IMG/VR virus record: IMGVR_UViG_3300020472_000030
Coordinates: 1-56,874 of that record
Length of the DNA: 56,874 nt
Reading direction: 5' to 3' (one strand)
Source: a virus
Lineage: Duplodnaviria > Caudoviricetes
The notes beneath the pieces were generated by a model. The model did no database searches, had not been told where the DNA came from, and saw only the letters and a list, made by a program, of their open reading frames with translations. Positions within the stretch are counted from its first letter, which is position 1. Each line of letters begins with the position of its first letter. The position numbers and the translations under genes were made by a program. Positions 1-56,874 of the stretch are shown here, one piece after another.

Positions 1-202
1 ACAAAGGCTCTCCACAATGTGGGCAATTATTATCTCGTTTTGCTTGATCAATCACGCTTTGAAGCCATCTAATTTCTCTTATCCAAGACTTTAAATGATT
101 TTTCCTTCTTTCAGATTTAGGTTTTTCAAGCTCTTTTTGAAGAGACTTTTTCAGTCTAGTTACTCGTGCTACAAATACTGGTACAAAGGCTTGAGTTTTC
201 AC
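1..202 (-). CDS. hypothetical protein with C-terminal CPHC motif (runs off window edge)
   Basis: GTG at 202 overlaps the upstream stop; open frame MKTQAFVPVF...DNNCPHCGEPL to base 1. Confidence 0.6.
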   Translation of the reverse strand, partial: MKTQAFVPVFVARVTRLKKSLQKELEKPKSERRKNHLKSWIREIRWLQSVIDQAKRDNNCPHCGEPL

Positions 203-282
203 TTTCTTCTAGTAACTCCAAACCACCATAAAGCTATAAGCCCTACTGTCACCCATATTACTACCCATCCTGTTATTGGCAT
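199..282 (-). CDS. 27-aa single-TM membrane peptide
   Basis: GGAGG RBS; MPITGWVVIWVTVGLIALWWFGVTRRK; not in ORF track. Confidence 0.55.
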   Translation of the reverse strand: MPITGWVVIWVTVGLIALWWFGVTRRK

Positions 283-962
283 GGATTACCTCCATATATG
301 CCTTCAATTTGCTGCTTAGCTAAAATATAATCTTTTACGAAGCCACTTCGTACTATATCTGTTACATCAAACTCTATTAAATCAAACGACCCCATCTTAT
401 CTAGTATTCTTAGAAAAGATTTTAACCCGTTTTGCTTTAAATCCGCTTGTTGAAAATCACCGCAGAATATTACTCGACAATTTTCTCCAACTCGTGTTAT
501 AATAGAATCTAACTCATGAAAAGACATATTTTGGCACTCATCAACTAAAATAACTGCATCTCTTAATGTAACTCCTCTAATAAAAGAGGTTGTCATGAAA
601 TGCACTAACCCTTTTGTTGTTAATACTTGATATGCATCCCCTCGTGAAAACAATTCAATAGCAATATCTTTATAGGGTTCCTCATAGACAGATGCTTTTT
701 CCTTTTCACTTCCAGGAAGAAAGCCTATATCTCTAGTAGGTACTGCACTTCGTATTATTACTAGCTTTTCAAATATATTTTTAATCATATCATCAAAAGC
801 TAAATAACATGATATAAAAGTTTTCCCTGTTCCTGCCACTCCATGCAGTACTAGGTGTTTCTCGCTATCAAAAGCTCCTATTTGGTTTTGTGTTAAAGGT
901 TCTATTTCTTCAAGGACTAAACTAGCCCCCTGTAGAGTTTTACTTCTTTTTCCCATAGGCAT
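273..962 (-). CDS. phoH: PhoH-like ATPase
   Basis: Walker A GVAGTGKT, IGFLPG, RGVTL..DECQN, GDFQQAD motifs. Confidence 0.95.
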   Translation of the reverse strand: MPMGKRSKTLQGASLVLEEIEPLTQNQIGAFDSEKHLVLHGVAGTGKTFISCYLAFDDMIKNIFEKLVIIRSAVPTRDIGFLPGSEKEKASVYEEPYKDIAIELFSRGDAYQVLTTKGLVHFMTTSFIRGVTLRDAVILVDECQNMSFHELDSIITRVGENCRVIFCGDFQQADLKQNGLKSFLRILDKMGSFDLIEFDVTDIVRSGFVKDYILAKQQIEGIYGGNPCQ

Positions 963-963
963 T

Positions 964-1458
964 TTATATTTTTCTTCGAGTGTCCTTGAGTTTTTCTTCG
1001 GAATACTCGTATAACATCCAAGGTATATTATTTAAATGTAATATACCTGCCCAAGTTCTCCCTTCTTCTGGAGGTCTTGGTATTGTGAAAGGAAAATTAA
1101 TTCCTTTTACCCACAATAAAGAGGCAACTTCTTTTCTATCAACCTTTCTGATTTTATAGTATTTGAGTTTACACATTAAGGTTTTGTCATAGATAAAAGG
1201 GTCGCCTTTTGAATCGATAAAGTTTTTTCCAGTTTGCTTTAGTATACCAATATGATTGATTAGTGCTCTTTTTAACGGAAACAAGTTAGTAAAGGGACTC
1301 TGTAATCTACGAACCCCTAATGTTTCTCCGCTCATGTTTTTATCATCAAGTAATTGATCGTCTAAAAACAATAATCCGTCAGAACAGCTCCAGTTGCTTG
1401 TTGGGAGCTGGAACACTGGAAAGATTACGTGTTGAACGTCCTTGTACGTAATGATCAA
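964..1458 (-). CDS. conserved T5-like hypothetical protein
   Basis: 164-aa ORF in operon; LDDKNMSGETLGVRRLQ resembles the gene found downstream of T5-type polymerases. Confidence 0.7.
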   Translation of the reverse strand: MIITYKDVQHVIFPVFQLPTSNWSCSDGLLFLDDQLLDDKNMSGETLGVRRLQSPFTNLFPLKRALINHIGILKQTGKNFIDSKGDPFIYDKTLMCKLKYYKIRKVDRKEVASLLWVKGINFPFTIPRPPEEGRTWAGILHLNNIPWMLYEYSEEKLKDTRRKI

Positions 1459-1687
1459 TAAACTCTCCGTTATGATAAATTTTTATGTCCGTACAACCCT
1501 GTCCTTCGAGCATCTGAGCGTAGGTGTAAGGCCCAACGCTGTGCATTTGGCCAGACCTGTGGTCTTTTCCATTTTGATGCATCCACGTTAAACTATATTT
1601 ACTTAAATCTGCTACACCCATGATAATACTCCTGATTGATGTAAGTCTATTAGAATTTCTAATACGTGTAATCCGATATCTACGCAT
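1379..1687 (-). CDS. hypothetical protein (start uncertain)
   Basis: ORF fills operon gap; 80-nt overlap with the next gene. Confidence 0.45.
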   Translation of the reverse strand: MRRYRITRIRNSNRLTSIRSIIMGVADLSKYSLTWMHQNGKDHRSGQMHSVGPYTYAQMLEGQGCTDIKIYHNGEFIDHYVQGRSTRNLSSVPAPNKQLELF

Positions 1688-1709
1688 AGTAATACTAAAA
1701 TTAATGTTA

Positions 1710-2018
1710 TTATATTGTGAAGCTTACTCCGCATCCGCATGCATCCTGTATATTAGGGTTAGTTACTGTAAGGAACGATCCCATCAACTCTTCGTTATAA
1801 TCTATTGTACTGCCCGCAACTGCAAAGGTAGCAGCATCACTAACTACTAGCATGTCCTCTACTATTCTATCAGAATCTGCTGGATGATCGGTATACCCCC
1901 AATCATATTCAAACCCCGCACAGCCACTAGGCTTAAGATGCAAACGTATATATTTTTGTTTCTTTTCAATACGTTTATAGTTAAGATACTTCTTCGCACT
2001 GGCAGTTATGGTCAGCAT
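1710..2018 (-). CDS. iscA: A-type Fe-S carrier protein (IscA/HesB family)
   Basis: SGCAGFEY and NPN...CGCGVSF motifs. Confidence 0.95.
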   Translation of the reverse strand: MLTITASAKKYLNYKRIEKKQKYIRLHLKPSGCAGFEYDWGYTDHPADSDRIVEDMLVVSDAATFAVAGSTIDYNEELMGSFLTVTNPNIQDACGCGVSFTI

Positions 2019-2391
2019 TTTTCCCCTCGTAATCGCTTATCGCGGCTTTTATAGCGTCCTCAGCGAGAACGCTACAATGTATCTTTACGGGTGGGAGGCT
2101 AAGTTCTTCAGCAATCTCGGTATTCTTGATTTCACAAGCATCGCTAAGGCTCTTTCCCTTGACCCATTCTGTAAGCAGAGAGCTTGATGCAATGGCGGAT
2201 CCACAACCGTAAGTCTTGAATTTAGCGTCTTCAATGACGCCTTTTTCATTAACTTGTATTTGTAGTCGCATAACGTCTCCGCAAGCAGGTGCCCCAACCA
2301 TGCCCGTACCCACGGATCTAGATTTGTCATCAAGTCTTCCAACGTTTCTTGGTTTTTCATAGTGATCCAGTACTTTTTCAGAGTACGCCAT
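1981..2391 (-). CDS. iscU: Fe-S scaffold protein IscU
   Basis: MAYSEKVLDHY start at 2391; GAPACGD, FKTYGCGSAIASSS, LPPVKIHCS motifs. Confidence 0.97.
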   Translation of the reverse strand: MAYSEKVLDHYEKPRNVGRLDDKSRSVGTGMVGAPACGDVMRLQIQVNEKGVIEDAKFKTYGCGSAIASSSLLTEWVKGKSLSDACEIKNTEIAEELSLPPVKIHCSVLAEDAIKAAISDYEGKNADHNCQCEEVS

Positions 2392-4648
2392 ATTGTTTCT
2401 CAAATTTGCCCATTGAGTAGTCTTCTCCAATATCGAAGTCACACCCAACTGGAGCTCCTGGAATGTTAATTCCTCTATCTAGTTGAATCCAATGCTGTAA
2501 TTTCTCACAGTATGTATCTATTTCTTCCTCTGGCACTTCTGCAAGAATGGAATCGTGTACTAATGCAAATATACGAGCCTTCATTTTACTAGCTTGTATA
2601 TCTGCGTGCATGTCTATGGCACCAAGTAAGTTAATATCAGAAGCAGCAGACTGGACCAAAAAGTTAAGACCAGACCTAATGCTATGGCTCTTGATGCCCG
2701 CGTCTGAAGATTTGACATTGGGAAGTCTCCTTTTTCTTCCGAAGAAGCTGTAAACGAACCCATTTTGCTCAATGAATTTATGATTCGTGTCAATCCATTT
2801 TTTAAGCGCATGAAAAGATTGAAAATAATCATCGATAACCTCTTTCGCTTCACTTTGACTAAAATATTTACCGGAGTCTTTAGTTACTTGTTCACTAATT
2901 TTCTTCGGACCCGCTCCGTACATAATACCAAAGGTTACTGCTTTTGCAGCTTGTCTTTGAGTAGTGTAATATTCTGCTACATCCTCTACTTCGCAGGGTA
3001 GTTTAAATACTGTTTTCGCAATACTACTATGGAAATTCCCACCTGAGCGAAACACTTCCATAAGTGCTTTATCTTCAGCAAGAACTGCGGCAACATAAAC
3101 TTCTGCTGTAGTTAAGTCCATTGCAACAATTCTATGTCCCCAGGCCGCTCTAATACAGCCTTTTACAGCTGGGTTATCCCGAGGAAGCTGTTGCATATTA
3201 AGCTTACCGCTAGAGCTGAGCCGACCGCTAGTAGTACCATGAAGATTAAACGACGTGCGGAGTCTGCCATCTCTATCCAACTGCGGTATGATTTTGTCCA
3301 AGTAAGTATTCTTAATTTTGGATCGTTGACGTATGTCAAGGATAAGTCCAGGAACTTCGGATTGACTACCGAGCTCTCTGAGTACTTCTGCATCCGTAGA
3401 GTGCGCTCCCGTTCCTGTTTTCTTTCCAGTAGGCTGCAAGCCAACGTGGTCAAAAAGAAGGGAACGTAGCTGCACAGTAGAGTTAGGATTAAAATCTTTA
3501 TCATGGTGTGATTCCCATTGTCTTATAGCTGGATTTTCATATAACTTATCAACTGCTGCATCTATTTGTGTTTGCATAAGTTCTTGTGAGGCATATAACC
3601 TTTTTTTGTCGAAAGGAACACCATTATCCTGTGCGTCTGTAAGAAATCGAGTACCAGGAATAAGTATATTATCATATACCCACTTTAATCTTTTATTTTC
3701 TTTTATCTTTTTAAATTTATCGTAAACAAGATAAGTACATAGAGCATCCATAGCTGCATATGTTTTCATGACTTCAAAAGGAATAGACCCCCATTGAAAG
3801 TCGTTCTTTAAAATACCGTTTTCTTTACGGTAATTGTCCATCCAGTCATACATGGGCTTTTCATAATCCCCATAGGGGGTATACTTAATTGCTAACGTCT
3901 TGAGTCCATGATTTCCTGGGTTCTCATTAACTAAGTAGGATAATAACATAGTATCTTCAAACTTTGGAAATTTAAAGTTAAAATGATACTCAAAAAATGC
4001 CATATCAAACTTAGCGTTATGAAATACTACTGTTTTTGCATAGAAGAGTTTCTGAAGTAGTTCTTCAGTTTCTTCATCAAAGCAATCTGTAGATATATAC
4101 GCTCCTCTGTGACCGTCGTAACAAAGTGATATACCAAGTATATGCCCATCGCGAGGGTACAAGCCAGTTGTTTCACTATCAAGCGCAACAACACTGCCAT
4201 CGTGCTCAATGGCTGCTCGAATGAAATTGTTACAGTCTCCTGTGTCGTCAATACCGAATGCAATCTTTTCATCTATTACCACCTCCTTAATTTCACCACT
4301 AATATACTTAATGATGCTTTCTTTAGATTCATCCCAAGTTTTCCTAGCTTCAGGCTTGAACTTGAGCATAGCCGGATTAATAACAGGCAAGAATTTATCT
4401 TCGACTTTCTTGCCAGAGTACTCTGTCACAGAATTAATTTTTGTAAAGTATTTTAAAGACTCACTACCTACTAGTATAACCCAGTCATATACACTCTGAT
4501 CAATACTAATATCGCAGTCTCGTTTTAATACTTTCTTTATGTTAGGATCAGAACAGAGCTGGTATTGATCAAAATCAAAAGCACCATCGAACTCTTTTCT
4601 GTAGTCCGTCCTACTCGGTTTAGTTTCTACTAAGGCTACTTTAGCCAT
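2378..4648 (-). CDS. family A DNA polymerase with 3'-5' exonuclease (T5-like)
   Basis: DSETTG, HNAKFD, TSGRLSS, RQAAKAVTFGIMYG, VHDS motifs. Confidence 0.97.
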   Translation of the reverse strand: MAKVALVETKPSRTDYRKEFDGAFDFDQYQLCSDPNIKKVLKRDCDISIDQSVYDWVILVGSESLKYFTKINSVTEYSGKKVEDKFLPVINPAMLKFKPEARKTWDESKESIIKYISGEIKEVVIDEKIAFGIDDTGDCNNFIRAAIEHDGSVVALDSETTGLYPRDGHILGISLCYDGHRGAYISTDCFDEETEELLQKLFYAKTVVFHNAKFDMAFFEYHFNFKFPKFEDTMLLSYLVNENPGNHGLKTLAIKYTPYGDYEKPMYDWMDNYRKENGILKNDFQWGSIPFEVMKTYAAMDALCTYLVYDKFKKIKENKRLKWVYDNILIPGTRFLTDAQDNGVPFDKKRLYASQELMQTQIDAAVDKLYENPAIRQWESHHDKDFNPNSTVQLRSLLFDHVGLQPTGKKTGTGAHSTDAEVLRELGSQSEVPGLILDIRQRSKIKNTYLDKIIPQLDRDGRLRTSFNLHGTTSGRLSSSGKLNMQQLPRDNPAVKGCIRAAWGHRIVAMDLTTAEVYVAAVLAEDKALMEVFRSGGNFHSSIAKTVFKLPCEVEDVAEYYTTQRQAAKAVTFGIMYGAGPKKISEQVTKDSGKYFSQSEAKEVIDDYFQSFHALKKWIDTNHKFIEQNGFVYSFFGRKRRLPNVKSSDAGIKSHSIRSGLNFLVQSAASDINLLGAIDMHADIQASKMKARIFALVHDSILAEVPEEEIDTYCEKLQHWIQLDRGINIPGAPVGCDFDIGEDYSMGKFEKQYGVL

Positions 4649-5468
4649 ATAACTTCTTCCTTAATTTATCTACTGAAGTTTGAGTTAATGCACCAGGATC
4701 TGTATCTTTTAGATAAATGTTCCTAGCTACGAGACCAACTTTCTCACATTCACTCACTAATTTTTCTGCAGATACTTGACCTGCATCATCACCATCAAAG
4801 AATACTTCTACATATTCTGCTCCTTGTACTCGGAGCATTGATAGTTTTGTTTCATTATAGTTATTCGTTCCAAAACAACACAGAGCATTTGGAAGACCCT
4901 TGTCATGTAAGTTTATCATGTCAAATATTCCTTCCACTATAATGACTGAGCCTTTTAAAGGCTTAACCACCGGAAAGAAGGGGAGTCTTGCTCCTGCTGG
5001 AGTAAACTTATACTTAGGTTGCCCATCCGCTGTATGTCGTCCTTGAAATGCAACTATTTTACCTGATATATCGGTTATAGGAAAAACTATTCTTCCTATA
5101 AAGTCTTTGTCAGGATGTTGAAATGCTTCAAACTTTCTGTAAGTTTCTGGTTTAATATTTCTCCAGTTTCCTACATAAGGTAATCTATTTTTGGGAAAGG
5201 ACAAACCAATACTTTCAGAGCGCTTCATGTTAAGCTTCTTCTTAAAAAGTTCCCGTCTTTGTTGTAATTGGTTTGCCCTTTCCCCAAAATAATTAAATAA
5301 ACTTCCTTTAAATCCACATGAGAAACAGTTAAAAATTCCAGTAATTTGGTCAATCCGCATACTAGGATTTTTATCATCATGTTCTGGGTTTAGACAACGT
5401 ACTAAAAAATCACCTGCTTTTGGAAGGTAATGAATATTCTTGTCCTGTAGTAAAGTTTCTACATCCAT
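4641..5468 (-). CDS. DNA primase (zinc finger + TOPRIM)
   Basis: CLNPEH..CFSC zinc finger, VEGIFD, FDGDDAG. Confidence 0.93.
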   Translation of the reverse strand: MDVETLLQDKNIHYLPKAGDFLVRCLNPEHDDKNPSMRIDQITGIFNCFSCGFKGSLFNYFGERANQLQQRRELFKKKLNMKRSESIGLSFPKNRLPYVGNWRNIKPETYRKFEAFQHPDKDFIGRIVFPITDISGKIVAFQGRHTADGQPKYKFTPAGARLPFFPVVKPLKGSVIIVEGIFDMINLHDKGLPNALCCFGTNNYNETKLSMLRVQGAEYVEVFFDGDDAGQVSAEKLVSECEKVGLVARNIYLKDTDPGALTQTSVDKLRKKLYG

Positions 5469-5698
5469 TAATCGTATTGTCCATGATCCCAGTCATCTCC
5501 TCCGAATACGTCTTGGTATTCTTCATATGTCGAAGGCTGCCCATCATCTTCCTCTATAAAGGAGACGATAGACTCCCCGTCACGACCCCGCTCACGATTT
5601 CCATCACCGTTAAGTTCAGTAAGGTCTTGTTGTATTTCTTTATAATTAGGTCCTAATCCCAAAATCGTGTCTCCTCGGCAACCATTCTCGGTGTGCAA
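5468..5698 (-). CDS. acidic hypothetical protein
   Basis: ORF coupled to primase start; start uncertain. Confidence 0.55.
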   Translation of the reverse strand: MHTENGCRGDTILGLGPNYKEIQQDLTELNGDGNRERGRDGESIVSFIEEDDGQPSTYEEYQDVFGGDDWDHGQYD

Positions 5699-5862
5699 TA
5701 GGCGGTAATGAGCGCCTGTCCGTGCCTATATCTTCGTTTATAGTGCCCTCGCTCAATTCTATCAGAAAAATAATTACATCTGTTAATATTACGAAAGTAC
5801 ATATTTGCAGTCGGCTCTCTATCTCCGTCTACAATTACAACAAGCAAAAATGCCATTAACAT
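5653..5862 (-). CDS. hypothetical protein
   Basis: ATG adjacent to upstream stop; two Cys. Confidence 0.65.
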   Translation of the reverse strand: MLMAFLLVVIVDGDREPTANMYFRNINRCNYFSDRIERGHYKRRYRHGQALITAYCTPRMVAEETRFWD

Positions 5863-6147
5863 TTATTTACCTATATCTTTTACGTTATCTCTACTGATTA
5901 CCTGATATGCACCTTTATTATAAGCAGGTGCTATTGTATATTCGGAACTAACTTCTGATTTCCAGTCGTCTCGTGGACGAGGCTTGTAAGGAGTAAGAGG
6001 AGCTGACGGATAGTCAGGTGTCTCTCTACGATACGGCTCTTTCTTAGCATGAAGCTGCATGAACTCGACTCGTCTCTTACCATTGCTAATAATATTTTTT
6101 CTAAGTCTACCACTAGCTGTATATCTCATACTGCCTTTCACAATCAT
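5863..6147 (-). CDS. hypothetical phage protein
   Basis: GGAGG RBS downstream of promoter; C-terminal IAPAYNKGAYQVI..IKDIGK-type motif common in aquatic phages. Confidence 0.75.
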   Translation of the reverse strand: MIVKGSMRYTASGRLRKNIISNGKRRVEFMQLHAKKEPYRRETPDYPSAPLTPYKPRPRDDWKSEVSSEYTIAPAYNKGAYQVISRDNVKDIGK

Positions 6148-6171
6148 AAAGCCTCCACATTTTGAATATAT

Positions 6172-6210
6172 ATTATACTAGAAATACATACAAATGTCAA
6201 GAACTATTTT
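6172..6210 (-). promoter_or_regulatory. sigma70-type phage promoter
   Basis: AAAATAGTTC-TTGACA-N17-TATAAT. Confidence 0.85.
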
Positions 6211-7562
6211 TAGATGTCGTTAATTTCTTCGCCAGTTTTCTGGTCATTGTCCTCTTTCTCGCTTGGCGTAAGTGCAGTATCTGGTCCTATCTTTAGGGTT
6301 TCCCAATCCATGGTCGAGGAAAAATCACGCATAGCGGCTGCTCTCATTTTTACACATTTAAATGTCATACAGGCATCTTCCTGTGACCAAGGTTCCATAG
6401 CATATGCCGCATCAGCAGCATCTAGAATACCTTTGGCAAATCGAGCTTCACCGCTAGCGTCAGTTTGGTATGGCGAGAATACTGGGGTTTCGTACTCTTG
6501 TGCCATACCTTTCAGTGCTTTACTAACTTCTATCTGTTCGGTCCAATCGTATTGACCTCCCCGAGAGGGCATACTTGAACGTTTTACTTGATTGATGTAG
6601 TCGACAATAATGACTCCTACATTCATTTTACTTTTAACTTTCTTATCAAGTTCAGCTCGTATTTTAGCGAGAGTAAGAGAGGGGTCATAAATTACATCAA
6701 GCTGTTGAGTTGGGAGAAGCTCACAACTATTTATTAATTTATCATGGAACTTGTCAAAGTCTCGATGTTCCCGATACTCTGCAAGTCTCTCTTGACTATC
6801 ACTGTATCTTGCGGCTTGCCAGTTAGCAACCTTTTCCCATTCAGTAATACTGAGGTTCTTTGTGCGAAGCCTAGAAAAAGACACGCCCGTAGCAATAGAG
6901 CAACATCTTTGCAATATTGCTCTACTGTCCATTTCAATAGTAAAATAGAGGGCGGATTTACCGGAAGAATATACGTTGTTAGCTATATTAGCACATGTTA
7001 TGGATTTCCCTGCCCCTCTACGACCACCCACAAGGATCAAGTCTCGGGGGGAGAACGTGATCTCATGATCGTGGTCAGCATTTAAGCCGAGGGGCAGGTA
7101 CTTACCTATATCATCATCTGGCTCCCACAAGGGAATACGTTGCATAGTCTCTTGCGGTTCTTGAAGGTCGACTTTTTCTTCAACATCAAGAACTATCTGG
7201 TGCAGATGTTTGACAGACTCTTCTGCATCTTCAAAAGATATAGAATTGTCAACATAGTCCTCAAGTGAGTCAAGGATTTCCTTTTGTGTAAACTCATTCT
7301 TGAGGTACTGTAGAAGCATGTAAGGATCTGCATCTACTTCGACCGAATCTACAGCAAAGAGTAACTCTTTTGTAGATGTGTCACGAATCTCATACTTGAG
7401 ATCCTCAATCGTAGGGAGTCGATGAAATTTTTCACAATGCGTATCAATTACTTTAAAAAGCGTATGGTATGCAGAGGGCAAATAATGCTTACGAGTGTTA
7501 GACCAAGACTCAAAGTCCTGCAGGTCTAATACTTGCTTAATATAAGCACTTGCTATGTTCAA
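6210..7562 (-). CDS. DnaB-like replicative helicase
   Basis: GGRRGAGKS Walker A, FTIEM, IIVDYINQ, ILDAAD. Confidence 0.92.
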   Translation of the reverse strand: MNIASAYIKQVLDLQDFESWSNTRKHYLPSAYHTLFKVIDTHCEKFHRLPTIEDLKYEIRDTSTKELLFAVDSVEVDADPYMLLQYLKNEFTQKEILDSLEDYVDNSISFEDAEESVKHLHQIVLDVEEKVDLQEPQETMQRIPLWEPDDDIGKYLPLGLNADHDHEITFSPRDLILVGGRRGAGKSITCANIANNVYSSGKSALYFTIEMDSRAILQRCCSIATGVSFSRLRTKNLSITEWEKVANWQAARYSDSQERLAEYREHRDFDKFHDKLINSCELLPTQQLDVIYDPSLTLAKIRAELDKKVKSKMNVGVIIVDYINQVKRSSMPSRGGQYDWTEQIEVSKALKGMAQEYETPVFSPYQTDASGEARFAKGILDAADAAYAMEPWSQEDACMTFKCVKMRAAAMRDFSSTMDWETLKIGPDTALTPSEKEDNDQKTGEEINDI

Positions 7563-7580
7563 CGATTCCCCCGATAGAAA

Positions 7581-7612
7581 TATAGCCGCAATGACCCCTC
7601 ACTACGGCTATA
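7581..7612. terminator. intergenic hairpin (terminator or processing site)
   Basis: TATAGCCG...CGGCTATA inverted repeat. Confidence 0.5.
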
Positions 7613-7625
7613 AAATCAATACTAA

Positions 7626-8357
7626 TTAAGATGCTGCTGCTTTTTCCTTTTTAGCTGCACCATCATAGTCAGACGCTGTCAAACCTCTTCGGGTCAACAT
7701 AGTCTTAACACCGCGTGCAGTTTTGCCAATCGACTCTGCGATTGCTTCAACTGTCATGCCAGAAACATCTCCAAGTTCCTCAAGAGGATCGCTCTTGTTA
7801 GAGCCCTTGGTGTGCTCCTGACGGGGTATTGCATCAATATCACCAGAACGCAACAGGCTGAGAGCCTTGCCACGTACGCTATTTACGCTACGATCTAGAG
7901 CTTCTGCAATCGCCTCAACGAAAGCACCGTCATTAACCATAGATACGAACTTAGCTTCCTCATCGGGAGAGTAAGTTCTAACAGTCTCCACTTTGGGAGC
8001 TGGCTTAACATGGTCAGTAAGTTCCATAGAAAGGATCTTACCTTGGATAGACTTAGCACTAAATGCTCCGTCTTCGAAGTTAGAAGCAATCTGAGCATAG
8101 GTATACTCACCGCTATTGTCTGTGACAAAAGCAGAAAGGGTAGCTTCTTGAGCTTCAGAAAAAGCACGAGTGCTCTTTGCAGAAGCAAGTTCTACGTCAA
8201 AACCCATTTTTCTCAGTTTGCTAGAAACTGACCGTGTAGTAGTCTCAAGCTGGTCTGCAGCTTCTGCTACAGTAGCTTGTGATACTGGGGATTCATCACC
8301 GACGAAATTAGTGAGCTCGTCGGTACGCTCATCTGTCCACTTAGGCAACGTTGCCAT
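7626..8357 (-). CDS. T5 D5-like DNA-binding protein (tandem HTH repeats)
   Basis: Four repeated helix-turn-helix-like units; position between ligase and helicase as in T5. Confidence 0.8.
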   Translation of the reverse strand: MATLPKWTDERTDELTNFVGDESPVSQATVAEAADQLETTTRSVSSKLRKMGFDVELASAKSTRAFSEAQEATLSAFVTDNSGEYTYAQIASNFEDGAFSAKSIQGKILSMELTDHVKPAPKVETVRTYSPDEEAKFVSMVNDGAFVEAIAEALDRSVNSVRGKALSLLRSGDIDAIPRQEHTKGSNKSDPLEELGDVSGMTVEAIAESIGKTARGVKTMLTRRGLTASDYDGAAKKEKAAAS

Positions 8358-9111
8358 TATAGTCTCCTATCAATTCATTTAGACTTGTAATAATTGTTAT
8401 GCCCTTTTCTCGGGCTTGTTTTGTTTTTGCAGATTCTATGCCTGATTCATTTACTAAGAATATTACATCCTTAGCCATAGTTGCTTTTACTTGGTATCCT
8501 GCATAAGACAGGGCTTTTGTAGCATCTGCTTTAGTTTTGAAACTCGAAAGCTTACCACTAATACATACCGCTCCTTTGGTTTCAGTTGCGACTCTAGAAG
8601 CTTCAAATTCCCAGCTAAAGGGAAGGTCATTTAAACCACATTGAAACTCATCGTAGTACCAGCGAAGTAAGTTTTCCGTTGCTTTCGGCCCTAGACCTGC
8701 TGCTTTACACTTGTCCTCATCAATGTCAATGATATTCTTGAGCTTTGTGGACAATTTAGTTGCTGCCGTCTTTCCTATTAAAGGAATACTAAATGCTGGT
8801 AATAAAACATTCAAACTACTGTTCTTAGAATGATCTATTTCAACTACTAGCTTTTTTGCTAGTTTTTCAGAGGCAAGAGCATATTTACAAGTATTATAGT
8901 CTAAACTATAAATTTCGTGAAAGTTAGAAAGATCCAACTTTTCTATGCTCTTGGGGCCAAGCCCTTTGATCTTTAGGGTCTTTGCAAAATGCTCTATCCG
9001 TTTCTGGATTTGTGCAGGACACAAAGAGTTAACGCAATATAGCAAATCGTTTTGCCACTCAAGTGAGCTTTCACAAGAGGGACAAAATTCCGGTGCTTCT
9101 ATTGCCTGCAT
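8341..9111 (-). CDS. NAD-dependent DNA ligase subunit B (Zn finger, HhH, BRCT)
   Basis: CPSC..C..CP, IKGLG, C-terminal BRCT (VCISGKL...AKTKQAREKGI). Confidence 0.92.
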   Translation of the reverse strand: MQAIEAPEFCPSCESSLEWQNDLLYCVNSLCPAQIQKRIEHFAKTLKIKGLGPKSIEKLDLSNFHEIYSLDYNTCKYALASEKLAKKLVVEIDHSKNSSLNVLLPAFSIPLIGKTAATKLSTKLKNIIDIDEDKCKAAGLGPKATENLLRWYYDEFQCGLNDLPFSWEFEASRVATETKGAVCISGKLSSFKTKADATKALSYAGYQVKATMAKDVIFLVNESGIESAKTKQAREKGITIITSLNELIGDYNGNVA

Positions 9112-9137
9112 AAAGATTCCTCTGAAATTGAAAACAT

Positions 9138-9177
9138 ATTATACGAAAATTTAGGTTCCATGTCAAGAATTATTTTT
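9138..9177 (-). promoter_or_regulatory. sigma70-type phage promoter
   Basis: AAAAATAATTC-TTGACA-N17-TATAAT between ligase subunit genes. Confidence 0.85.
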
Positions 9178-10120
9178 CCTCAACTCGTCGGACAATACGA
9201 GGAATAATTTCACCGCTTCGTATGACCTCGACTTGGCAACCAATTTCAAGACCTAACTCCTCAATGTGAGCCATATTGTGTAAGGTTGCTCTCTGAACAA
9301 GTGCATCCCCAATCATAACAGGGCTAAGTATTGCTACTGGTGTAACAACACCTGACTTACCTGTTTGCCACTCAACTCTCGATAGCGTGGTTACTACACC
9401 TTCTTTTTGAATTTTAAAGGCAAGCGACCCTCTAGGGTGATGAGAAGTAGAACCTTGTTTAGTCCAATATTCAATATTATCTATTCTGTATACTTCGCCA
9501 TCGGTTGGGTACTGTGACGCATCAACTGAGTTAACAGTTGAAAAACCAAGACTCTCTAACCAATTAAGAAGTACGCTCCAAGACTCGATAAATCCATGCG
9601 GTCTTAGCTCATATGCAACAAACCGTAGTTCATTACAACGAGGTATAAAGTCCCTAACTAATTTTAAGTTAAGCGACCCCGCCGCATAGTTACGAGCATT
9701 AGGTATAGAACTAGGAGCAACTACTTCGCCATCAATTTGTATTTTTTTATGAAAGTTGATGGTCTCTGGAACTAAATAGCTCATCTTATTTGAGATATCT
9801 ACTCCTATTTTTCCGTTTCCACGGGTAGTTGCTCTTACAAATTTCCCCTTATCGTATAATATTGATACTGCCGAACCATCCAACTTTGGACTAGAAATAA
9901 CTTCTTGGCCTTCATGTGAAGCGATCCAAGAACCTAATTCATCCTCGTCAAAAGTCTTTTTAAGTGACAGCATTGGAAATGAATGACGTACTCCATTATC
10001 TGGAGTATAACCTACAATTTCATCCTCATACAAGGCGTCCCACTCGGCGTCAGTTAAGGCACTGTCACCACCTTCGTAGTACATTCTCGCTGCTGATTTT
10101 TTGTTGGTATTCTCATTCAT
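9170..10120 (-). CDS. NAD-dependent DNA ligase subunit A (adenylation + OB)
   Basis: KLDG, TRGNG, NARNYAAGSL, RATLHN, RSGEIIP. Confidence 0.95.
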   Translation of the reverse strand: MNENTNKKSAARMYYEGGDSALTDAEWDALYEDEIVGYTPDNGVRHSFPMLSLKKTFDEDELGSWIASHEGQEVISSPKLDGSAVSILYDKGKFVRATTRGNGKIGVDISNKMSYLVPETINFHKKIQIDGEVVAPSSIPNARNYAAGSLNLKLVRDFIPRCNELRFVAYELRPHGFIESWSVLLNWLESLGFSTVNSVDASQYPTDGEVYRIDNIEYWTKQGSTSHHPRGSLAFKIQKEGVVTTLSRVEWQTGKSGVVTPVAILSPVMIGDALVQRATLHNMAHIEELGLEIGCQVEVIRSGEIIPRIVRRVEEK

Positions 10121-10129
10121 ATAAGATAT

Positions 10130-10167
10130 ATTATACTAGAAAATAAGGGTTAAGTCAAGAAAAATTT
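10130..10167 (-). promoter_or_regulatory. sigma70-type phage promoter
   Basis: TTGACT-N17-TATAAT, 9 nt before ligase ATG. Confidence 0.8.
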
Positions 10168-10170
10168 AAA

Positions 10171-10479
10171 CTAATCAGGTAAATAAATTGATTTTATTAA
10201 GTCTTGAAAGTTTTCTTCAATTATTTGTTTCGACTCGGCTAAGGATAGTATCTCAGTGAGGGCACGAAACAGCTCTCTGGTGTTGTTAAAGTCGATGGGC
10301 ATTGCAATTCCATCAGGTGTAGGCTTCCATTCTTCATCAAAATCCATGTAATACTTCCTAAGATGAAGGTACTCAATACCACGAAAAGTACTAACGACCA
10401 CTCGTATTTGGGTTTGTTTTTCTTCGTCATAATGAATTACATGCTCATAGACTGCCGGTGCTTCATATATCTGTATCAT
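10171..10479 (-). CDS. PC4/p15-like ssDNA-binding protein
   Basis: FRGIEYLHLRKYY..EWKPTPDGI motif. Confidence 0.85.
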   Translation of the reverse strand: MIQIYEAPAVYEHVIHYDEEKQTQIRVVVSTFRGIEYLHLRKYYMDFDEEWKPTPDGIAMPIDFNNTRELFRALTEILSLAESKQIIEENFQDLIKSIYLPD

Positions 10480-10742
10480 ACTTCATTCTTCAATACAGAT
10501 GACAAGGGCACAACACTGGTCACATTCTTAGGTTTTAACAAACGATAAGAATCCGTATCCCAGCAAAACAACAGCAGGGTTTCTTCGGATTCTTTCGCTC
10601 GATTTTTCTTGCCTTTGATATACTCGGTGCTAAAGTCTAAGGTACATACATTGTACTTTAACTTCTTTGAGTTCTCACTACGATAGGTAATGATTGCATC
10701 ACCACAATCGTTGACAAGATTGGCTAGTTCGTCCTTTTTCAC
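10476..10742 (-). CDS. conserved T5-like hypothetical protein
   Basis: AGGAG RBS, GTG start; synteny with the T5 D-gene cluster. Confidence 0.75.
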   Translation of the reverse strand: MKKDELANLVNDCGDAIITYRSENSKKLKYNVCTLDFSTEYIKGKKNRAKESEETLLLFCWDTDSYRLLKPKNVTSVVPLSSVLKNEV

Positions 10743-10794
10743 GACGCTCCTTAGTCAGGTAGGTAAAATCTTTTACTGCCCTACACATTGGAGC

Positions 10795-10823
10795 AAAAAA
10801 TACCTCGGGGGTTTCACCCGAGG
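10795..10823 (-). terminator. rho-independent terminator
   Basis: CCTCGGG/CCCGAGG stem followed by T-run on minus strand. Confidence 0.75.
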
Positions 10824-10829
10824 GAAGCA

Positions 10830-11174
10830 CTAGTCAGCCATTAGGCCCGCAAAGTATTGTGCGGCTTTGCCAGTCATTTTGGATATAATATCCATGTCTG
10901 GCTCTAAGCCCTTGTCTGTAATAGCAGCTACTAATGAGTCTTGTGCTGCCTGCTTAGAAACTCGAGAGCCACCTGTAGAAGCTCCCCCATTCCCAGTTGC
11001 TTGAGCCTTTTTTACATAGACTCCAGCTTTTGTCAAAATCATACGAACCCCGTTTGGGCTTTCCTGAAGTTCGTCTGCTATTTCTTTTACTATCTCCATT
11101 GAAGTTTCAGGAGTTGGATCCTGTGCTTCATACATCTCTACGGCTTGCGCCTTTTTGTCGTCATCCCACGCCAT
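10830..11174 (-). CDS. T5 D3-like DNA-binding protein
   Basis: GAGG RBS before MAWDDDKK; SPNGVRMILTKAGVYVKK HTH-like segment; synteny. Confidence 0.75.
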   Translation of the reverse strand: MAWDDDKKAQAVEMYEAQDPTPETSMEIVKEIADELQESPNGVRMILTKAGVYVKKAQATGNGGASTGGSRVSKQAAQDSLVAAITDKGLEPDMDIISKMTGKAAQYFAGLMAD

Positions 11175-11250
11175 TTTGCGTTTTCCTCTTGTTTGTTGTT
11201 GCTGGAAATAAAATCGGTCGCCCATTGGTTTCCTCATTTTTAATAGTAGT

Positions 11251-11290
11251 ATTATCTCACGAATTAACGTTTGTGTCAAGAACTTTTTTT
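11251..11290 (-). promoter_or_regulatory. promoter, extended -10 class
   Basis: TTGACA-N17 with TGA-GATAAT. Confidence 0.7.
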
Positions 11291-11298
11291 GCTTTGCC

Positions 11299-11949
11299 CT
11301 AGATTTTTTCGAGATTAATTCCGTGTTCTTCTAGGTGAGTTAATTTTCCTAAATCACAGGCTAATGAGGCTGCATAATACCCACCTTTTACAAGTTCCTC
11401 GGTGTTTTCAAGTACATATATATAGTAACACTTACTTGAATACTTTTTCATGTAGTCTATTTCACCTGCTTCTTTTTCTACTAATGCAGGTGAATGATAA
11501 AAAGCAGACCAGACAGTTTCTCCTGCACTAAATTCTTCGGATACACATTGATCTGGTAAAAATGCATAACCTTTTCGATCTTCTATTGCAGCAGGTCGTG
11601 TTGGTACTCCTACTCTATCAAGGATACCTTTTACAAACCCTGCAGAACGATACATACTTTGAGAAATTTCAGAAATAGACTCGCCCCGTAGGTACGACTG
11701 TATTGCGTCTTTTATCTCTCCTATAGTTGCTCTTGTACCTTTTAGTTGTGCTTTTCGTTTGGCTTTGTACTCGTTTCGTTCATTAAACTCATCAAGAATT
11801 TTATTTAGACGGGTCGTGTTGTAGGAGATATTCAAAATCTCGCACGCTTCTTTTTTCGTTATTGGACGTTCCCCTGACAGCAGATTCATAACATGTTGAA
11901 TGTTTTCCTGTGTCAGTTTCTCGTGATCTTTCTTCTTCACTCTTGGCAA
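11299..11949 (-). CDS. T5 D2-like protein
   Basis: TKKEACEILNISYNTTRL HTH; synteny upstream of D3. Confidence 0.75.
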   Translation of the reverse strand: MPRVKKKDHEKLTQENIQHVMNLLSGERPITKKEACEILNISYNTTRLNKILDEFNERNEYKAKRKAQLKGTRATIGEIKDAIQSYLRGESISEISQSMYRSAGFVKGILDRVGVPTRPAAIEDRKGYAFLPDQCVSEEFSAGETVWSAFYHSPALVEKEAGEIDYMKKYSSKCYYIYVLENTEELVKGGYYAASLACDLGKLTHLEEHGINLEKI

Positions 11950-12226
11950 TTAATTCATCCTCCAATTTAAATAGTAAACAGCACATAGCATGAGCAAGGT
12001 GTGATAACCCCGTCTCTTCATCGTTTTCTTCCCCGTCTATATGTGCAAAGATATGCCTCAAAGCAGCACTTGTGTATCTGTTTTGTAGATCATCTACTTT
12101 ACGCCAATTTTCGGGATCGTACTTTTCCGCACCATAAGTAAGAACTTTTCCTACTTCTAATATGGATTTAGGAGGTAATAGGTACAACTTCGGTTTATCT
12201 CCATCATACTTTCTACCTTCGCTCAT
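11801..12226 (-). CDS. dATP/dGTP diphosphohydrolase-like protein (DUF5664 type)
   Basis: GRKYDGDK..L, YGAEKY..NW, RH, ETGLSHLAHA motifs. Confidence 0.85.
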   Translation of the reverse strand: MSEGRKYDGDKPKLYLLPPKSILEVGKVLTYGAEKYDPENWRKVDDLQNRYTSAALRHIFAHIDGEENDEETGLSHLAHAMCCLLFKLEDELIAKSEEERSRETDTGKHSTCYESAVRGTSNNEKRSVRDFEYLLQHDPSK

Positions 12227-12228
12227 GT

Positions 12229-12468
12229 TTACCCCCAAGGTAACAAGGTCATACCAATCATATTTAGTATAACCTCAATTAAAATAAAAAATATTAAGCC
12301 TACTCCTATCTGCCATGCCCACCACTTCCAGCCTTCTAAATTAGAAGCCCAAGTAGCTAATTTACTTTCTCTGGCTTTGTCATAGGCTCCACTCTTTTCA
12401 CCTATTCTTTCAGCCCAATAATTTGGACTAACTATGTTCTTTAGTCCTTTGAGTATTTTAACTATCAC
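12229..12468 (-). CDS. membrane protein
   Basis: C-terminal hydrophobic helix; coupled GTG start. Confidence 0.65.
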   Translation of the reverse strand: MIVKILKGLKNIVSPNYWAERIGEKSGAYDKARESKLATWASNLEGWKWWAWQIGVGLIFFILIEVILNMIGMTLLPWG

Positions 12469-12617
12469 CTTTTAGGCCGATACCAGTTTCTACATTGAAC
12501 CATATTATCAAATTCACCCGTTGAGACTCCCTGTCTGCAGGTTTCATTCAGTTCTTTATTGCCAGGCTCAAAAATTGCAACCACGGTTAAAACCCCAATA
12601 ATTATTAGATAATCCAT
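12465..12617 (-). CDS. 50-aa protein with N-terminal TM helix
   Basis: AAGGAG RBS; MDYLIIIGVLTVVAIFEPG...CRNWYRPKR; not in ORF track. Confidence 0.65.
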   Translation of the reverse strand: MDYLIIIGVLTVVAIFEPGNKELNETCRQGVSTGEFDNMVQCRNWYRPKR

Positions 12618-12632
12618 TTGTACTCCTTACTT

Positions 12633-13205
12633 TTACCGAGATATTCGTTGTTGGTAATCTGCTTCATCTTCACGCCACCAAGGTGGCTTGTCTCGGTACT
12701 TCCATGAAGCAAACGTTGCTTTATCTTTGTGATAAAATTTTCGGTATGATACTACTGCATCAACTCCTTTGAGTTCCTCAGGCATAGCTTGAGCGAAAGG
12801 TGTGAGTCCAATTCGTGGTATAGATAAGGGCTCGGGTAGCTTGAGTATGACGTCATGCACTGATCTATGGCTTTTACCGTATCGGTATCCATACTCATCA
12901 TTGAGTGCAGTTGCATAACAGTGTAACCACTCGAAATTATCCATGCTAGTACGACTCCAGATAGTACAAGGATGGTTGTGCATTGTAGGTAAGTAAGGGA
13001 AGTCCCTTGGCTCATTTTGTTTTTTCTCTCTTAATAAAGCTAACTGTTCCTTGGTCAGCTTCTTGGGTACATACCCTAAGTATTTATCAACCCACATATT
13101 TGTACAAAGCATTTGAGCCGCCTCTAAAGGCATTTTGACAATATGTTTGTCAACATGATACTCTGCACATCTATCATGGTTTTGGTCTAATATAAAGATA
13201 TTCAT
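12633..13205 (-). CDS. pyrimidine-dimer DNA glycosylase-like protein (DenV-related)
   Basis: MNIFILD..HVDKHIVKMPLEAAQML, HNHPCTIW, EYGYRYGKSH, FAQAMP. Confidence 0.8.
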   Translation of the reverse strand: MNIFILDQNHDRCAEYHVDKHIVKMPLEAAQMLCTNMWVDKYLGYVPKKLTKEQLALLREKKQNEPRDFPYLPTMHNHPCTIWSRTSMDNFEWLHCYATALNDEYGYRYGKSHRSVHDVILKLPEPLSIPRIGLTPFAQAMPEELKGVDAVVSYRKFYHKDKATFASWKYRDKPPWWREDEADYQQRISR

Positions 13206-13212
13206 AAGCTAC

Positions 13213-13689
13213 TTACTTTATTTCCTTAGCTTGACATGCCATTGCTTCAACCATAGGAAGTAAGTTTTTTGCAATTAAATTATGTTCCTTTAAAATATCA
13301 AGCGATACCATACGCATTGAACTTTGTTGCTCATAAATACGCTCTATAACTTTTTCCGTACAGACAGGCGAAGGTTCAATTTGATACGTGTCAGCTATTC
13401 GCTCCTTAATCTCTAATTCGTTAGCTACTGCTATTAGTTTCTTTTTTAGTGCAGCTCCTTTGGTTAATTGCTCTGATACTCTCCAATCTGTTACTTTCTG
13501 AATAAATTGAGTAATAGTAGAATGTTTTTCACCCATCTTTAAATGTCGTTGTACAAGATTCTGCTGTTCATAAGTCCATACTAACTTAAGCATTTCTTCC
13601 AGAGTTACTTTAGAGTAGCCTTCTCTCTCATTCTTTTGTGCGACTGTCAGTGCACCCAACAGTATGTTTAACGTCTCTTCGTGTTTCAC
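13213..13689 (-). CDS. hypothetical protein
   Basis: GGAG RBS, 158 aa. Confidence 0.65.
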   Translation of the reverse strand: MKHEETLNILLGALTVAQKNEREGYSKVTLEEMLKLVWTYEQQNLVQRHLKMGEKHSTITQFIQKVTDWRVSEQLTKGAALKKKLIAVANELEIKERIADTYQIEPSPVCTEKVIERIYEQQSSMRMVSLDILKEHNLIAKNLLPMVEAMACQAKEIK

Positions 13690-13749
13690 CGTGAAACTCC
13701 TTATAATAATTCCGTGAAAATTAGATTAAAAATTAATCTTTCAACATAT

Positions 13750-13787
13750 ATTATACGGTAAAATAACCTCAATGTCAAGAACTTTTG
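13750..13787 (-). promoter_or_regulatory. sigma70-type phage promoter
   Basis: GTTC-TTGACA-N17-TATAAT. Confidence 0.85.
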
Positions 13788-13809
13788 ATAAAGTGGGGGA
13801 GTAGTTTCT

Positions 13810-14484
13810 CTAGTTATTCTCTTTATCTACCGCTTTTCGAACAGTTGGAAAATGTGTTCCTATAACATCCCAGCACTTTTTAGCTATATTAGCGTGTTCT
13901 TGTTGTGTCCCATTAGCCGTTCTCAGCCCACAATAATGGATCCAACTACGTAATGTTCCCGCCATATAGAGAGTAGTACCTGTCATTCCTTCTGGTAATA
14001 CTGCTCTTGCTTGTTCTTTTGCGATACCTGCTTTTAAGGCTGCCTCATATGCTTCTCTAGCAGTTTGCAATACAGCCGCTTGATTCATAGAGAAGTCTTC
14101 ATTAACACGCCTATGGTACTCATCTTCATAGTCTAGTCCGATGCTGTTTTGTCTATTTTTTTCGTCTTGCAGGCGTGATTCTCGTATTTCAAACGTATCA
14201 CTTACAGCATAGCGCTGGCTAAACTCTTGAAAAGAAAAACTTCGGTGACGTACTATTTGGTGGGAAATATCTCTTGTGGTCTGAATCTCCATAGTAAGAG
14301 ATACCATCTCAAAAGGACTCCAATGTCCGTGTTTGATTAAGTACGCTAACAGCTGAGAGGCTGTCTTTTTATTGTTTTGGTTATTAGGATTACTTACTCT
14401 TGCACAGTAAGCTATAAATTCATCAGCCGAAGAACAGTCTGTAATTGCCGACGGCTTGCTTAGAGCTACTAAAGCTACATTCAT
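13810..14484 (-). CDS. thyX: flavin-dependent thymidylate synthase
   Basis: HWSPFE, RHRSFSFQEFSQRY, EQARAVLP. Confidence 0.97.
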   Translation of the reverse strand: MNVALVALSKPSAITDCSSADEFIAYCARVSNPNNQNNKKTASQLLAYLIKHGHWSPFEMVSLTMEIQTTRDISHQIVRHRSFSFQEFSQRYAVSDTFEIRESRLQDEKNRQNSIGLDYEDEYHRRVNEDFSMNQAAVLQTAREAYEAALKAGIAKEQARAVLPEGMTGTTLYMAGTLRSWIHYCGLRTANGTQQEHANIAKKCWDVIGTHFPTVRKAVDKENN

Positions 14485-14486
14485 TT

Positions 14487-14930
14487 TTATACATTTTCCA
14501 GTCTAGTCATTAATCTTTCAGCTCGTTTTCGTACTTGACGGTACCACTTAGAGTCTCGTCCTTCAACGGCTGCCCGTGCCCACATTCCTTCTTCTAGGGC
14601 TGCATTCATTTTAATAAATTTACTTAATCTGGGGCGACCCATATTAAACATCATATTTGCCAGGATCTGCTGGACTTCGTCGGGCCACTCATAGAACCTG
14701 TTTCCGTATAAAGTTCCACATTCGAGGATACAGGTTTCAATGTCTCTTTTGAGACACTCATCGACTCTTTCACTACTGACTGGCGTTCCAACTGGTCTGC
14801 CGTGTTCCTCGTCGTCTTTGAGGACAAGATGACCGACTCCAAACGTTGGATAGCCGAGATGGTCATTGTAGATTTCATGCATTACTCCTTCATCATACTT
14901 TAACTGTTCAATCAGTTTTTCTTTATTCAT
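14487..14930 (-). CDS. endolysin, GH24/T4-lysozyme family
   Basis: DEG..IYNDHLGYPTFGVGH (E-D-T triad), DSKWYRQV..RAERL. Confidence 0.92.
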   Translation of the reverse strand: MNKEKLIEQLKYDEGVMHEIYNDHLGYPTFGVGHLVLKDDEEHGRPVGTPVSSERVDECLKRDIETCILECGTLYGNRFYEWPDEVQQILANMMFNMGRPRLSKFIKMNAALEEGMWARAAVEGRDSKWYRQVRKRAERLMTRLENV

Positions 14931-15223
14931 TAATACACCTTAACTAAGTCCCAATTCATGGGCTCTTCAGATTTTATTTCTATTATCTGATTTTCATCAT
15001 CTTTGAACTTGATAAATTTCGGTTTCAAACTATAAAACTTTGAAGCTTTATAGTGCTTAGGTTCCCTACTATATATCTCATTACCTCTTTCATCAACTAC
15101 TTTAGAAGCAACAAAATAGATTGTCAACTTATATTCTTCATATATAAGTGTTTTCCACCAGCGTACTAGCCAGTTGTCTTTTACTTCATGTTCGATCTTT
15201 TCAAAATCTTCATCAACTATCAT
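14930..15223 (-). CDS. hypothetical protein
   Basis: Coupled ORF in lysis cluster. Confidence 0.65.
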   Translation of the reverse strand: MIVDEDFEKIEHEVKDNWLVRWWKTLIYEEYKLTIYFVASKVVDERGNEIYSREPKHYKASKFYSLKPKFIKFKDDENQIIEIKSEEPMNWDLVKVY

Positions 15224-15725
15224 TGCCGTCTCTGTTAAATATACTCAGAATTCCTGGCTTTTTCATTGACTCAACGTATTCTTGCTTATCAGGTGCTTGT
15301 TCCTGATCTGCTTGTAACGAGGCATTTTTCTCTAACCATTCGTCTGCTTCATCTGCTGCCTCGGTTGCTTTTCTGTAATAAAGTATAATCTCTTTCTGTT
15401 GTCGTATAAACCTACGAATCTCCTGTAGGTTGTAGGCCATTGCCTCGTATCCTGTTGGCGTAAGAGCAAATACTACAAACTCTCCACCTAATAATTTTTC
15501 TACCTTTTCTACTGACTCTTCGAAATTATTTTTGGTTATTACAAACCAATCTACATTTTCCATTTTAATTTCTTGAGGTAAAGGTGGTTGGTAGATATCC
15601 ATCTTTACTTCTTCTGTTATTACCTTTACTGGAGGCGGTGGTGTAAAATCTACTTTCGGAAGTATACTACATCCACTACTCAGTAGTATCGTAAGCGCGC
15701 TCACTAGCGGTATCGTCGGCTTCAT
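15213..15725 (-). CDS. putative o-spanin (lipoprotein)
   Basis: Signal peptide with lipobox-like LSSGC, Pro-rich segment; overlaps i-spanin 3' end. Confidence 0.7.
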   Translation of the reverse strand: MKPTIPLVSALTILLSSGCSILPKVDFTPPPPVKVITEEVKMDIYQPPLPQEIKMENVDWFVITKNNFEESVEKVEKLLGGEFVVFALTPTGYEAMAYNLQEIRRFIRQQKEIILYYRKATEAADEADEWLEKNASLQADQEQAPDKQEYVESMKKPGILSIFNRDGNDS

Positions 15726-16128
15726 CTAATTCCCTACTATCTTCTTCGACCTGGCGGAATACTCTATCCGTCCCTCTGTTAATCTTTGGCTCTATTTTCT
15801 CTGGATTAGAACGCGCCGATTGTGTTAAGTTATGCTTTTTAACCATACTCATATAACTGTTCTTATCAGCTTCTAAAGAGTTATTTCTTTGGGTTAAGTC
15901 GGCAAACGCTTGCGCCTGTGCTTTCATCTGCGTCTCCATCTTACGAATAGTTGCTTCGTTAGTCTGAGCGGCGGTCTGAAGTGCTACATTTTGTTGTGTT
16001 GCTGCTGCAATCTCCATTTGCTGTTGGTTGATGCGGTTATCCTTTTCATTTATTACTACTTTATGATAGGCAAAACCCGCACCCCCAACAACTAGGATGA
16101 TCGGAAGCAATTTAATCATTCCAAACAT
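15676..16128 (-). CDS. putative i-spanin
   Basis: N-terminal TM followed by long coiled coil. Confidence 0.7.
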   Translation of the reverse strand: MFGMIKLLPIILVVGGAGFAYHKVVINEKDNRINQQQMEIAAATQQNVALQTAAQTNEATIRKMETQMKAQAQAFADLTQRNNSLEADKNSYMSMVKKHNLTQSARSNPEKIEPKINRGTDRVFRQVEEDSRELDEADDTASERAYDTTE

Positions 16129-16142
16129 ACTATGTCCCTAAC

Positions 16143-16421
16143 TTACATAACTGTAAGCATTTTCTCGCCAGAGTACTTATCAAGGGTGCATATAACCTTC
16201 TGTTTCACGCCATCTTCATAGACACGAAACTCAACGTTCCATTCTCCTCCAAAACCTCTGATCTTCTTAAGTCGTGGACGTGCTCCATTGAACTCGTCTT
16301 GGACTAAAACTCTGCAACTGTTAAACGCTTTATTTTTATCAATTACTTTTGCGTTGGCGGGATGCGCGACTAGTAGGGCTAGGGTTCCTATTCCTATTAA
16401 GGATAGATACCTTTTCATCAT
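16143..16421 (-). CDS. secreted hypothetical protein
   Basis: AGGAG RBS; signal peptide ending PANA; two Cys. Confidence 0.7.
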   Translation of the reverse strand: MMKRYLSLIGIGTLALLVAHPANAKVIDKNKAFNSCRVLVQDEFNGARPRLKKIRGFGGEWNVEFRVYEDGVKQKVICTLDKYSGEKMLTVM

Positions 16422-16522
16422 AACTTACTCTCCTGTTAGCTTGGCATGGCAATGCCGTTTATGTTTTAGCCATACAACCTTTTATTTGCCCGATAAAAGG
16501 GTTTAAATATGACTTCAGAATT

Positions 16523-16672
16523 CTACTCGTCCTCTACGTCTAATTGTCCCGAGTCTACTAAATAATCTACTGCATGCTCTATTCCCGCACGTCTACCTAA
16601 AAAATACGAATGTAATCCACACCCAACCAGGCATAATGTAAATACTGCAAAAACTACTAATGATACTTCCAA
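16523..16672 (-). CDS. 49-aa membrane protein
   Basis: AAGGAG RBS, TTG start; MEVSLVVFAVFTLCLVGCG...GQLDVEDE; not in ORF track. Confidence 0.6.
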   Translation of the reverse strand: MEVSLVVFAVFTLCLVGCGLHSYFLGRRAGIEHAVDYLVDSGQLDVEDE

Positions 16673-16711
16673 TTTACTCTCCTTAAAGGTATGATTTATC
16701 CAGAATGTTAT

Positions 16712-16750
16712 ATTATATTCGAATTCACATAAAATGTCAAGAAAAATTTT
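16712..16750 (-). promoter_or_regulatory. sigma70-type promoter (divergent pair, left)
   Basis: TTTC-TTGACA-N17-TATAAT. Confidence 0.85.
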
Positions 16751-16763
16751 TAGAATGTGGACT

Positions 16764-16804
16764 AAAAAATAGTTCTTGACATGGAGGCTAACTTTTAGTA
16801 TAAT
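16764..16804 (+). promoter_or_regulatory. sigma70-type promoter (divergent pair, right)
   Basis: AAAAAATAGTTC-TTGACA-N17-TATAAT. Confidence 0.85.
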
Positions 16805-16810
16805 ATATGA

Positions 16811-16996
16811 ATGAGAAAATATAAGAAGAAACCTTGGACTATAAAAGAGCGTGGGATATTATCAAATTATTACTACCTCAGGTCTTTGGAAGAAATAATA
16901 CCACTTCTTCCTGGACGTACTCCAAATGCAATAAGAAAGCAAGTTTTATACTTGAGGAAAAGAGGATGGCCATTTAAGCGTGAAAGTAAAGGTTAG
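16811..16996 (+). CDS. small HTH/Myb-like DNA-binding protein
   Basis: WTIKE..L..YY...LLPGRTPNAIRKQ. Confidence 0.65.
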   Translation: MRKYKKKPWTIKERGILSNYYYLRSLEEIIPLLPGRTPNAIRKQVLYLRKRGWPFKRESKG

Positions 16997-17201
16997 AAAT
17001 AATAATGTGGAGAGCGCAGTACGCGTTTTTAAGAAAAAATGTAACGAGGTGTTGTTTGAGTACCGAGAGCGAGAGTATTACGAGAAACCAAGTGCAAAAA
17101 GACACAAAGCCAGACAATCTGCAAAAGCAAGAGAAAAGCGGAGACAAGAAAAGCAAGACATATTCCAAGGCAGAACAAAAAAATTCAAACCGAATTTTTA
17201 A
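16980..17201 (+). CDS. rpsU: ribosomal protein bS21
   Basis: V.VRNNNVESAVRVFKKK...YYEKPSAKR signature; GAGG RBS. Confidence 0.9.
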   Translation: MKVKVRNNNVESAVRVFKKKCNEVLFEYREREYYEKPSAKRHKARQSAKAREKRRQEKQDIFQGRTKKFKPNF

Positions 17202-17445
17202 GTCTGCTACACCGAAATACACGGTTGATTGGTATGTTAAGTGGTTTTCATCCGTAACTTTAATTTGTGCAATATCAATAAGATCAGCACAGTTTAATCC
17301 CCTATTAGACTTAATACTTTCATTCGTAGGAATGATAGGTTGGACATATGTGAGCATAGTATGGAAGGACAGAGCACTAATATTACTGAACGGAGTAGCA
17401 ACAGTACTACTCGCAACAGGGCTGTTGAGTCATTTCGCAGCGTGA
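17092..17445 (+). CDS. multi-TM membrane protein (start uncertain)
   Basis: DWYVKW..., WKDRALILLNGV; three hydrophobic helices; nearest start is GTG 17092. Confidence 0.65.
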   Translation: MQKDTKPDNLQKQEKSGDKKSKTYSKAEQKNSNRIFKSATPKYTVDWYVKWFSSVTLICAISIRSAQFNPLLDLILSFVGMIGWTYVSIVWKDRALILLNGVATVLLATGLLSHFAA

Positions 17446-17624
17446 GAAATTTATTTAATCGTAGTCGCAAGAAAGGCTGGAAAGAGCCTGACCCCGACGA
17501 GGTTTCCATAGACAACGCATATAAGACGCGTTGGGTATGGTATCACACAATTCTTGCACTAGAATTACTTATGGTAAATATACTACTAGTTGCAATACTT
17601 ATTGTGTTAGCAATTAAACTTTAG
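17442..17624 (+). CDS. membrane protein
   Basis: GTG overlapping upstream TGA; C-terminal TM. Confidence 0.65.
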   Translation: MRNLFNRSRKKGWKEPDPDEVSIDNAYKTRWVWYHTILALELLMVNILLVAILIVLAIKL

Positions 17625-17633
17625 GAGTAAAAC

Positions 17634-18014
17634 ATGGACGGAACTAACTTTGAATTAGTTGGCGATTTTATGGAATCAATGGATCAAGAGGTCCGTATAA
17701 AGCCATCTTTTCCAGACGAGGGGATACAAAGACTTAGGCTAGACTTAATAGAAGAAGAACTAGATGAGCTTCAATATGGTATTGATAACAAGAGTTTAAT
17801 AGAAGTTGCAGACGCACTTACTGATCTACTGTACGTTGTGTACGGAGCAGGACATGCATTTGGAATAGACTTAGATGATTGTTTTCACGAAGTACATCGA
17901 AGCAATTTGAGTAAGCTAGGTCCGGATTTCAAGCCAATAAAAAGGGAGGATGGGAAGGTTCTTAAACCTGCCACATACTCCCCGCCTGATCTTCGTACTG
18001 TGCTATCTCTCTGA
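17634..18014 (+). CDS. MazG-like/PRA-PH NTP pyrophosphohydrolase
   Basis: LIEEELDEL, EVADALTDLLYV, EVHRSNLSK, REDGKVLK. Confidence 0.9.
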   Translation: MDGTNFELVGDFMESMDQEVRIKPSFPDEGIQRLRLDLIEEELDELQYGIDNKSLIEVADALTDLLYVVYGAGHAFGIDLDDCFHEVHRSNLSKLGPDFKPIKREDGKVLKPATYSPPDLRTVLSL

Positions 18015-18458
18015 ATAGAACAAGTGATCGCCTATTGTCGTTTTATGACTATAGGCGGAAGCCCAGTAGGGATTTACTTTATTATTATGATACCAATAGA
18101 TATCATCATCTAGTACTGGTTTGTCCTTATTCTTTATTCTTACATATGCTATCATGTAGCATAGATTATATACTGCTGCTTGTGCCGGTTTATCACTTAA
18201 ACCGTCGCAAAACCAACTAAACTGACAGATCCACTTTCTTCCCTGTACTCGTTTTCGTTGTTCCACTACTGCACAAATTGTACTCGGCCAGCGCGAATCC
18301 TTTACCCGATTTAAAGTTACGTCGGCGACTGCGTACATGCCTTGCACTGATTGATTCCGTGCTTCCCAATAAATATTCTTCGCTAGACATTTCACTTCGT
18401 CTGCCATTACCCAAGTACTGCTCGCCATCAGTCCGATGGCTAGTATTACTCCTCTCAT
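18003..18458 (-). CDS. SleB-like cell wall hydrolase (Hydrolase_2)
   Basis: CLAKNIYWEAR, VTLNRV, CQFSW, IGDHLFY; signal peptide. Confidence 0.92.
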   Translation of the reverse strand: MRGVILAIGLMASSTWVMADEVKCLAKNIYWEARNQSVQGMYAVADVTLNRVKDSRWPSTICAVVEQRKRVQGRKWICQFSWFCDGLSDKPAQAAVYNLCYMIAYVRIKNKDKPVLDDDIYWYHNNKVNPYWASAYSHKTTIGDHLFYSER

Positions 18459-18482
18459 TTAAAGACTCCATTACAAGTTCAC

Positions 18483-18737
18483 TCACGTATTACTCTCTAT
18501 ATACTTCTCTACTGCTTTTAGAGTTATATCTGTTGTCATATCGTTGAGACGCATAATGGACACTTCAGGAATATAGCGATGACTGTAAGGTTGCATACTG
18601 CGTTTACATTGCTCCAGCTTTCCTGCTAGTACAGCCATTCTTTTCGTCTCAAACAGACCTACGATGTAGATATGATCTCCAAGTCCCCCATTTTTCATTA
18701 ACTCCCGCATAGTGGCTAAATAGAATTTATCATCCAT
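18483..18737 (-). CDS. hypothetical protein
   Basis: Coupled ORF. Confidence 0.55.
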   Translation of the reverse strand: MDDKFYLATMRELMKNGGLGDHIYIVGLFETKRMAVLAGKLEQCKRSMQPYSHRYIPEVSIMRLNDMTTDITLKAVEKYIESNT

Positions 18738-19011
18738 ATATTAACCTTTTGTAGCGGCGCGTTTTACTCGTGGTGAATTTGGCTTTCGCTTTGCACGATA
18801 GCTTCCGTGGGATACGATCTTTTTGCCGTCCCGTCTCATCTTGTTGATCTGATCTCGGGTCAGACCGTCCCGTATTAGTGTTTTCGACATGCTTTTTCCA
18901 CTCCAGTTTTCCATTTTCTACTAAGGATTTTGCGCTTGAGATTTGGTTTTCTATAGTCTCAAGCACAAATTCGTCATAACTTTTTTTCTTGCGCTTTCTA
19001 GGTCTTAACAC
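18730..19011 (-). CDS. basic hypothetical protein
   Basis: GTG start adjacent to upstream stop. Confidence 0.5.
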   Translation of the reverse strand: MLRPRKRKKKSYDEFVLETIENQISSAKSLVENGKLEWKKHVENTNTGRSDPRSDQQDETGRQKDRIPRKLSCKAKAKFTTSKTRRYKRLIYG

Positions 19012-19200
19012 CTAGATAAGTTCTGCCGCCATTTCGGACTTTCTAGTTTGTATCGCTTTCTTACGTTCGATCATCCAAAGAAAGATATGTGTTGGCATTT
19101 CCATTGTATTTCTACACAGTGTCATTGCCTCTTCCCACTTTAGACCATCTGCACACATTCCACCTACAATACAGAACCATTCAAATTGCTCGTCAGTCAT
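19012..19200 (-). CDS. hypothetical protein
   Basis: AGGAG RBS before ATG 19200 (MTDEQFEWF). Confidence 0.65.
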   Translation of the reverse strand: MTDEQFEWFCIVGGMCADGLKWEEAMTLCRNTMEMPTHIFLWMIERKKAIQTRKSEMAAELI

Positions 19201-19330
19201 ACGCTCTCCTGTGTTTGCGATAACCACGCTTCGACCTTTTCTTTCGGTCTGTCTCTTTTCTACTGCGAAAAGGGCTATCCGAATCAAAAAGGATAAAATG
19301 CGATCTTGTTTTGTTTCTCTTAATTTTCAT
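19193..19330 (-). CDS. 45-aa basic peptide, ArfA-like
   Basis: MKIKRNKTRSHFILFDSDSPFRSRKETDRKKRSKRGYRKHRRAYD; ATG 7 nt after -10 box; not in ORF track. Confidence 0.6.
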   Translation of the reverse strand: MKIKRNKTRSHFILFDSDSPFRSRKETDRKKRSKRGYRKHRRAYD

Positions 19331-19337
19331 ACTGCGT

Positions 19338-19378
19338 ATTATGTCACGATTTAGCTTACAAGTCAAGGATTATTTTTT
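19338..19378 (-). promoter_or_regulatory. promoter, extended -10 class
   Basis: TTGACT-N17 with TGA-CATAAT and upstream A-tract. Confidence 0.7.
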
Positions 19379-19452
19379 TCTTGTCCCTAGAAAAATGAAA
19401 AATATTTTTGTCAGGAGCAGCGCGCCCAGATACTTTCTTCAACTACATGCTC

Positions 19453-19492
19453 AAAAATAATACTTGTGTTATGCCAAAAAGTGTGATAAAAT
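19453..19492 (+). promoter_or_regulatory. promoter for candidate ncRNA
   Basis: AAAAATAATAC-TTGTGT-N17 with TGA-TAAAAT. Confidence 0.55.
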
Positions 19493-19498
19493 AATACT

Positions 19499-19740
19499 CA
19501 AATCGTAAGATGATCTAGTCAATCGACAACTTCTTATAACCTATGCTGGCGAAAAGAGTTTGAATATTTATGCAATTGGAGTGGAAGCGGAATTAAGGGA
19601 GCTTCCGTCTCCAAATCCATAATATTATGAAAAGTGCTCTTGAGTCAGCATAATCCCAAATCCTACCGATTCAATTTTAAGGAATCTCGACAACTATTAT
19701 GACCGCGTAAATTCGATACGGTCATAATACCCCGCCTTTT
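19499..19740 (+). ncRNA. candidate structured ncRNA (long rod with central bubble plus 3' hairpin)
   Basis: Nested inverted repeats 19503-19690, no substantial ORF, upstream promoter, 11-bp hairpin 19695-19729. Confidence 0.6.
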
Positions 19741-19829
19741 ATTCCTCCTATTTATCTAAAAATTCGTCTTAATTTTGTCCAATTCGCCACAATTCAAAAT
19801 TTTTTTACCCGTATTCCTTTTCCACAATT

Positions 19830-19931
19830 TTAAAAGATTGTACTTAAGGCCGTTAGCAGGATAAATATAGGTATGGTTATTATAGCGATCAGGGTTAACA
19901 TCTGTAGAAACTGTTCAATAAATTCATCCAC
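19830..19931 (-). CDS. 33-aa membrane peptide
   Basis: MDEFIEQFLQMLTLIAIITIPIFILLTALSTIF. Confidence 0.4.
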   Translation of the reverse strand: MDEFIEQFLQMLTLIAIITIPIFILLTALSTIF

Positions 19932-19946
19932 CCGTTGAGACCCCGC

Positions 19947-20030
19947 TTAAAGGTTTGTAAATGCGTGTAAGAATATAGCACCCGCAAAGATTACCAACCC
20001 CGCTACGACTATTAATTGCTCATCCCACAT
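19947..20030 (-). CDS. 27-aa membrane peptide
   Basis: GGAGG RBS; MWDEQLIVVAGLVIFAGAIFLHAFTNL. Confidence 0.55.
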   Translation of the reverse strand: MWDEQLIVVAGLVIFAGAIFLHAFTNL

Positions 20031-20319
20031 ATTCCCCTCCGTCAAATTCCTCTCCAGAATTTCGATTTTTAACTGTATTGTACCCATTTTCTTCATAAAA
20101 GTACCGTCCGTATTTAGCAATAGTCTGCCACTTTTTCTTTAGAACTGCGTCTCGGTTTACAATACCATGTTCAGTCATTAAGTGTATAAAAGCCATTACG
20201 TCCCCGCACTCTTCTTCTAACCTGCCTATCCATTCTTCGTCTTTGTGCCTTAAAACCTTCGCACAGGCTTGCGTTAGCTCACCACATTCTTCCATGAGCT
20301 TAATATAGACATTATTCAA
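20020..20319 (-). CDS. MazG-like nucleotide pyrophosphohydrolase domain protein
   Basis: LMEECGELTQA..K, LEEECGDV. Confidence 0.75.
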   Translation of the reverse strand: MNNVYIKLMEECGELTQACAKVLRHKDEEWIGRLEEECGDVMAFIHLMTEHGIVNRDAVLKKKWQTIAKYGRYFYEENGYNTVKNRNSGEEFDGGEYVG

Positions 20320-20630
20320 TTTAATTCCTTAAGAGATTCCTCTAGTTTTTTGAGCGTTGCTTTTGGAGCTTTTTCCAAGCCCGCCAGAGACTCCACTTCG
20401 ATTCCAAGAGAATCAGCGATATTTGAAACGATTTCCACTTTTGTGACAGGTAATTCCCCAGTCTTAGTTTTATAGATTTCACGTCGATATACTCCCTCCC
20501 TTGAAAGTTTTCCTATTATTGATTTTATACTCTTGTTGAGTTCACTAGCCAAAGATTCAACAGTTGCCCTATTAGGGTTGCTTCTATACTCCTTAACTAT
20601 GTGTTGAGTCTGTTCCTCACTGTAGTTCAT
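20316..20630 (-). CDS. T5 A2-like DNA-binding protein (paralog 1)
   Basis: NYS...SIIGKLSREGVY...LAGLEKAPKATL. Confidence 0.7.
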   Translation of the reverse strand: MNYSEEQTQHIVKEYRSNPNRATVESLASELNKSIKSIIGKLSREGVYRREIYKTKTGELPVTKVEIVSNIADSLGIEVESLAGLEKAPKATLKKLEESLKELN

Positions 20631-21024
20631 CCATTTGACCTTTTATAAATTTAGTTACGGTTTCCATAAATTGTTGAATTTCTTTCATCTGATCCCCCTC
20701 TCGATTTTTTACTTTTTCTGGTTCAGGAGCAGCAAGCTCAAGCGTAATTTCTTCTACATCGCCTTCGCACTTAGCAATAACTTGTGTACAATACTCTAGT
20801 ACTCCAGCAGGAATATTTTCAGCACCAATGGCAGCTGCATACTCCATTACTAAAGAATCGTAGCGGGTTTGTAGATGTCCACACTCTTGCTCTATTTCCC
20901 GAGAAGTAACAAAGAGTTGAGTTAATGTCTCAAATCTATCCGTTATTTCCTCTTGTAAATTAGTTATTTCGTTTGCAATATGATCTACTTTCCGATCAAT
21001 CGGAAACTTTATTACATTGCTCAT
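20617..21024 (-). CDS. coiled-coil hypothetical protein
   Basis: AGGAG RBS; MSNVIKFP start. Confidence 0.7.
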   Translation of the reverse strand: MSNVIKFPIDRKVDHIANEITNLQEEITDRFETLTQLFVTSREIEQECGHLQTRYDSLVMEYAAAIGAENIPAGVLEYCTQVIAKCEGDVEEITLELAAPEPEKVKNREGDQMKEIQQFMETVTKFIKGQMDELQ

Positions 21025-21178
21025 GTACTTCTCCTGTTATATCTTTAACCGTTAGCGGTCTAAATTCCCTGTTTGGCTTCTTCGTAAGTAGTGGACAGGG
21101 AATAAACTCCGACTTTTTTCTGTTAAAAATCGGATCGGGCACAAAAGGTGCTTTCTTTTTAAACATAAAAATTCTCAC
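20996..21178 (-). CDS. hypothetical protein
   Basis: First sizeable ORF after promoter 21198-21226. Confidence 0.45.
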   Translation of the reverse strand: MRIFMFKKKAPFVPDPIFNRKKSEFIPCPLLTKKPNREFRPLTVKDITGEVHEQCNKVSD

Positions 21179-21197
21179 TTAAAATTTTCATCTGAGT

Positions 21198-21236
21198 ATT
21201 ATCGCACGAATAAGCATCCATGTCAAGAATTATTTT
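21198..21236 (-). promoter_or_regulatory. promoter, extended -10 class
   Basis: AAAATAATTC-TTGACA-N17 with TGC-GATAAT. Confidence 0.75.
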
Positions 21237-21240
21237 AACT

Positions 21241-21307
21241 CACCCATAAAAAAACCGCCATTCGATTGCTCAAATGGCGGTTCCAGCTTTCTGCTTTTTT
21301 ATGGGTG
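21241..21307 (-). terminator. nested terminator hairpin
   Basis: AACCGCCATT/AATGGCGGTT stem with T-run, enclosed by CACCCATAAAAAA/TTTTTTATGGGTG. Confidence 0.8.
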
Positions 21308-21504
21308 TGCCTACATTATGTCGCGGCAGAAGGATCAAACAGAAGTCTAAAACCCAAAACCTTCTAGCTGTCCGAGTTAGCCAACTCCCTAATCGCCTTC
21401 AAATCCGTCCGATTAGGTGACGCCGGTGGGTGTAACCACCTGTAGCAGTACGATGCTAGCTAGACGATTTTATTAGCGAGATCCGTCCAAACTCTCATTT
21501 TGTA
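21241..21504 (-). ncRNA. candidate multi-branch structured ncRNA with intrinsic terminator
   Basis: At least 8 hairpins between promoter 21511-21540 and terminator 21241-21307; only a 12-aa ORF. Confidence 0.65.
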
Positions 21505-21510
21505 GAACAT

Positions 21511-21550
21511 ATTATCTCACAAATTTAGCACTTATGTCAAGAATTATTTT
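21511..21550 (-). promoter_or_regulatory. promoter, extended -10 class
   Basis: AAAATAATTC-TTGACA-N18 with TGA-GATAAT. Confidence 0.7.
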
Positions 21551-21560
21551 CGCTCAGGTA

Positions 21561-21905
21561 CTATATGTTTTTATTCCACTTATCTACTATCCAGTAACTA
21601 ATTCCTTCTTTGCTATTGGGATTAGCTACTTCAACTCGGGAACGAAACCAGCATCCACAACAATCGTGAGTATGACCGCAAGGCTTTGTTTTTTCAAAGG
21701 ACAAAGCTAGATGTGCTACTATAACGTCACGAGTTATGTTCTTTTTATTGTTAGTAACGTGGAGTTTCCACATGCTGTACATTTCTTCGCCCAGCTCATC
21801 CTGCATGTCCATAAAACCTATAGACACCTGAGCATCTATTGATCTAGCTAGGCTTGCTACTGCCCACCCGTACTTTTCTTTAATCTGGTTGAATTCCCAA
21901 AGCAT
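21561..21905 (-). CDS. hypothetical protein with CGHxHDCCGC motif
   Basis: AAGGAG RBS; Cys/His cluster. Confidence 0.75.
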   Translation of the reverse strand: MLWEFNQIKEKYGWAVASLARSIDAQVSIGFMDMQDELGEEMYSMWKLHVTNNKKNITRDVIVAHLALSFEKTKPCGHTHDCCGCWFRSRVEVANPNSKEGISYWIVDKWNKNI

Positions 21906-22001
21906 ATTTTCTCTCCTTTCCTACCACGAAAGGGGACATGAAGTCCCCTGAGGTGGTGGGGGCTTTTGTCATCGACAGGGCGCCCCACAGACCTTTTGTG
22001 A

Positions 22002-22370
22002 TTAAGAAATAGCTGCTAAAAGCTTTTCCAAGTCACCGAAGCCAGCCTTGTTTAGGCTTGCGAACTCAACATTGAGTTGCGCTTCGATTTGTGCTACCAA
22101 ATCAGCTTTTCTCACCTGAGGTGGACGCTTGGTAGGCTTAGCTTGGGCAACGTATACACCCAGAGCAGAGAGCTTAGCGATAACACTTCGCTCAGTTTTG
22201 TCAAAGTCCAACGCGAGTTGATTAACAGTAACGCGAGTTGGGTTAGCTTCATAAGCTGAAACCATGCTGTCGATAACTTCCTGAGGGTAGTTATTGCTTT
22301 TGTTTGCTGTCATAGTCATATTAGGTCTCCCGATCCCAAAAAATTTATTTAATGTTGCTCTCAATTTCAT
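22002..22370 (-). CDS. T5 A2-like DNA-binding protein (paralog 2)
   Basis: NYP...SVIAKLSALGVY...FASLNKA; alternative RBS-led start at 22319. Confidence 0.7.
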   Translation of the reverse strand: MKLRATLNKFFGIGRPNMTMTANKSNNYPQEVIDSMVSAYEANPTRVTVNQLALDFDKTERSVIAKLSALGVYVAQAKPTKRPPQVRKADLVAQIEAQLNVEFASLNKAGFGDLEKLLAAIS

Positions 22371-22376
22371 AATACT

Positions 22377-22415
22377 ATTATCTCATCAAAAAGCGGTCAT
22401 GTCAAGATATTTTTT
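22377..22415 (-). promoter_or_regulatory. promoter, extended -10 class
   Basis: TTGACA-N17 with TGA-GATAAT. Confidence 0.7.
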
Positions 22416-22814
22416 CCATTTCCTCCACATTTTTTTCTCCGCTTTTCGTGCTTCCACTTCCCAAGGAGCGCTCCAATAGTCTCCTTGAAACGACTTGCCC
22501 TTGAACATAGCAGGTCTACCTAAATCCAGTCCATCAAACTCATACTGCTTAACGTGAGTCATTTCGTGGAATACGGTCATAAGCGTCAGCCTATCACTAT
22601 AGCGATCAGATATACGAATTACATACTCATCGTCTAGTTGAAACGCATCACCAAATGCACTTTTAAATCGAGTGAGTACAATGGTAAGCCTATCACTAGC
22701 GATTGTTAAATCCCATAATCCGTACTGATCTACTGCCCAACAGGCTGCTCGATTCACGAGATCGCGCCTATGTGACGGCCAATAGCCTTTTTTAAATTTG
22801 GTTTTTATTCGCAT
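22386..22814 (-). CDS. zinc metallopeptidase-like protein
   Basis: HEMTH (HExxH) and downstream PWEVEA. Confidence 0.8.
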   Translation of the reverse strand: MRIKTKFKKGYWPSHRRDLVNRAACWAVDQYGLWDLTIASDRLTIVLTRFKSAFGDAFQLDDEYVIRISDRYSDRLTLMTVFHEMTHVKQYEFDGLDLGRPAMFKGKSFQGDYWSAPWEVEARKAEKKMWRKWKKYLDMTAF

Positions 22815-22838
22815 GTTATTTCCTTAATTTCTGGATAT

Positions 22839-22867
22839 ATTATATAAGCAACAGCATCTGTTGTCAA
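22839..22867 (-). promoter_or_regulatory. sigma70-type promoter
   Basis: TTGACA-N17-TATAAT. Confidence 0.8.
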
Positions 22868-23022
22868 ATAAATTTGCGCCTAATCGTGAAAAAAACGCAA
22901 GGGAATTCCGGGGGGCCGCGCGCGGGGTCGTGAAGTCAAGTAATTTTCGCACATTTGCTGCAATTTTCATCAATTTTCGGCGGGGATGAGCAGACTTCCC
23001 GAATTATAAAGAATTTTGTGCG

Positions 23023-23236
23023 ACCCCGCAAAAATTTCTTGACATGCGTCGCTTTTGCACGTATACTGGCGCGGGGACGCTTCGGTTTTGCACTCTGGCG
23101 CAGGAAGACCTGGGAAAGTTAAAAAAATTTGGTCCACACCCGCAAAAAAGACTTGACATTCTTCGCTTTTGCACTTATTATGGCGCGAGCAACACCATTT
23201 AAATACTACTTCACTTTCGCACTGGCGCCCGCGCGC
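23023..23236 (+). repeat. imperfect direct repeat (period 114 bp), each unit with a promoter-like sequence and TTTYGCAC/TGGCGC motifs
   Basis: CCCGCAAAAA..CTTGACAT..TCGCTTTTGCAC.TAT..TGGCGCG near 23025 and 23139. Confidence 0.8.
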
Positions 23237-23314
23237 CAAAAATCTGGATTTTTCAAGATTTTTCGAGGGGCTGGAGGCCGCATTTTTAAAGGGCTGTAGA
23301 GCAGGGTCGCGGCA

Positions 23315-23330
23315 TGTTTCACGTGGAACA
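23315..23330. promoter_or_regulatory. parS: parS site (chromosomal ParB-binding palindrome)
   Basis: TGTTTCACGTGGAACA; reverse complement TGTTCCACGTGAAACA matches the consensus TGTTNCACGTGAAACA exactly. Confidence 0.75.
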
Positions 23331-23927
23331 AACCGCGCAGAGTAGCTGTAATAATCGCGTGATTCCTTTTTGCTTATCATTGTAGTTGACAGTATGCCAA
23401 TCCTCGCCTACCACGCGCTCTTTTAATAGTGTCATGCGGTCATAGTGAGAAAGCGCATTTTCGTCATTTTGCGAAAATTTCCAGTAAGTAAGCGGTGAAA
23501 TTTTTCGCGCTTGTATTCGCTTTTTTTGTTCCGCTTCAGAAATCGAGAGCCAGAATTTAATGAAAGTGACATCGTGTTGAACCTCATTTTCCCAGTATTC
23601 GTATCTGTCTAAAAAAGCGTTGTATTGGTTTTGAGAGCACCAGCCATTCATATGTTGAACCATCGCGCGGCTATACCATGATCGGTCATAAAAAACGATT
23701 TGACCTTGCGCGGGCATTTTTCCGTTCCACCATTGCCACCAATTAGCCATTGCGGTAACGGATGGCTTTGTTGATGGCACGATGCTATACCATGCCGGAT
23801 TTAAGTATTCGGTAACTGCCCGAATTGTTGAAGATTTTCCGGCGGTATCGCGTCCCTCTAAAACGACAGCGATTTTATTTTTGTTCGCTTCCGCGATTTG
23901 GTTTAATTGTGCTTGTAATTTTTTCAT
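23319..23927 (-). CDS. ppk2: polyphosphate kinase 2
   Basis: LEGRDTAGKS, FYDRSWY, IKFWLSISEAEQ..R, WKFSQND; ATGA-coupled start at 23927. Confidence 0.93.
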   Translation of the reverse strand: MKKLQAQLNQIAEANKNKIAVVLEGRDTAGKSSTIRAVTEYLNPAWYSIVPSTKPSVTAMANWWQWWNGKMPAQGQIVFYDRSWYSRAMVQHMNGWCSQNQYNAFLDRYEYWENEVQHDVTFIKFWLSISEAEQKKRIQARKISPLTYWKFSQNDENALSHYDRMTLLKERVVGEDWHTVNYNDKQKGITRLLQLLCAVCST

Positions 23928-24481
23928 AGTGCATAACCTCGTTCCTCTGGATTTTCTAGTGGTAGTGGACAACCGTGTATTCCGGTTTTTCGTTTCCAGT
24001 TTACAATTTCTAAGCCAAGCGCACGATTTGCTTTTCTGTGAGCATTTGCAAATTTTACCTTTGCCAATTTTACCGGCATATTGAAAAATTCGCTGTGACC
24101 TCCAACCGGATTTTTTGTCGTTTTCAAATCGCGGAATAATCCAGCAAGCCGATATTTTTTATTCGCTTTGTGGAAATATTGTTCGCTAGAAAGTGTCTCG
24201 TCAAATGTGCCAGTAGTCAGCGCAAGCAATTCAGCGCGAAGCGAACCTTCCGGCAAATTGTGACATTCTTCTATATTGCGTAATGTCTCAATTAAGCGAG
24301 ATTCAACGCCAGAAAAACCGCCAGCGCGACAGTATTTAGCAAAGCCGTTTTTTATAACGGTCATATTCCGAAACGCTGGAACGTGTTTGCCAAGTCCGTG
24401 TAATTTCCATAGATAGTTAAAACCGAAATCGTCAAATGGCGATCCATCTATTGAGTTTGGTGAGTGTGTAGATTTAAGCAT
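23924..24481 (-). CDS. hypothetical protein
   Basis: 185-aa coupled ORF. Confidence 0.75.
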   Translation of the reverse strand: MLKSTHSPNSIDGSPFDDFGFNYLWKLHGLGKHVPAFRNMTVIKNGFAKYCRAGGFSGVESRLIETLRNIEECHNLPEGSLRAELLALTTGTFDETLSSEQYFHKANKKYRLAGLFRDLKTTKNPVGGHSEFFNMPVKLAKVKFANAHRKANRALGLEIVNWKRKTGIHGCPLPLENPEERGYAL

Positions 24482-24950
24482 TTTTTTGTGCCTCGTTATA
24501 ATTAGTAGGATTATAGCATCGAATACCGAAACCAGTCAAGCATTGTCGAACGCTATTATTATCATCAAACATATAAGCATTTGAGCGAATCCATGCGAGC
24601 GATTTTCTCATATCAACGCGCAATTTTAAAATCATGCGTTTTTTAAGAATGTCATCCGGTGTAGTGTCACCAAATGCGCGGCTATAAATATAGTCATATT
24701 CTAGCGCGTTATCTTGCAAAAATTTTAAATCTGCTTTTCCGATAACTCTAGCGGTCATGATTGCGATTTGATCCCGTTCGCGGTTAATCGTTTTCCATGA
24801 ATCCGCCAAAGGTAGGAGCGAATCAAGCGCGATTTTTTCGGGCGTGTTATTCTTAATCCAATCCGCGAGATTAAGAGAGCCATCGGGCAGAGTATTCTGG
24901 CGATGGCTTGAGTCGATGGCAGTACCATCTAAGTCAAAAATAAAGAGCAT
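24474..24950 (-). CDS. HAD-family phosphatase
   Basis: FDLDGT, MTAR, conserved K, FDDN motifs I-IV. Confidence 0.88.
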   Translation of the reverse strand: MLFIFDLDGTAIDSSHRQNTLPDGSLNLADWIKNNTPEKIALDSLLPLADSWKTINRERDQIAIMTARVIGKADLKFLQDNALEYDYIYSRAFGDTTPDDILKKRMILKLRVDMRKSLAWIRSNAYMFDDNNSVRQCLTGFGIRCYNPTNYNEAQKNA

Positions 24951-25137
24951 ATAAGTATCCTATAATTCCAATCGTATTAAGTATCATTAAGTTATATAGC
25001 TTACAGGAGTGCGCTTGCAAAGTCAACAAAGCCAATCCAGATATAGCTAACAATTTTCCGATAGTTGAGTCAATTAGGAAGGGAGCGACTGCCATGCAGA
25101 CAGTCCCAACCCAAGCCGAGAAAGTAATGAGCATCAA
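24934..25137 (-). CDS. small multi-TM membrane protein
   Basis: Three hydrophobic segments; coupled start. Confidence 0.7.
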   Translation of the reverse strand: MMLITFSAWVGTVCMAVAPFLIDSTIGKLLAISGLALLTLQAHSCKLYNLMILNTIGIIGYLYALYF

Positions 25138-25424
25138 GCGATGCTCATTAGTAAGGCAGACAAGGAGCGAGTAGTCGCACCTTCCAAACCATCGAGATTT
25201 TCGCCCTGTAGAGCGTTCTCGATAGCTTCCACCAATTCTTTTTTGGTGGATTTTGCAGAAGCATTTTTTGCTTCTGGCTTCTGGTACAAGCCGAGAAGCA
25301 CAGCTTTTGAGATGACGGAACGAACCGACAAACCAAATTCTGAAGCGAGAGAATCCGCGACAGTGCGAGTGATGGGAGCCGAATCCATCATTTGAGCGAC
25401 CATTTTTTCAGTATAGTTAGACAT
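25134..25424 (-). CDS. T5 A2-like DNA-binding protein (paralog 3)
   Basis: AGGAG RBS; NYT...SVRSVISKAVLLGLY...LDGLEGAT. Confidence 0.7.
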   Translation of the reverse strand: MSNYTEKMVAQMMDSAPITRTVADSLASEFGLSVRSVISKAVLLGLYQKPEAKNASAKSTKKELVEAIENALQGENLDGLEGATTRSLSALLMSIA

Positions 25425-25437
25425 AAGAGTCTCCTAG

Positions 25438-25551
25438 TTAGTTTAAGATTAGCCAAACAATGCCACCGATGACGATGATGTCAGCGGTCACAGAGTAGAG
25501 CATGTAAGCCCGAATGAGCCAAGTAGTTAATGTTTTATTTTTCATTTTCAT
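25438..25551 (-). CDS. 37-aa membrane peptide
   Basis: ATG 7 nt after -10 box; C-terminal TM. Confidence 0.55.
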   Translation of the reverse strand: MKMKNKTLTTWLIRAYMLYSVTADIIVIGGIVWLILN

Positions 25552-25558
25552 AGTGCCT

Positions 25559-25587
25559 ATTTTACAGGGTTCTTTCCCAAATGTCAA
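25559..25587 (-). promoter_or_regulatory. pre-early-type promoter
   Basis: GG-TTGACA-N17-TAAAAT. Confidence 0.7.
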
Positions 25588-25688
25588 CCCTAAAAGCGAC
25601 ATTTTTTTGCCCATTTGCGACATTGGTATTATTACCAAAATCATGCGTTACCATATTATTTCCTTATTTATTTATTTAATATGCGCGT

Positions 25689-25717
25689 ATTGTAGCACAC
25701 CCAGCCGAGAAAGTCAA
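25689..25717 (-). promoter_or_regulatory. pre-early-type promoter
   Basis: GG-TTGACT-N17 with TGC-TACAAT. Confidence 0.7.
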
Positions 25718-25876
25718 CCCCCAATCATGGAGATATCATGGAAATGTTTGGTAATATTCACAAAATAAAAAAGTCTTTATATATCAATAGGTTAGGGGCG
25801 GTTCCTAGACTTGACATGAGGTCGCGCGGCGGGGCACCCCCTCACGTACAACTTTGGGTTTTTTGAAAACACCTTT

Positions 25877-25916
25877 AAAAATTGTTCTTGACATTTAATG
25901 TCATTTTTAGTATAAT
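25877..25916 (+). promoter_or_regulatory. sigma70-type late-region promoter
   Basis: AAAAATTGTTC-TTGACA-N17-TATAAT. Confidence 0.85.
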
Positions 25917-25923
25917 TTTTTAC

Positions 25924-27450
25924 ATGGCAACTTATCGAGCGACTTTTACTCTCCCACAATATCAAGGCGGAACTCCTGGGCACTATCCTATAGTAGATGG
26001 AGGTACTTATGACCTCTATGCAGGGAATACTCAAGTTAATAGTGAGGTGTATGCTCCTGGACTAACGATGTATTTCAAAGATAGTGATAGTGTTGGGGTA
26101 ATCGTAAATCATGGAGGAGCAGGTTCTAATACTTCTATAATGTATAATGACACCGGTTTCCAAGACGAGCCCGATCCTACTAGCCCGTCAGGTCTAGGAG
26201 CACAAGCTAGCGGCACTACATGGAGCAGAACTTGGGACGATGAAGATGACTATACCATGAATTGGTGGTGGTGGGGAAATAATGATTCAACCACCGCCTA
26301 CTATACTGGTAGAGCCCAATTTCAAAGAATAGAATGTACTGCCGGCGGCTTAGGAAGTAGTAATGTCGCTCAAGGTTCTACCCTTACAATTACTCCCACT
26401 ATAAAGACTGCATTAAGTGGAAGTTCAATGCTTACTGCTAGTGGTTCTAATGGTCACAAATGTTTTTTAAAGATATGGACTACAACAAGTAATGGCTCGG
26501 TTATAAATTTACCTATTCATACAACAGGTACCAACGGCTTTACTTGGTCTAATAGTGGTAGTTCTACTGGTTTTATCAGAAGCACTAATACATCGGACAC
26601 AGTTACCGTAGGGTCAGGAGTAGCCACAGGAAAGTATAGAGTTACAGTCTGTCACTATAACCCTTTTAGTACTTCAACTTCGGGAGATAAATATACCAAT
26701 CCTTATTATGGTTTAGACCAAAATATGGGTAGTTTTGTTTTTGATGTAGTTGAGCCTAGTGATAGTACTCCTAATGACATTGATTTGCGATATTCTGCTT
26801 CCACCAATAATGTTACAGGGGCTGGGGGCGGAAATACTTTTCAAACAGAAAATGCTCCTTTAACGGGGTTTAACCAAACTGTTACTCCCACCATTACAGG
26901 AGGAGAATACCAAGTTAATAGTGATGGAAATTGGTGGAGTACACAAGGTAATAGAGATACGGTAGTAACAGGCGACTATATTAGAGTTAGGGGAGTTGCA
27001 AGTACTACATATGGAGGTGTAACAAGTGTTGTCCTAACTATTGGTTCTATGACCGAAACATGGACAATAACTACAGAAAGCGATCCAGGTGGTGGGGGCA
27101 CAGGCACAGGGGGCGCAGGTTCAACCAATTACGGGTTAATAGTTTATAATAGCGATGGGGACGAAGTAATTTTTGGGCCTAACCAAAGAGCCATGCATGT
27201 ACTGGGTCATAGTTCTAGTAGTATTAGTATTGGACCTTCTACCACATACGGTAGTTCAACACTTACTCCTGTAGAAGGAATGACAACTAATAATCAAGAC
27301 ACAATAGGAGTCCTTGTAGGAGGTACTCCAATAGTATCTTCATTCGGTCAATTATTAACAATTACCTATTATAATGGGTATTTTACTATTAGAAATAATT
27401 CAACTACTCTTACTTTAGCCGATATAAGATGGTATGCAATAAGGTATTAA
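25924..27450 (+). CDS. putative receptor-binding/tail-tip protein
   Basis: G/S/T-rich beta protein at the T5 pb5-equivalent locus; C-terminal YGLIVYNSDG domain; ATG 25924. Confidence 0.65.
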   Translation: MATYRATFTLPQYQGGTPGHYPIVDGGTYDLYAGNTQVNSEVYAPGLTMYFKDSDSVGVIVNHGGAGSNTSIMYNDTGFQDEPDPTSPSGLGAQASGTTWSRTWDDEDDYTMNWWWWGNNDSTTAYYTGRAQFQRIECTAGGLGSSNVAQGSTLTITPTIKTALSGSSMLTASGSNGHKCFLKIWTTTSNGSVINLPIHTTGTNGFTWSNSGSSTGFIRSTNTSDTVTVGSGVATGKYRVTVCHYNPFSTSTSGDKYTNPYYGLDQNMGSFVFDVVEPSDSTPNDIDLRYSASTNNVTGAGGGNTFQTENAPLTGFNQTVTPTITGGEYQVNSDGNWWSTQGNRDTVVTGDYIRVRGVASTTYGGVTSVVLTIGSMTETWTITTESDPGGGGTGTGGAGSTNYGLIVYNSDGDEVIFGPNQRAMHVLGHSSSSISIGPSTTYGSSTLTPVEGMTTNNQDTIGVLVGGTPIVSSFGQLLTITYYNGYFTIRNNSTTLTLADIRWYAIRY

Positions 27451-27453
27451 AAT

Positions 27454-28125
27454 ATGACATATGGATTAGAAATAACAGGTGCCGATGGCATTTATCAACT
27501 AAATAGTAATACTGCTGGTACTAAATATTTGGGAGTGCATGTAAACACTAGTACAACTGCTTTGAACACTGATGTAACAGGCTTCGGTGCTGGTGATTTT
27601 GTATTTGTAAAGCCCAAAAGTAATAACTCCTCTTATTCTAATATGTCAATATGGAGTGCGGGTTCTGTACTCAAATTTGGAGCTCATGCAGACTATCTTA
27701 TCTTAAAAATTTCAACCTCTTTAAGCGATTCGGGTGGTTCGGATTATGGAATATCAGTTACAAATAACGGGAACACGGAAATTTTTAATACAAAAAAGTT
27801 AAATAAGGGAGGAGTAGAAGTCCTAGCTATTAAAGACGAAAATAGTCTTGATGGAGGCGGTGGTACAAACGGTCCTCCCGCTAGCGGTAATGTTATATAT
27901 CAGGCTCCGTCTGGAGGAAATTTAAATAATGTGTGGTTTGGTACAGGAGCAGGGGCTTCGCTTTATGGTTCTGGGTACACCATAAATAGTTGTTATTATG
28001 ACTATACTAATATGCGCATTCTATTTCAGTCTTGGGTGGATTTAGCAGGGGTTCCAGGAGGCGGCGATTCTTTCGCGCCCTTAGGAAACGGAGGAAAAAT
28101 ACTAATAGGAGAATTACACGAATGA
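27454..28125 (+). CDS. putative tail-tip accessory protein
   Basis: Two YG[LI]x[IV] repeats (MTYGLEITG, DYGISVTN). Confidence 0.6.
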   Translation: MTYGLEITGADGIYQLNSNTAGTKYLGVHVNTSTTALNTDVTGFGAGDFVFVKPKSNNSSYSNMSIWSAGSVLKFGAHADYLILKISTSLSDSGGSDYGISVTNNGNTEIFNTKKLNKGGVEVLAIKDENSLDGGGGTNGPPASGNVIYQAPSGGNLNNVWFGTGAGASLYGSGYTINSCYYDYTNMRILFQSWVDLAGVPGGGDSFAPLGNGGKILIGELHE

Positions 28126-28580
28126 GTGGAAAAATATTAACAAGAGTAAATTCAGAGGGGCATATTATAACGTTTTACAGAACAGGCCCTCTCCCACCTA
28201 TAGAGGAAGGAACTGTTGATGGTATAACAACAGTATATGTAGATCAATCGGAAGCTTCTATTTCAAATTTAAATTTGTGGGTGGATACTCATTACTATAA
28301 AGACGGTGAGTGGAAAGAACGATCTGAGCCCCCAGGCGATTGGTACGATTGGAAGAACGAGGCCTGGACACCTAATACCACTGTTGTATATGAAAAAATT
28401 CGAAGACAAAGACATATACTACTACATGAAACAGATTGGACTCAATTTGCAGACAGTCCTTTGTCCGATGAAAAGAAGGCAGAATGGGCGGCATACCGAA
28501 AAATATTAAGAGATATTCCGGAGGATCAATCAACTCTAGACCACCCCAACGCAGTAGTTTGGCCCTCAAAACCATCATAG
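28122..28580 (+). CDS. tail fibre assembly chaperone
   Basis: R..LL.ETDWTQFAD.P....EWAAYRKILRDIP...WP. Confidence 0.85.
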   Translation: MSGKILTRVNSEGHIITFYRTGPLPPIEEGTVDGITTVYVDQSEASISNLNLWVDTHYYKDGEWKERSEPPGDWYDWKNEAWTPNTTVVYEKIRRQRHILLHETDWTQFADSPLSDEKKAEWAAYRKILRDIPEDQSTLDHPNAVVWPSKPS

Positions 28581-28620
28581 AAAAATTTTTCTTGACTTTG
28601 CATCCTGTTTTGAGTATAAT
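28581..28620 (+). promoter_or_regulatory. sigma70-type promoter
   Basis: TTGACT-N17-TATAAT. Confidence 0.85.
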
Positions 28621-28626
28621 TCCCTC

Positions 28627-29091
28627 ATGGCTAAAGAAGTAACAACAATTTCTCCGGAAGGACTTGAAGTAGCGAACTCGTACCTGACTCTTGGTAATAT
28701 TAAGGGAGTATGCCAAGATCTAATGGTTGATGAAAAGAAGGTTGTGGATATACTAAATCGACGAGAAGTTAAAAAGTATATCGATACTGTTTACCTCGAT
28801 ACGGGGTATCGAAACAAAAATAACATCGGATCCTTGTTGGACGAGATGATTAATTCGAAGCTTGAAGAAGCACAGGAAAGCGGTGTGTATTCCAGCAAGG
28901 ACTTAGCTGACTTACTACAGCTGGCACACAAAATGCGTATGGATGAGATAAAAGCTCAAGCAGAGCTAGAAAAGGCATCCGCTTCCAATATTAAAAATCA
29001 GACAAATGTTCAGATTAATGAGGGAGTACCATTCGGTCAGGGTAATTATGGCAAGTTAATGGACAAACTCTTAAATGGAACACCAGCCTGA
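28627..29091 (+). CDS. terminase small subunit (T5-like)
   Basis: ISPEGLEVANSYL, YLDTGYRN, NYGKLMDKL; T5 synteny. Confidence 0.8.
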   Translation: MAKEVTTISPEGLEVANSYLTLGNIKGVCQDLMVDEKKVVDILNRREVKKYIDTVYLDTGYRNKNNIGSLLDEMINSKLEEAQESGVYSSKDLADLLQLAHKMRMDEIKAQAELEKASASNIKNQTNVQINEGVPFGQGNYGKLMDKLLNGTPA

Positions 29092-29278
29092 TTTAAATGA
29101 ATTACACACACGTTTTTCAACTCATGAAGCTCAATGCGAGGAGAGATGGAAAACTATCTTTAGCCGGTTGCAGGAAATAGAAAGAAAGCAAGATAGACTA
29201 CAGTTTTTGTTGTTGGGAGCAACAGGAACAGTAATCATCTTTTTAGGGAGTATTATACTTACACTACTTAACGGGTAG
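29075..29278 (+). CDS. XhlA/holin-like small membrane protein
   Basis: HEAQCEERW coiled coil plus C-terminal TM. Confidence 0.6.
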   Translation: MEHQPDLNELHTRFSTHEAQCEERWKTIFSRLQEIERKQDRLQFLLLGATGTVIIFLGSIILTLLNG

Positions 29279-29309
29279 TCGACGTTCCCCGAGAACGTAG
29301 AGATAATGT

Positions 29310-29756
29310 GTGGAGCCAATCACAGCTGCAGTGGCAGCTTTTAGTGCTGTTAAAAAAGGTATCCAAGTTGGAAAAGAACTGCATGATATGGCAGGGGATA
29401 TCGGCAAACTCTGGGGCGGAATAGATGCTGCTAGAGGTGCGCACAAACAAAAGAAAGACGGACAGTTTATATCTGTAGAGGAAGAAGCTTTACAAACCTT
29501 TGCGGCAAAAAGAAAAGCGGATGAAATTGAAAAAGAACTAAGGGAGTTCATAATTTATACGCTCGGTGGAGCAGCATGGACTCAGTTAATTGAGATTCGC
29601 GGGCAAGTCAGAAAACAAAGAATAGAAGCAGCTGCGGCAGCCCGACGAAAAAAGAGAAAAGTCATTGAAGCAGGAATCATGGTATTAGTTTTACTATTTG
29701 GATTTGGAGTTCTAGGCTACATGGGCTTTATAGTGGTAACACATGGAAACTTTTGA
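29310..29756 (+). CDS. helical protein with C-terminal TM anchor
   Basis: 148 aa; similar architecture to next ORF. Confidence 0.75.
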   Translation: MEPITAAVAAFSAVKKGIQVGKELHDMAGDIGKLWGGIDAARGAHKQKKDGQFISVEEEALQTFAAKRKADEIEKELREFIIYTLGGAAWTQLIEIRGQVRKQRIEAAAAARRKKRKVIEAGIMVLVLLFGFGVLGYMGFIVVTHGNF

Positions 29757-29780
29757 TGCTGAAAGTTAAGAGAACAATAA

Positions 29781-30233
29781 GTGATTGGAGAGGTAGCAGC
29801 CGTTCTAGGTGCGCTCAAGGCGTTGAACGACGGAATCAATACGATCAAACAATCAGCAGGTCATGCAAGTGATCTACAATCCATCGTAGGTAAATGGGCA
29901 GGGGCAAGCGAAAAATACAGGGAAGTTGAACGAAAAAAAGCTGGTAGAATGTCATATAAAGAAGCTTTGGACATGGAAAGTGCAAAGCGCCAGTTAGATA
30001 ACTTTGATCGACAATTAAAAGACATTTGTTTAATGCAGGGTCAAGGAGACTTATATACGTCAATTAAGAAACGTATGGAAGATTCTCGAATAGCTCATGC
30101 AAAAGAGGTGGCACGTTTACGTGTACAAAGAAAAAAGCTAAAAGAGTATTTTCAGCTAGGTTTAGCAGGAATAGTCTTATGGGGCTTAACAATGATAATA
30201 GTGTGGCTGATAATGGTTGCCACTAAAGTATAG
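29781..30233 (+). CDS. helical protein with C-terminal TM anchor
   Basis: 150 aa; likely paralog of previous ORF. Confidence 0.75.
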   Translation: MIGEVAAVLGALKALNDGINTIKQSAGHASDLQSIVGKWAGASEKYREVERKKAGRMSYKEALDMESAKRQLDNFDRQLKDICLMQGQGDLYTSIKKRMEDSRIAHAKEVARLRVQRKKLKEYFQLGLAGIVLWGLTMIIVWLIMVATKV

Positions 30234-30242
30234 GAGAATATT

Positions 30243-30290
30243 ATGTGTGAAGTATGTCTATGTGTACCTTGCAGGTGTAATCATGCCTAA
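30243..30290 (+). CDS. 15-aa Cys-rich micropeptide
   Basis: AGGAG RBS; MCEVCLCVPCRCNHA. Confidence 0.5.
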   Translation: MCEVCLCVPCRCNHA

Positions 30291-30369
30291 GGGTAGAGGA
30301 ACTTACGGGTCAACCGTTGGACGCCCTAAGAAGAAGAAAAAGAGAAAGAGCCGTGCCAAGAAAAAGTAG
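30283..30369 (+). CDS. 28-aa highly basic peptide
   Basis: MPKGRGTYGSTVGRPKKKKKRKSRAKKK, coupled to flanking ORFs. Confidence 0.6.
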   Translation: MPKGRGTYGSTVGRPKKKKKRKSRAKKK

Positions 30370-30649
30370 CAGAGGTTCAAAATTAAAAAGAGCAGGCGTT
30401 AAATCTTATAATAAGCCAAAGCGCACTCCGGGGCATAAAACAAAGTCCCATATTGTAGTAGCTAAAGTAGGTACTAAAACAAAGACTATTCGTTTCGGAC
30501 AACAAGGTGCTAAAACGGCTGGTAAACCGAAGAAAAACGAAAGTGAGGCAATGAAGAAAAAGCGAGCAAGTTTTAAAGCTCGTCATGCTAAAAATATTGC
30601 AAAAGGGAAAATGAGTGCGGCGTACTGGGCTGACAAAGTCAAGTGGTAA
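30353..30649 (+). CDS. basic conserved phage protein
   Basis: KTIRFGQQG, RASFKARH, SAAYWA..KW motif common in aquatic phages. Confidence 0.8.
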   Translation: MPRKSSRGSKLKRAGVKSYNKPKRTPGHKTKSHIVVAKVGTKTKTIRFGQQGAKTAGKPKKNESEAMKKKRASFKARHAKNIAKGKMSAAYWADKVKW

Positions 30650-30818
30650 TTATATCATAGTCCGGAAGGAGCAACTAGCGGAAGACCGTGAAAAAGCCTC
30701 GAAGGACTATGATAAACAGTGGTATACACGTCTGATTCAAGAATTGGACTGGGCTGAGCAAGCCCAAAGTAAAACGTATAGCCGTAATTGCTATATGGAA
30801 GGAGAGCGTAAAGTATGA
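30615..30818 (+). CDS. hypothetical protein (start uncertain)
   Basis: QWYTRLIQELDW; coupled to next gene. Confidence 0.55.
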   Translation: MRRTGLTKSSGNYIIVRKEQLAEDREKASKDYDKQWYTRLIQELDWAEQAQSKTYSRNCYMEGERKV

Positions 30819-31183
30819 GTGATATGGATAGATTTCAAGGAGACATGTCCAGAAACGAGGTAGAATTAGACCTCAGTAAATTTATGGAGCTTCTCCAAGA
30901 ACAGTCTGCCTTAAAAGATAGGATTCGTGAATTAGAAGACATGGAAACTCGTAATCCTTGGCAAAAGTTTATATTCATGGCACAAGCTGTAGATAGTTGG
31001 AGAATTTTTCCGCGCTTATTTTTAAGTGTTTACATTTTCCTACTATATTACAGCACTATGTGGTTCATGGCATTACCAGAACCCAGTATGGAGCAATCAG
31101 GACTTATTTCAATTATAGTAGGTGCTGGAGCTGCATGGTTTGGTTTGTATGCCGGAACTAGTAAAGGAAAAACTGACCACTAA
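30815..31183 (+). CDS. two-TM membrane protein, holin candidate
   Basis: DSWRIFPRLF plus two TM helices. Confidence 0.65.
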   Translation: MSDMDRFQGDMSRNEVELDLSKFMELLQEQSALKDRIRELEDMETRNPWQKFIFMAQAVDSWRIFPRLFLSVYIFLLYYSTMWFMALPEPSMEQSGLISIIVGAGAAWFGLYAGTSKGKTDH

Positions 31184-31192
31184 GAGGTTAAT

Positions 31193-32497
31193 ATGACGAT
31201 TGAAATTAGTAGGAGGGATGTTACATCCAACCAACTATTAGAGTTACAATCTGAGACAAGGTTTCTCAAATTACCAGTAGATCCATATTTGGAACTACTC
31301 GGCGTAACGCCACTTGCTAGTCAGGTGGCGATTATCAACGCGATCAACAATCCGAAATACCGTTTTGTGTGTGCGGCAGTTTCGAGAAGGCAGGGTAAAA
31401 CCTACATCGCAAATATAATAGGGCAGCTGGTATCATTAGTGCCCAACTCTAACATACTCATAATGTCTCCCAACTATGCCTTGTCTCAGATTTCTTTTGA
31501 CTTACAAAGAAATCTGATTAAGCATTTTGACTTGGAAGTTGCGAAAGACAATGCGAAAGATAAGGTTATAGAGCTAACAAATGGATCAACTATACGTATG
31601 GGAAGTGTTAATCAAGTGGATAGCTGTGTTGGTAGGAGTTACGACCTTATCATCTTTGATGAAGCCGCTTTGGCTGATGGAAGAGACGCCTTCAATGTTG
31701 CCCTTCGTCCGACACTCGATAAAGATAACTCAAAAGCAATATTCATAAGCACACCAAGAGGAAAGAACAACTGGTTTTCAGAGTTTTTCTACAGGGGATT
31801 TAGCGATGACTTTTCAGAGTGGGCGTCTATTCGGGCTACTTATAAAGATAATCCGCGTATGTCTGAAACTGATATTGCGGAAGCTAGAAAATCTATGTCC
31901 GAGGCCGAGTTTCGACAAGAGTATGAAGCTGACTTTAATACCTATGAAGGTCAGATCTGGAACTTTAACCATGAAGTCTGTATCGGAAACTTCGATGAAA
32001 TTGACACCTCAAAGATGGATGTCTTTGCGGGACTGGATGTTGGTTACAGAGACCCTACGGCCTTTTGTGTAATTGGCTATGACTGGGACGAAGAAAAGTT
32101 CTACTTGTTAGATGAGTACTTAGATGCAGAACAAACCACAGAAACACACGCACGAGAAATACAAAAACGAATTGATAGGTGGGACATAGATTATATTTAT
32201 ATTGACTCCGCTGCACAGCAGACCCGTTTCGATTTTGCTCAGAACTACGATATATCGACAATCAATGCAAAGAAATCAGTTTTAGACGGTATAGCACAAG
32301 TGGCAGGAATAATAGACAATGATAAATTACTTGTCGAACAGACTTGTAAACAATCTCTTTCAGCGTTAGATCAGTACCAGTGGGACCCCAATCCAAACCT
32401 AGTTAAAGAGAAACCGAAACACAATTATGCATCACACATGGCGGATGCGTTAAGGTATGCATTGTACTCATTTGAGACTTCGGCAATAAGTTTTTAG
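31193..32497 (+). CDS. terminase large subunit
   Basis: SRRQGKT, IIFDEAA, ISTPRG, GLDVG..D, H.ADALRY. Confidence 0.97.
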   Translation: MTIEISRRDVTSNQLLELQSETRFLKLPVDPYLELLGVTPLASQVAIINAINNPKYRFVCAAVSRRQGKTYIANIIGQLVSLVPNSNILIMSPNYALSQISFDLQRNLIKHFDLEVAKDNAKDKVIELTNGSTIRMGSVNQVDSCVGRSYDLIIFDEAALADGRDAFNVALRPTLDKDNSKAIFISTPRGKNNWFSEFFYRGFSDDFSEWASIRATYKDNPRMSETDIAEARKSMSEAEFRQEYEADFNTYEGQIWNFNHEVCIGNFDEIDTSKMDVFAGLDVGYRDPTAFCVIGYDWDEEKFYLLDEYLDAEQTTETHAREIQKRIDRWDIDYIYIDSAAQQTRFDFAQNYDISTINAKKSVLDGIAQVAGIIDNDKLLVEQTCKQSLSALDQYQWDPNPNLVKEKPKHNYASHMADALRYALYSFETSAISF

Positions 32498-32509
32498 GAC
32501 ACCTACTCA

Positions 32510-32548
32510 AAAATAATGTTTGACATAGTATCCCAAACTAGATATAAT
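32510..32548 (+). promoter_or_regulatory. sigma70-type promoter
   Basis: TTGACA-N17-TATAAT. Confidence 0.85.
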
Positions 32549-32582
32549 TCTCTTACTGAAAAATTAGAAAATCCGAAACCCG

Positions 32583-32951
32583 ATGGCTGAACTGAAACGT
32601 GATGTTGTAAAGTATGTCAGAGATAAGGCAAAATCTAAGTATGAGAAAGGTTCGGCTTGTGAAATTTGCGACTCAACAGAAGCGCTAGATTTTCACCATT
32701 TCTATTCATTAGCCCCTTTAGTACATAAGTGGCTTCGAGAAAATAAACTAGATCCAAAGTACATTCTCGCAATTCGAGACGACTTTATAGAAGAGCACAA
32801 AGCCGAACTTTATGATTATACTGCTACTCTGTGTCATACACACCACATGCAGCTGCATAAAGTATATGGAAGAGACCCAGGTTTAGGAACAGCAAAGAAA
32901 CAAATGCGCTGGGTCGAGATACAAAGAGAAAAACATAATGGCATGGTATGA
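32583..32951 (+). CDS. HNH-type (nicking) endonuclease
   Basis: CEIC..FHH..LCHTHH..LH; same position as the T5 nicking endonuclease. Confidence 0.8.
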   Translation: MAELKRDVVKYVRDKAKSKYEKGSACEICDSTEALDFHHFYSLAPLVHKWLRENKLDPKYILAIRDDFIEEHKAELYDYTATLCHTHHMQLHKVYGRDPGLGTAKKQMRWVEIQREKHNGMV

Positions 32952-34128
32952 CAGGTTCTTAGGCCGAAAAGAAGAGGATATTTATGAAAAACTAAATCCT
33001 GTTCAAGAATATTTTGCCGGACAATCACAATCTTCACGTGAACATACTCAAAGTTATGAAAGATACTATGAAACTCTAGAAATTGTTAACCGTGCAGTAA
33101 ATATGGTTGTTGATGACTGTGCAGAAATACCTGCAATAGTACAACCTATTGGAATGTCAGGAATTGTAAAAGGAATAAAGCGTTCAAAAGTCCATAAGCT
33201 TATTAATGAAGAACCCAACTTATTTCAAGACATTAGCTCTTTCAAGCGTAATTTAATTACTGATTATATTCTTGATGGCAATATTTTTATTTATTACGAT
33301 GGTGCTCATTTTTACCACATCCCTGCTAATGATGTTACAATACACGCAGATGCAAAAACTTTTATCGACAGGTATACATATGCTGAAGTAGACTATTCCC
33401 CTGATGAAATCATACACATAAAAGAAAATTCTTTTCATGATATGTATAGAGGAGTATCTCGATTAAAACCTGCTGTTCGTACTATGGCTTTAATGGCGAA
33501 TATGCGACAGTTTCAGGATAACTTCTTTAAAAATGGAGCGGTGCCAGGACTGGTTTTAAAAAGTCCTAATACTTTGTCTGAGAAAATTAAAGAGAGAATG
33601 CTTCAATCGTGGAGTGTAAGATATCAACCTACAGCAGGAGGTAAAAGACCTTTAATTCTGGACGGTGGAATAGAAATTGATGCTATTTCAAATGTTAACT
33701 TCAGAGACTTAGACTTCCAAAGCTCAATAGCTGAAAACGAAAAAATTATATTAAAAGCGTTAGGGGTACCTCCAATTTTACTAGACTCTGGTAATAATGC
33801 AAATATACGTCCCAATATGAGGATGTACTACTTAGAAACAATATTACCTATAGTAAGAAAAGTTAACTTTGCTTTAGAAAGATTCTTCGGCTTTAGTATA
33901 AAGGAAGATATTACTAATATTCCTGCCCTACAGCCTGAGTTACGAGATCAGTCACAGTATTACACTTCATTAGTAAATGGTGGGATTATAAGCGTAAATG
34001 AGGCCAGAGAGCAATTAGGTTTCGAGATGTTAGAGGGACAAGACGATGTACGAATCCCTGCAAATATAGCCGGAAGTGCGGTTAATCCCGATGAAGGCGG
34101 AAGACCTGTTGAGGAGTCAGAAGAATGA
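32938..34128 (+). CDS. portal protein (HK97/T5 type)
   Basis: DGN, IIHIK, FFKNGAVP, LGVPPILL, SVNEAREQLG. Confidence 0.96.
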   Translation: MAWYDRFLGRKEEDIYEKLNPVQEYFAGQSQSSREHTQSYERYYETLEIVNRAVNMVVDDCAEIPAIVQPIGMSGIVKGIKRSKVHKLINEEPNLFQDISSFKRNLITDYILDGNIFIYYDGAHFYHIPANDVTIHADAKTFIDRYTYAEVDYSPDEIIHIKENSFHDMYRGVSRLKPAVRTMALMANMRQFQDNFFKNGAVPGLVLKSPNTLSEKIKERMLQSWSVRYQPTAGGKRPLILDGGIEIDAISNVNFRDLDFQSSIAENEKIILKALGVPPILLDSGNNANIRPNMRMYYLETILPIVRKVNFALERFFGFSIKEDITNIPALQPELRDQSQYYTSLVNGGIISVNEAREQLGFEMLEGQDDVRIPANIAGSAVNPDEGGRPVEESEE

Positions 34129-34412
34129 CAGAAAAGAAAAAACTACACGAAAAACATAGGATGTTAGCCTTGAAATACTTTGCAGAAACTTCTGTTAAGC
34201 AAGGGTATCTTATAAGCAAGGAAGAGGCATTAAAAACCAAATGGATGGATGCATCTTATCTTGATGATGAGGTTTGGTTTGATACATGGGAAGATATCAT
34301 AAAGTCTATGAAGTCTATCTTTACTGAAACTATGGATCTGAAACCAAAAGCCAAAGCAGCCCCTAAAGTTACAAAGGCTGACTCAGGAGGAAAGGATGGA
34401 AAAAGTATTTAA
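34125..34412 (+). CDS. hypothetical protein
   Basis: Coupled ORF between portal and protease. Confidence 0.65.
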   Translation: MTEKKKLHEKHRMLALKYFAETSVKQGYLISKEEALKTKWMDASYLDDEVWFDTWEDIIKSMKSIFTETMDLKPKAKAAPKVTKADSGGKDGKSI

Positions 34413-36342
34413 TTTAACCTCTACTTTTAAGTCCCATACTGATGAGGATGGAAGTATAAAAATCCGAGGTATGGCTAGTACTGCCGATTTTGATCGCGCG
34501 GGTGATTCTATTTCAGCAGATGCATGGACTAAAGGTGGGTTAAATAATTTTGAAAAGAATCCTATAATTCTTTTCAACCACGACTACAATAGGCCTATTG
34601 GAAGAGCTACTAACGTTAAAGCTACTGATAATGGTCTTGAGTTAACAGCAAAAATTAGTAAGGCGGCTAAAGATGTAGCCGAACTAGTTAAAGACGGTGT
34701 TCTTGGGGCCTTTTCTGTTGGTTTCCGAGTCAAGGACGCTGATTATATCGAGGAAACCGACGGATTGAGAATAAAGGACGCTGAATTGTTCGAGGTATCA
34801 GTAGTATCTGTGCCCTGTAATCAAACAGCTACTTTTTCACTGGCGAAGTCTTTTGACTCTATGGATGAGTACGAAGACTTCAAAAAAACTTTCACTAATA
34901 GTGACGGGGCGCAAGTCCAAAAGGAGATAACGATGTCTGAAGAGACACAACAACCCGTTGACTTGGAAGCTTTTGCTAAAAAAGTAGCTGAGGAAACTGC
35001 TGCTAAAATTGCAATGAAGCAAGCCGAGCAAAAAGCAGCCGATGAGGCTGTACAAAAAGAAGCTGAAGAGAAAGCTGCTGCGGAAGCAGACGCCAAAGTT
35101 CAGCAAGAAGAAGAGGTCAAGACGGCCATTAAAACTGGCGTAGAGTCAGGAGCTGATCGTCTTGTACAAGACATGCAAAAAGAATTCGAAGCTGCAAAAG
35201 CTGAAGAAATCAATGAGCTTGTTAAGAAGTACGAAGCCGACGTTAAAGAGAAGGCTGATGAACTCGAAGCTATGCGTAGCCGTAAGTTTGAATTTGCTAA
35301 GCAAAGCAAGCAAGAAGTTGGTAAAGAAGCTCTTCATGCTAAAGTACTTGGTGCAATTACTAAAAAAGGTTGGGATACTGACCTTGGTAAGGAAGTCATG
35401 GAAAAGCAGGGCTTAGACTTTGGTACACGAAGTTCTGCCGGTAATCTCGATATTACTGTAACTCAAGCGTTCGAAGAAGAAGTTGCACTCGAAACTAAAC
35501 TTGCGGGCTTGTTCCGTGAAATTCCTGTAACTTCTGGAGCCACAGTAATGCCTTTTGCTGCAGATGTTAATGCTGCAACTTTTGGTACCGCTTATGATAT
35601 TGATACTGCTAGCACACGTATGGATACAGTTGGTGGAACTGACGGTCAGTATGATATTACTAATAATGTACTACAAACTGAGCGTTTGGCAGCAGGTACC
35701 TACATTGATAACAATGTAGACGAAACTTCTTTAGTTTCATTCCTGCCAATGATTACCTCAGCTCTTGCACGCTCTCATGCGGTAGCAATTGATAAGGCAA
35801 TCTTATACGGTACTTCTGGACCTACTCTTGGTATCGCTGGTGGAACCGGAAGCGACAAAGGCACTGGTCTTACAGCGTCAACCGCAGCTTGTGCAGCCCA
35901 GCTTGATGGTGCACCTGTATTCGCAGACTCAATGCTTGAAGTTGGTCGTGCAGCTATGGGCAAATACGCAGTTAATCCTGCTGATATTGTCTATGTTGTT
36001 ACTATCGATGCATACTACGATCTACTTGCAGCAGATGGAAACTTCAAGACTGTAGATAAAGTTGGTTCTGATGCGGCAGTTAATATTAACGGTATGATGG
36101 GTTCTGTTTATGGTTCTCCTCTTATTGTTTCAGCAGAACTTGCTCCTGCTAACCAAGGCACAGTTGCTTGTATCATTAATACTAGCCGCTTTGTTGTAGG
36201 AAGACTCAAAGCTGTAAGCATTGAAACTGACTACGAAGTTGGTAAGCAGCGAAATGTTCTGGTCGCTAGCCAGGCATTAGGATTTAAGGCGCTTGAAGGC
36301 ACTTCTGGTGCTCACACCTTAACCCTAGCAGCTAACGCTTAA
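34396..36342 (+). CDS. prohead protease - major capsid protein fusion ORF
   Basis: HK97 protease motifs (LFNHD, FSVGF, EVSVVSVP), coiled-coil delta domain, HK97-fold capsid; internal RBS+ATG at 34933. Confidence 0.93.
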   Translation: MEKVFNLTSTFKSHTDEDGSIKIRGMASTADFDRAGDSISADAWTKGGLNNFEKNPIILFNHDYNRPIGRATNVKATDNGLELTAKISKAAKDVAELVKDGVLGAFSVGFRVKDADYIEETDGLRIKDAELFEVSVVSVPCNQTATFSLAKSFDSMDEYEDFKKTFTNSDGAQVQKEITMSEETQQPVDLEAFAKKVAEETAAKIAMKQAEQKAADEAVQKEAEEKAAAEADAKVQQEEEVKTAIKTGVESGADRLVQDMQKEFEAAKAEEINELVKKYEADVKEKADELEAMRSRKFEFAKQSKQEVGKEALHAKVLGAITKKGWDTDLGKEVMEKQGLDFGTRSSAGNLDITVTQAFEEEVALETKLAGLFREIPVTSGATVMPFAADVNAATFGTAYDIDTASTRMDTVGGTDGQYDITNNVLQTERLAAGTYIDNNVDETSLVSFLPMITSALARSHAVAIDKAILYGTSGPTLGIAGGTGSDKGTGLTASTAACAAQLDGAPVFADSMLEVGRAAMGKYAVNPADIVYVVTIDAYYDLLAADGNFKTVDKVGSDAAVNINGMMGSVYGSPLIVSAELAPANQGTVACIINTSRFVVGRLKAVSIETDYEVGKQRNVLVASQALGFKALEGTSGAHTLTLAANA

Positions 36343-36374
36343 TAGCACTCTGATTACTTTTAGTAATCATGGAA

Positions 36375-36405
36375 ACTGGGGGAGGTTCTCCTCCCCTAAG
36401 TTTTT
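36375..36405 (+). terminator. rho-independent terminator
   Basis: GGGGAGG/CCTCCCC stem, then T-run after capsid gene. Confidence 0.75.
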
Positions 36406-36417
36406 ATTAATTGACTT

Positions 36418-37008
36418 ATGGCAGACTTAATTACACTACAAGACTATAAAACTGCAGAGGGCATTACCGCCCCTAAAGATGATGGTAGGCTTAATGTAAT
36501 TATTCCTTCAGTAAGTCAATTAATAAAAACTTATTGTGGCAATAGTTTTGTTGACTTTTATGCCTCTAACAAAACAGAAACATTTGATATTGACTGGACG
36601 ACTCATGTTGTACAATTAACGGAAAGTCCGGTAACTACTATAGTGAGTGTAGAAGAGCGCGACTCTTATAGTGCTGCTTATACAACACTTACTACAGGAG
36701 CATATGAGTATTCTCTAGATTCTAGTACAGATAGTGTTATGCGTACTTATTCATCAGGAGGATACAGAAACTGGCCCAGAGGAGTAGGAGCAGTTAAGAT
36801 CGTGTATAAAGCAGGGTATAGTGCAGTACCTGCCGATCTTAAGTTAGCAGTATTAGACTTAGTTACCTACTACTTAAAAGACGAGCACAAACAGAGGCAG
36901 TCTATAGCGGGTGCTAGTATACAGAACCAAGGTAGTTCTGGACAATCAAATAACGTCGGATTTCCCGACCATATTAAGAGAGTCTTAGACTTGTATAAAA
37001 ACTTTTAA
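36418..37008 (+). CDS. head-tail connector/head completion protein
   Basis: LITLQDYK, YKAGY..VPADLKLA, FPDHIKRVLDLY. Confidence 0.85.
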   Translation: MADLITLQDYKTAEGITAPKDDGRLNVIIPSVSQLIKTYCGNSFVDFYASNKTETFDIDWTTHVVQLTESPVTTIVSVEERDSYSAAYTTLTTGAYEYSLDSSTDSVMRTYSSGGYRNWPRGVGAVKIVYKAGYSAVPADLKLAVLDLVTYYLKDEHKQRQSIAGASIQNQGSSGQSNNVGFPDHIKRVLDLYKNF

Positions 37009-38315
37009 TGGCCACTAGACGATTAGCACAAAAAGTTTTAAAAGAGCTTTTAAAATCTTCTGATCCCATACGTGACACTCTTGTAGCACAAGTAGGGCAA
37101 ATACTTTTTGTAAGTCCAAAAAGATTTAAGGAAGCTTTAGCTGATATTTTTGGTGATAGTTTAGATGCTAAAGCTCTTGATGCCATATGGAAAGAATGGG
37201 ATATTTATTTACAGACACAAAGAAGTAGTAGAAATATAACTAAACAACGTTTACAAGAACTAACAGACGCTTTACATAGAATACCTCCAAGAAGAGGAGA
37301 AAAAGCTTATATAATTGCTTCGTACGAAACAATAAAAAAAGCAAAAGGCGGAAGTGGAAAACTTGGAAGTATAATTAAAACCAAAGGAATTGACGAAAAC
37401 GATAATAGATTAAATTTAATAGGAGGTAAGGGGGATAAATTCGGGTCTCAATTAGGCCATGAAGAAAAAGGAAGAGGTGCTGCTGCTAGTGCCGCAAAAG
37501 TTCTTAAAGCCAAAGGATTAGTTTCTCGTAGCAAGGCAAAGGAAAAAGAGCAAATTTTTGAACTTATTGATGATTATTTAAATGATTTAGATGTTACTAT
37601 AACGCATGAGCAAATGTTTACTGCAAAAGGTAAGTTAAGAAAAAAATATATACCTGTATTAACTTGGCAAAAAGCAGTTGATAATCAAACAATGAAAAGA
37701 ACTGAAGAAGATGCATTAAAATTTTTACAAGCAGAGTTAAGTGAAAACTTAGCTGAAATGGAAGGGTCTACTCCTTTAAAAGATGCGCTAAGTCAAATAA
37801 TGTTTTTTAATGTATCCCCAAAAAAACAAACCAGGAGAGTTAGAACTAAAGGGAAGAAAAAAGCAGTAATAAATGAAAAAAATAAAAGCTCTCAAAAAGG
37901 AAAACAGAAACAGAAAAGAAAAATAAAAGCAGTAAGAGACGGAGGACTTCCTGCTTCTCTTACAAAGTTAAAAGCAAAAAAGAGTTCACAGGGATTCAAT
38001 CAATTAAGCTTATTAGCTTTAATAAATAAAAAACTGCCAAAAACGGTTCAAAAAAATATGAGGCCTCCCGCGCTCCAGAGCCAAACAGGAAGATTAGCAA
38101 GAAGTGTAGAATTAAAAGATGTAACTACAACACGTCAGGGTTTTTTAAGTTTTGGTTACACATATGAAAAAGACCCTTATCAAGTGTTTGAAGTAGGAGC
38201 AGGAGCAGCTCCTTGGGCCAGCCCTCAAAGAGACCCAAGAAGGCTTATTGATAGGTCAGTAAGAGAAGTAGCAGCAGAGTTGGCATTAGGAAGATTCTAC
38301 ACTAGGAGACTATAG
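37008..38315 (+). CDS. neck/tail completion protein
   Basis: C-terminal TGRLA.S..YTY..PYQVFE..RDPRRLI; T5 synteny. Confidence 0.65.
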   Translation: MATRRLAQKVLKELLKSSDPIRDTLVAQVGQILFVSPKRFKEALADIFGDSLDAKALDAIWKEWDIYLQTQRSSRNITKQRLQELTDALHRIPPRRGEKAYIIASYETIKKAKGGSGKLGSIIKTKGIDENDNRLNLIGGKGDKFGSQLGHEEKGRGAAASAAKVLKAKGLVSRSKAKEKEQIFELIDDYLNDLDVTITHEQMFTAKGKLRKKYIPVLTWQKAVDNQTMKRTEEDALKFLQAELSENLAEMEGSTPLKDALSQIMFFNVSPKKQTRRVRTKGKKKAVINEKNKSSQKGKQKQKRKIKAVRDGGLPASLTKLKAKKSSQGFNQLSLLALINKKLPKTVQKNMRPPALQSQTGRLARSVELKDVTTTRQGFLSFGYTYEKDPYQVFEVGAGAAPWASPQRDPRRLIDRSVREVAAELALGRFYTRRL

Positions 38316-38767
38316 TGGTAAACGAAAGAAAGTATACGTCTCGTAGGGCTGGAATAACCGCGGCTCTTGCTAATGCTATTTCAAAAATAGACGGCAGAGG
38401 TCTTTATAAGCAAGCAGTAGCAGAGACAAGCCCCCGACTTAAGTTCTGGGATGAAGTGGAAGAATTCCCTGCAGTCCATTTAAATGCAGGATCAGAAACT
38501 CGACAATACCAAACAGCAGGATATAAGGATAGATTTTTAAATGTAACAGTTCGTTGTTATGTTAATCAAGAAGACGCAGTTGAAGCACTAGACGAATTAA
38601 TGGAAGATGTAGAAACTGTATTAGAAGAAAACGGTCAATTGCTTTATACAGATCGAAATGGTTTAGAGCAAAAAACTCAACAGATCACTATAATCAGTAT
38701 TGATACTGATGAAGGTGTGTTAGATCCTCTAGGTGTAGGAGAAATACTAATAGAGGTTCGTTACTAG
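38315..38767 (+). CDS. tail terminator protein
   Basis: FWDEVEEFP, IDTDEGVLDPLGVGE..VRY; precedes tube gene. Confidence 0.8.
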   Translation: MVNERKYTSRRAGITAALANAISKIDGRGLYKQAVAETSPRLKFWDEVEEFPAVHLNAGSETRQYQTAGYKDRFLNVTVRCYVNQEDAVEALDELMEDVETVLEENGQLLYTDRNGLEQKTQQITIISIDTDEGVLDPLGVGEILIEVRY

Positions 38768-38829
38768 GAAAATTCTGGCACGAACAGACGTTCACGACTC
38801 AGTCTTTTCAAGTTTATAGGAGATAATCC

Positions 38830-40512
38830 ATGGCAGAACAGCTATATTTTAGCCGTGATACTCGAATGTTTGTTCAGTTTAGAAATACAACGGACAATAC
38901 AGAGACAGCGGCTGATTTAGGAAAAGGCGCTCTTTGGGAAATTCCTGTACTTGATGGGTACAGTTTTTCTCAAACCACTAACACTTCGGAAATAACCTTA
39001 GCCGAAATGGAAAGTAGTGCTGGTGTAAGTAGAAGGGGTCGTCGTATGTTTACAGACTCTCTTGCACCCGCAGAATGGTCTTTTGCAACATATATTCGTC
39101 CTTTCGATTCAGTCGGACAAACCGCATTAGGAAATTCTTATGACGGTGCTAAGGGCGCGGAAACAGGAAGCAACACAGGCGTACACGCAGTAGAAGAAGT
39201 ATTATGGGCTTCAATGTTTGGCGCAGATAAGTATACTACTAATTCAAGTGTTCAAAAGTTTCGAAGGAATGTTCAGGCGGTAAGCGGGTCAGAAACTGAC
39301 GTTCTTGCTCCGGGCGGGGATAACATGGTTCTTACTATTCAAGAATCAAATAGATCAGCCTTGCATTCTTTTGTAATATGGTTCTTAATTGATACAGATA
39401 CGGATAATCCACTTGTTTATAGAATGCCTGAATCAATCGTTAATGAAGTTAGTATTGATTTTGATGTTGACGGTATTGCTACTCTTAACTGGAGTGGGTT
39501 CTCAAAAGAAATCATTGATTACTCAGAAAAAGTCGGATTTGCTGCTCATGCCACTAACAGGCCGGCGTGTACTGGTGGACGAAAAGGAGGTGGAAACCTC
39601 ATTCTTGGCGATGTATTAATAAATACAGGCAATAGTCGTCAATTTGGACTTATAAGTACAACAGGTGGTGCAGGTAGTTCTGTTGTTACAGAAGCAATTG
39701 ATGAAGCTACTACAAGTACCAAGAACTTTATTCGTAATCGATTAACGGGTGTTGAAATTGAAACAGCCGATGGAGCAGATAAAGTCGCAGGTACTTTCCC
39801 AGGTTCTCATGTAACAGTAACAGGAATCACTCTAGTAGCAGATCCTGTTGTAACTGCAGCTAGTCATGGCTTTGCCAATGGCGATACTGTGCGAATAACA
39901 GGAACTTGTGGAATTACAAAATCTAGTGTGGATGTTCTTGATGGAATAGACCATGTAATTAGTGGTGTAACTACTAATACGTTTATTATTGCAGCTCTTG
40001 ACCTCTCGTCAGGAACTTCAGGATCCTTTAGTGGAACTCCTGTTGCTGCAAATGGTAAATATAGTTTAACACTAACTGGTGGTAGCTTTAATATTGGAAA
40101 TAATATTACTTATCTTGTACCAGAAGAATTAGGAGCAATTAACAAGCCGCTAGAGCACGTAACAGGTACACGTACTGCTACTGGTAATGCTACTTGTTAC
40201 ATTACTCTTGAAGATGCGGATACTACATCTGGTACTTCTAGACAGTTCTTTAACGATCTAGTAGGTACAAGCGCTATGGCTAAAGTTGTGAATAAGTTTA
40301 AGGTTACAATGCATATTGGTGGTACAGCCGCTACAGGTAATACTACTGATCCTGCATTAAAAATCATATTCCCAACAGCACATATTGAAGTACCAACTCA
40401 CTCAGTAGAAGATATAATATCTCTAGAAACTAACTTTACGGCACTTCCAACTGACTTTGGATCTGCTGATGAAATTACTTCTATCACATATTATCCACCT
40501 TCATCCTACTAA
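38830..40512 (+). CDS. major tail tube protein (T5 pb6-like) with insertions
   Basis: EIPVLDGYSFSQ, LAPAEWSF.TYIRP, DFDVDGIATLNWSG. Confidence 0.88.
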   Translation: MAEQLYFSRDTRMFVQFRNTTDNTETAADLGKGALWEIPVLDGYSFSQTTNTSEITLAEMESSAGVSRRGRRMFTDSLAPAEWSFATYIRPFDSVGQTALGNSYDGAKGAETGSNTGVHAVEEVLWASMFGADKYTTNSSVQKFRRNVQAVSGSETDVLAPGGDNMVLTIQESNRSALHSFVIWFLIDTDTDNPLVYRMPESIVNEVSIDFDVDGIATLNWSGFSKEIIDYSEKVGFAAHATNRPACTGGRKGGGNLILGDVLINTGNSRQFGLISTTGGAGSSVVTEAIDEATTSTKNFIRNRLTGVEIETADGADKVAGTFPGSHVTVTGITLVADPVVTAASHGFANGDTVRITGTCGITKSSVDVLDGIDHVISGVTTNTFIIAALDLSSGTSGSFSGTPVAANGKYSLTLTGGSFNIGNNITYLVPEELGAINKPLEHVTGTRTATGNATCYITLEDADTTSGTSRQFFNDLVGTSAMAKVVNKFKVTMHIGGTAATGNTTDPALKIIFPTAHIEVPTHSVEDIISLETNFTALPTDFGSADEITSITYYPPSSY

Positions 40513-40514
40513 TG

Positions 40515-40540
40515 ATAAGGGGCTTCGGCCCCTTATTTCC
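40515..40540 (+). terminator. rho-independent terminator
   Basis: ATAAGGGGC-TTCG-GCCCCTTAT. Confidence 0.8.
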
Positions 40541-40551
40541 CTTCACCCACG

Positions 40552-40591
40552 AAAAATAATTCTTGACATTTTTTGTGATTTACCGTATAAT
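40552..40591 (+). promoter_or_regulatory. sigma70-type promoter
   Basis: AAAAATAATTC-TTGACA-N17-TATAAT. Confidence 0.85.
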
Positions 40592-40609
40592 TTAGTTTTT
40601 AAATGAGGA

Positions 40610-41062
40610 ATGTTCCCAATGGCAGAAGATAAAACAACTAGTACCAAACCCGAAGTTTCATTAAAGAGTCTCATGACTCCAAGTAAAACAGTATCAGTAG
40701 AGTTTCCAAGGTTTAAAGGTGTGACTATTGATTTATGTTACTTAGCAAGGGAGGAACTAGTTAAACTTCGTAAACGATGTATGAGTACGAAGTGGGATAA
40801 AAAAAGTCATCAACCTTTTGAAGAAATAGATGACGATAAATTCATTGTAGAATATTGTAAAGCAGTTATTAAAGGCTGGAAAGGGCTAAAATTTTCATAC
40901 TTAGAAGAGCTTCTTTTGGTGGATATTAGCGACCTTAACCCTGAAGATTGCTTGCCTTATACTAAAGAAAATGCAGAACTGTTGATGAAAAATGCAACAG
41001 ATTTTGATACTTGGGTTACAGAAACAGTAGGTGACCTTGAAAATTTTACTGGAAACAAGTAG
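40610..41062 (+). CDS. tail assembly chaperone (gpG-like)
   Basis: Between tube and tape measure genes; IKGWKGL. Confidence 0.82.
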   Translation: MFPMAEDKTTSTKPEVSLKSLMTPSKTVSVEFPRFKGVTIDLCYLAREELVKLRKRCMSTKWDKKSHQPFEEIDDDKFIVEYCKAVIKGWKGLKFSYLEELLLVDISDLNPEDCLPYTKENAELLMKNATDFDTWVTETVGDLENFTGNK

Positions 41063-41083
41063 ACAGAATTCGAAGTCTACTTG
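41041..41083 (+). other. -1 programmed ribosomal frameshift signal
   Basis: A AAT TTT heptamer, 8-nt spacer, 9-bp hairpin CAAGTAGAC/GTCTACTTG. Confidence 0.8.
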
Positions 41084-41475
41084 ATGCCTTTGTTCAGCAA
41101 AGTACCCAGGAAATAGACAAAGAAAAGTATCTTCGCATTTGTGAACAATTAGGGCAAGTACCTGACCCAGATAAAATGCCGCTTGATATTTCAGACTTTC
41201 CTTCTGAAGTTCAAGTGGCATTTTTTATGTTCAATTTACTGTCAGACAACTGGGATGGTATGACCGGAACTTACATGGGAAAGGATTGGGCACAATGCAC
41301 ACAACTATTTGAGATATATAGCATTGAGGATCCTACAACTACTATATATTTTATGAAGATGTATGAATCTTTATTGGTCGGGGCAAGAATAGCAGAACAA
41401 AAACGAAAATCAGACGCTCAAAAACGAAAATCAGAACAAGCGGGTAAAAAATACACCCATAATATTAGAGGCTAA
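41044..41475 (+). CDS. tail assembly chaperone C-terminal extension (gpT-like, via frameshift)
   Basis: -1 frame is open from the slippery site through the 41176 ORF. Confidence 0.75.
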   Translation, partial: FYWKQVDRIRSLLDAFVQQSTQEIDKEKYLRICEQLGQVPDPDKMPLDISDFPSEVQVAFFMFNLLSDNWDGMTGTYMGKDWAQCTQLFEIYSIEDPTTTIYFMKMYESLLVGARIAEQKRKSDAQKRKSEQAGKKYTHNIRG

Positions 41476-44400
41476 TGGCTAAAAATCAAGTATATATTGA
41501 TGTAGTAATTGACGATAAAGGCACGACAAAACGTGTTGCTGTTAATGCAAAAAAACTTGGTATTGAACTAGAAAAATCAGGTGTCGCCGCAGATCGAGCA
41601 GCAACAGGTCAAGATAAGATAGCAAAGTCAGCCAGAGATGTAGACAGAAATATGCGTGGGGCGGCGAATATGACGTCCAACAGCACAAAGCAATACTCAA
41701 AAATGCAGCAAGGTATGGGAGGTCTTGTCGGCGCTTATGCAACTCTTGCTGCTCAGGTATTCGCTGTTTCTGCTGCTTTTCAATTTTTACAAAATGCTTC
41801 AGATTTTAAGAATTTAGTTGCAGGGCAGGAAGCTCTTGGTACAGTTACAGGTGTTGCGTATAAAACTATTACTCATGCAATGATTGAAGCAACAGATGCA
41901 CAATTAAAATATATTGATGCAGCTCGAGCTGCGGCTATTGGTACAGCAGCCGGACTATCTTCTGGTCAGTTAACGGGACTTGCGGAAGCAGCAAAAAATG
42001 CTTCATTTGCTTTAGGAAGAGATTTAACGGATTCAATGAATCGTTTAGTAAGAGGTGTAACAAAAGCAGAACCCGAACTCTTAGACGAATTAGGTATTAT
42101 TCTAAGATTAGAGCCCGCTACAGAAAAATACGCACAAAAAATAGGAAAAGCAAGAGAAGAGCTAAATGCTTATGAAAGAACACAAGCAGTAGCAAATGAA
42201 GTTTTAGGGCAGGCGGAAAGAAAGTTTGGCGCTATAGCTGAGCTAATGGATCCAAGCGCTACCGCTTTAGCTCGTTTTACAAAATCCTTTGATGAACTTA
42301 TAAATATATTTAAAGTAGGTCTTATAGAAGGGTTAACTCCTATTTTAAAATTTCTTACAGATAACACAATGGCTTTAGTAGCTACTTTAACTTTATTAGG
42401 TACTCCAATTCTTAAAGCTATTCTTCCGAATCTTGCTCTCATGAGAGAATCCGCAATAAAATTAGGAAAGGTATATGAAGAGCAAGCAGATAAATTTGAA
42501 GCCGCCATGGACCGACAAACAGCAGCTTTAGAGGGGCAAGTTGCCGCTAGAAAAAAAGCAGTTGCTGGTGCCGAAGCCGATGCAAAAAAAGCTTTAGGAA
42601 AAAGAGACGATGCAGGTACTGGAGGTCTTGGCTGGCTAACAGGGGGTGCCGCTGGAAAAGCGAATAAAGGAGCCGCAACAAGAATCCTTAATAATGCTAG
42701 AAAGGAAATGGATCAGCACGGTAAGATTCTTACTGGAAAACTAGCAGGGTATAATAGACAGCAACTAGCTGATTTAGAAAGGGCATATGCAAAAAAAGTT
42801 CAAGCATCGAAAATAGCAACTGAAAAAATAATTGGCCATTGGCAAAGGGCAGGACTGCAGATAAAAAGAGTCGGTAATTCAGTAATGTTAGGCTGGAACA
42901 AAGCAATGGTAGGAATGCAGACTGCTTCCAGAGTTGCCGCAGTAGCTATGAATTCTATATTTAATGTTATGGCAATAGCTGGTATAATTGCCATGATATG
43001 GGAAGCCGGAAAAGCTTTAATGAATTTTATAAAGCCAGTTAATGAAGCTCTAGAACGGCAGAAAGAAATAGTGGATGAGCTACAAAGGAAGTATAACCAG
43101 TTGGGCGTAGAAATGGGAAATGCTCAAAAAGCCCGAAAAACTTTATTAACAGGAACGGAACAAGCTTCTTCTAGAGGTCAGTCTATGGCTAGTTTTGATA
43201 TGCCTGCCTTTCTTGAAAATATAGATACGCTGTCAAACATGACAAAAGGTAGTGAAGAATTTAATAAGCTGCAAGGAACGTTAATGAAGGCGCTTCTTGC
43301 TGCTAGCAAACTAGATACACGATTTGTTGCCCTTGCTGACAACATTAGAAACGGGGAGCAAGTAACAAAAAGTCAAGCAGAAAGAATGACACAGTTAGCT
43401 AATGAGATTATTAATACTGGTCAAATTATTGATCGACTTCCTGAGACACTGCAAGCAGCAGATGCTGCTTTTGTATCTTTAACATCAAACTTCGTAAAAA
43501 CTACCCCCATGCAAGAATATTTAGAAATTCAACAAAAAGCTATAGACGCTCAAATAGTTAATTTACAAGAAGCTGATAGAGGCCAGCAAGCCCTCGGAAA
43601 AGAAATCGCCAAGCAGATAAAAATTAGACAAGAGCAAGCAAAAATAGATACAGAGTACTGGAATAATAATAAGAGTCTAGTAGCGCGGGCTGTAGGAGGC
43701 CTGAACAAATTTAATAAGTTAACCGACGCGGCACAAAGTAAATGGAGAGATCTTTTTGGTATAGAAGACTTAACTAAAGGTAGTTCGTATTTAAGTGACG
43801 AAGAGTTAGCTAATACCAAAAAAACACGAATTGAAGCTGTAGATAGGGTTAATGATGAAATCAAGGCACTGGGGAAATTGCGGACGGAACAACAGCAGAT
43901 TCAAAAACACGAAACTCAGCGTTTAAACATACAAAAGGAAAGAATAAGACTTGAAAAAGCCGCCAGTGATCTTGCAAGTCTTGGAATTACTAAGCAAGGC
44001 GAATTAAATAATCTTGCACAACAAGAGTTTAATATTTCTAAGCCGTATCTTAAAGCTCAAGAGGACTTGAATAAAGCTCAAACAGCAATAACTTTGAATA
44101 AAATAAAAGGAGTTAAAGCAGGAAGTGATGAGGATAAGCAAGCCCAAGAAGTATTAAGAATAAATACAGAACAGCATCGAGTAGCTAAATTAAGATATGA
44201 TTTAGAAATGTTGCGTCACAACTTTTTAAAAGCAGAAATCGAACTACAAGAAAAATTATTAGCTGGAAAAATAAGAATACATGAATTAGATAGAGATACT
44301 CGAAGGAGTGAAGAGCGCTCTAAAGATTTAAGCGTCTTTGGTTCAGGACGAGGAAATCCTATAGTTGCTCAAGCAGAAAGAAAAGAAAAACTAAGGCGCC

Positions 44401-45473
44401 TGCAAAACGCGGTTGATACTGCCAAAGAAGAAGCAGATGCAGCAGCTCATACTTATTTATTAGAGTATGACAAAATAATGACAGCAACCGAAGATGCCTA
44501 CAGAAAAGACCGGGGTATAGCAAAAGATACGGCTTTAACAAGAGAACAAAAATATGACGTAGGTGAAATAGCTGGAAAAGAATTAGCGGGCCCAGGAGCA
44601 GCTTTTGATACGGCTCTGGACGACGAAACAGCAGCTAATAATGCTTTAACGAGAGAACAAAATAAATTTCAAGCAATTATTGGGCAAAACGAAGAAAAAA
44701 TTAAACAGCTCACGATAGACCTAGAAATGGTTGCTATAGGGGATCGTAATAAAATTTTAGCGCAGTTAATTGCAGAGGCGAAAAAGGATGGTTTAACTGC
44801 AGATGAAATGGATATCGAAGCTCTTAAAAAACAAGCAGATGAAATGAATAATTTAGCCACTTTAGCAGAACAGAAACAATCGCTTTTTGATAGCATTGAA
44901 GGTAGTATGGAAGGAGCTTTTGCAAGTATAATAGAAGGGTCAAAATCAGCAAAAGACGCTTTTGCTGATATGGCAAAATCTATTATTAAACACATTATAA
45001 AAATGGTTGCAGAAATGATGGTTGCAAAAATTCTGTCAAGTAGTATGTTCTCTTGGCTAGCCCCTGCTGGAAAAGACGGAGGAATAAGTCCTGGCCTTAA
45101 AAAGGGCGGAATTATGCCAGCTTATGCAGGCGGAGGCTACTCAGCAGGACCGAAAAGAAATTTTAGTAGGGGAGGAACCGCAAGAGGCCCTAATTCAGGC
45201 TATAATGCTATTCTTCACGGAAATGAAGCAGTAGTTCCTTTACCTGACAATAGACATATTCCTGTAGAAATGAAAGGTGGAGGAGGACAACAAAATAATG
45301 TTACTGTTAATGTTACTATGAACGGTGACAGCGCGGGAAATACTACATCATCTACAGCAGGAGATAGTGCACAAGCAAGTAAGCTAGGAGATATGGTTGC
45401 AAAAGCAGTTCAAGAAGAGTTGCAAAATCAAAAACGTTCGGGCGGAATACTTAGCCCATATGGAGTGGCATAA
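41475..45473 (+). CDS. tape measure protein
   Basis: 1332-aa helical, Ala-rich protein; position. Confidence 0.92.
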   Translation: MAKNQVYIDVVIDDKGTTKRVAVNAKKLGIELEKSGVAADRAATGQDKIAKSARDVDRNMRGAANMTSNSTKQYSKMQQGMGGLVGAYATLAAQVFAVSAAFQFLQNASDFKNLVAGQEALGTVTGVAYKTITHAMIEATDAQLKYIDAARAAAIGTAAGLSSGQLTGLAEAAKNASFALGRDLTDSMNRLVRGVTKAEPELLDELGIILRLEPATEKYAQKIGKAREELNAYERTQAVANEVLGQAERKFGAIAELMDPSATALARFTKSFDELINIFKVGLIEGLTPILKFLTDNTMALVATLTLLGTPILKAILPNLALMRESAIKLGKVYEEQADKFEAAMDRQTAALEGQVAARKKAVAGAEADAKKALGKRDDAGTGGLGWLTGGAAGKANKGAATRILNNARKEMDQHGKILTGKLAGYNRQQLADLERAYAKKVQASKIATEKIIGHWQRAGLQIKRVGNSVMLGWNKAMVGMQTASRVAAVAMNSIFNVMAIAGIIAMIWEAGKALMNFIKPVNEALERQKEIVDELQRKYNQLGVEMGNAQKARKTLLTGTEQASSRGQSMASFDMPAFLENIDTLSNMTKGSEEFNKLQGTLMKALLAASKLDTRFVALADNIRNGEQVTKSQAERMTQLANEIINTGQIIDRLPETLQAADAAFVSLTSNFVKTTPMQEYLEIQQKAIDAQIVNLQEADRGQQALGKEIAKQIKIRQEQAKIDTEYWNNNKSLVARAVGGLNKFNKLTDAAQSKWRDLFGIEDLTKGSSYLSDEELANTKKTRIEAVDRVNDEIKALGKLRTEQQQIQKHETQRLNIQKERIRLEKAASDLASLGITKQGELNNLAQQEFNISKPYLKAQEDLNKAQTAITLNKIKGVKAGSDEDKQAQEVLRINTEQHRVAKLRYDLEMLRHNFLKAEIELQEKLLAGKIRIHELDRDTRRSEERSKDLSVFGSGRGNPIVAQAERKEKLRRLQNAVDTAKEEADAAAHTYLLEYDKIMTATEDAYRKDRGIAKDTALTREQKYDVGEIAGKELAGPGAAFDTALDDETAANNALTREQNKFQAIIGQNEEKIKQLTIDLEMVAIGDRNKILAQLIAEAKKDGLTADEMDIEALKKQADEMNNLATLAEQKQSLFDSIEGSMEGAFASIIEGSKSAKDAFADMAKSIIKHIIKMVAEMMVAKILSSSMFSWLAPAGKDGGISPGLKKGGIMPAYAGGGYSAGPKRNFSRGGTARGPNSGYNAILHGNEAVVPLPDNRHIPVEMKGGGGQQNNVTVNVTMNGDSAGNTTSSTAGDSAQASKLGDMVAKAVQEELQNQKRSGGILSPYGVA

Positions 45474-46069
45474 TGGCAATTGGATTTACCGTAACAGGGG
45501 TAACTGATAGAAAAATTGTTCCTGATAAAAATTTCTCAATTTCTAGTACTCCTAGGGTTAGGTTACAGAGGTTTGGAGACGGTTATGAACAGCGTTTAGC
45601 TGAAGGAATAAATAATAGAGTAGATACTTTTTCGCCAACTTTTACAAATCTTCCAAAAGCAGAAATAGATGATATACTTGCTTTTTTTGATACACAAGGG
45701 GGAATTACAGCTTTTAACTTTACATACCCTGATACTAACTCAACGAGTACTGCCACGGCAGTAGTAAGTGGAGCTGTAAGCAATACAACAGCTATTACTC
45801 TTACTTCTTCAACAAATAATTTAGATATTACTGTAGGAGCATCTATTACAGGGACAAATGTTACAACAGGCCCGGCTCCCACAGTTGAAAGTATTTCAGG
45901 AACAGCTTTAGTTGTTAATACGGCACAGAATAATGTTAGCGGCACTTTAACTTTTACAAATCCAAATGAAAGAACTGTAAAAGTAATTTGTGAAACTTGG
46001 AGTACAGCTTACACGAGTAGTGACTATTATTCTCTTCAAGCAACATTTAGGAGAGTGTACGAGCCATGA
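45473..46069 (+). CDS. distal tail protein (lambda gpM-like) with insertion
   Basis: FGDGYEQR..GIN, FF..G..F.F, ATFRRVYEP. Confidence 0.88.
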   Translation: MAIGFTVTGVTDRKIVPDKNFSISSTPRVRLQRFGDGYEQRLAEGINNRVDTFSPTFTNLPKAEIDDILAFFDTQGGITAFNFTYPDTNSTSTATAVVSGAVSNTTAITLTSSTNNLDITVGASITGTNVTTGPAPTVESISGTALVVNTAQNNVSGTLTFTNPNERTVKVICETWSTAYTSSDYYSLQATFRRVYEP

Positions 46070-47265
46070 GCCAAGAACTGGGAGTAGATACTCTAAAGCA
46101 AGAAATCAATAGTGGGTATTTAGAATTTTATGAGTTAGTTGTAGGGGAGGGCTCTAATAATACGCTATATTTTCATGACGGTAAAAATGAAAATGCTGCA
46201 GATATACAGTATGATGGTAATACTTATATAGCAATACCAATTTTAATAAACGGTATAGAAATAAAAGGAGACGGAGCAATTGCTAGGCCTTCTCTTACTG
46301 TTGCTAATGTTGAGTCCTTAATAAAATCTAGTTCAAAATTCAAAACACAAATGGCGGATGGTACTTGGGGAGCTATAGTTGATGGAGTTCCTATTACAGC
46401 AAATGATTTCAAACTTGATGATTTAATTGGGTCAAGAATAACTAGAAGGCGGACTTTAGAAAAATATTTAACTAGTGACCCACTAGTTGAGTTCCCCAAA
46501 GACATATATATTATTGATAGAGTTGCACAGAAAACTAATCAATTCGTTACGTTTGAATTAGCGCCCCCACATGACCTAGGAGGAGTACGTCTACCTACTA
46601 GAAATGTTATTGGCAAATATTGTCCGTGGCGATATCAAGCAGCAAGAAATGGTATAGTTGCTTCTGATCGTTCTGGAGCATGTACTTGGGGAGAAGTAGA
46701 TCAAATTAAAAAAAGCGACGGTAATACTGTAAGTGTTTTTGTAACAGTAGATGATGAACCAATAGTAGGCAAGGCTACTATAGAAGGTTTAGGTTCTTAC
46801 TCTTCTAGTTGGTCTTCAGGCAACTCTAAAGCCTTGAACGATTTTGTAAAACATAATGGAGTTTATTGGCAGTCTAAAAGCGCCAGTAATACAGCAGAAC
46901 CAAGTGAAGCTAATTCGGTGTTTTGGCAAATATGTAGAGTACATACAACTTGGGCAGCGGATTCAGGAAGTACTAATTATACAGTAGATACCGATCCTCG
47001 TAAAAATAGCTATGTATATCATAATAATACTATTTGGAGAGCTACTACTGCACATACTAAAACTGCAACTTATACTCCTGAGCTAGGCTCAACACACTGG
47101 GCTCGTGCAGATGTTTGTGGAAAGTTATTACAATCCTGTAAAATGCGATATCAAGCCAAAGGAGTAAATACTAGCACAGGATTGTCTTTCCTTGCTTCTA
47201 CTGAATACGATTCAAATGTTACTCTTCCTTTTGGAGGTTTTCCTGGAAGCAGAAAGTTCAGTTAA
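46066..47265 (+). CDS. minor tail protein L-like
   Basis: RPSLTVAN, CPWRY, DVCGK...C..R, LPFGGFPG. Confidence 0.9.
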   Translation: MSQELGVDTLKQEINSGYLEFYELVVGEGSNNTLYFHDGKNENAADIQYDGNTYIAIPILINGIEIKGDGAIARPSLTVANVESLIKSSSKFKTQMADGTWGAIVDGVPITANDFKLDDLIGSRITRRRTLEKYLTSDPLVEFPKDIYIIDRVAQKTNQFVTFELAPPHDLGGVRLPTRNVIGKYCPWRYQAARNGIVASDRSGACTWGEVDQIKKSDGNTVSVFVTVDDEPIVGKATIEGLGSYSSSWSSGNSKALNDFVKHNGVYWQSKSASNTAEPSEANSVFWQICRVHTTWAADSGSTNYTVDTDPRKNSYVYHNNTIWRATTAHTKTATYTPELGSTHWARADVCGKLLQSCKMRYQAKGVNTSTGLSFLASTEYDSNVTLPFGGFPGSRKFS

Positions 47266-47966
47266 TGGATTTTTTAGAAGAAATAAGAAAGCATTTTGAA
47301 GAGGCCTACCCCAAAGAAGGGTGTGGTATACTAGCAGTTGTAAAAGGAAAACAGAAATGGTTTCCTTGTACAAATATAGCAGACGAAAATAGTCACTTTA
47401 TAATTGATACACAAGAGTATTTAAAAATTGCCAGAACTTCAGATATAATAGGAATAGTACATAGTCATCCTGATGAGTCTTCAAAGCCTTCTGAGTTGGA
47501 TATTAATACATGTAATGCAATGGGTAAAAAGTTCTATATTTTTAGTTACCCAGAAATGGATCTAACTATCGTAGAGCCCGAAACTGATACTGCGAATCTT
47601 TTTGGACGAGAGTATGAATTTGGTAAGGCTGACTGTTTTGAGGCAATGAGAGACTATTTACTTACTCAAAATATAGAAATACCTCCTAGAGCTATGTTTG
47701 TTGAAGATTATTGGGATAAAGGTATTGATTATTTTTACGAAGATATGATAAAAAATTGGGGCGGTTATCCGGTGGATATAAATACAGATTTACAAGTAAA
47801 TGATGTTTTAATTTTTAAAGTATTTTCGGAGTTAAATAATCATTGTGGAGTTTATTTAGGTAAAGATATATTTTATCATCATGCAGAAAATCAATTGTCT
47901 TGTAGGGAAAATATTTATCCAAGATGGCATAAATGGTTAGTAGGAGCTTATAGATATGCAGCGTAA
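47265..47966 (+). CDS. tail assembly protein K-like (JAB + NlpC/P60)
   Basis: EGCG, HSHPD..PSELD, DC, HCGVY. Confidence 0.92.
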   Translation: MDFLEEIRKHFEEAYPKEGCGILAVVKGKQKWFPCTNIADENSHFIIDTQEYLKIARTSDIIGIVHSHPDESSKPSELDINTCNAMGKKFYIFSYPEMDLTIVEPETDTANLFGREYEFGKADCFEAMRDYLLTQNIEIPPRAMFVEDYWDKGIDYFYEDMIKNWGGYPVDINTDLQVNDVLIFKVFSELNNHCGVYLGKDIFYHHAENQLSCRENIYPRWHKWLVGAYRYAA

Positions 47967-48642
47967 TGTTTACTTAGAGGGAGAATTAGGAGAGCGTTTT
48001 GGTACTCAAATGTGTTTTGAGGCGCCCACAGTTAAAGACGCGCTAAAACTAATAGAAGTAAATAATCCTAGTTTTCGAAAATATTTAATAGATTGTCATG
48101 AGAAAGGTGTTCAATTTCATATAGATGTAGCAGGAGAAGAACTAGAATATAACGAAGAACTTTTACTCCCTTTACATGAAGGAGATATTACTATTACTGC
48201 CGTACCTGAAGGGGCTGGCAGCGGGTTTAAAAAATTATTATTAGCAATAGCAATTATAGTGGTGGTAGTGGCTACAGGGGGCTTTGCAGGTCTTGGCGCA
48301 GCTGCTCCAGCCACCACTGGTTGGGCAGTCGGTGCCGCAGGGGCTCTCTCAATTCCAGGAATGATACTAGTTGGTTTTACAATGAGTCTTGCTATGGCGG
48401 GCTTGACAGAAATGATGGCTCCAGATCCTTCTGTCGATTCTGATCAAGAACAATCATATCTATTTAATGGAGCAGAACAAAATATTATTGAAGGGGACCC
48501 TGTACCTGTACTATATGGTCAATTACGAGTTCCTGGTAGACCAATCGGGTTTTCCATAAAAAATGCTGTTCCAAACTACGGAGGAATGGGAGCAAATGGA
48601 GTGCCCGGAGCAGGTAGACATGGCTATATTTTTCCTTTTTAA
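47956..48642 (+). CDS. tail assembly protein I-like
   Basis: V.L.GELG.RFG, SYLFNG, GDPVPVLYG. Confidence 0.9.
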   Translation: MQRNVYLEGELGERFGTQMCFEAPTVKDALKLIEVNNPSFRKYLIDCHEKGVQFHIDVAGEELEYNEELLLPLHEGDITITAVPEGAGSGFKKLLLAIAIIVVVVATGGFAGLGAAAPATTGWAVGAAGALSIPGMILVGFTMSLAMAGLTEMMAPDPSVDSDQEQSYLFNGAEQNIIEGDPVPVLYGQLRVPGRPIGFSIKNAVPNYGGMGANGVPGAGRHGYIFPF

Positions 48643-48645
48643 ATT

Positions 48646-51600
48646 ATGAGTACTCAAGCAGGAATAAAAGCAAGCGATAGACGAGCAGGACAACCTACTA
48701 AAATAAATTTAGTGGGAGGCGGTGCTACGTATCAAGAAATTTCTATCACTGATATGATCTCAGAGGGAGAAATTGAAGGATTAGTAGAGTCTGGTTCTAG
48801 TATCTTTATGAATGAGGATCCTTTATTTGATATAAGTGAAGTTCCTAATGCTAATAACTCCGGAGTGGTAGCTACTGGTACTTCGGGAGCCTCTACTTTA
48901 ACATTAAATAAAGCTATCTCTCAAGTTAAAAGTGATTCTTCCGATTTATTTATAGGAGTAACATTCAGAGCGAATGTCAGGCTTTCCAATAAACAGTATA
49001 TTGATAACGGCGACACCGTTCCTGTAGGGCTAAAGTGCGACATGGTAGCTAGTAGTAACCACTTTTATTCCACTATGGAATTTGATTCTAGTGAAGGAAA
49101 AGTCTTTTCTTTTTCAAACTTTCATCACGGGGTTGCAGGGATAACATTAACCCTTGATAGTGGAGCGGTACTGCATGGTCATATGTCAGACTATACTAAT
49201 GCTACAACGGCTGAATTTACTTGTCTGTACGTAAACGGTGTAGACTCTTTCATTAATGACTCAGATTTTGTTCAGAGTCCTCCAAACCAGCATATACTAG
49301 ATATTACTTCATGGTATAAAGTACAGTCAATATCTGGCACCACCGTTACATTAGCAGCCGCATTACCAATGTCCTATGATAAGAAACAAATAATAGTATC
49401 TGGTGATTTTGAGGTTGAAAATGCTGAGAGTAAAAAACATCCCGGAGCAAGTTTTCATTTTAGAACAGGAACTTTAATACAGCCTCCCGTAGGAAAAGAG
49501 GGAAATGTAGGTAATACTACAACCGGTCTGACTTTACCGGCGGGAAATCTGGTAAAAAATAGTGCAAAAACTATAACTACTGCGGCCCTCACGGGCGCGC
49601 AAAAAAGAGAAACAGATTCAGTAAGATTTAGTATTCGATACCCTTCTGGTCTTTATGGTTATGATGACTCAGATGGCGATGAGTTCCAAACAAGGACTGC
49701 ATATAGAGTTGAGCTAGGAATTAAGCGAAGCGGTCAAAGTATGCAGTATTTTAAAATTGATGGAAATATTTCTGCTTCAACTTCTAGTTATCTTTCTGGT
49801 AACTCTACAGAGGCTCTTTTAGGTCATTGGGCATTAAAAAAATCTGCAATTTCTTTTCAGCATGAATTAGACTTAACTCCATACCAGCCTTTTGAAGATT
49901 TTGCAATACGTATAACTCGATTAACAAATCATGGAACTATTGATGATGGAGCAGATTATCAACGCCCTCATAGATATGACTTACGACCAGAAACAAAAAG
50001 TAAGTATAAATTAGTAGGCGGAGCAGTAATTGATTCTGCTGTAGCTATCATACAAGAAAAGTTAAATTATCCTTATACTTCTGTTGCAAGTATTAATTTT
50101 AACTCTAAGGTGTTTGCCGCTGTTCCTAAACGCTCATATGAAGTAAAAGGCTTAAAAATAGAGGTTCCTTCTAATTATATAACAAGAGACGAATATCGAT
50201 CTACAAGCACAGTTCCAGGAGGTGTTGAAGCGGTATATCAAAGAAACCTTACTACTGGAGCAGATGCGGGCTCAGAACAAGCATGGGACGGCAACTTTAG
50301 GGATGAAAAAGTATACTGTAATAATCCGGCATGGGTTTTCTATGATATTTTAACTAATAATCGATACGGTTTAGGTGCTTGGTTAAAAAAGCAAGAAATT
50401 GATAAATATTCTCTTTATAAAATTGGAAGATACTGTGATGAACTAGTTTCCGATGGAAAAGGAGGAAAAGAGCCTAGATTTACTGCCAATCTTTATTTAA
50501 CTAAAGCAACGGATGCTTACAAAGTTCTTAAAGACATGGCAACAATTTTTAGGGGTATGTTGTACTGGCTTGATGGAACTCTTATACCTGTAATTGACGA
50601 AAAAAGAGAGCCGGTTTATAACTTTTCAAAATCAAATGTAATCAACGGAGCATTTAATTATGAAAGCACGGGCAGTAAAACCCGAGCAAATCAATATATA
50701 GTAACTTGGAATAATCCAGAATCCCAATATAAGTTAGAACCTATAATTGTAGAAGATCGCGATAATATTATTAGAACAAATAAAATTATAAAAGAGACAG
50801 CGGTTGCATTTGGCTGCACTTCAGAAGGACAAGCACTTCGTTATGGTCGTTGGAAACTTTGGACAGCCATTAATCAAACAGAAATAGTAACTTTTCAAAC
50901 AGGAATTAATGCGTCTTTTTTAACTCCTGGAGATATTATAAATATTACAGATGATAGTGATTATAATATTCCTTTTAGTGGTCGAGTAAGCTCTTATACT
51001 GAAACAGGAGGAAATCTATTAACTCTTGATAGAGATATAGATGGGCATTTATCTACTTCGGGGTATACTTATACGCTATCTTTAATAGTACCAAAAGATA
51101 CTGCTGTACTTAACCAAGCATCTGCAACAATTAATTCCTCCTCTTATTCTAGAGGGGATATTGTTACTACAGCAAGAACTGTGCATAATGGGTCACAAGT
51201 TACTTTAATTGATACAAGTGATACCGCACAAACCGAATTAAATCTTGTTAGCGCTTTAGATGATTCTAACGAACATATTAATTTATTACGAAATACTTCC
51301 ACTATTGTACAAGAAAGAACCTTAACAGGGAGTACAACTATTAATGGTGTTGGCTGTACAGTTCCTAGTGCTGCCACGGAGGGAAAAACTACTCTTAGTC
51401 TTACTGTTGCTTTGGACGAAGTTAGTGCGGCTGATTTGAAAGAATCAATTTGGGCAATAAAACAAATAGATACAGGGGCAGGTAAAGAAACAGCCTCTTC
51501 CCCAAAAGAATATAAAATTCTAAGCATAGCTCAGGATGACAATGGTGCTTTTACAATAACATCAGTAGAATTTTATAATGAGAAATTTGATGACATAGAA

Positions 51601-54219
51601 AACGATTTTAATCTAGCGGTTGACGATCCTGTAACTCCTCCCGAGCCTGATACAGCTCCTCCCGTACCTTTAGGACTACGCATTCTTAGAGTTCCGGACA
51701 GAAGAAAAGCAGGGGAAGAAATATTAATTGAGTGGGATGAGCCAGCAAATTATGATTATTTAGCAGGATACGAACTTAGGCACAATTTAAGCGAGGATTC
51801 TGAATTTCAAGATGTATTTATACCTGTAACGGGTTCTCGATCTAGAAAATTTACAGGTATTGCTGATGGTGTATACGAAATTTATGTAAGATCTATTAGT
51901 AACTTTAATAAAAGATCTAAGCCCGCTGAAACTAAATTAAAGGTCACAGATTATTTTGGTGGAGGGGTACGAACTCGCGGAGTCCTAATAGGGGGATTGT
52001 GCTCCCAAGCTTTAGAAGTGAATACAACTACGGGTGCGGTATCTTTTGCAGCAAATTATAATATAAGTCCTCCTGAGGGCTCCTCTACAGAGGACGATAC
52101 TGCGGCTTTTAAATCAAATAATACTTCAAATGCTTCTTCTCGCACTCATACTGTAACAGGACTAGCCAGTGGTAGTTGGCCAGGATGGAAAAATGCCAGC
52201 AATGTTAGAGGGGCTAAGCTGCTTTATGATTACTCTAATGCAGACCATGCAAGTAATGATCCAATTAGACTTGTTGCTTGGAAAAGAGATGATGATTTAA
52301 ATGTTGAATACTTTTATGACGCAGATAAATATATTGCAAATGCGGCTAGTATATGGACAAATCTATCCGGTACAGTAGCAGTTGCAGCAAATTCAAATAA
52401 AGTAGTAGGATCAGGAACAAGTTTTAATAGTTTAGATATAACTAGAATATTAAAGTTTTCGTCAACTAAAGCGGCACGGATAGCTTATATTGAAAACGAT
52501 ACAACATTATATATTGATAAGGTTTTTGATTCAGCAGTTAGTGCAGGTACTACGGCAGCAGCAGATGAGTTAGCTATAGATTATTTACAGGACTTCTTTA
52601 TTGCAGATGTAACATATAATCCTGCAAATAGTAAGTATGCTATGAAGTCTCATGTTACTCAAACAGATTCTTTAATAGGGCTATCGGGAAAAACAGTAGT
52701 TTTAACATCGGATGATTTTTCTATAATATATGATGAAGAGGGTGGAAGTCCTGTATATACAAGTAGTGGAAGTAGTCGAATTATATTAACAGCAACTCCT
52801 TATAATTTTACAGATCCATTGTTTAGGTTTACTTTTGCAGGAACAGCAGGTAATTGGGTAGATACTACAAATACCGATGCTGCTACTTATACATTCTATG
52901 AGCCTGGAGGATCAACTCCAAGCATTCCTGCCACTTACAATAAAGCAGACTGGCCCAAAGTAGTAAAAGTAGAAGCGGGAGAAAAGCCTGCGGGCTGGAG
53001 TTCTGGGGCTCCTGATGAAGTTTCTGCAATAGATAGTGTTTCTCTTATCGGTGTTAAAGTAGGTAGTGGTGGTGTTGCCCTTTCAAATCCCAATTCAGCA
53101 CATACATACTCTGTTCCGGCAGGGGGTGCCGCAACAGGCGTCTCTATAGAGGGAACAACTCTTGAGTTAATTGTCGGAGGAGTAGTATATGACTATATAG
53201 GAAAAACAAGTGGATGGAGTTCAGGGGACCCTCTTGCGTCTGGACAGAGCCTTGATAATAAAGAATGGTACATTTCAGGAATAGATATTACTACAGGAGG
53301 CTCGGGAAATTTAACCCTTGGAACCCCTACAAGCGAAGCAAATGATATAGTTACTATTGGTAATCATACAGGAGTTTCAGGAACTCCTAGTGTAGTTGTT
53401 GTAACGTATACAATAACTTATAAACAGGCTGGAGTACAAAAGACAATAAAAACTACCCAGTCTTTAACTAAATCTATTACTGGAAATACTGGCGTTGGAA
53501 CTAATGGGTTGGATGGAACTAATGTTACTTTAACGCCTTCCTCTCCTGCGGTTACTTATACTTATGATGGAACAAACTGGGATGCTTCTGTTGCTTCCGT
53601 TACAATAACGGTAACTCCAGACGGAATAACAAGTCCTAGTTACAGTTGGTCTGGTGCAGGGTCAGGTACAGGAGCTGTAAGAACTATTTCTTTTGCCAGT
53701 AATCTAGCGGAAGGAAATATTCCAGCAGCTCAAACCGCATCCGTAACAGTATCAGGAACAAAATCAGACGGAACTACTAACTTTAGTCAAGCTCATAGTA
53801 TGACAATTCCTGTTGCAAAAGCACATAAAGGTACAGACGGAACACCAGGAGGACCCGGGTTTTTCTTCTTAAAAAGATCAGGAACAGGAACAGCAACGGG
53901 AACACCAGGACAAGAACTAGGCGAACCATCTAGTAGTGAAATTGCAAGCCCAGCAGACGGACATATAGCTATTGTAGAAAATAGTGCAAGCCCTCCTGCT
54001 CAAAAAGCATATAAACACGATGGGTCTAATTGGGGTTCATCAGGAACTTTTATTTTTGCTGACATAATAGGTGCAAATGCAATCGGAGCCAGTCAACTAG
54101 CAATTTCTAATGCTTCAGCAGGATCTGCAGGTATTTATATGAATACCAATTCTGGAAACCCACTAATCGAAATACATGATGGCCAAAACTACCGCGTGAA
54201 ACTTGGTTATTTAGGCTAA
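48646..54219 (+). CDS. central tail fibre/host specificity protein J-like
   Basis: ISEGEIEGL, NNPAWVFYD, EPRF, GCTSEGQA.R.GRW, FN3-like domain. Confidence 0.92.
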   Translation: MSTQAGIKASDRRAGQPTKINLVGGGATYQEISITDMISEGEIEGLVESGSSIFMNEDPLFDISEVPNANNSGVVATGTSGASTLTLNKAISQVKSDSSDLFIGVTFRANVRLSNKQYIDNGDTVPVGLKCDMVASSNHFYSTMEFDSSEGKVFSFSNFHHGVAGITLTLDSGAVLHGHMSDYTNATTAEFTCLYVNGVDSFINDSDFVQSPPNQHILDITSWYKVQSISGTTVTLAAALPMSYDKKQIIVSGDFEVENAESKKHPGASFHFRTGTLIQPPVGKEGNVGNTTTGLTLPAGNLVKNSAKTITTAALTGAQKRETDSVRFSIRYPSGLYGYDDSDGDEFQTRTAYRVELGIKRSGQSMQYFKIDGNISASTSSYLSGNSTEALLGHWALKKSAISFQHELDLTPYQPFEDFAIRITRLTNHGTIDDGADYQRPHRYDLRPETKSKYKLVGGAVIDSAVAIIQEKLNYPYTSVASINFNSKVFAAVPKRSYEVKGLKIEVPSNYITRDEYRSTSTVPGGVEAVYQRNLTTGADAGSEQAWDGNFRDEKVYCNNPAWVFYDILTNNRYGLGAWLKKQEIDKYSLYKIGRYCDELVSDGKGGKEPRFTANLYLTKATDAYKVLKDMATIFRGMLYWLDGTLIPVIDEKREPVYNFSKSNVINGAFNYESTGSKTRANQYIVTWNNPESQYKLEPIIVEDRDNIIRTNKIIKETAVAFGCTSEGQALRYGRWKLWTAINQTEIVTFQTGINASFLTPGDIINITDDSDYNIPFSGRVSSYTETGGNLLTLDRDIDGHLSTSGYTYTLSLIVPKDTAVLNQASATINSSSYSRGDIVTTARTVHNGSQVTLIDTSDTAQTELNLVSALDDSNEHINLLRNTSTIVQERTLTGSTTINGVGCTVPSAATEGKTTLSLTVALDEVSAADLKESIWAIKQIDTGAGKETASSPKEYKILSIAQDDNGAFTITSVEFYNEKFDDIENDFNLAVDDPVTPPEPDTAPPVPLGLRILRVPDRRKAGEEILIEWDEPANYDYLAGYELRHNLSEDSEFQDVFIPVTGSRSRKFTGIADGVYEIYVRSISNFNKRSKPAETKLKVTDYFGGGVRTRGVLIGGLCSQALEVNTTTGAVSFAANYNISPPEGSSTEDDTAAFKSNNTSNASSRTHTVTGLASGSWPGWKNASNVRGAKLLYDYSNADHASNDPIRLVAWKRDDDLNVEYFYDADKYIANAASIWTNLSGTVAVAANSNKVVGSGTSFNSLDITRILKFSSTKAARIAYIENDTTLYIDKVFDSAVSAGTTAAADELAIDYLQDFFIADVTYNPANSKYAMKSHVTQTDSLIGLSGKTVVLTSDDFSIIYDEEGGSPVYTSSGSSRIILTATPYNFTDPLFRFTFAGTAGNWVDTTNTDAATYTFYEPGGSTPSIPATYNKADWPKVVKVEAGEKPAGWSSGAPDEVSAIDSVSLIGVKVGSGGVALSNPNSAHTYSVPAGGAATGVSIEGTTLELIVGGVVYDYIGKTSGWSSGDPLASGQSLDNKEWYISGIDITTGGSGNLTLGTPTSEANDIVTIGNHTGVSGTPSVVVVTYTITYKQAGVQKTIKTTQSLTKSITGNTGVGTNGLDGTNVTLTPSSPAVTYTYDGTNWDASVASVTITVTPDGITSPSYSWSGAGSGTGAVRTISFASNLAEGNIPAAQTASVTVSGTKSDGTTNFSQAHSMTIPVAKAHKGTDGTPGGPGFFFLKRSGTGTATGTPGQELGEPSSSEIASPADGHIAIVENSASPPAQKAYKHDGSNWGSSGTFIFADIIGANAIGASQLAISNASAGSAGIYMNTNSGNPLIEIHDGQNYRVKLGYLG

Positions 54220-54231
54220 TAGTAACCACCG

Positions 54232-54272
54232 AAAAAATAAAACTTGACTATTAATGTCCTTTGAGATATAAT
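54232..54272 (+). promoter_or_regulatory. sigma70-type promoter
   Basis: TTGACT-N17-TATAAT. Confidence 0.8.
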
Positions 54273-54291
54273 TTCAAAATGGAGAAAATAC

Positions 54292-54630
54292 ATGAGCGCA
54301 GGAACATATAACTTAGTAATCGACCAAGGCTCCGACTTTGCTCTGGACTTGGTGATTAAGCAAGCAGGAACAGCTCTAAACTTGACCAATTACTCAGGTC
54401 GAGCACAGCTGCGAACTTCCGTGGCGGCTAGTTCTGCGTCGGCTACGTTTTCTGTAACTGTAACTAATGCGACCAATGGCGCATTAAAAATGCAATTACC
54501 AGCAGCCACTTCTGCGGCTTTAACGGCTGGACAGTATGTTTATGATCTAGAGATTTATACAGCGAATGATTCTATTGTTAAGCGTATTGTACAGGGGAAC
54601 GTGACTATTACACCTGAGGTAACAAGATGA
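54292..54630 (+). CDS. BppU-like fibre attachment protein
   Basis: IDQGSDF, YVYDLEI, RIVQG.VTITPEVT. Confidence 0.7.
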   Translation: MSAGTYNLVIDQGSDFALDLVIKQAGTALNLTNYSGRAQLRTSVAASSASATFSVTVTNATNGALKMQLPAATSAALTAGQYVYDLEIYTANDSIVKRIVQGNVTITPEVTR

Positions 54631-55037
54631 GTCACACCACATTAGAAGTAACAGAAGAAGTTACAGATGTAACTGCGTCAGGAGATACAATTACTGTAGA
54701 TATTACCGATGATGTAACAACTGTACAGGCTTATTCTTTGGCAGTACCCTTTGAAGTTCCAGGACAGATAACAGCCGCAAATGTTACCGTTGTCCCATAT
54801 GGAACAGTTACAGCTACTAATTTAAGAGATGCATTAAAAGAATTAGCAGACCAAGATTTTAGAGGTGCAGCCACTCCTTCAGGAAGTTATATTTCGGAAG
54901 GGGATACTTGGTATGATACCGATGATGACCAATTTAAAGTCTATAGAGAAACAAGTTCAGGAAATTTTGAGTGGGTCCCCATAATAGTGGGTGCAGCTGC
55001 AGGCGATTCTGATACAATAGACGCGGGATCCTATTAG
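54627..55037 (+). CDS. virion structural protein
   Basis: EGDTWYDT..FKVY..W motif, terminal DAGSY. Confidence 0.6.
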   Translation: MSHTTLEVTEEVTDVTASGDTITVDITDDVTTVQAYSLAVPFEVPGQITAANVTVVPYGTVTATNLRDALKELADQDFRGAATPSGSYISEGDTWYDTDDDQFKVYRETSSGNFEWVPIIVGAAAGDSDTIDAGSY

Positions 55038-55054
55038 GATATTTGGAGTTATAA

Positions 55055-56188
55055 ATGGCTCAAACAATTAAAATTAAACGAAGTACGGGTGTTGGTAAAC
55101 CTGCCAGTGTTGCCCAAGGAGAGCTATTTTATGCCTATGATTCCTCTGACTCTGGGGGAACGTATTCTAAGCGTCTGGCAATAGGTAATGTAAATGGTGG
55201 AGGAAATACTCCGGAAATTATTGGCGGAAAAGTATTTATGGATATGCTTGACCATACCGCCGGCCAACTCACTGCTAGCAGCGCACTACTTGTCGATTCA
55301 AATAAATATATAGATGAGTTGTTACTTGGTGATCAAGGTCAAGTCAAACTTCATGAAACTACTGCTAATGGTTCGAATTATATTGCTTTAAGAGCACCAG
55401 CCAATGTTACTACCACTACTACTTATTTACTTCCTGAAGATGGAAGTAGTGGGCAAGTTCTATCCACAAATGGATCAGGGGCTCTTAGCTGGACCGCGTT
55501 AGGCGGAACTCTTACTGTAGATGGTGATACTGGCACTCAAGATGTAAGTTTAGCGTCAGATGACCTACAAATTATAGGTACAGCAAATGAAATTGAAGTT
55601 GCAGTAACTAAAACTGGAACAGATGTTAAAGCAACTATTGGACTTCCTGATAATGTAACAATTTCTGGAAATCTAACGGTTTCAGGTACAACTACTACTG
55701 TTTCTTCCACGACTATAAATGTTGCGGATCCTTTACTTGCTTTAGCAACTACTAATAACTCGGCTGATAGTGTTGATATTGGTTTTTATGGACTATATGA
55801 CGATTCCGCATCACAAGACGAGTATACAGGACTTTTTAGAGACTGTAATGATCAAAAATGGAAACTCTTTAAAAACTTACAAGCTGCTCCAACCACCACT
55901 GTAAATACAAGCGGCACAGGATATGCTGTAGCAACACTTGTTGCCCATCTTGAAGATACTAATACTACTATTACTGGTGGGTCAATAACAGGAATTACTG
56001 ATCTTGCTGTTGCAGACGGTGGAACAGGACTTTCAGCAGTTGCACAAGGTTCGGTACTTGTTGCAAACTCAGCCAATACTCTCTCAGCTTTAGACGGAGG
56101 CGGTTCGGGTGATGCTATGTTATTTTATACCAATGCTTCAGATACTATTTCTTGGTCAACAACTGTAGACGGCGGAACGTATACCTAA
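55055..56188 (+). CDS. tail fibre-like structural protein
   Basis: IKIKRS..P..GEL N-terminus, GQVLSTNGSG, LAVADGGTG, terminal DGGTY. Confidence 0.7.
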   Translation: MAQTIKIKRSTGVGKPASVAQGELFYAYDSSDSGGTYSKRLAIGNVNGGGNTPEIIGGKVFMDMLDHTAGQLTASSALLVDSNKYIDELLLGDQGQVKLHETTANGSNYIALRAPANVTTTTTYLLPEDGSSGQVLSTNGSGALSWTALGGTLTVDGDTGTQDVSLASDDLQIIGTANEIEVAVTKTGTDVKATIGLPDNVTISGNLTVSGTTTTVSSTTINVADPLLALATTNNSADSVDIGFYGLYDDSASQDEYTGLFRDCNDQKWKLFKNLQAAPTTTVNTSGTGYAVATLVAHLEDTNTTITGGSITGITDLAVADGGTGLSAVAQGSVLVANSANTLSALDGGGSGDAMLFYTNASDTISWSTTVDGGTYT

Positions 56189-56200
56189 TAGGACAGAACT

Positions 56201-56874
56201 ATGGCGGTAGTAATTAAAGTAAAAAAGAGTGAAACAGCTCTTTCTAAGCCCACGGCAAGTGATATAGCTGTAGGCGAAGTTGCACTTAATGCTAAAGACC
56301 AACGAATTTTTGTCCGTGATGCCAGTGGAGATATTATTACTGTTGGAGAAGCCGGAGGAATTCGTCATGAAAGTTCTGCGGTTACTTTTAAAGTTACAGT
56401 AGCTACAAAAGATGCTACTCACAGATATAACGGTTCTGGTTCAAGTTCTGGGTATAAGATAGATGGATCATTTTCTCCAACACTTATACTTGCTCCTGGA
56501 AACACATATAAGTTCGATCAGGCAGATAGTTCAAATAGTGGTCACCCGCTTCTTTTTTACTATGAAGCAGCAAAAACCACAGCTTATTCTACTGGAGTAA
56601 CAACCAGTGGTACTCCTGGATCTTCAGGAGCATACACACAAATTGTAGTATCAGACTCTACACCATTAGTATTGCACTATCAATGCTCTTCCCACGGTTT
56701 AATGGGAAATCAAATCGTTACAAATACAAGAAATTATACAGGCACAGATACAGATGATATTAGTGAAGGCTCAAGTAATTTATACTTTACAAATGCTAGA
56801 GCTGATGCGAGAATAACAAATGCATTAAAAGATGAAGACAATATGGCTTCAGATAGTGCAACTCATGTTCCTTC
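56201..56874 (+). CDS. tail fibre-like protein (partial)
   Basis: MAVVIKVKKS..P..GEVALN; YKFDQ.DSSN.GHP..YQCSSH..MG domain; runs off window. Confidence 0.7.
   Translation, partial: MAVVIKVKKSETALSKPTASDIAVGEVALNAKDQRIFVRDASGDIITVGEAGGIRHESSAVTFKVTVATKDATHRYNGSGSSSGYKIDGSFSPTLILAPGNTYKFDQADSSNSGHPLLFYYEAAKTTAYSTGVTTSGTPGSSGAYTQIVVSDSTPLVLHYQCSSHGLMGNQIVTNTRNYTGTDTDDISEGSSNLYFTNARADARITNALKDEDNMASDSATHVP

Follow-up and report, generated by a model that had tools for sequence, protein, structure and literature searches.

Between two leftward operons of an uncultivated marine phage lies an element that is very probably the gene for a structured RNA. Its best explanation as a whole, to which we give a probability of about one half, is a stand-alone structured non-coding RNA gene of approximately 300 nt whose product binds protein in trans; that trans-acting, protein-binding mode, with whatever partner, is a tentative proposal when taken by itself. 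The preliminary description of this DNA, made from the sequence alone, had offered either a decoy of RNA polymerase with the architecture of 6S RNA or another undescribed phage RNA, and it is the latter that is borne out: the element has its own promoter, of the T5 class, and a covarying rod formed by the promoter strand, it is represented by at least 99 distinct sequences at a fixed genomic position, and it shows no Rfam match and no conserved reading frame.

Genomic setting and coding capacity

The window, by which we mean the whole stretch of DNA analysed (56,874 nt), is a 56.9-kb linear virus record with an estimated completeness of 59%, in which minus-strand genes, including polymerase, primase, helicase and ligase, fill 1-25.4 kb and plus-strand genes, including terminase, portal, head and tail, extend from 25.5 kb onward. 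Its large terminase (TerL) is nearest to that of T5-like phages of Demerecviridae (49.5% amino acid identity), and the stretch occurs in DNA runs whose labels read marine, seawater or marine plankton metagenome; the source is a marine siphophage that has not been cultivated and resembles T5 distantly. Neither tRNA nor tmRNA genes were found in the window.

The element is antisense to the two leftward operons that it separates, and the end of the convergent operon faces the 3' end of the RNA. There, a MazG-like gene (20020-20319, minus strand) is separated by a gap from the next minus-strand genes, and no ORF of at least 30 aa occurs in 19367-19829. A back-to-back leftward promoter, TTGACT-17-TG-CATAAT (19338-19366, minus strand; 10/12 in a promoter scan), serves the next minus-strand operon and lies outside the RNA. 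Among relatives, the closest clustered ORFs on either side are on the opposite strand in most loci, and the element lies directly after the same convergent genes in 23 of the 23 loci whose downstream flank extends for about 1.2 kb or more.

The earlier observation that the promoter is followed by no gene held up, there being no conserved ORF downstream and no reading frame conserved across the family. An ORF finder called plus-strand ORFs beside or across the element in some loci, and one subgroup (L018, L019 and L026) has a plus-strand ORF of 84 codons at +179..+431. In the main group an open frame crosses the rod; 1-nt indels put it out of register in the window's subgroup, and members with a different rod sequence lack it. 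The possibility of a small peptide, encoded by a 20-codon minus-strand ORF behind AGGAGG, was rejected, the ribosome-binding site not being conserved in relatives.

A family of related elements

The search with neighbouring genes yielded one relative, L002, whose MazG-like protein is 76% identical to that of the window. The non-coding stretches of the two are approximately 96% identical (hand count on alignment A1), one helix has GGAATC/GATTCC in place of GGAAGC/GCTTCC, and the similarity stops near 19840. Scanning with a pattern for the rod apex gave 12 viral loci, and the promoter pattern gave 31 viral loci, including all 12 apex loci, as well as at least 118 stretches in metagenomes. The same promoter pattern matched seven contigs in a genome collection; six of these were rejected as unrelated promoters, leaving L037 as the sole member. 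This 3.4-kb contig is binned with an archaeal MAG, and we do not take the archaeon to be the host.

Among the matches listed, 144 of 157 loci held at least 260 nt downstream of the promoter and gave 108 distinct sequences, from which nine look-alikes sharing the promoter alone were left out, so that at least 99 distinct members remain; counts are given as distinct sequences because the two contig collections overlap. When the window's element was compared by blastn with 50,697 phage records no match was obtained, blastn of a divergent member against phage records gave only six chance matches, at E = 1, and our literature search found no description of this RNA.

Promoter and RNA libraries

The plus-strand -10 element originally placed at 19487-92 is present there as TAAAAT, and TG at 19484-85 makes it an extended -10. 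Upstream lie the -35 hexamer TTGTGT (19464-19469, plus strand), 17 nt from the -10, and an A-rich, UP-like block (19450-19463, plus strand), of which AAAAA is kept in 13 aligned members and where annotated T5 promoters have an A-run too. The -35 is variable among relatives (TTGACG, TTTTCT, TTGCAT), and the site was missed by a simple promoter scan because the -35 matches at only 3/6. The promoter core, ATGCCAAAAAGTG-TG-A-TAAAAT (19471-19492, plus strand), joins a T5-type spacer signature to the extended -10; it occurs once in the window and is present in 12 of the 12 loci retrieved via the rod apex alone. Since members were gathered through two conserved patterns, conservation of the promoter is in part by construction.

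Annotated T5 promoters have in common an A-run, a -35 of the form TTGCTx, an ATGC-type spacer, TGnTATAAT and a transcript start ATAAATTGA; the family presents, in the same order, its A-rich upstream block, an ATGCC spacer and the start (C/A)(U/A)AAUUGA. Of the 30 annotated T5 promoters with which the window and its relatives were compared, 15 have AAATT within their last 27 nt and several share the spacer ATGCC(C)AAAA. On these sequence features the promoter of the element qualifies as a T5-type early promoter, a type that is among the strongest promoters known. Alignment with T5 promoter P13b (TTGCTT-AATGCTTAATTTCTTG-TTATAAT-ATTTAT-ATAAATTGATGAGG) through TATAAT-ATTTAT-ATAAATTGA predicts that transcription starts on the plus strand at the C at 19499, 7 nt after the -10. 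The class assignment puts +1 at about 19499 and accounts for the conservation of the spacer and, in large part, of the 5' motif, which may be promoter sequence only. A second T5-like promoter is found in the window at 22844-22824, on the minus strand.

Contigs from RNA libraries cover the element; their ends are ambiguous and they carry no strand. Small shares of the stretch occur in six RNA libraries, and contigs of relatives cover the element in the four RNA libraries examined, the libraries coming from three studies. One contig of 301 nt spans 19494-19796, and the matching part of another starts at 19499 (judged against L006-type sequence). Six contigs reach the 5' region, four of them crossing the promoter and two starting at 19494-19499; as the contigs are unstranded and DNA carry-over is uncontrolled, their ends are a weak hint of a transcript. 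Stretches without cover in the RNA libraries are not evidence, because the flanks are too diverged for contigs of relatives to map.

The rod and its folding strand

The core of the predicted structure is the rod P2 (19542-19652, plus strand), a 111-nt imperfect hairpin with a 12-nt apical loop at 19589-19600. The inner pairings listed in the preliminary description were all found at the places given, namely TATGCTGGC/GTCAGCATA (19542-50/19644-52), AAGAG/CTCTT, AATATT.ATG/CATAATATT, TTGGAG/CTCCAA and GGAAGC/GCTTCC, as was the loop, GGAATTAAGGGA. The minimum-free-energy (MFE) structure holds these helices as a single 111-nt hairpin and adds an 11-bp hairpin at 19695-19729. For 19499-19740 the MFE of the plus strand is -63 kcal/mol (z = -4.15, equalled by 0 of 200 shuffles) and that of the minus strand -64.2 kcal/mol (z = -2.77).

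Comparative evidence divides the original set of pairings in two, giving strong support to those of the rod and leaving the outer stems near the shuffled level. RNAalifold applied to 19 main-group sequences returned 36 pairs, 16 of them with compensatory changes. The covariance model R1, comprising the 5' part and the rod and built from 35 sequences, matches 89 of the 99 collected members at E<=0.01, once per locus, and these include members with a wholly different rod sequence. On the alignment fitted to R1, which favours the model, 97.7% of the 2301 cells of the 29-pair rod consensus are paired, compensatory changes are seen in 27 of the 29 pairs and 0 of 500 shuffles score as high; pairing falls to 37-46% when the partners are slid. 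On sequence-only alignments, RNAalifold found 10 pairs only among all of the first 24 sequences, and a scan for stacked covarying columns recovered the rod helices only.

The strand that folds was determined from the same cells. They are paired in 97.7% of cases when read as the plus strand and in 91.8% when read as the minus strand, a difference that speaks against a minus-strand RNA, and the rod has 147 G-U cells versus 10 A-C cells; this excess of G-U over A-C identifies the promoter strand as the folding strand.

The 5' hairpin and the proposed outer stems

The rod had been described as 188 nt long, with outer stems and a 16x14-nt bubble; the supported rod spans 111 nt, and the bubble is not conserved and corresponds to the two linkers that flank it. 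The outer stems are absent from the MFE structure. AATCG/CGATT is paired in 51.6% of cells versus 47.2% when shuffled, and on the sequence-only alignment of 98 sequences, an insensitive one on which even the base of the rod is only 73% paired, the corresponding values are 52.0% versus 44.1% for this stem, 85.5% versus 84.4% for TCG/CGA and 58.7% versus 58.0% for AGAT/ATCT. By this comparison the outer stems appear to bear no sign of selection.

The TCG at the 5' end pairs locally, not with the outer CGA, as part of P1 (19503-19526, plus strand), a 5'-proximal hairpin of UCG..GAU with GUC..CGA. P1 emerged from a survey of 5' end folding, in which 43 of 56 distinct 5' 32-mers gave a hairpin of at least 4 contiguous bp starting in the first 9 nt; its arms differ by lineage (AUUGAU/GUCAAU, AAUCGU/ACGAUU, AUUGU/ACAAU, UGAUAGAC/GUCUAUCG), and its 5' part overlaps the T5-type initial transcribed motif AAATTGA. 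The linker J1/2 (19527-19541, plus strand), earlier taken as the 5' strand of the bubble, is unpaired in the MFE structure and fairly conserved as a UUCUUAYNAAC-like sequence.

The direct repeat TCGACAACT is present as reported, at 19523 and 19687. Its first copy (19523-19531) was observed solely in the lineage of the window and those close to it, and the second, the box UCGACAACU (19687-19695, plus strand), is kept family-wide as (C/U)GAC(N)AAC. Two further relations of the 5' end were considered and set aside. Pairing of the 5' end with the conserved 3' block in a closing stem, hinted at by the full-length MFE structure, showed no co-variation (p = 0.40), and the 5' motif and the P4 loop did not co-vary as direct repeats that one protein might bind at both places (permutation p = 0.59); the impression of a direct repeat comes from the palindromic nature of the 5' motif itself (UUGAU.AUCAA). 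Within the window the pattern for the 5' motif matched its own site only, and a degenerate pattern matched neither motif copy and gave one unrelated match with one mismatch.

The 3' half and the 3' end

Behind the rod, the linker J2/3 (19653-19667, plus strand), formerly the 3' strand of the bubble, contains a conserved AUCCC box, AAUCCC following the rod in most members. P3 (19668-19686, plus strand) is a small hairpin, GAUUC/GAAUC, predicted from the MFE structure for the window's subgroup; other subgroups have hairpins of other sequence in its place (CAAUCG/CGAUUG, AAUUAACACU/AGUGUCAAUU), and on the sequence-only alignment it is unsupported (54.1% versus 52.0% shuffled). The 11-bp hairpin described previously at 19695-19729 (plus strand) is present and is here called P4; it appears in the MFE structure and in the alifold of three subgroups, and has an A/U-rich 13-nt loop that reads GAUAAUCAAAUAA in most members and GUAAAUUCGAUA in the window. 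Its anchor was located in 72 of 98 members, giving 59 distinct forms, of which 39 have at least 5 contiguous bp, and P4 arms pair over 5.46 bp with their own partners versus 4.92 bp with swapped ones, the own-arm value being reached in 0 of 5000 permutations. The window's P4 columns are unsupported on the sequence-only alignment, a kind of alignment on which neither P3 nor P4 can be judged, because pairing drops there even at the base of the rod. Some subgroups shut the same P4 loop by a different long-range helix, and the 3' domain varies between subgroups. The 5' segment complements its own P4 loop better than those of others (p = 0.003 and 0.0007), which suggests, at the level of sequence, a tertiary contact between the 5' end and the P4 loop.

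Downstream of P4 follows a C-rich, G-poor tail (19730-19771, plus strand), with 20 C versus 4 G over about 19730-19799 in the window and a C/G ratio of 2.0 in the family. A block that begins in the tail, 19756-19788 (CTAAAAATTCGTCTTAATTTTG...), is conserved in nearly all members. The probable 3' end is a weak terminator-like hairpin, AUUUUG/CAAAAU, followed by U7 at 19800-19806 (19772-19806 in all, plus strand). A simple terminator scan of 19700-19850 called nothing here; the predicted fold shows the 6-bp A/U-rich stem and the U7. At the corresponding position, 50 of 84 distinct tails have a run of five or more T, versus 325 of 1700 random windows, and 34 of the 84 tails are without such a run; some members have an A-run instead of the T-run. 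The convergent gene ends at +297 in the L003 group. The conserved 19756-19788 block, the position of the T-run, the convergent gene end and the limit of similarity with L002 together place the 3' end near 19806, so that the end at 19740 proposed earlier is probably too short.

Discussion

Taken together, the element would be a gene for an RNA of the plus strand from about 19499 to about 19806. Host sigma-70 RNA polymerase would initiate at the T5-type early promoter, and the transcript would fold into the P1 hairpin, the long bulged rod P2 and the lineage-variable P3 and P4, continue as the C-rich tail and end at the weak hairpin and U-run opposite the end of the convergent operon. Such an RNA may well accumulate early in infection and be abundant, and we propose that it acts in trans as a stable scaffold or decoy for protein. 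The rod with its bulges, together with the conserved single-stranded boxes (AUCCC, CGACNAAC and the A/U-rich P4 loop), would provide the binding surface, with the C-rich tail (C/G about 2) as a possible additional contact site. The regular bulges of the rod would be in keeping with those of other protein-binding RNAs and would spare the RNA from RNase III. We infer that the RNA is neither an antisense regulator nor a canonical 6S RNA.

To our knowledge, it is rare to find a large non-coding RNA that folds well and covaries strongly, and phages have so far yielded very few. The search of the whole window against Rfam at the gathering score gave no match, and at E<=10 the region 19300-19900 gave only T-box and RUF20 and no 6S RNA; the T-box hit (17.2 bits, E = 0.16, cut-off 93) lacks the bulge that defines the antiterminator and was discarded as noise. 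Fifteen diverse members, searched at the gathering score, gave only tRNA and tmRNA matches, elsewhere in their loci. Beside one member lies a permuted tmRNA of alphaproteobacterial type, a possible clue to the host.

The nearest precedent is formed by the orphan stable RNAs of T5 itself. Eight stable RNAs are annotated in T5 (NC_005859), either with no assigned function (RNAI, RNAIII, RNAIV, RNA2H, RNAX) or as tRNA-like (RNA1-3). They resemble the present RNA in belonging to the early region of a T5-type phage, in not being annotated as tRNAs and in their unassigned function, and three of them likewise lie directly behind early promoters (RNA2H behind P13b, RNAIV behind P13a and RNAX behind P16-17). 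RNA2H also folds well (z = -3.02), but as a closed three-way junction, whereas this RNA is a rod; moreover, the T5 RNAs are surrounded by tRNA genes and share the strand of their neighbours, whereas this RNA stands alone and runs antisense to the genes beside it. R1, covering the 5' part and the rod, matched none of T5, Pectobacterium phage My1 and Vibrio phage X1 at E<=10, an empty result that weighs little. We rate the element as a new family among the orphan stable RNAs of phages.

Other folded RNAs, encoded by viruses or plasmids and with promoters of their own, serve as part of a machine (phi29 pRNA), as a primer (ColE1 RNA II) or as a protein decoy (adenovirus VA RNA). The analogy with these three is one of function only, since none is matched here through Rfam and their genome types and contexts differ. 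Closer in method is a survey of IMG/VR intergenic regions (2023, PMC10690425), which reports 8495 unnamed candidates of 29-151 nt without function; its DNAVirus_X set comes from the same source and rests on the same kind of evidence, covariation in phage intergenic regions. A piece of the present element, most likely the rod, may be among those candidates.

The comparison with 6S RNA (Rfam RF00013 and related families) has lost ground. Both are promoter-driven, non-coding, bulged helical RNAs of a few hundred nucleotides. Unlike 6S RNA, however, this RNA has no conserved closing stem and no large central bubble, the largest internal loop in the supported rod being one of 3+9 nt, and it is about 100 nt longer, with extra 3' hairpins. 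6S RNA is conserved mainly in shape, whereas here the sequence of the flanks is strongly conserved as well. Because the closing stems and the bubble are not conserved, the 6S analogy is unsupported; neither the architecture nor, with no match to a 6S model, the proposed RNA polymerase decoy could be upheld as described, and we have lowered our estimate that the RNA works like 6S.

A functional analogue of 6S RNA, or of Ms1, an RNA of about 300 nt, is nonetheless one of the two alternatives that fare best, unlikely as we consider it. Such an RNA would bind host RNA polymerase, withdraw it from host or early promoters and so aid the switch between transcription classes. This role would suit a long rod with bulges that is transcribed from a very strong promoter, as it would the lack in the window of a polymerase gene for transcription and the expected dependence, like that of T5, on host polymerase; in addition, the complementarity between the 5' end and the P4 loop could join the ends around the linkers. 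Ms1 is described as structurally related to 6S RNA and as binding core RNA polymerase. Against it stand the features just named, from the missing Rfam match to the conserved flanks. A variant in which a non-canonical RNA binds polymerase with its ends joined by the contact between the 5' end and the P4 loop, and not by a closing stem, we regard as slightly less probable still. If this variant, a phage-made functional counterpart of 6S RNA or Ms1, were true, T5-like marine phages would use it to pull host polymerase off one promoter class at the early-to-late switch.

As improbable, in our estimate, as the functional analogue of 6S RNA or Ms1 is a role in replication, in which transcription from the promoter enters an A/T-rich stretch and its folded product, held in a persistent hybrid, primes or activates replication. 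Persistent hybrids do so in ColE1 (RNA II) and at the R-loop origins of T4, and folded primer RNAs are known. The position of a strong promoter without a gene, between early genes and an operon that runs towards primase, helicase and polymerase, fits such an origin, and so does a conserved non-coding block with an A/T-rich stretch downstream. However, the U-run and the end of a convergent gene come directly after the RNA, and GC skew in the window is steady at 19.5 kb, with no change there; its minimum is at about 24-25 kb, at the divergent junction, and the skew mostly follows the coding strand. Iteron-type repeats were not seen, the two motif patterns having no further copies in the window, and a T5 protein annotated as 'replication origin binding' points to an origin initiated by protein.

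The genomic position also invites a cis-acting explanation, which we judge somewhat more doubtful than the replication role. The promoter and terminator would then mainly insulate the leftward operons from each other, with read-through stopped by a bidirectional terminator, by collision or by antisense pairing, and the RNA would have no job of its own. The element is antisense to both operons and occupies precisely the interval that separates the end of one from the promoter of the other, and the members with an A-run in place of the 3' T-run look as expected for a terminator of the other strand. Insulation leaves unexplained, however, why a structure of some 300 nt is conserved and covaries, with G-U pairs specific to one strand, and why divergent members keep the shape of the rod while swapping its sequence. 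Least probable of all is an element acting as DNA or in the minus strand, be it a hairpin of single-stranded DNA that serves replication or packaging, or one, for instance a processing site, in the mRNA of the leftward operon: covariation alone does not tell an RNA apart from the same strand as single-stranded DNA, folding is seen for the minus strand too and several RNA-library contigs run across the promoter, but the rod pairs better on the plus strand, a conserved T5-type promoter stands at the right distance and in the right direction, and the site is remote from the packaging genes and from both contig ends.

The stand-alone gene for a protein-binding RNA thus remains our preferred reading. 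Many related uncultivated phages carry one copy of the element, in a constant position within the early region. A large, well-folded phage RNA of this kind is a testable candidate for the use of RNA, besides proteins, by T5-type phages in the takeover of their hosts, and it may inform on the stable RNAs of T5 itself.

Open frames over the RNA element

The rod, a 111-nt imperfect hairpin within the predicted RNA (19542-19652), is crossed in the main sequence subgroup of related phage contigs (L003, L004, L021, L027, L044 and others) by a plus-strand open frame (...LCDWSGIGIKGDSISKPI.LLKV...). In the subgroup to which the window belongs, 1-nt indels shift the rod-spanning frame to another frame, and we therefore regard it as incidental to the conservation of the sequence. 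A further plus-strand ORF, of 84 codons, occupies +179..+431, counted from the predicted RNA start, in the near-identical loci L018, L019 and L026, with its first codon inside the RNA's 3' domain; the other subgroups do not show this ORF.

Annotated RNAs of phage T5

Eight genes are annotated as 'misc_RNA' at 30284-41566 of phage T5 (NC_005859), with a function given as unknown or tRNA-like, and the set includes the 719-nt RNAX as well as the 172-nt RNA2H. The latter lies behind promoter P13b, and its fold is a closed three-way junction (z = -3.02).

Genes and promoters around the element

Beside the RNA gene, a leftward promoter (TTGACT-17-TG-CATAAT; 19366-19338, minus strand) is placed such that transcription would be expected to start only a few nucleotides from the ATG at 19330, from which a very basic minus-strand frame of 45 codons (MKIKRNKTRSHF...; 19193-19366 region) is read, overlapping the listed ORF at 19012-19287. 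This frame may represent a leaderless small gene or, alternatively, the following operon may in truth begin at another position than the ORF list gives. A second T5-like promoter is found at 22824-22844 (minus strand), where TTGACA is preceded by an A/T block and separated by an AGATGC spacer from TATAAT, with AGAAATTAAGGA next; this promoter precedes the gene at 22386-22814.

On either side of the region lies a nucleotide pyrophosphohydrolase-like gene of a different kind, PRA-PH-like at 17634-18014 (plus strand) and MazG-like at 20020-20319 (minus strand), and the early arm also carries a SleB-type cell-wall hydrolase (18003-18458). Just past the stop of the MazG-like ORF, at 19930-20020, the DNA is well conserved in comparison with the close relative L002, and yet the protein match ends at residue 86 of 99; the gene end may be mis-set or frame-shifted in either the window or L002. 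In the gap that separates the RNA gene from the MazG-like gene, the L002 alignment indicated that about 105 nt (19840-19947) are swapped for unrelated sequence in close relatives, and a contig from an RNA library links 19840 to 19947 via 105 different letters. By its appearance in these comparisons, the segment looks like a small swappable cassette.

On the contig of family member L015, a permuted tmRNA of alphaproteobacterial type (9014-9382, minus strand; 109 bits to tmRNA_permuted) is encoded approximately 2 kb from the element, with the tag GNDDIYDMAA as predicted by ARAGORN. It could be phage-borne or part of flanking host DNA, and it hints at an alphaproteobacterial host.

What the first reader, a model, noticed from the sequence alone, without database searches (positions are those of the whole stretch)
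21241..21504. Second candidate ncRNA: self-contained ~260-nt multi-branch RNA with alternative folds
Seen (minus strand): its own promoter (21511-40) and terminator (21241-307), with a fresh promoter for the next gene, so this is a stand-alone unit. A 7-bp stem TCTAGCT/AGCTAGA (21458-64/21363-69) closes four arms (AGCA/TGCT, GGTGG/CCACC, CCTAATCG/CGATTAGG, GAGTT/AACTC), forming a five-way junction. Both strands of that stem can instead pair with flanking sequence (21460-68 with 21481-90; 21360-65 with 21328-33). A 12-aa ORF MRVWTDLANKIV (21498-21460) stops inside the stem. GGACGGAT occurs twice. Inference: an undescribed phage sRNA. Options are a tRNA-like decoy, a CsrA/RsmA sponge (ANGGA motifs) or a translation-coupled switch.
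Basis: partly seen in the sequence, partly recalled or inferred. Interest (0 to 1): 0.8.

Follow-up and report, generated by a model that had tools for sequence, protein, structure and literature searches.

The report
New structured RNA in marine phage
This is a real non-coding RNA gene of about 255 bases in an uncultured marine T5-like phage, one member of a previously undescribed family of modular structured RNAs that sits where related phages keep their tRNA genes; what it does is still unknown.

Summary
The unit exists as described. It has a near-consensus sigma-70 promoter (21540-21511, minus strand), about 255 nt with no conserved ORF, a strong terminator (stem 21284-21253, U-run to 21248), and then a fresh promoter.

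It has no match in Rfam 15, ARAGORN or GenBank phages. The contig is an uncultured marine siphovirus; its nearest cultured relatives are T5-like phages (TerL about 49% identical).

A junction-pattern scan found 60 distinct related loci. Two local structures recur with compensatory changes:
- a 5' pseudoknot-like hairpin (21496-21462);
- a hairpin with a near-invariant 14-nt loop (21417-21388).

The 5' strand is present in 2 of 6 distinct close relatives. Without the terminator the RNA folds no better than shuffles (z -0.78).

The 5' ~70 nt is swapped for another module in the closest relatives, so the family is mosaic. In relatives, tRNA genes lie in or next to the same unit. Two RNA-library contigs fall inside the unit.

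The tRNA-like, CsrA-sponge and 12-aa-ORF switch readings all fail their tests.

Best reading: an early, stable, trans-acting structured RNA whose conserved loop is a binding surface. The partner is unknown.

The parts
21511..21540 (-). Sigma-70 promoter: -35 TTGACA at 21540-21535, TG-extended -10 GATAAT at 21516-21511, preceded by the A/T-rich motif AATAATTC at 21548-21541
   Evidence: scores it 11 of 12 with TG. The motif AATAATTCTTGACA occurs 13 times in the window with up to 2 mismatches, against 1.2 expected. The start site near 21504 is inferred.
21462..21496 (-). 5' pseudoknot-like module. S1 is GAGAG (21496-92) with CUCGC (21480-76). S2 is GGACGGAU (21488-81) with AUCGUCU (21468-62). 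The A-rich loop UAAUAAA lies at 21475-69.
   Evidence: S2 has 4 of 6 pairs with changes on both sides and 95.3% of cells paired in 18 distinct sequences. S1 never covaries. Model R2 hits the window once, at 21460-21498 (E 6.7e-08).
21443..21463 (-). Palindrome CUAGCUAG followed by the small hairpin UAGCA-UCGUAC-UGCUA.
   Evidence: The same letters occur in L074, L012/L076 and L028. There is no variation, so no covariation test is possible.
21425..21440 (-).
   Evidence: Folds. In 18 of 21 distinct family sequences the fold puts a hairpin of unrelated sequence just 5' of the conserved CGU; in the 3 L002-type rows it does not. This is positional conservation only.
21388..21417 (-). Hairpin B: 8-bp stem CCUAAUCG/CGAUUAGG with the 14-nt loop GACGGAUUUGAAGG (21409-21396).
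   Evidence: 6 of 9 pairs change on both sides. Covariation score is 0.568 against 0.278 in shuffles (0 of 500 reach it). 88.3% of cells are paired, against at most 48% when the partner is slid. Model R1 has 29 hits in 60 sources, one of them in the window.
21374..21387 (-).
   Evidence: Folds. L074 has GAGC/GCUC, one compensatory pair. L002-type has a G-U pair there. Support is weak.
21308..21369 (-). 3' body. AGAAGG (21365-60) can pair with CCUUCU (21333-28). A small hairpin lies at 21328-21308.
   Evidence: About 94% identical to L002 over 192 nt, against about 81-86% for the flanking genes. The pairings are predicted only.
21241..21307 (-). Rho-independent terminator: stem 21284-21253 and U-run 21254-21248, inside a longer A-tract/U-tract palindrome
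   Evidence: The stem changes on both sides across the family, reading CCGCC/GGCGG, CCACC/GGUGG or CCACU/AGUGG in different rows (read by eye). It was not listed by the scan.
21198..21226 (-). Promoter of the next unit (56-aa ORF starting at 21166, then the 135-aa gene)
   Evidence: scores it 11 of 12 with TG. The terminator-promoter junction pattern matches the window once and each of the 11 matching loci then held once.

Best explanation
The finding is a genuine non-coding RNA gene. It is transcribed early by host sigma-70 RNA polymerase from its own strong promoter and ends at a strong intrinsic terminator, giving an RNA of about 255 nt.

It belongs to a family absent from Rfam 15. The family consists of modular, fast-evolving structured RNAs in uncultured marine T5-like siphoviruses. 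They occupy an accessory 'RNA island' between a conserved 122-aa early gene and a conserved terminator-promoter junction. In relatives this island also carries tRNA genes.

The window's version is built from these parts, 5' to 3':
- a 5' pseudoknot-like hairpin;
- a small palindrome-containing hairpin;
- hairpin A;
- hairpin B, with a near-invariant 14-nt apical loop;
- a conserved 3' body;
- the terminator.

Most likely mechanism (inferred): the RNA accumulates as a stable molecule. Its 5' end is shielded by the compact 5' structure and its 3' end by the terminator hairpin. It acts in trans, and the conserved loop of hairpin B is the surface recognised by a protein or another RNA.

Shown: the promoter and terminator signals, the non-coding nature, covariation in two helices, the recurrence and shuffling of modules, the linkage to tRNA genes in relatives, and presence in RNA libraries.

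Inferred: stability, action in trans, and the existence of a binding partner.

I put about 0.8 on 'a real structured ncRNA of a new family' and about 0.45 on the trans-acting binding mechanism.
For: Signals: near-consensus promoter and a 14-bp terminator with U7.

Non-coding nature:
- The only ORF on the transcribed strand is 12 aa. L002-type relatives have a different 10-aa ORF in its place.
- Close relatives differ by two 1-nt indels, placed symmetrically in the hairpin B stem, and by a 2-nt indel.

Family: a junction-pattern scan gave 64 metagenome loci. Together with the viral loci, this makes 60 distinct sequences, of which 42 form one similarity cluster.

Structure:
- S2 has 4 of 6 pairs changed on both sides.
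- Hairpin B has 6 of 9 pairs changed on both sides.
- G-U pairs occur on the transcribed strand: GU in 10 rows at pair 6-36 and UG in 7 rows at pair 5-37. These would be mismatches in the opposite strand, which favours an RNA structure over a DNA one.

Specificity: models R1 and R2 hit only this locus and only the gene strand in 357 kb searched on both strands.

Autonomy:
- In L012, L017 and L022 the element directly follows the 122-aa gene with no promoter.
- In the window and in L002, L019, L024, L037, L040, L060, L074, L080 and L086 a consensus promoter precedes it.
- In L024 one promoter-to-terminator unit holds tRNA-Met plus about 390 nt of such RNA.

Conservation: the 3' 192 nt is 93.75% identical to L002, against about 81-86% for the flanking genes. 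G+C is 46% against 39% for the window.

Expression hint: two metatranscriptome runs from one study hold 100%-identical contigs that lie wholly inside the unit, at 21304-21478 (depth 6.2) and 21296-21456 (depth 3.2). The only other piece from those two runs is a depth-2 contig at 20625-20775.
Against: - Without the terminator, the fold is no more stable than shuffled sequence (z -0.78).
- The closing stem and the five-way junction have no comparative support.
- The S1 pairing that would make the 5' module a true pseudoknot never covaries.
- The RNA-library evidence comes from assembled contigs in one study. DNA carry-over cannot be excluded, and neither ends nor strand are shown.
- In L012, L017 and L022 the element has no promoter of its own, so there it could act in cis as a 3' UTR.
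- No partner or target was found. The complement of the loop has no site in the window beyond chance: 2 sites with 3 mismatches beside the loop's own locus, against 0.96 expected.
- The host is unknown, so host targets could not be searched.
- The close relatives that share the 3' body are few (6 distinct) and nearly identical there.
Confidence: 0.45

Rival explanations
1. A cis-acting RNA element of the early operon. On this reading it is a structured 3' UTR or insulator that stabilises or processes the upstream transcript (mRNA or tRNA precursor) and enforces termination before the next promoter. It would not be a trans-acting RNA.
For: In L012, L017 and L022 the element starts a few nt after the stop codon of the 122-aa gene with no promoter between; the other promoter-less rows read the same way. 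It always ends at the conserved terminator-promoter junction. In L024 it shares a transcription unit with tRNA-Met. The window keeps another island piece directly after the 122-aa gene, at 21906-22001.
Against: In the window, and in at least nine relatives, the element has its own consensus promoter. In the window it is separated from the 122-aa gene by another gene. An invariant 14-nt loop on a covarying stem is more than an end-protecting hairpin needs. The RNA-library contigs cover this unit and not the upstream gene (weak).
Confidence: 0.22
2. A decoy or inhibitor RNA that belongs to the phage's tRNA-linked counter-defence island. On this reading it mimics or sequesters something recognised by a host RNA-targeting defence nuclease or sensor.
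For: It lies in the tRNA island. tRNA-Tyr sits about 0.4 kb upstream in L040 and L074 and is cleanly absent from the window. tRNA clusters abut the element in L024, L026 and L080. Abstracts in the search listings report that tRNAs of T5-family and T-even phages counter retron and Septu defences that cleave tRNA-Tyr (PMC11555353 and 10.1101/2023.03.15.532788; PMC13096335). Presence/absence variation and module shuffling fit an arms-race locus.
Against: It shows no tRNA likeness by ARAGORN or the Rfam tRNA model. I saw no resemblance between hairpin B and the tRNA-Tyr of L040 (by eye). There is no defence-related evidence for this RNA itself.
Confidence: 0.12
3. A CsrA/RsmA sponge that titrates the host regulator through GGA-containing loops.
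For: ACGGA occurs in the conserved hairpin B loop and again in S2. The RNA contains 3 ANGGA motifs and 7 GGA motifs.
Against: There is no enrichment. GGA is 7 against 4.4 +/- 1.8 in shuffles (13% of shuffles reach it). ANGGA is 3 against 1.2 +/- 1.0 (11% reach it). Only one GGA loop is conserved across the family. The second copy sits inside a helix and is window-specific. There is no Rfam match to any family, Csr/Rsm included.
Confidence: 0.04
4. A translation-coupled switch or small-peptide gene, in which the 12-aa ORF is translated and its ribosome remodels the fold.
For: AUG at 21498 is followed by a stop inside the proposed closing stem. L002-type relatives also have an AUG at the same place.
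Against: I see no Shine-Dalgarno sequence. The peptides are unrelated (12 aa against 10 aa). The AUG is absent in L012, L017 and L022, where the module follows a stop codon. The AUGAG letters are part of the conserved S1 strand.
Confidence: 0.02
5. A mosaic intergenic spacer or decaying remnant of a larger RNA/tRNA island. Only the terminator, and perhaps one protein-binding hairpin, would still be functional.
For: The body folds no better than shuffles. The 5' 70 nt is swapped wholesale between close relatives. tRNA-Tyr was lost nearby. The window's version is among the shortest non-coding stretches of the family: 313 nt against up to about 508 nt.
Against: The 3' body is more conserved than the flanking genes. 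A consensus promoter is dedicated to it. Two helices are kept by compensatory change. It is present in RNA libraries.
Confidence: 0.12

Closest known systems
T4 RNAC and RNAD (small stable phage RNAs of unknown function)
   Same: They are phage-encoded, non-coding and discrete small RNAs with no assigned function. PMC9697503 (passages seen) calls them 'RNAs of yet unknown functions' and validates them by Northern blot. Their position in the T4 tRNA gene cluster is recalled, not checked here.
   Different: No sequence or structure comparison with them was run. T4 classes them as late RNAs; this unit has an early-type sigma-70 promoter. The phage lineage is also different (a T5-like siphovirus).
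H-type pseudoknot aptamers and recoding pseudoknots (for example the preQ1-I riboswitch topology)
   Same: The 5' module has the same strand order: stem 1, a short U loop, stem 2, then an A-rich third loop. In promoter-less relatives it sits a few nt after a stop codon.
   Different: No Rfam family, preQ1 classes included, matches at E up to 10. Stem 1 has no covariation support. In the window the module is at the 5' end of a non-coding transcript, not in a queuosine-gene leader or at a recoding site. L012 carries it 2-3 times in tandem.
GOLLD and ROOL (large phage-associated structured RNAs often next to tRNA genes)
   Same: They are structured RNAs of unknown function found in phage or metagenome DNA and associated with tRNA genes. 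That association is recalled, not from a call.
   Different: The Rfam 15 search returned no non-tRNA family in the window or in the 26 loci searched. This RNA is shorter (about 255 to about 500 nt) and mosaic.
CsrB/RsmZ-type protein sponges
   Same: A GGA motif sits in an apical loop (hairpin B).
   Different: Only one such loop is conserved, GGA is not enriched, and there is no Rfam match.
Candidate structured RNAs predicted from IMG/VR intergenic regions (PMC10690425)
   Same: That survey used the same kind of data: 8495 candidates from IMG/VR, including tRNA-like structures and terminators (passages seen).
   Different: Whether this family is among them cannot be told.

Membership tests
tRNA / tRNA-like structure | A cloverleaf recognised by tRNA detectors: 7-bp acceptor stem, D arm, 7-nt anticodon loop and T-loop | tested here: not met
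   ARAGORN finds 0 genes in the window. The Rfam tRNA model gives no hit, even at E up to 10 in 21100-21650. The same tools find tRNAs in relatives' loci. The arms here have a 6-nt and a 4-nt loop in the two arms that would correspond to the anticodon arm and the T arm.
CsrB/RsmZ-type sponge | Many GGA/ANGGA motifs exposed in loops, enriched over background | tested here: not met
   7 GGA against 4.4 +/- 1.8, and 3 ANGGA against 1.2 +/- 1.0, in 2000 shuffles. Only the hairpin B loop motif is conserved.
CsrB/RsmZ-type sponge | A match to a curated Csr/Rsm covariance model | tested here: not met
   No Rfam match at gathering score in the window. No Csr/Rsm family appears among the 6 weak hits at E up to 10.
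preQ1-I riboswitch | A match to the curated model, and a location in the leader of queuosine-related genes | tested here: not met
   No hit at E up to 10. The module is followed by more non-coding RNA and a terminator, not by a gene.
H-type pseudoknot (topology only) | Two helices with crossing strands, both supported | tested here: inconclusive
   S2 has 4 of 6 pairs with changes on both sides. S1 has 0 of 5, is 89.2% paired and is mostly invariant.
Rho-independent terminator | A G+C-rich hairpin directly followed by a U-run | tested here: met
   A 14-bp hairpin plus U7. The stem changes on both sides across the family (by eye). The consensus scan did not list it; I infer that its stem extension absorbs the first U residues.
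New family defined here (marine T5-like phage RNA-island RNAs) | Hairpin B, with the loop GACGNAAY.GAAAG-like on a covarying stem, preceded by CGU | tested here: met
   Model R1 hits the window at 21383-21423, 39.3 bits, E 4.1e-08. It has 29 hits in 60 sources.
New family defined here (marine T5-like phage RNA-island RNAs) | The 5' GAGAG-UU-GG...CUC-A-rich-loop module with a covarying S2 | tested here: met
   Model R2 hits the window at 21460-21498, 40.7 bits, E 6.7e-08. It gives 25 hits at E below 1e-5 in 23 sources, plus one weak opposite-strand hit (E 0.33) in L073.
New family defined here (marine T5-like phage RNA-island RNAs) | A position between the 122-aa early gene and the conserved terminator-promoter junction | tested here: met
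   In the window a 114-aa gene and a promoter are interposed.

The most novel reading that the evidence does not exclude
The RNA island of these marine T5-like phages is a counter-defence locus made of RNA. Its shuffled structured modules (the 5' pseudoknot-like hairpin, the conserved-loop hairpin B and the GAUAAG module of relatives) would be aptamer-like decoys or inhibitors. Each would neutralise a host RNA-targeting immune nuclease or sensor, and they would be exchanged between phages in the same way as the neighbouring tRNA genes. The window's RNA would then be a minimal two-module inhibitor that is expressed on its own.
Probability: 0.1. Interest if true: 0.85.

Novelty: new member of a known kind. 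Interest (0 to 1): 0.55.

Why it matters
Phage-encoded structured RNAs without a known function are few and poorly understood. This one comes with a ready-made comparative data set: about 40 distinct related sequences, two helices supported by covariation, an invariant 14-nt loop and clear module boundaries.

It also sits in the variable tRNA region, which recent work on T5-family and T-even phages links to evasion of tRNA-cleaving defences. That work was seen here only as abstracts in search listings.

If the family acts in trans, it would add a new class of phage RNA effector. If it acts in cis, it would show how these phages build and insulate early transcription units. Either way it is a candidate for a new Rfam family.

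Tried and rejected
**Searches that found nothing**
- Rfam at gathering score on the window: 0 hits.
- Rfam at E up to 10 on 21100-21650: six weak hits, five of them on the opposite strand and all lying mostly over the terminator or the next gene. Rejected as chance.
- Rfam on 26 related loci: only tRNAs, plus two sub-threshold opposite-strand Plastid-ycf2 matches over tRNA genes.
- ARAGORN on the window: 0 genes.
- blastn (distant mode) against GenBank phages: no match.
- Paralogues within the window: none beyond promoter and terminator pieces.
- The genome record holds one copy.

**Neighbouring proteins**
- PHROGs and Pfam give only weak or generic hits and nothing RNA-related.

**Uninformative collection scans**
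- The hairpin B pattern with only 14 specified bases was scanned in viral contigs and genome contigs.
- Of the 240 matches checked, 2 had a stem of 5 bp or more, and neither resembles the family.
- These are chance matches.

**Other negative tests**
- Complement of the hairpin B loop in the window: only chance-level sites.
- GGA enrichment: none.
- Fold stability of the body: not exceptional.
- RNAalifold on the 3' body of 6 sequences: only the terminator and weak helices.

**Sequencing runs**
- Run X21 laid nothing, and X19 covered only 21963-22120. This is no evidence either way.
- Parts of the unit without RNA-contig cover are likewise no evidence.

**Literature**
- The four-term T5 search found 0 papers. 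Searches gave context only.
- None of the five searches listed a paper describing this RNA.
- The supplements of PMC10690425 could bear on prior description, but they are closed.

**Tool unavailable**
Full report
**What the window is.** The window is a whole IMG/VR virus record of 56,874 bases, estimated about 59% complete. Its minus-strand half carries early and replication genes: a PolA-type polymerase, a DnaB-like helicase and an NAD ligase. Its plus-strand half carries terminase, a protease-capsid fusion, the major tail protein and the tape measure. The large terminase is at best about 49% identical to those of T5-like Vibrio and Pectobacterium phages. This is therefore an uncultured marine siphovirus distantly related to the T5 group. 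DNA of the region is held by seawater and marine metagenome runs from several studies. The motif AATAATTCTTGACA occurs 13 times with up to 2 mismatches, against 1.2 expected. The phage therefore uses many strong sigma-70-type promoters.

**The observation.** On the minus strand the sequence reads as follows.
- TTGACA at 21540-21535, 18 nt, then a TG-extended GATAAT at 21516-21511 (11 of 12).
- About 255 nt without a credible ORF.
- A 14-bp hairpin at 21284-21253 followed by seven U, embedded in a longer A-tract/U-tract palindrome at 21307-21241.
- A second promoter at 21226-21198 for the next genes.

The consensus terminator scan did not list the hairpin. I infer that this is because its stem can be extended into the U-run.

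The stability figures need care. The z-score is -5.0 with the terminator but only -0.78 for the body at 21308-21504, where 39 of 200 shuffles fold at least as well. The opposite strand gives -1.76. Thermodynamics alone therefore does not single out this RNA.

**Known families.** Nothing known matches.
- Rfam 15 gives nothing at gathering score in the window and only weak, chance-level hits at E up to 10 in 21100-21650, five of the six on the opposite strand.
- ARAGORN finds no tRNA or tmRNA in the window.
- blastn against 50,697 GenBank phage records finds nothing.
- There is one copy in the record and no paralogue.

**Relatives.** Neighbouring proteins led to one closely related IMG/VR contig (L002, also fetched as L008, L009 and L015).
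- In the alignment, the promoter, the 3' ~190 nt, the terminator and the next promoter are nearly identical. Identity is 93.75% over 192 nt, against about 81-86% for the flanking genes.
- The 5' ~70 nt after the start site has no similarity at all.

Anchoring on the nearby PPK2-like gene showed non-coding units of different sequence at the same place in more distant contigs (L012, L017, L019).

The terminator-promoter junction turned out to be a specific tag. Its pattern matches once in the window and once in each of the 11 matching loci then held. Scanning metagenome contigs with it gave 64 loci. Together with the viral loci this makes 60 distinct sequences, of which 42 form one similarity cluster.

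**A mosaic family.** The units are built from recurring modules in varying combinations.
- L002, L040, L060 and L086 share the window's 3' body. In place of its 5' part they carry a module with the motif GAUAAGGCAGUAAAGAU.
- L074 carries both 5' modules in tandem, in a non-coding stretch of about 508 nt.
- L012 and L076 carry the window's 5' module two to three times in tandem.

Close relatives differ by 1-nt indels, placed symmetrically in the two strands of one stem, and by a 2-nt indel. The window's 12-aa ORF is replaced by an unrelated 10-aa ORF in L002. Its AUG is absent in L012, L017 and L022, where the module follows a stop codon. The region is therefore not protein-coding.

**Helices supported by comparison.**

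*The 5' module (21496-21462).* It reads GAGAG, UUU, GGACGGAU, CUCGC, UAAUAAA, AUCGUCU. The second and last segments form helix S2.
- In an alignment of 18 distinct occurrences, 4 of 6 S2 pairs change on both sides and 95.3% of cells pair. S2 takes several different forms: the window's own, GGCAA/UUGCC, GGCCGU/ACGGCC, GGGUGA/UCGCCC and GGUCGA/UCGACC.
- The GAGAG/CUCKC pairing (S1) would make this an H-type pseudoknot. It is compatible with the data (89.2% paired) but never covaries, so the pseudoknot remains a proposal.
It overlaps the closing stem's 5' strand by three bases, so the two compete.

- Its 14-nt loop is almost invariant, while the stem changes freely. Stem forms include CCUAAUCG/CGAUUAGG, CUCUACA/UGUAGGG, CCUGACA/UGUCAGG and UUACGAUA/UGUCGUA.
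- In 18 distinct sequences, 6 of 9 pairs change on both sides. The covariation score is 0.568 against 0.278 in shuffles, and 0 of 500 shuffles reach it.
- 88.3% of cells pair, against at most 48% when the partner is slid.
- The window row is penalised in this count, because its stem is one pair longer than the alignment allows.
- G-U and U-G pairs on the transcribed strand argue for an RNA structure rather than a DNA one.

*Model searches.* Covariance models of the two modules find them once each in the window, only at this locus and only on the gene strand. Hairpin B has 29 hits in 60 sources. The 5' module has 25 confident hits in 23 sources plus one weak opposite-strand hit. The search covered 357 kb on both strands.

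**Parts with weak or no support.**
- Hairpin A (21440-21425) has positional counterparts of unrelated sequence just 5' of the conserved CGU in 18 of 21 distinct family sequences.
- Hairpin C (21387-21374) has one compensatory pair in L074.
- The small hairpin at 21458-21443 and the palindrome CUAGCUAG are identical wherever they occur, so they cannot be tested.
- The closing stem's 5' strand is present in only 2 of 6 distinct close relatives (window and L074, identical letters), while its 3' strand is present in all 6.

The five-way junction is therefore not a conserved feature. The duplicated GGACGGAU is specific to the window.

**Genomic setting.** The island lies between a conserved 122-aa early gene (22002-22370 in the window) and the conserved junction.
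- In L012, L017 and L022 the 5' module begins a few nt after that gene's stop codon, with no promoter.
- In the window and in L002, L019, L024, L037, L040, L060, L074, L080 and L086 a consensus promoter precedes the RNA.
- tRNA genes lie in or next to the island in relatives. L024 has Gly, Tyr, His and Asp genes, then a promoter driving tRNA-Met plus about 390 nt of structured RNA up to the terminator. L026, L037 and L080 also carry tRNA genes there.
- In L040 and L074 a tRNA-Tyr sits just upstream of the 114-aa gene. The window has a clean absence of it between conserved flanks.
- The window also keeps a second island fragment directly after the 122-aa gene (21906-22001). It shares the motif GUCGAUGACAAAAG with the 5' modules of L034, L035, L046, L048 and L074.

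**Expression.**
- Two rRNA-depleted metatranscriptome runs from one study contain 100%-identical contigs lying wholly within the unit: 21304-21478 at depth 6.2 and 21296-21456 at depth 3.2.
- The only other piece from those runs is a depth-2 contig in the 135-aa gene. A third run covers part of the 122-aa gene, and a fourth covers nothing.
- These are assembled contigs. They show neither strand nor ends, and DNA carry-over is not excluded. This is a hint, not proof.

- tRNA-like: fails the detectors.
- CsrA sponge: GGA (7 against 4.4 +/- 1.8) and ANGGA (3 against 1.2 +/- 1.0) are not enriched. Only one GGA loop is conserved.
- Translation-coupled switch: the ORF is not conserved and, as far as I can see, has no ribosome-binding site.
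- Base-pairing to phage mRNAs through the hairpin B loop: no site beyond chance in the window. Host targets cannot be searched because the host is unknown.

**Interpretation.** I am fairly confident (about 0.8) that this is a real structured non-coding RNA gene and a member of a family not present in Rfam 15.

The mechanism I favour (about 0.45) is a stable, early, trans-acting RNA. Its ends would be protected by the compact 5' module and the terminator hairpin, and its conserved hairpin B loop would be a recognition surface. The arguments are these:
- a dedicated consensus promoter in several lineages;
- the combination of an invariant loop with a covarying stem;
- higher conservation than the neighbouring genes;
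- the tRNA-gene company it keeps.

The main rival is a cis-acting 3' UTR, processing or insulator element (0.22). It is suggested by the promoter-less arrangement in L012, L017 and L022.

A counter-defence decoy role (0.12) is suggested only by context. Abstracts seen in search listings link phage tRNA regions to escape from tRNA-Tyr-cleaving retron and Septu systems (PMC11555353 and 10.1101/2023.03.15.532788; PMC13096335).

**Comparison with what is known.**
- The nearest analogues in kind are T4's RNAC and RNAD, small phage RNAs 'of yet unknown functions' (PMC9697503, passages). Their tRNA-cluster location is recalled.
- The large phage-associated GOLLD and ROOL RNAs are also analogues. Their tRNA association is recalled, and no non-tRNA Rfam family matched here.
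- A survey of IMG/VR intergenic regions predicted 8495 candidate structured RNAs (PMC10690425, passages). Its lists are in supplements that I could not open, so the family may already be catalogued there without a name.
- None of the five literature searches listed a paper describing this RNA.

**Verdict.** The five-way junction and the three proposed functions are not supported. I class it as a new member of a known kind (a phage-encoded structured small RNA of unknown function), with moderate interest.

Noticed in passing
window 21906-22001 (minus strand): Directly after the stop codon of the 122-aa gene lies another structured non-coding piece. It has a module with the motif GUCGAUGACAAAAG and a stem GGGGC/GCCCC; relatives have GGGGAC/GUCCCC there. 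This is followed by the hairpin GGGGAC-UUCAU-GUCCCC. The same module opens the RNA unit in L034, L035, L046, L048 and L074.
   Followed up: partly
window about 21906-21912; L040 13605-13688; L074 348-431: Relatives L040 and L074 carry a tRNA-Tyr gene between conserved flanks just upstream of the 114-aa gene. The window lacks it cleanly, and ARAGORN finds no tRNA anywhere in the window.
   Followed up: yes
window 22815-23318: About 500 nt with no credible ORF; the listed 136-aa frame looks spurious. It contains two roughly 50-nt direct repeats, G+C-rich stretches and four consensus promoters facing both ways: 22867-22839 on the minus strand, 23039-23067 and 23153-23181 on the plus strand, and 22405-22377 on the minus strand nearby. 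It could be a regulatory or origin-like region.
   Followed up: no
L055, L036, L057, L059, L062 (the 700 nt upstream of the same terminator-promoter junction): In other contigs the junction is preceded by long purine-rich sequence. L055 and L057 have no open frame of 55 codons or more in the 700 nt. In L036, L059 and L062 the last such frame ends 188-387 nt before the terminator. None has an Rfam match. These may be much larger non-coding RNAs at the analogous place.
   Followed up: partly
L002 3410-3490; L017 8340-8470; L022 970-1090; L024, L031, L037, L053, L074: A second widespread module is absent from the window. It reads GGGAAGYCAGGGAC, a variable hairpin, GAUAAGRCAGUAAAGAU, a stem, GGUAAAAC, GCCU, the stem's other strand, then AGCCC. 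By eye, the stems covary (CGUGG/CCACG-type, UUCGG/CCGAA, UUGUGG/CCACAA) and there is a 3-bp GYC/GRC pairing.
   Followed up: partly
L012 3106-3223 (and L076): Two to three tandem copies of the 5' pseudoknot-like module lie in a row right after the stop codon of the 122-aa gene. Two of them pass model R2.
   Followed up: partly
L024 1460-1960: One consensus promoter drives tRNA-Met and then about 390 nt of structured non-coding RNA up to the conserved terminator, so the tRNA and the structured RNA share a transcription unit there.
   Followed up: partly
window 20316-20630 and 22002-22370: By eye, the 104-aa and 122-aa early proteins that flank the island look like paralogues: both have an N-terminal helix-turn-helix-like part and a similar C-terminal tail. 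Family hits are weak (D5-like regulator, DNA-binding protein, IF2_N).
   Followed up: no

Follow-up and report, generated by a model that had tools for sequence, protein, structure and literature searches.

This locus raises the question of why a lytic phage should carry a short DNA element of the kind that serves bacterial chromosomes as a centromere, and which protein would read it there. The window, meaning the whole stretch of viral DNA analysed (56,874 nt), contains TGTTTCACGTGGAACA at 23315-23330 on the + strand, which reads TGTTCCACGTGAAACA on the - strand. The reverse complement of TGTTTCACGTGGAACA matches TGTTNCACGTGAAACA, which we take to be the chromosomal parS consensus, a motif attributed to Livny 2007. 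The preliminary description had claimed a full 16-bp parS match at this place, and the match is indeed exact. There is one copy in the window, and no other 16-mer comes within three mismatches of it.

About 1e-4 exact 16-mers are expected in 57 kb by simple arithmetic, and the relatives described below keep the site between diverged flanks; both agree with the earlier judgement that a chance match is improbable. A shuffle test was weak, with two matches at three mismatches in 7/100 shuffles. Since a scan of approximately 250,000 windows still meets exact 16-mers by chance, the decisive evidence is conservation in relatives.

The window comes from a linear record with a CheckV completeness of 59%. 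Its leftward genes start at about 25.7 kb and its rightward genes at 25.9 kb, and a GC-skew switch at 23-26 kb of the window coincides with this switch of gene strand. The left arm encodes PolA, a DnaB-like helicase and NAD ligase, and the right arm TerS, TerL, a protease-capsid fusion, the major tail protein and the tape measure. Among cultured phages, the best matches are Demerecviridae of Vibrio, Pectobacterium, Aeromonas, Proteus and Escherichia, with identities of 49.5% for TerL, 43.7% for PolA and 28-35% for the protease/MCP. These values, together with the lytic gene set, are those of a distant T5-like siphovirus; a lytic T5-like phage had been proposed. No tRNA was found in the window, no tyrosine integrase in six records, and no DNA similarity of positions 22300-24500 to cultured phages. 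The 522-aa ORF at 25882-27450 has no match in cultured phages either, and is read as a tail fibre from its neighbour phrog_4912 alone. One relative, G008, is 100% complete by CheckV; the ORFs at its positions 779-6241 are repeated from 78673 up to the record end, so it is a circular-type assembly of approximately 77.9 kb. The clade is abundant and recurs globally in seawater, with 510 TerS relatives in IMG/VR.

In terms of conservation, 28 related viral contigs, the window counted, carry the site with at most one mismatch to TGTTYCACGTGRAACA. The Dmp-like proteins of these contigs are 43-83% identical to that of the window, with one outlier at 35% (L010). A search anchored on PPK2 returned 10 viral loci at 65-91% protein identity, nine of them with the site (six perfect, three with one mismatch at position 1 or 16); the tenth contig stops inside ppk2, short of the site's place. 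Across the six sequences in which the site lies over the ppk2 stop, the 16-mer is invariant and the 30 nt on each side have diverged.

A second sample was anchored on TerS and covered the best 80 of the 510 relatives (791,292 nt). It holds 13 sites at one mismatch or fewer from TGTTYCACGTGRAACA, all in the same neighbourhood, and 20 control palindromes made from shuffled halves gave 0 each in the same sequence. Four of these loci (L158, L159, L165 and L168) span the junction with no site even at three mismatches.

Alignment of 17 sites (16 distinct 66-mers) shows 12 of the 16 positions to be invariant (2-4, 6-11 and 13-15). Positions 5 and 12 vary only as Y/R, conservation is 80% or more at positions 1 and 16, and no flank column reaches 80%. 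The site carries 1.81 bits per position, compared with 0.42 and 0.36 in the flanks. The variable positions are presumably the degenerate positions of chromosomal parS. A change in the core (CATGTG) occurs in L283, whose close relatives L279 and L280 are intact. From this pattern, the proposal that the 16-mer is a cis-site kept by selection in an abundant, uncultured clade of marine T5-like phages is strongly supported.

The same data bear on two simpler origins, a chance match and a host parS that arrived with a captured ppk2 fragment. For chance one can point to at least 119 viral contig stretches that hold the exact motif; as chance alone is estimated to produce hits in a number of that order when a collection is this large, no enrichment figure follows from it. 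As for a passenger origin, the site lies at the end of ppk2 in the window. There, the PPK2 (polyphosphate kinase 2 family; PF03976, E 3.5e-42; 65-95% identity to relatives) is encoded at 23319-23927 on the - strand, within an ORF at 23319-23972(-) whose likely ATG is at 23927 (MKKLQA...). The gene ends in TGT TCC ACG TGA (C-S-T-stop), so that the stop codon and the last three codons fall within the parS-type site; the overlap with the ppk2 stop, a TGA, is as had been described.

This overlap is found in the window, L002 and L005-L008, and elsewhere the neighbours change. Next to ppk2 in the window lies the gene of p185, a conserved 185-aa protein (23924-24481, - strand) with no Pfam or PHROG match. 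L004 and L009 have the order swapped, with ppk2 before the p185 gene, and the site begins 1 nt (L004) or 119 nt (L009) past the p185 stop. In L176 it comes immediately after the stop of an unrelated 170-aa ORF, for which no Pfam family was found. In the case of G008, the site is intergenic, between the Dmp-like and 142-aa genes, with ppk2 approximately 3.5 kb away and p185 absent. L010 and L011 have no site at the operon end and carry TGTTTCACGTGAAACG inside ppk2 instead, where it arose by amino-acid changes from RI(Q/E)(A/K/E)RK(I/T/K)SP to RIVSRETSP. Records have one copy each, except G012 with two, 24 nt apart; the site is also doubled in L170. PPK2 itself was found in two of ten records (G008 and G012), the others being fragments that end near the site.

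Identity to the nearest cellular PPK2s, which come from alphaproteobacteria including Roseovarius, is only 33-40%, and none of six cellular PPK2 loci has the site at two mismatches or fewer. The site thus moves independently of ppk2 and keeps the edge of the repeat block without an adjacent ppk2, which answers the earlier concern that it was simply carried in with a host-derived ppk2 fragment. With conservation in 28 contigs between diverging flanks, and 0/20 control palindromes in the related loci, both origins are refuted, and we regard them as hardly credible.

As for p185, its AlphaFold model has a pLDDT of 73.2, and Foldseek found no PDB entry for it at E<=0.001. The highest-ranked rows (influenza polymerase) had a TM of approximately 0.12 and are meaningless.

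The parS-type site has a fixed place, at the edge of a promoter-repeat array. In the window, the array consists of two tandem promoter units at 23008-23073 and 23122-23187 on the + strand, with a 114-nt period and UP-like A/T tracts, convergent with ppk2. Their -35 to -10 spans, TTGACA-17-TATACT at 23039-23067 and TTGACA-17-TATTAT at 23153-23181, fire toward a GC hairpin and the parS-type site. The hairpin (GGCGC-N4-GCGCC, GGCGCCCGCGCGCC) at 23224-23237 closes the array, 77 nt from the site, so the site abuts a repeat block as was first noted. Homologous promoter units occur in 16 of the 19 related sequences searched. On the other side, a consensus sigma-70 promoter at 22839-22867 on the - strand (TTGACA-17-TATAAT, 12/12 matches) serves the leftward 142-aa/122-aa operon. 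Rfam gave no match at E<=1 for 22700-23500, which sets the promoter units apart from known RNA families.

The operon that converges on the array has the order p68 > A2-like p96 > p67 > Dmp-like > p185 > PPK2 on the - strand, with its 3' end at 23319. The Dmp-like protein (24474-24950, - strand) is a HAD phosphatase matching phrog_415 (E 2e-19), the family that T5 dmp, a deoxynucleoside-5'-monophosphatase, matches at 3.6e-57. At the head of the operon is a weak A2-like DNA-binding protein (25134-25424, - strand; phrog_1725, 1.2e-5 / 2.1e-8). A second weak A2-like protein (22002-22370, - strand; phrog_1725, 3.2e-4 / 4.9e-6) lies across the repeat block, where the first gene encodes the 142-aa protein (22386-22814, - strand), assigned by synteny and a match to phrog_10499, of unknown function, at 3.3e-12. 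The site thereby sits at the junction of an operon resembling the T5 pre-early one and a strong promoter array.

The distance between hairpin and site is 22-78 nt in 15 of the 17 sites measured, whatever gene lies on the other side; the two sites inside ppk2 are 244 and 252 nt away. Measured from the last + strand -35 box, the site is at 114-291 nt in 14 of the 16 cases with a box detected, and at 439 and 493 nt in the remaining two.

We then compared hairpin and site in a Dmp-anchored set of 85 sequences, made of 80 of 219 profile relatives, the window and four earlier loci. Twenty-seven have the site, all of them with the hairpin (GGCGC-N3-5-GCGCC) downstream. Eleven have the hairpin without the site, and 47 have neither, so that sites in hairpin-less sequences number 0/47, with the limit that 25 of these 47 extend less than 2.5 kb downstream of the Dmp-like gene. 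The 27 sequences and L004 make up the total of 28 site-bearing contigs. The preliminary description had named the presence of parS at the same locus in related genomes as a point to check, and this is the outcome: present in 28, absent from 11 that keep the hairpin. These 11 show the site to be dispensable.

A maximum-likelihood tree of the Dmp-like protein was built from 60 rows, with the 25 short hairpin-less rows left out. Site-bearing rows fill two clades, with hairpin-only rows nested among them. The site label changes 9 times on this tree, and well-supported branches force at least 7 of these changes, compared with a mean of 20.0 changes for shuffled labels (0/500 as low as 9). This distribution indicates that the site is old in the group and was repeatedly lost or regained. 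Its presence differs even between near-identical phages (L274 and L275; L325 and L216).

The fixed place invites a reading in which host ParB at the site acts locally, as sliding clamps or as a roadblock bound at parS, silencing, timing or insulating the promoter array and the convergent Dmp/PPK2 operon. Besides the short distances to hairpin and -35 box, this is suggested by the window, where two strong + promoters and the minus-strand operon converge on the site and a search for intrinsic terminator-like sites between the convergent units found none. RK2 offers a likeness, in that KorB is a ParB-family clamp at a palindromic site (OB) near promoters, and KorB and KorA bring about clamp-based silencing. 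KorB is plasmid-encoded with many OB sites, whereas here there is one site and the putative binder is a host ParB. Eleven relatives keep the same array and hairpin with no site, so the array works without it, and in most species chromosomal ParB silences only weakly. We therefore hold local action of this kind, which would resemble KorB-type long-range silencing or work as a protein terminator, to be unlikely on balance. Convergent transcription across the site may also hinder ParB loading.

With regard to the reader of the site, phage-encoded candidates were searched for directly. ParB_N (PF02195) had a six-frame hit at E<=1 in 0/11 records, comprising the window and 10 relatives including the complete G008. 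CbiA/ParA (PF01656) was found in 0/4 records, among them the window and G008. The statement that no parA or parB is present in the window is borne out by these searches and extends to the complete relative. Lacking a cognate parAB, the site is an orphan, and its binder comes from the host or belongs to another family. As the phages encode no ParB or ParA, host chromosomal ParB is the most likely reader. Searching six frames with Pfam could miss a divergent ParB or another phage protein of the same specificity.

Five cultured Demerecviridae (T5, three Vibrio phages and one Aeromonas phage) have no site at two mismatches or fewer, so the element is a trait of this uncultured lineage. As for the host, relatives were binned with MAGs of Gammaproteobacteria (4 loci), Bacteroidota (3), candidate-phyla bacteria (2), an archaeon (1) and a 'bacterium' (1), a scatter that names no host. 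In two marine MAGs with binned relatives, ParB occurs together with a near-consensus or perfect parS; all that this shows is that the canonical site is in use in such marine lineages. The sigma-70 promoters and the kinship with Demerecviridae suggest that the host is probably Gram-negative; the consensus type of the promoters and that kinship would favour a proteobacterial host.

A different reader has to be weighed as well. The 16-mer could be bound by a phage DNA-binding protein such as an A2-like paralogue, by the terminase at a genome end, or by an origin factor, its identity with parS being convergence. A2-like genes do flank the locus, the site is single as a cos, pac or ori site would be, and seven contigs end within approximately 500 nt of it (L002, L003, L005, L142, L176, L202 and L216). 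The tandem repeats account for these contig breaks equally well. Moreover, the 14-bp core is identical to universal parS and the variation falls at chromosomal-type positions, which makes convergence unlikely, and eleven relatives with the same genes and array are without the site, which would be odd for a packaging or origin site. We consider a reader other than ParB improbable.

Our preferred reading is that the 16-mer is probably a loading site for host ParB in marine T5-like phages, and some role through host ParB, whatever its nature, is at least as probable. After entry, host ParB-CTP dimers would load at the single phage parS, close as clamps and spread onto the neighbouring phage DNA. 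The resulting centromere-like complex on the phage genome could engage host ParA and/or SMC. Both the binder and these consequences are what we infer from the site and its setting.

A canonical parS by itself says nothing about benefit. The likeliest single one, which we put forward tentatively, would be positioning, retention or inheritance of the phage genome in slowly growing or dividing hosts, a carrier state comparable to that of phi29 with Spo0J. Control or insulation of the adjacent promoter array would come behind it as a less likely benefit. SMC-mediated organisation via host ParB seems quite improbable, and titration of ParB no less so.

In the last of these, replicating phage parS copies would act as a sink that strips ParB from the host origin region and disturbs segregation or division to the advantage of the phage. 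One site per genome would be enough for this, since repeated clamp loading at one site is part of the mechanism described in PMC12704722. Phage ParA and ParB were not found, which also fits. The fixed position beside the promoter array would be left unexplained, and the site is often lost in close relatives. Loss of parB has a mild effect in many bacteria, which likewise speaks against a sink, and we judge one to be decidedly improbable.

The preliminary description had placed the site at a putative first-step-transfer boundary and suggested that the phage may hijack host ParABS/SMC to pull in, position or silence incoming DNA, perhaps replacing A1-dependent second-step transfer. In a strong form of this idea, host ParABS/SMC pulls in or condenses the remaining genome in place of A1. 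Part of the setting stands. With its Dmp homologue and its weak A2-like gene, the operon that ends at the site resembles T5 pre-early DNA; like the first-step-transfer region of T5, the locus combines Dmp, weakly matching A2-family paralogues and strong sigma-70 promoters by a repeat-rich non-coding block. The kinship of Dmp and A2 is revealed only by PHROG profiles, and tblastx of T5 positions 1-14000 against the window gave nothing at 1e-3.

Other parts of the setting fit less well. T5 A2 matches phrog_1725 at 4.3e-52, and the strongest A2-like gene here (10830-11279; phrog_1725, E 7.8e-33) lies among the replication genes, approximately 12 kb from the site. A1, which in T5 falls in phrog_1745, is absent from the window, G008, G005 and G009, whereas the same search detected phrog_1745 in 5/5 cultured Demerecviridae as a positive control.

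The contrast between the window and G008 with parS and no A1, and T5 and four other cultured Demerecviridae with A1 and no parS, would suit a replacement. This idea is weakened by G009 (69% complete), which is without both site and A1, and by the frequent loss of the site, as in the 11 hairpin-bearing relatives without it. In addition, ParB clamps are not known to act as motors. The strong form is thus very unlikely, and the first-step-transfer framing as a whole is supported in part only. A wider reading, in which ParB-CTP clamps are a built-in infection step in this A1-less ocean clade, either as a host-supplied switch or insulator of the early array or as a condensing device for genome entry, positioning or retention in slow-growing cells, appears rather unlikely too, if less so.

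Among known systems, the closest to the preferred reading of a host ParB loading site is phi29, a virulent phage with five parS sites for host Spo0J that aid genome trapping in the spore (PMC2731898). Like the phages of this clade, phi29 carries host-type parS with no ParB of its own, and its genome is placed by way of the host's partition protein (PMC2731898). It has five sites where this clade has one, rarely two. It is a small protein-primed podovirus of a spore former with spore entrapment as the benefit, and the phage studied here is a T5-like seawater siphovirus of approximately 78 kb. The site of the present clade is also tied to a promoter-repeat array, unlike those of phi29.

Compared with the chromosomal ParABS centromere (tGTTNCACGTGAAACa), the phage element is the same 16-bp palindrome, with variation at positions 1, 5, 12 and 16 only and the single core change of L283. 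It differs from chromosomal parS in being an orphan with no parAB operon, in single copy, on a lytic phage genome. The plasmid-prophages P1 and N15 also have a centromere-like site on a phage genome (parABS/sopABC). They bring ParA and ParB genes of their own and rely on site sequences other than the chromosomal one; unlike these cassettes, no ParA, ParB or integrase was found here, and the site is of host type. The opposite arrangement to an orphan parS is seen in some phages with a ParB gene and no ParA, which are discussed in PMC10286716.

Within the literature searched, an orphan host-type parS is described neither for T5-like phages nor for other lytic phages of Gram-negative bacteria, in agreement with the preliminary description, whose author knew of none for T5-like phages. 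The phi29 case in sporulating Bacillus was the only precedent found for a virulent phage exploiting host ParABS through host-type sites. Here, the sequences themselves give evidence of selection for a trick of the phi29 type, in a phage lineage unrelated to it.

Chromosomal ParABS is treated as a host housekeeping system. If host ParB is indeed the reader, lytic marine phages may manage the positioning, inheritance or expression of their genomes via the centromere protein of the host, a possibility that touches on pseudolysogeny and on carrier states in oligotrophic oceans. That near-identical phages have lost the site again and again would then point to a host-dependent trade-off between cost and benefit, and the site could be a natural handle for ParB-based imaging of infection.

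Beyond this clade, ParB_N was absent from 15 of the 17 near-complete parS-bearing viral records sampled, in a collection so large that chance sites are expected. An orphan host-type parS may therefore be a general, overlooked feature of uncultured phage genomes.

Lastly, in terms of occurrence, near-identical DNA was found in 20 runs from 8 studies, dated 2014-2025, all of them labelled marine, seawater or marine-plankton metagenomes; two of the runs may come from the source sample. In one of these runs (X3) a single contig bridges 22833-24223 without a difference, and among the differences listed none falls within 23315-23330.

The exact parS sequence TGTTNCACGTGAAACA is present in more than 119 viral contigs (including L018-L097), with 3 to 5 copies in some of them. 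The ParB family domain ParB_N (PF02195) was found in 3 of 50 sampled records of parS-bearing viral contigs (G018-G067), and is absent from 15 of the 17 sampled parS-bearing records that are at least 90% complete. Single exact matches in so large a viral collection may be due to chance, and the occurrence across phages of orphan parS, meaning a site on a record without ParB_N, is worth a proper enrichment test. One perfect palindromic site is intergenic, at 894-909 of the viral contig L022 (record G020, 34,445 nt, in which ParB_N was not found), and a TTGACT-17-TATCAT promoter lies around 30 nt upstream of it. Two small proteins are common to this contig and the window, with 76% and 38% identity.

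Among relatives, L170 has two parS sites 24 nt apart (2367-2406), one perfect and the other mismatched at an outer position. In L283, the site at 5983-5998 carries the core mutation CATGTG, while it is intact in near-identical relatives. The doubled site and the core mutant look like natural variants of gain and decay.

Beside parS, strong sigma-70 promoter units are arrayed in tandem over 22815-23318 of the window, with homologous blocks in L004, L007, L139-L170 and other related contigs. Each unit is composed, in order, of an UP-like tract, TTGACA-17-TAnnnT, TGGCGC, about 45 variable nucleotides and CTACTACTGGCGC, and the hairpin GGCGC-N4-GCGCC closes the array. The number of units differs among relatives, from 1 to 3 or more. 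Rfam gave no match for the array, which may be a source of short RNAs, an RNA polymerase sink, or an origin or entry signal. Seven related contigs (L002, L003, L005, L142, L176, L202 and L216) terminate at the parS/repeat block or within about 500 nt of it; these ends could be assembly breaks at tandem repeats, a microdiversity hot spot, or a physical genome end.

Fragments of the clade (L222, L229, L247-L257) were binned in metagenome-assembled genomes of very different taxa, namely a Poseidoniales archaeon, Parcubacteria, Saccharibacteria, Bacteroidota and Gammaproteobacteria. This scattered placement is most likely mis-binning.

As for other genes of the window, p185, a 185-aa protein (23924-24481), is well conserved, with 51-92% identity among relatives and a GGHSEFFNM motif. 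Neither a family nor a fold match was found for it, and it may be a nucleotide-metabolism enzyme, given its placement between the Dmp-like phosphatase and PPK2 genes. The strongest homologue of T5 A2 (10830-11279; phrog_1725, E 7.8e-33) sits amid replication genes, outside the pre-early-like operon that ends at parS, and each genome of the clade carries 3-4 paralogues of this A2-like family. Finally, a single 648-aa ORF (34396-36342) matches both the head maturation protease (phrog_80) and the major head protein (phrog_617), whereas in cultured T5-like phages these are encoded by two adjacent genes.

Follow-up and report, generated by a model that had tools for sequence, protein, structure and literature searches.

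The two-step injection of phage T5 DNA is a classic unsolved problem. The A1 protein of T5 is held to be essential for the second-step DNA transfer and for the destruction of host DNA. It is regarded as indispensable across the family and as its hallmark. In the T5 left terminal repeat (NC_005859, 1-10219), the gene order is A2, the two-TM membrane protein T5.005, A1, T5.003, T5.002, and dmp. According to the accessible part of a preprint (10.64898/2026.04.02.716235), A1 is found in 227 of the 227 Demerecviridae analysed.

The window studied here is the whole 56,874-nt stretch of the record IMGVR_UViG_3300020472_000030. Its lineage has a replication and structural gene set and order of the T5 type, in line with the Demerecviridae. 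The early genes D2, D3, regulator, ligA, ligB, D5, D6, primase, and polymerase follow the T5 order. Likewise, an RBP-like gene, a fibre chaperone, terS, terL, and a portal gene stand beside the operon as in T5. The terL product shares no more than 49.5% identity with its counterpart in any cultured phage, and megablast found no near-identical phage records. No tRNAs or Rfam families were found in the window. The gene maps of the window and T5 show the operon flanked by the RBP/terS late genes on one side and by the T5-ordered early genes on the other. This confirms a claim of the earlier sequence-only reading, that the operon adjoins the locus where the T5 terminal repeat lies. The features of the region, from its outer to its inner side, are the following.

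25797-25811, minus strand: left-end signature AGTCTNNNNACCGCC, the only exact match in the window, upstream of the operon
25717-25689, minus strand: putative operon promoter, sigma-70-like TTGACT-17-TACAAT with TG before the -10 (10/12 consensus matches)
25654-25562: 30-aa ORF of doubtful reality, upstream of the 37-aa peptide
25587-25559, minus strand: second promoter-like site, putative (11/12 consensus matches)
25551-25438, minus strand: 37-aa peptide with one hydrophobic segment at residues 17-37 (ORF list, hydropathy)
25424-25134, minus strand: 96-aa A2-like predicted DNA-binding protein, weak member of phrog_1725
25137-24934, minus strand: 67-aa small membrane protein with 2-3 hydrophobic segments (hydropathy)
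24950-24474, minus strand: 158-aa predicted HAD phosphatase of the T5 Dmp family (phrog_415)
24481-23924, minus strand: 185-aa orphan p185, conserved as part of the operon core; candidate GIY-YIG-like nuclease
23927-23319, minus strand: compact PPK2, 202 aa from ATG or 217 aa from an upstream TTG
23315-23330: parS palindrome of host type, 16 bp and exact, which overlaps the stop codon of PPK2; no other exact match in the window
23153-23181 and 23039-23067, plus strand: strong promoter-like sites (11/12 each), one in each of two 66-nt direct repeats of the non-coding block
22841-23318: GC-rich conserved non-coding block, the inner part of the predicted repeat, kept in relatives
22839-22880, minus strand: inner-end signature GG[GC]GCAAWW, a short gap and TTGACAA, overlapping a 12/12 promoter of the next gene

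The coupled operon of about 2.4 kb that had been proposed is real. The ORF list gives five overlapping minus-strand genes (25424-23319) preceded by small membrane peptides. The 37-aa and 96-aa ORFs are separated by 13 nt; at the four junctions that follow, neighbouring genes share 4, 17, 8, and 4 nt. The 37-aa peptide is kept in relatives at 50-100% identity. A consensus scan revealed no terminator-like site after PPK2. The operon had also been credited with its own promoter type. Its promoter does lack the TTCTTGACAT form, present at 11 exact sites in the window; nevertheless, it is still sigma-70-like, and the claim is confirmed only in part.

The A2-like assignment also needs to be qualified. 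The 96-aa protein matches phrog_1725 at 1.2e-5 (T5 A2, 4.3e-52), and its profile aligns with the A2 proteins of T5, My1, and VspSw_1 with a probability of 86% (hhalign, E 4.8e-6, 66 columns). However, pairwise BLASTP against T5 A2 was not significant. These matches weakly suggest a member of the A2 family. A little beyond the predicted repeat, the window has two further A2-like paralogues (22002-22370 and 20316-20630). The best phrog_1725 match of the window, a 149-aa protein at 10830-11279, was rejected as A2 and is the D3 orthologue by synteny. The claim of a HAD phosphatase fared better. The protein matches phrog_415 at 2e-19 (T5 Dmp, 3.6e-57), and in a BLASTP alignment of 87 aa with T5 Dmp (E 1e-8), which includes the DLDGT motif, 34% of the residues are identical. 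The operon is thus predicted to encode a Dmp-family phosphatase, which at 158 aa is shorter than T5 Dmp (244 aa). It had no useful match among PDB sequences, and family profile searches gave no match for the 67-aa membrane protein.

The p185 protein has 72 homologues. All are metagenomic and none has a Pfam family; among 1.84 billion representatives, only 45 clusters are related. One homologue is on a 77,936-nt contig, outside the 58 loci of the metagenome scan. The AlphaFold model of p185 (pLDDT 85.3, pTM 0.84) was compared with known structures. The six best Foldseek rows are all R.Eco29kI, with E-values (0.11-0.48) below the trustworthy level. VIA-align ranks HIGLE, Slx1 (two entries), and PD-T4-3 highest, with Z 4.6-5.0, likewise below the trustworthy level. 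Other GIY-YIG proteins follow: I-TevI (3.8), R.Eco29kI (3.2), and T4 EndoII (3.0). In the ESM Atlas, the best score was 0.81, which is the level of chance. Sequence profiles gave no GIY-YIG match, with no Pfam family for 37 members and no PDB profile match at E<=10; one distant member reaches T5orf172 at E 0.14, below the cut-off. These structural matches, weak but consistent, make p185 a weakly supported candidate for a GIY-YIG-like nuclease. In two relatives, the same slot holds a DEDD-like exonuclease instead. The 219-aa protein of locus L011 had no useful match among PDB sequences. A complex prediction of the A2-like protein with p185, as a stand-in for A1 as the partner of A2, scored 0.00 in a run without controls. 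Among ten proteins submitted to PADLOC, the matches were marginal (best 4.3e-5, PPK2 with PDC-M51B).

We interpret 22841-25836 (approximate limits) as a short direct terminal repeat that carries a reduced pre-early module without A1. It would belong to an uncultured, abundant marine T5-like siphovirus with a collapsed genome of ~79 kb, as reconstructed in a composite. We give this reading a probability of about 0.7. The location of the operon in a terminal repeat of ~3.0 kb is supported by three independent indirect lines: end motifs, a CpG island, and depth. Together with the position of the operon and the absence of A1, they support the earlier interpretation as a pre-early operon.

The first line concerns the end motifs. 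These are an empirical regularity drawn from four reference phages, distinct from an established terminase site. The AGTCTNNNNACCGCC motif is at 28-42 in T5 and again 27 nt into its right repeat, and at 27-41 in My1. In Vibrio phage VspSw_1 and Aeromonas phage AhSzq-1, it is found in the interval from dmp to terS, and 19 marine relatives also have it. Of 318 loci, 23 contain an exact match, and so does the AhSzq-1 locus (L319); ~1.5 matches are expected by chance in 3.24 Mb. L011, L012, and L270 have forms with one mismatch. Wherever the gene order was examined (T5, My1, VspSw_1, AhSzq-1, and the mapped relatives), the motif is at the expected place. The spacing in T5 and My1 predicts a physical left end ~25-27 nt upstream of it, near 25836. 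One contig in data set X6 terminates at 25835, and the relative G034 terminates inside the motif. In T5 and My1, the left repeat is annotated to end 38-39 nt after the inner signature begins (10181 of 10219 and 12815 of 12854, respectively). The signature is present in T5, My1, the window, L010, L258, L290, and L315, and it predicts an inner repeat end near 22841.

The second line is composition. The operon had been described as visibly richer in CG dinucleotides than its flanks, and the counts agree: 60.8 per kb (observed/expected 1.40), compared with 32.0 (0.84) in the left flank and 26.4 (0.71) in the right. The sliding-window check suggested earlier gave the same picture, since the 8 densest of all 600-nt windows for CG fall in 22501-25200. 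The best-scoring CpG segment of the window is 22553-25397 (score 61; next best 8.5 and 6.6). CGCG is 12.9-fold and GCGC 7.8-fold denser in the operon region than elsewhere. The island spans phage-type genes (A2-like, Dmp-like) and the non-coding block, beyond PPK2, and recurs in 7 of 7 relatives examined. Similar islands are seen in the reference phages. The T5 left repeat has 52.5 CG/kb (flank 23-31), with a best segment of 157-9991 for an annotated repeat of 1-10219. My1 shows 47.8 in its left repeat (flank 22.7), and AhSzq-1 74.2 in dmp-A1-A2 (flank 27.6). The contrast is weaker in VspSw_1 (54.9 vs 36-39).

The third line is depth. Contigs inside 22841-25836 have ~1.8-fold the k-mer depth of the flanks (1.7-1.9 in X1/X2 and more in X3), a per-contig value from Logan contigs that co-occurring strains can inflate and that is not a copy number. 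X1 and X2 are possibly one data set filed twice, and possibly the sample of the window itself. In X2, the flanking contigs have depths of 26.2-28.9 and the inside contigs 46.6 (22911-24381) and 51.5 (24457-25105). Three contigs that span a boundary fit a two-level depth model; for instance, 25076-28601 in X1/X2 has 31.1 (~31.6 in the model) and 22113-24381 in X1 has 40.8 (~41.6). In X3, from another study, a contig starting at 22833 has 18.9, compared with 5.3-7.5 in the flanks.

An ordinary single-copy operon for early functions or host takeover could also be considered. The island would then reflect codon adaptation or gene origin, and the depth would come from strains sharing the segment. 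The contig-level nature of the depth fits such an explanation. Other bins also peak in summed depth from other strains (e.g., 28621-29221 and 31626-32226), and all related records are labelled linear in IMG/VR, none with end repeats. Nevertheless, the excess is on exact-match contigs, its limits agree with two independent sequence signatures, and the boundary-spanning contigs follow the two levels. Moreover, the same island marks the pre-early regions of T5, My1, and AhSzq-1. A segment shared among strains is also at odds with conservation: operon proteins are 58-95% identical among closer relatives and down to 35-37% in L012, not better conserved than terL, which is 83-95% identical among the 80 closest loci. 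We consider a single-copy operon unlikely.

The earlier claim that no A1-like ORF is apparent here was borne out. The T5 A1 protein and phrog_1745 had no match in the window at E<=10. Extending the search gave no A1 at E<=1 in 48 related records (31 + 17), and the T5 control gave two hits at 9e-246. Pfam has no family for T5 A1, Dmp, or A2, so it is unusable for an A1 search. Two long relatives among these records, G034 and G038, overlap at both ends and close a composite circle of ~79 kb, in which the D10-D15 genes, RNR genes, and tail fibres are present. The circle joins contigs that come from different samples and are 72-93% identical, and A1 was not found in it either.

Could A1 be present but missed, as a gene too diverged, split, or located outside the contigs? 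The window is 59% complete according to CheckV, the composite comes from different strains, and the preprint cited above has A1 in all of its Demerecviridae. However, the circle closes with overlaps at both joins. Only two window ORFs of at least 300 aa lack a family match: a hypervariable RBP-like protein and a 435-aa protein in the structural block. Besides, plain tblastn with T5 A1 matches 1135 phage records. The Vibrio T5-like phages show 32-35% identity (E 1e-55 to 4e-65), and A1 is detectable even in phages of Caulobacter, Agrobacterium, and Flavobacterium at 31-38% identity. A missed A1 seems very unlikely to us.

The compact PPK2 described before is confirmed, with a PF03976 match of 3.5e-42 (145 bits in one result and 144.8 in another; cut-off 22.3) and intact motifs. 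The nearest solved structures are the C-terminal domain of 3czp (1.7e-40) and Francisella PPK2 (2.4e-34). The stretches EGRDTAGKS, YDRSWY, and the one ending in WKFSQND align with 3czp and 5llb; we take them to be the Walker A, Walker B, and lid motifs, respectively. PF03976 is shared with the single-domain enzymes of Francisella tularensis (5llb/4yeg) and Sinorhizobium (3czq) and with the C-terminal domain of the two-domain P. aeruginosa 3czp, at E-values of 1.7e-40 to 2.7e-31. These have 263-304 aa, against 202 aa here; ~45 of their N-terminal residues fall outside the alignment, and the C-terminal tail of the window protein is shorter. Its sequence resembles the 3czp C-terminal domain, Francisella PPK2, and 3czq/6dzg more than the chains whose titles read polyphosphate:AMP phosphotransferase or class III, which are much further away (5o6k 2e-17, 5lc9 1.3e-16, 6au0 5.6e-11).

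PPK2 is present in 14 of the 22 relatives that span the interval and precedes p185 in at least 11 loci. This accessory status means that tapping polyphosphate on entry, as the sequence-only reading supposed, would be optional for the lineage. A tblastn search of 50,697 phage records with PPK2 matched 15, none of them T5-like. Virus-encoded ppk2 genes are reported on viral contigs, as auxiliary metabolic genes, in metagenome surveys (PMC13188868). In the accessible part of that source, they are listed by environment, with none in a T5-type terminal repeat or first-expressed operon, and our literature search found no paper placing PPK2 in either. A recently acquired foreign moron island, with PPK2 as cargo and CG richness as a donor trace unrelated to infection timing, would account for the distinct codon usage (CGC is 49% of Arg codons in the operon region and 5% elsewhere), for the mobility of PPK2 (absent in 8 of 22 relatives), and for these surveys. 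We consider it very unlikely, as the island includes the A2-like and Dmp-like genes and the non-coding block. It also persists in relatives with no more than 35-65% identity in the operon proteins, and in G038, where PPK2 is missing, a sharing by diverged relatives not expected of a recent import.

The non-coding block lies at the inner side of the predicted repeat, and its promoter-like sites face the 3' end of the operon. The palindrome was identified with what we take to be the parS consensus, and it is exact in 31 fetched loci. With at most 1 mismatch, 14 DnaA boxes occur in the whole window (15.5 expected) and none within 22815-25881. Neither the predicted repeat nor its block shows the paired DnaA boxes of a T5-type injection-stop region.

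Under the terminal-repeat reading, the operon would be transcribed by the sigma-70 RNA polymerase of the host, in the inward direction from the predicted left end. The products would be, in order, one or two membrane peptides, the A2-family protein, the small membrane protein, and the Dmp-family HAD nucleotide phosphatase. The variable nuclease slot would follow (p185, weakly GIY-YIG-like, or a DEDD-type exonuclease in some relatives) and, in about two thirds of relatives, a compact PPK2 would be the last. In a two-step entry, these genes would arrive in the cell ahead of all others and be expressed first, by host machinery that is still unmodified; their host-like codon usage, rich in CpG, would suit this role. 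Host DNA and nucleotides may be the targets of the protein in the nuclease slot and of the Dmp-like phosphatase, as they are of A1 and Dmp in T5. Where present, PPK2 may re-phosphorylate nucleoside diphosphates, perhaps monophosphates, with host polyphosphate and provide an early supply of NTPs. The non-coding block, with its host-type parS and outward-facing promoter-like repeats, might replace the DnaA-box injection-stop region of T5.

A wider proposal is tentative, and we hold it as doubtful. A globally abundant marine T5-like lineage without A1 might run the first minutes of infection from a 3-kb repeat. Interchangeable small nucleases (GIY-YIG-like or DEDD) would replace the nuclease role of A1, and parS with outward promoter repeats would replace the DnaA-box stop. 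An optional PPK2 would make NTPs from polyphosphate and the breakdown of host nucleic acids. The CpG/GCGC island and AGTCTNNNNACCGCC would be a general marker of the first-entering repeat in Demerecviridae.

A natural, abundant lineage with the T5 plan, an A2-like protein, and Dmp, without A1, would offer a ready comparison for the need of A1 and its substitutes. PPK2 in a first-entering module suggests that some ocean phages may use host polyphosphate at the start of infection, which matters where phosphorus is scarce. On the practical side, the AGTCTNNNNACCGCC motif and the CpG island offer a way to find terminal repeats in collapsed T5-like assemblies.

Compared with T5, the predicted repeat is shorter (~3.0 kb vs 10.2 kb) and has 5-7 genes instead of 17. 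It has neither A1 nor the DnaA-box injection-stop region of T5; conversely, PPK2, p185, and the parS site of its repeat have no counterpart in T5. The window operon reads inward from the predicted left end, whereas the A2-A1-dmp operon of T5 reads toward the end. The likeness to the T5 left repeat is in the rest of the plan. Both lie between the RBP/terS late end and the early genes. The window mirrors T5 in having an A2-like gene, then a small membrane protein in the place of T5.005, and then the Dmp-family phosphatase. AGTCTNNNNACCGCC close to the outer end and a GGGGCAAAA...TTGACAA signature close to the inner one are common to both, as is a CpG/GCGC-rich island that ends at the repeat boundary. 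VspSw_1 and AhSzq-1, which unlike the window keep A1 between A2 and dmp, read toward the end, and have no PPK2, share with it a short pre-early operon directly at terS, with AGTCTNNNNACCGCC between the operon and terS.

We read the minus-strand operon at 25551-23319 as part of a terminal repeat of the T5 pre-early type that is minimal and lacks A1; a polyphosphate kinase 2 (PPK2) gene is its frequent but optional cargo. The support is indirect, and both the genome ends and the early expression are predicted. The operon encodes a 37-aa transmembrane (TM) peptide, an A2-like protein of 96 aa, a membrane protein of 67 aa, a HAD protein of 158 aa, an orphan protein of 185 aa (p185; 23924-24481, -) and PPK2. 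An earlier reading from the sequence alone had described a coupled operon of this composition with a compact, 202-aa PPK2. The ORF list and hydropathy agree with this description, and the protein comparisons below confirm the compact PPK2.

PHROG scans show a T5-type plan across the window, with these blocks on both sides of the region:

1-22814 (-): PhoH, DNA polymerase, primase, DnaB-like helicase, D5-like regulator, split NAD ligase, regulator, D3-like protein, D2-like helicase, then thymidylate synthase and lysis genes
from 25882 (+): 522-aa hypervariable RBP-like protein, fibre-assembly chaperone (PF16778), terS, terL, portal, protease/capsid and tail genes

Between D2 and the polymerase, the genes follow the T5 order. 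The window covers an entire IMG/VR virus record (56,874 nt), which is classed as linear, with 59% completeness by CheckV. Its terL shares at most 49.5% identity with the terL of any cultured phage; Vibrio T5-like phages and Pectobacterium phage My1 match best, and megablast finds no near relative of the window. Marine metagenomes commonly contain this lineage. A terL scan matches at least 600 stretches of IMG/VR, and the stretch 19500-29400 is present in 20 listed runs (8 studies) with the labels marine, seawater or marine plankton metagenome (one has a coded name). Relatives whose neighbouring genes are 80-99% identical share only 26-41% identity in the RBP-like protein (25882-27450). This hypervariable host-recognition gene directly adjoins the predicted genome end.

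The predicted ends come from two motifs. T5 carries the outer motif, AGTCTNNNNACCGCC, at 28-42 and a second time 27 nt into its right repeat; in My1 it occupies 27-41. Vibrio phage VspSw_1 and Aeromonas phage AhSzq-1, whose records are collapsed, have it between dmp and terS, and its strand there is the one that T5 would predict. The window has a single exact match at 25811-25797 (-), upstream of the operon promoter. Nineteen marine relatives also carry the motif and three more a one-mismatch form, with a chance expectation of about 1.5 matches over all fetched DNA. The inner signature consists of GG[GC]GCAAWW, a short gap and TTGACAA. It starts 38-39 nt before the annotated left-repeat end in T5 and My1, and it is present at 22880 (-) in the window and in four relatives. 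From these positions, the repeat would run from ~25836 to ~22841 (~3.0 kb). This span corresponds exactly to the operon and the non-coding block next to it (22841-23318).

No A1 nuclease gene was found, in line with the sequence-only reading, to which no A1-like ORF was apparent. Searches of the window with the T5 A1 protein and with the phrog_1745 profile both give no match at E<=10. With the same profile, no A1 appears at E<=1 in 31 records sharing terL or the operon, and the T5 control in that search gives two matches at 9e-246. The profile also finds none in 17 records that reach past the two ends of the window. Two of these records complete the map. G034 (43,195 nt) spans tail fibres, RNR, D15-D10, PhoH, polymerase, early genes and operon, in this order. 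In G038 (45,966 nt), the order is early genes, operon, structural genes and then the same tail fibres. At each of the two joins the records overlap, which closes a composite circle of ~79 kb. T5 A1 itself is matched by tblastn in 1135 phage records, with 32-35% identity in Vibrio T5-like phages and 31-38% in Caulobacter, Agrobacterium and Flavobacterium phages. According to a 2026 preprint (10.64898/2026.04.02.716235), A1 is present in 227 of 227 Demerecviridae genomes analysed, and A1 and A2 are essential in T5.

We also considered the k-mer depth of Logan contigs in public sequencing runs, which is a depth per contig and not a copy number. In run X2, the depths are 26.2-28.9 for the flanking exact-match contigs, and 46.6 and 51.5 for the two that lie within the predicted repeat. 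A contig of X1/X2 spanning the outer border (25076-28601) has 31.1, and a two-level mix of ~26 and ~52 predicts 31.6. The X1 contig over the inner border (22113-24381) has 40.8, with ~41.6 predicted by the two-level model. Solved for the borders, this model places them at ~22.81-22.87 kb and ~25.63-25.80 kb. Possibly X1 and X2 represent the source sample, and one data set may have been filed under both names. X3 belongs to an independent study; its flanks have depths of 5.3-7.5 and a contig starting at 22833 has 18.9. Finally, a contig of X6 ends at 25835, and the relative G034 ends within the outer motif. The depth excess supports the repeat but does not prove it. The longest records measure 81,634 nt (X3) and 81,549 nt (X6), from two different studies, and a p185 homologue lies on a contig of 77,936 nt. 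The ~79-kb composite with a second copy of the 3-kb repeat would have nearly these sizes.

No compositional feature of the window is stronger than its CG excess. The enrichment reported from the sequence alone is borne out by a sliding-window dinucleotide check (60.8 CG/kb in the operon versus 32.0 and 26.4 in the flanks). The top CpG segment, 22553-25397, scores 61, and the next best score 8.5 and 6.6. CGCG is 12.9-fold and GCGC 7.8-fold denser here, and CGC makes up 49% of the Arg codons versus 5% elsewhere. The island extends over the non-coding block 3' of PPK2. All seven relatives examined have the island, including those with operon proteins only 35-65% identical and one without PPK2. 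This makes the island a property that has been maintained, not one newly imported. The known pre-early regions of four cultured phages are marked by the same island:

CpG content of known pre-early regions and their flanks
T5 left repeat: 52.5 CG/kb, flanks 23-31; observed/expected 1.31, flanks 0.70-0.82
My1 left repeat: 47.8 CG/kb, flanks 22.7; observed/expected 1.04, flanks 0.59
AhSzq-1 dmp-A1-A2: 74.2 CG/kb, flanks 27.6; observed/expected 1.09, flanks 0.60
VspSw_1 A2-A1-dmp: 54.9 CG/kb, flanks 36-39; observed/expected 1.03, flanks 0.76-0.80

The top CpG segment of T5 covers 157-9991, versus an annotated repeat of 1-10219, and the island stops at the repeat boundary. As an observation on cultured Demerecviridae, the repeat or pre-early region is CpG/GCGC-rich, with a CpG observed/expected of 1.0-1.3 versus 0.6-0.8 in the flanks (loci L002, T5 1-14000; L317, My1 1-30000; L319, AhSzq-1; L318, VspSw_1). 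In the Davison preprint, the words codon usage, GC content and dinucleotide are all absent. The island together with the AGTCTNNNNACCGCC motif could serve to find ends in collapsed assemblies.

The non-coding block is conserved in relatives. It contains or borders the following features:

23008-23187: two direct repeats of 66 nt at a spacing of 114 nt; each has a near-consensus sigma-70 promoter-like site (11/12; +, antisense to the operon)
23315-23330: exact 16-bp host-type parS palindrome, over the PPK2 stop codon, where the block starts

The promoter-like sites of the repeats point back at the operon, and each one precedes CTGGCGC. These repeats are conserved in relatives, and no gene or Rfam family was found downstream of them. 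The parS palindrome has a single match in the window and is present in 31 fetched loci; no ParB-like match was found among the window ORFs scanned against Pfam or PHROGs. The block has no DnaA box, and no terminator-like site follows PPK2.

Family assignments differ in strength among the operon genes. PPK2 is secure (PF03976, 3.5e-42), and its Walker A, Walker B and lid stretches align with solved PPK2 enzymes. Its nearest sequences are the 3czp C-terminal domain and the enzymes of Francisella and Sinorhizobium; it is ~60-100 residues shorter than these enzymes. The HAD protein falls in the PHROG family of T5 Dmp (2e-19, versus 3.6e-57 for Dmp itself), with 34% identity to Dmp over an alignment that covers the N-terminal half. 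The 96-aa protein belongs only weakly to the A2 family (phrog_1725, 1.2e-5; profile-profile probability 86%; BLASTP not significant). The top A2-family match of the window, at 10830-11279, was rejected as A2 because synteny identifies it as the D3 orthologue. Two more small A2-like paralogues (22002-22370, phrog_1725 3.2e-4; and 20316-20630) lie just outside the predicted repeat. In tblastn comparisons with relatives, identities among these two and the operon copy are 30-40%. The first gene past the predicted repeat (22386-22814) codes for a protein of 142 aa that has an HExxH motif. In the marine relative L011, the homologue of this protein matches the SprT-like metalloprotease family (PF10263, 8.4e-7) and exceeds the cut-off. 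A second promoter-like site (25559-25587, 11/12 matches) ends ~7 nt upstream of the start codon (ATG) of the 37-aa peptide, so the mRNA of this peptide could be leaderless.

Gene order was compared over 65 fetched loci. The A2-like, membrane and HAD genes are constant wherever the loci cover that part of the operon. Next comes p185 in all but two marine relatives, L011 and L012, which have a different gene in that slot. Of the 22 loci spanning the operon to the 142-aa gene (not de-duplicated), 14 have PPK2 and 8 lack it. In at least 11 loci it precedes p185 instead of following it. Given this absence and variable position, PPK2 is an accessory cargo of the repeat. In L011 and L012, the small TM peptide occurs a second time, ahead of PPK2. 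The 15 tblastn matches of PPK2 from 50,697 phage records include no T5-like phage. Virus-encoded ppk2 is listed in metagenome surveys (PMC13188868), and our literature search found no paper placing it in a T5-type repeat.

The p185 protein has 72 homologues, from metagenomes only, and 45 related clusters among 1.84 billion representatives. It has no Pfam match and no PDB sequence match. Its structural model is confident (pLDDT 85.3, pTM 0.84). The fold searches score low but point one way. In Foldseek, the best six rows are all R.Eco29kI, a GIY-YIG enzyme (E 0.11-0.48). VIA-align scores are also low; the best four rows are HIGLE, Slx1 (two entries) and PD-T4-3 (Z 4.6-5.0), followed lower by I-TevI (rank 8), R.Eco29kI (rank 18) and T4 EndoII (rank 24). 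A distant member of the family has T5orf172 as its best Pfam match (E 0.14), a domain that we take to belong to the GIY-YIG clan. In L011, a 219-aa protein (9244-9903) occupies the p185 slot and matches phrog_192, 'DNA polymerase exonuclease subunit' (1.1e-5). DEDD-type motifs can be read in its sequence. Finding two unrelated nuclease-like proteins in the slot would suggest that it supplies a nuclease. We consider this an even call, a lead and not a finding.

T5 has the order A2, two-TM membrane protein, A1, two small ORFs and dmp. In the window, no gene lies between the membrane protein and the Dmp-like gene. The non-coding block sits where T5 has its injection-stop region. What had been noticed from the sequence alone is confirmed, and its interpretation as a terminal region is indirectly supported by the end motifs, the CpG island and the contig depth.
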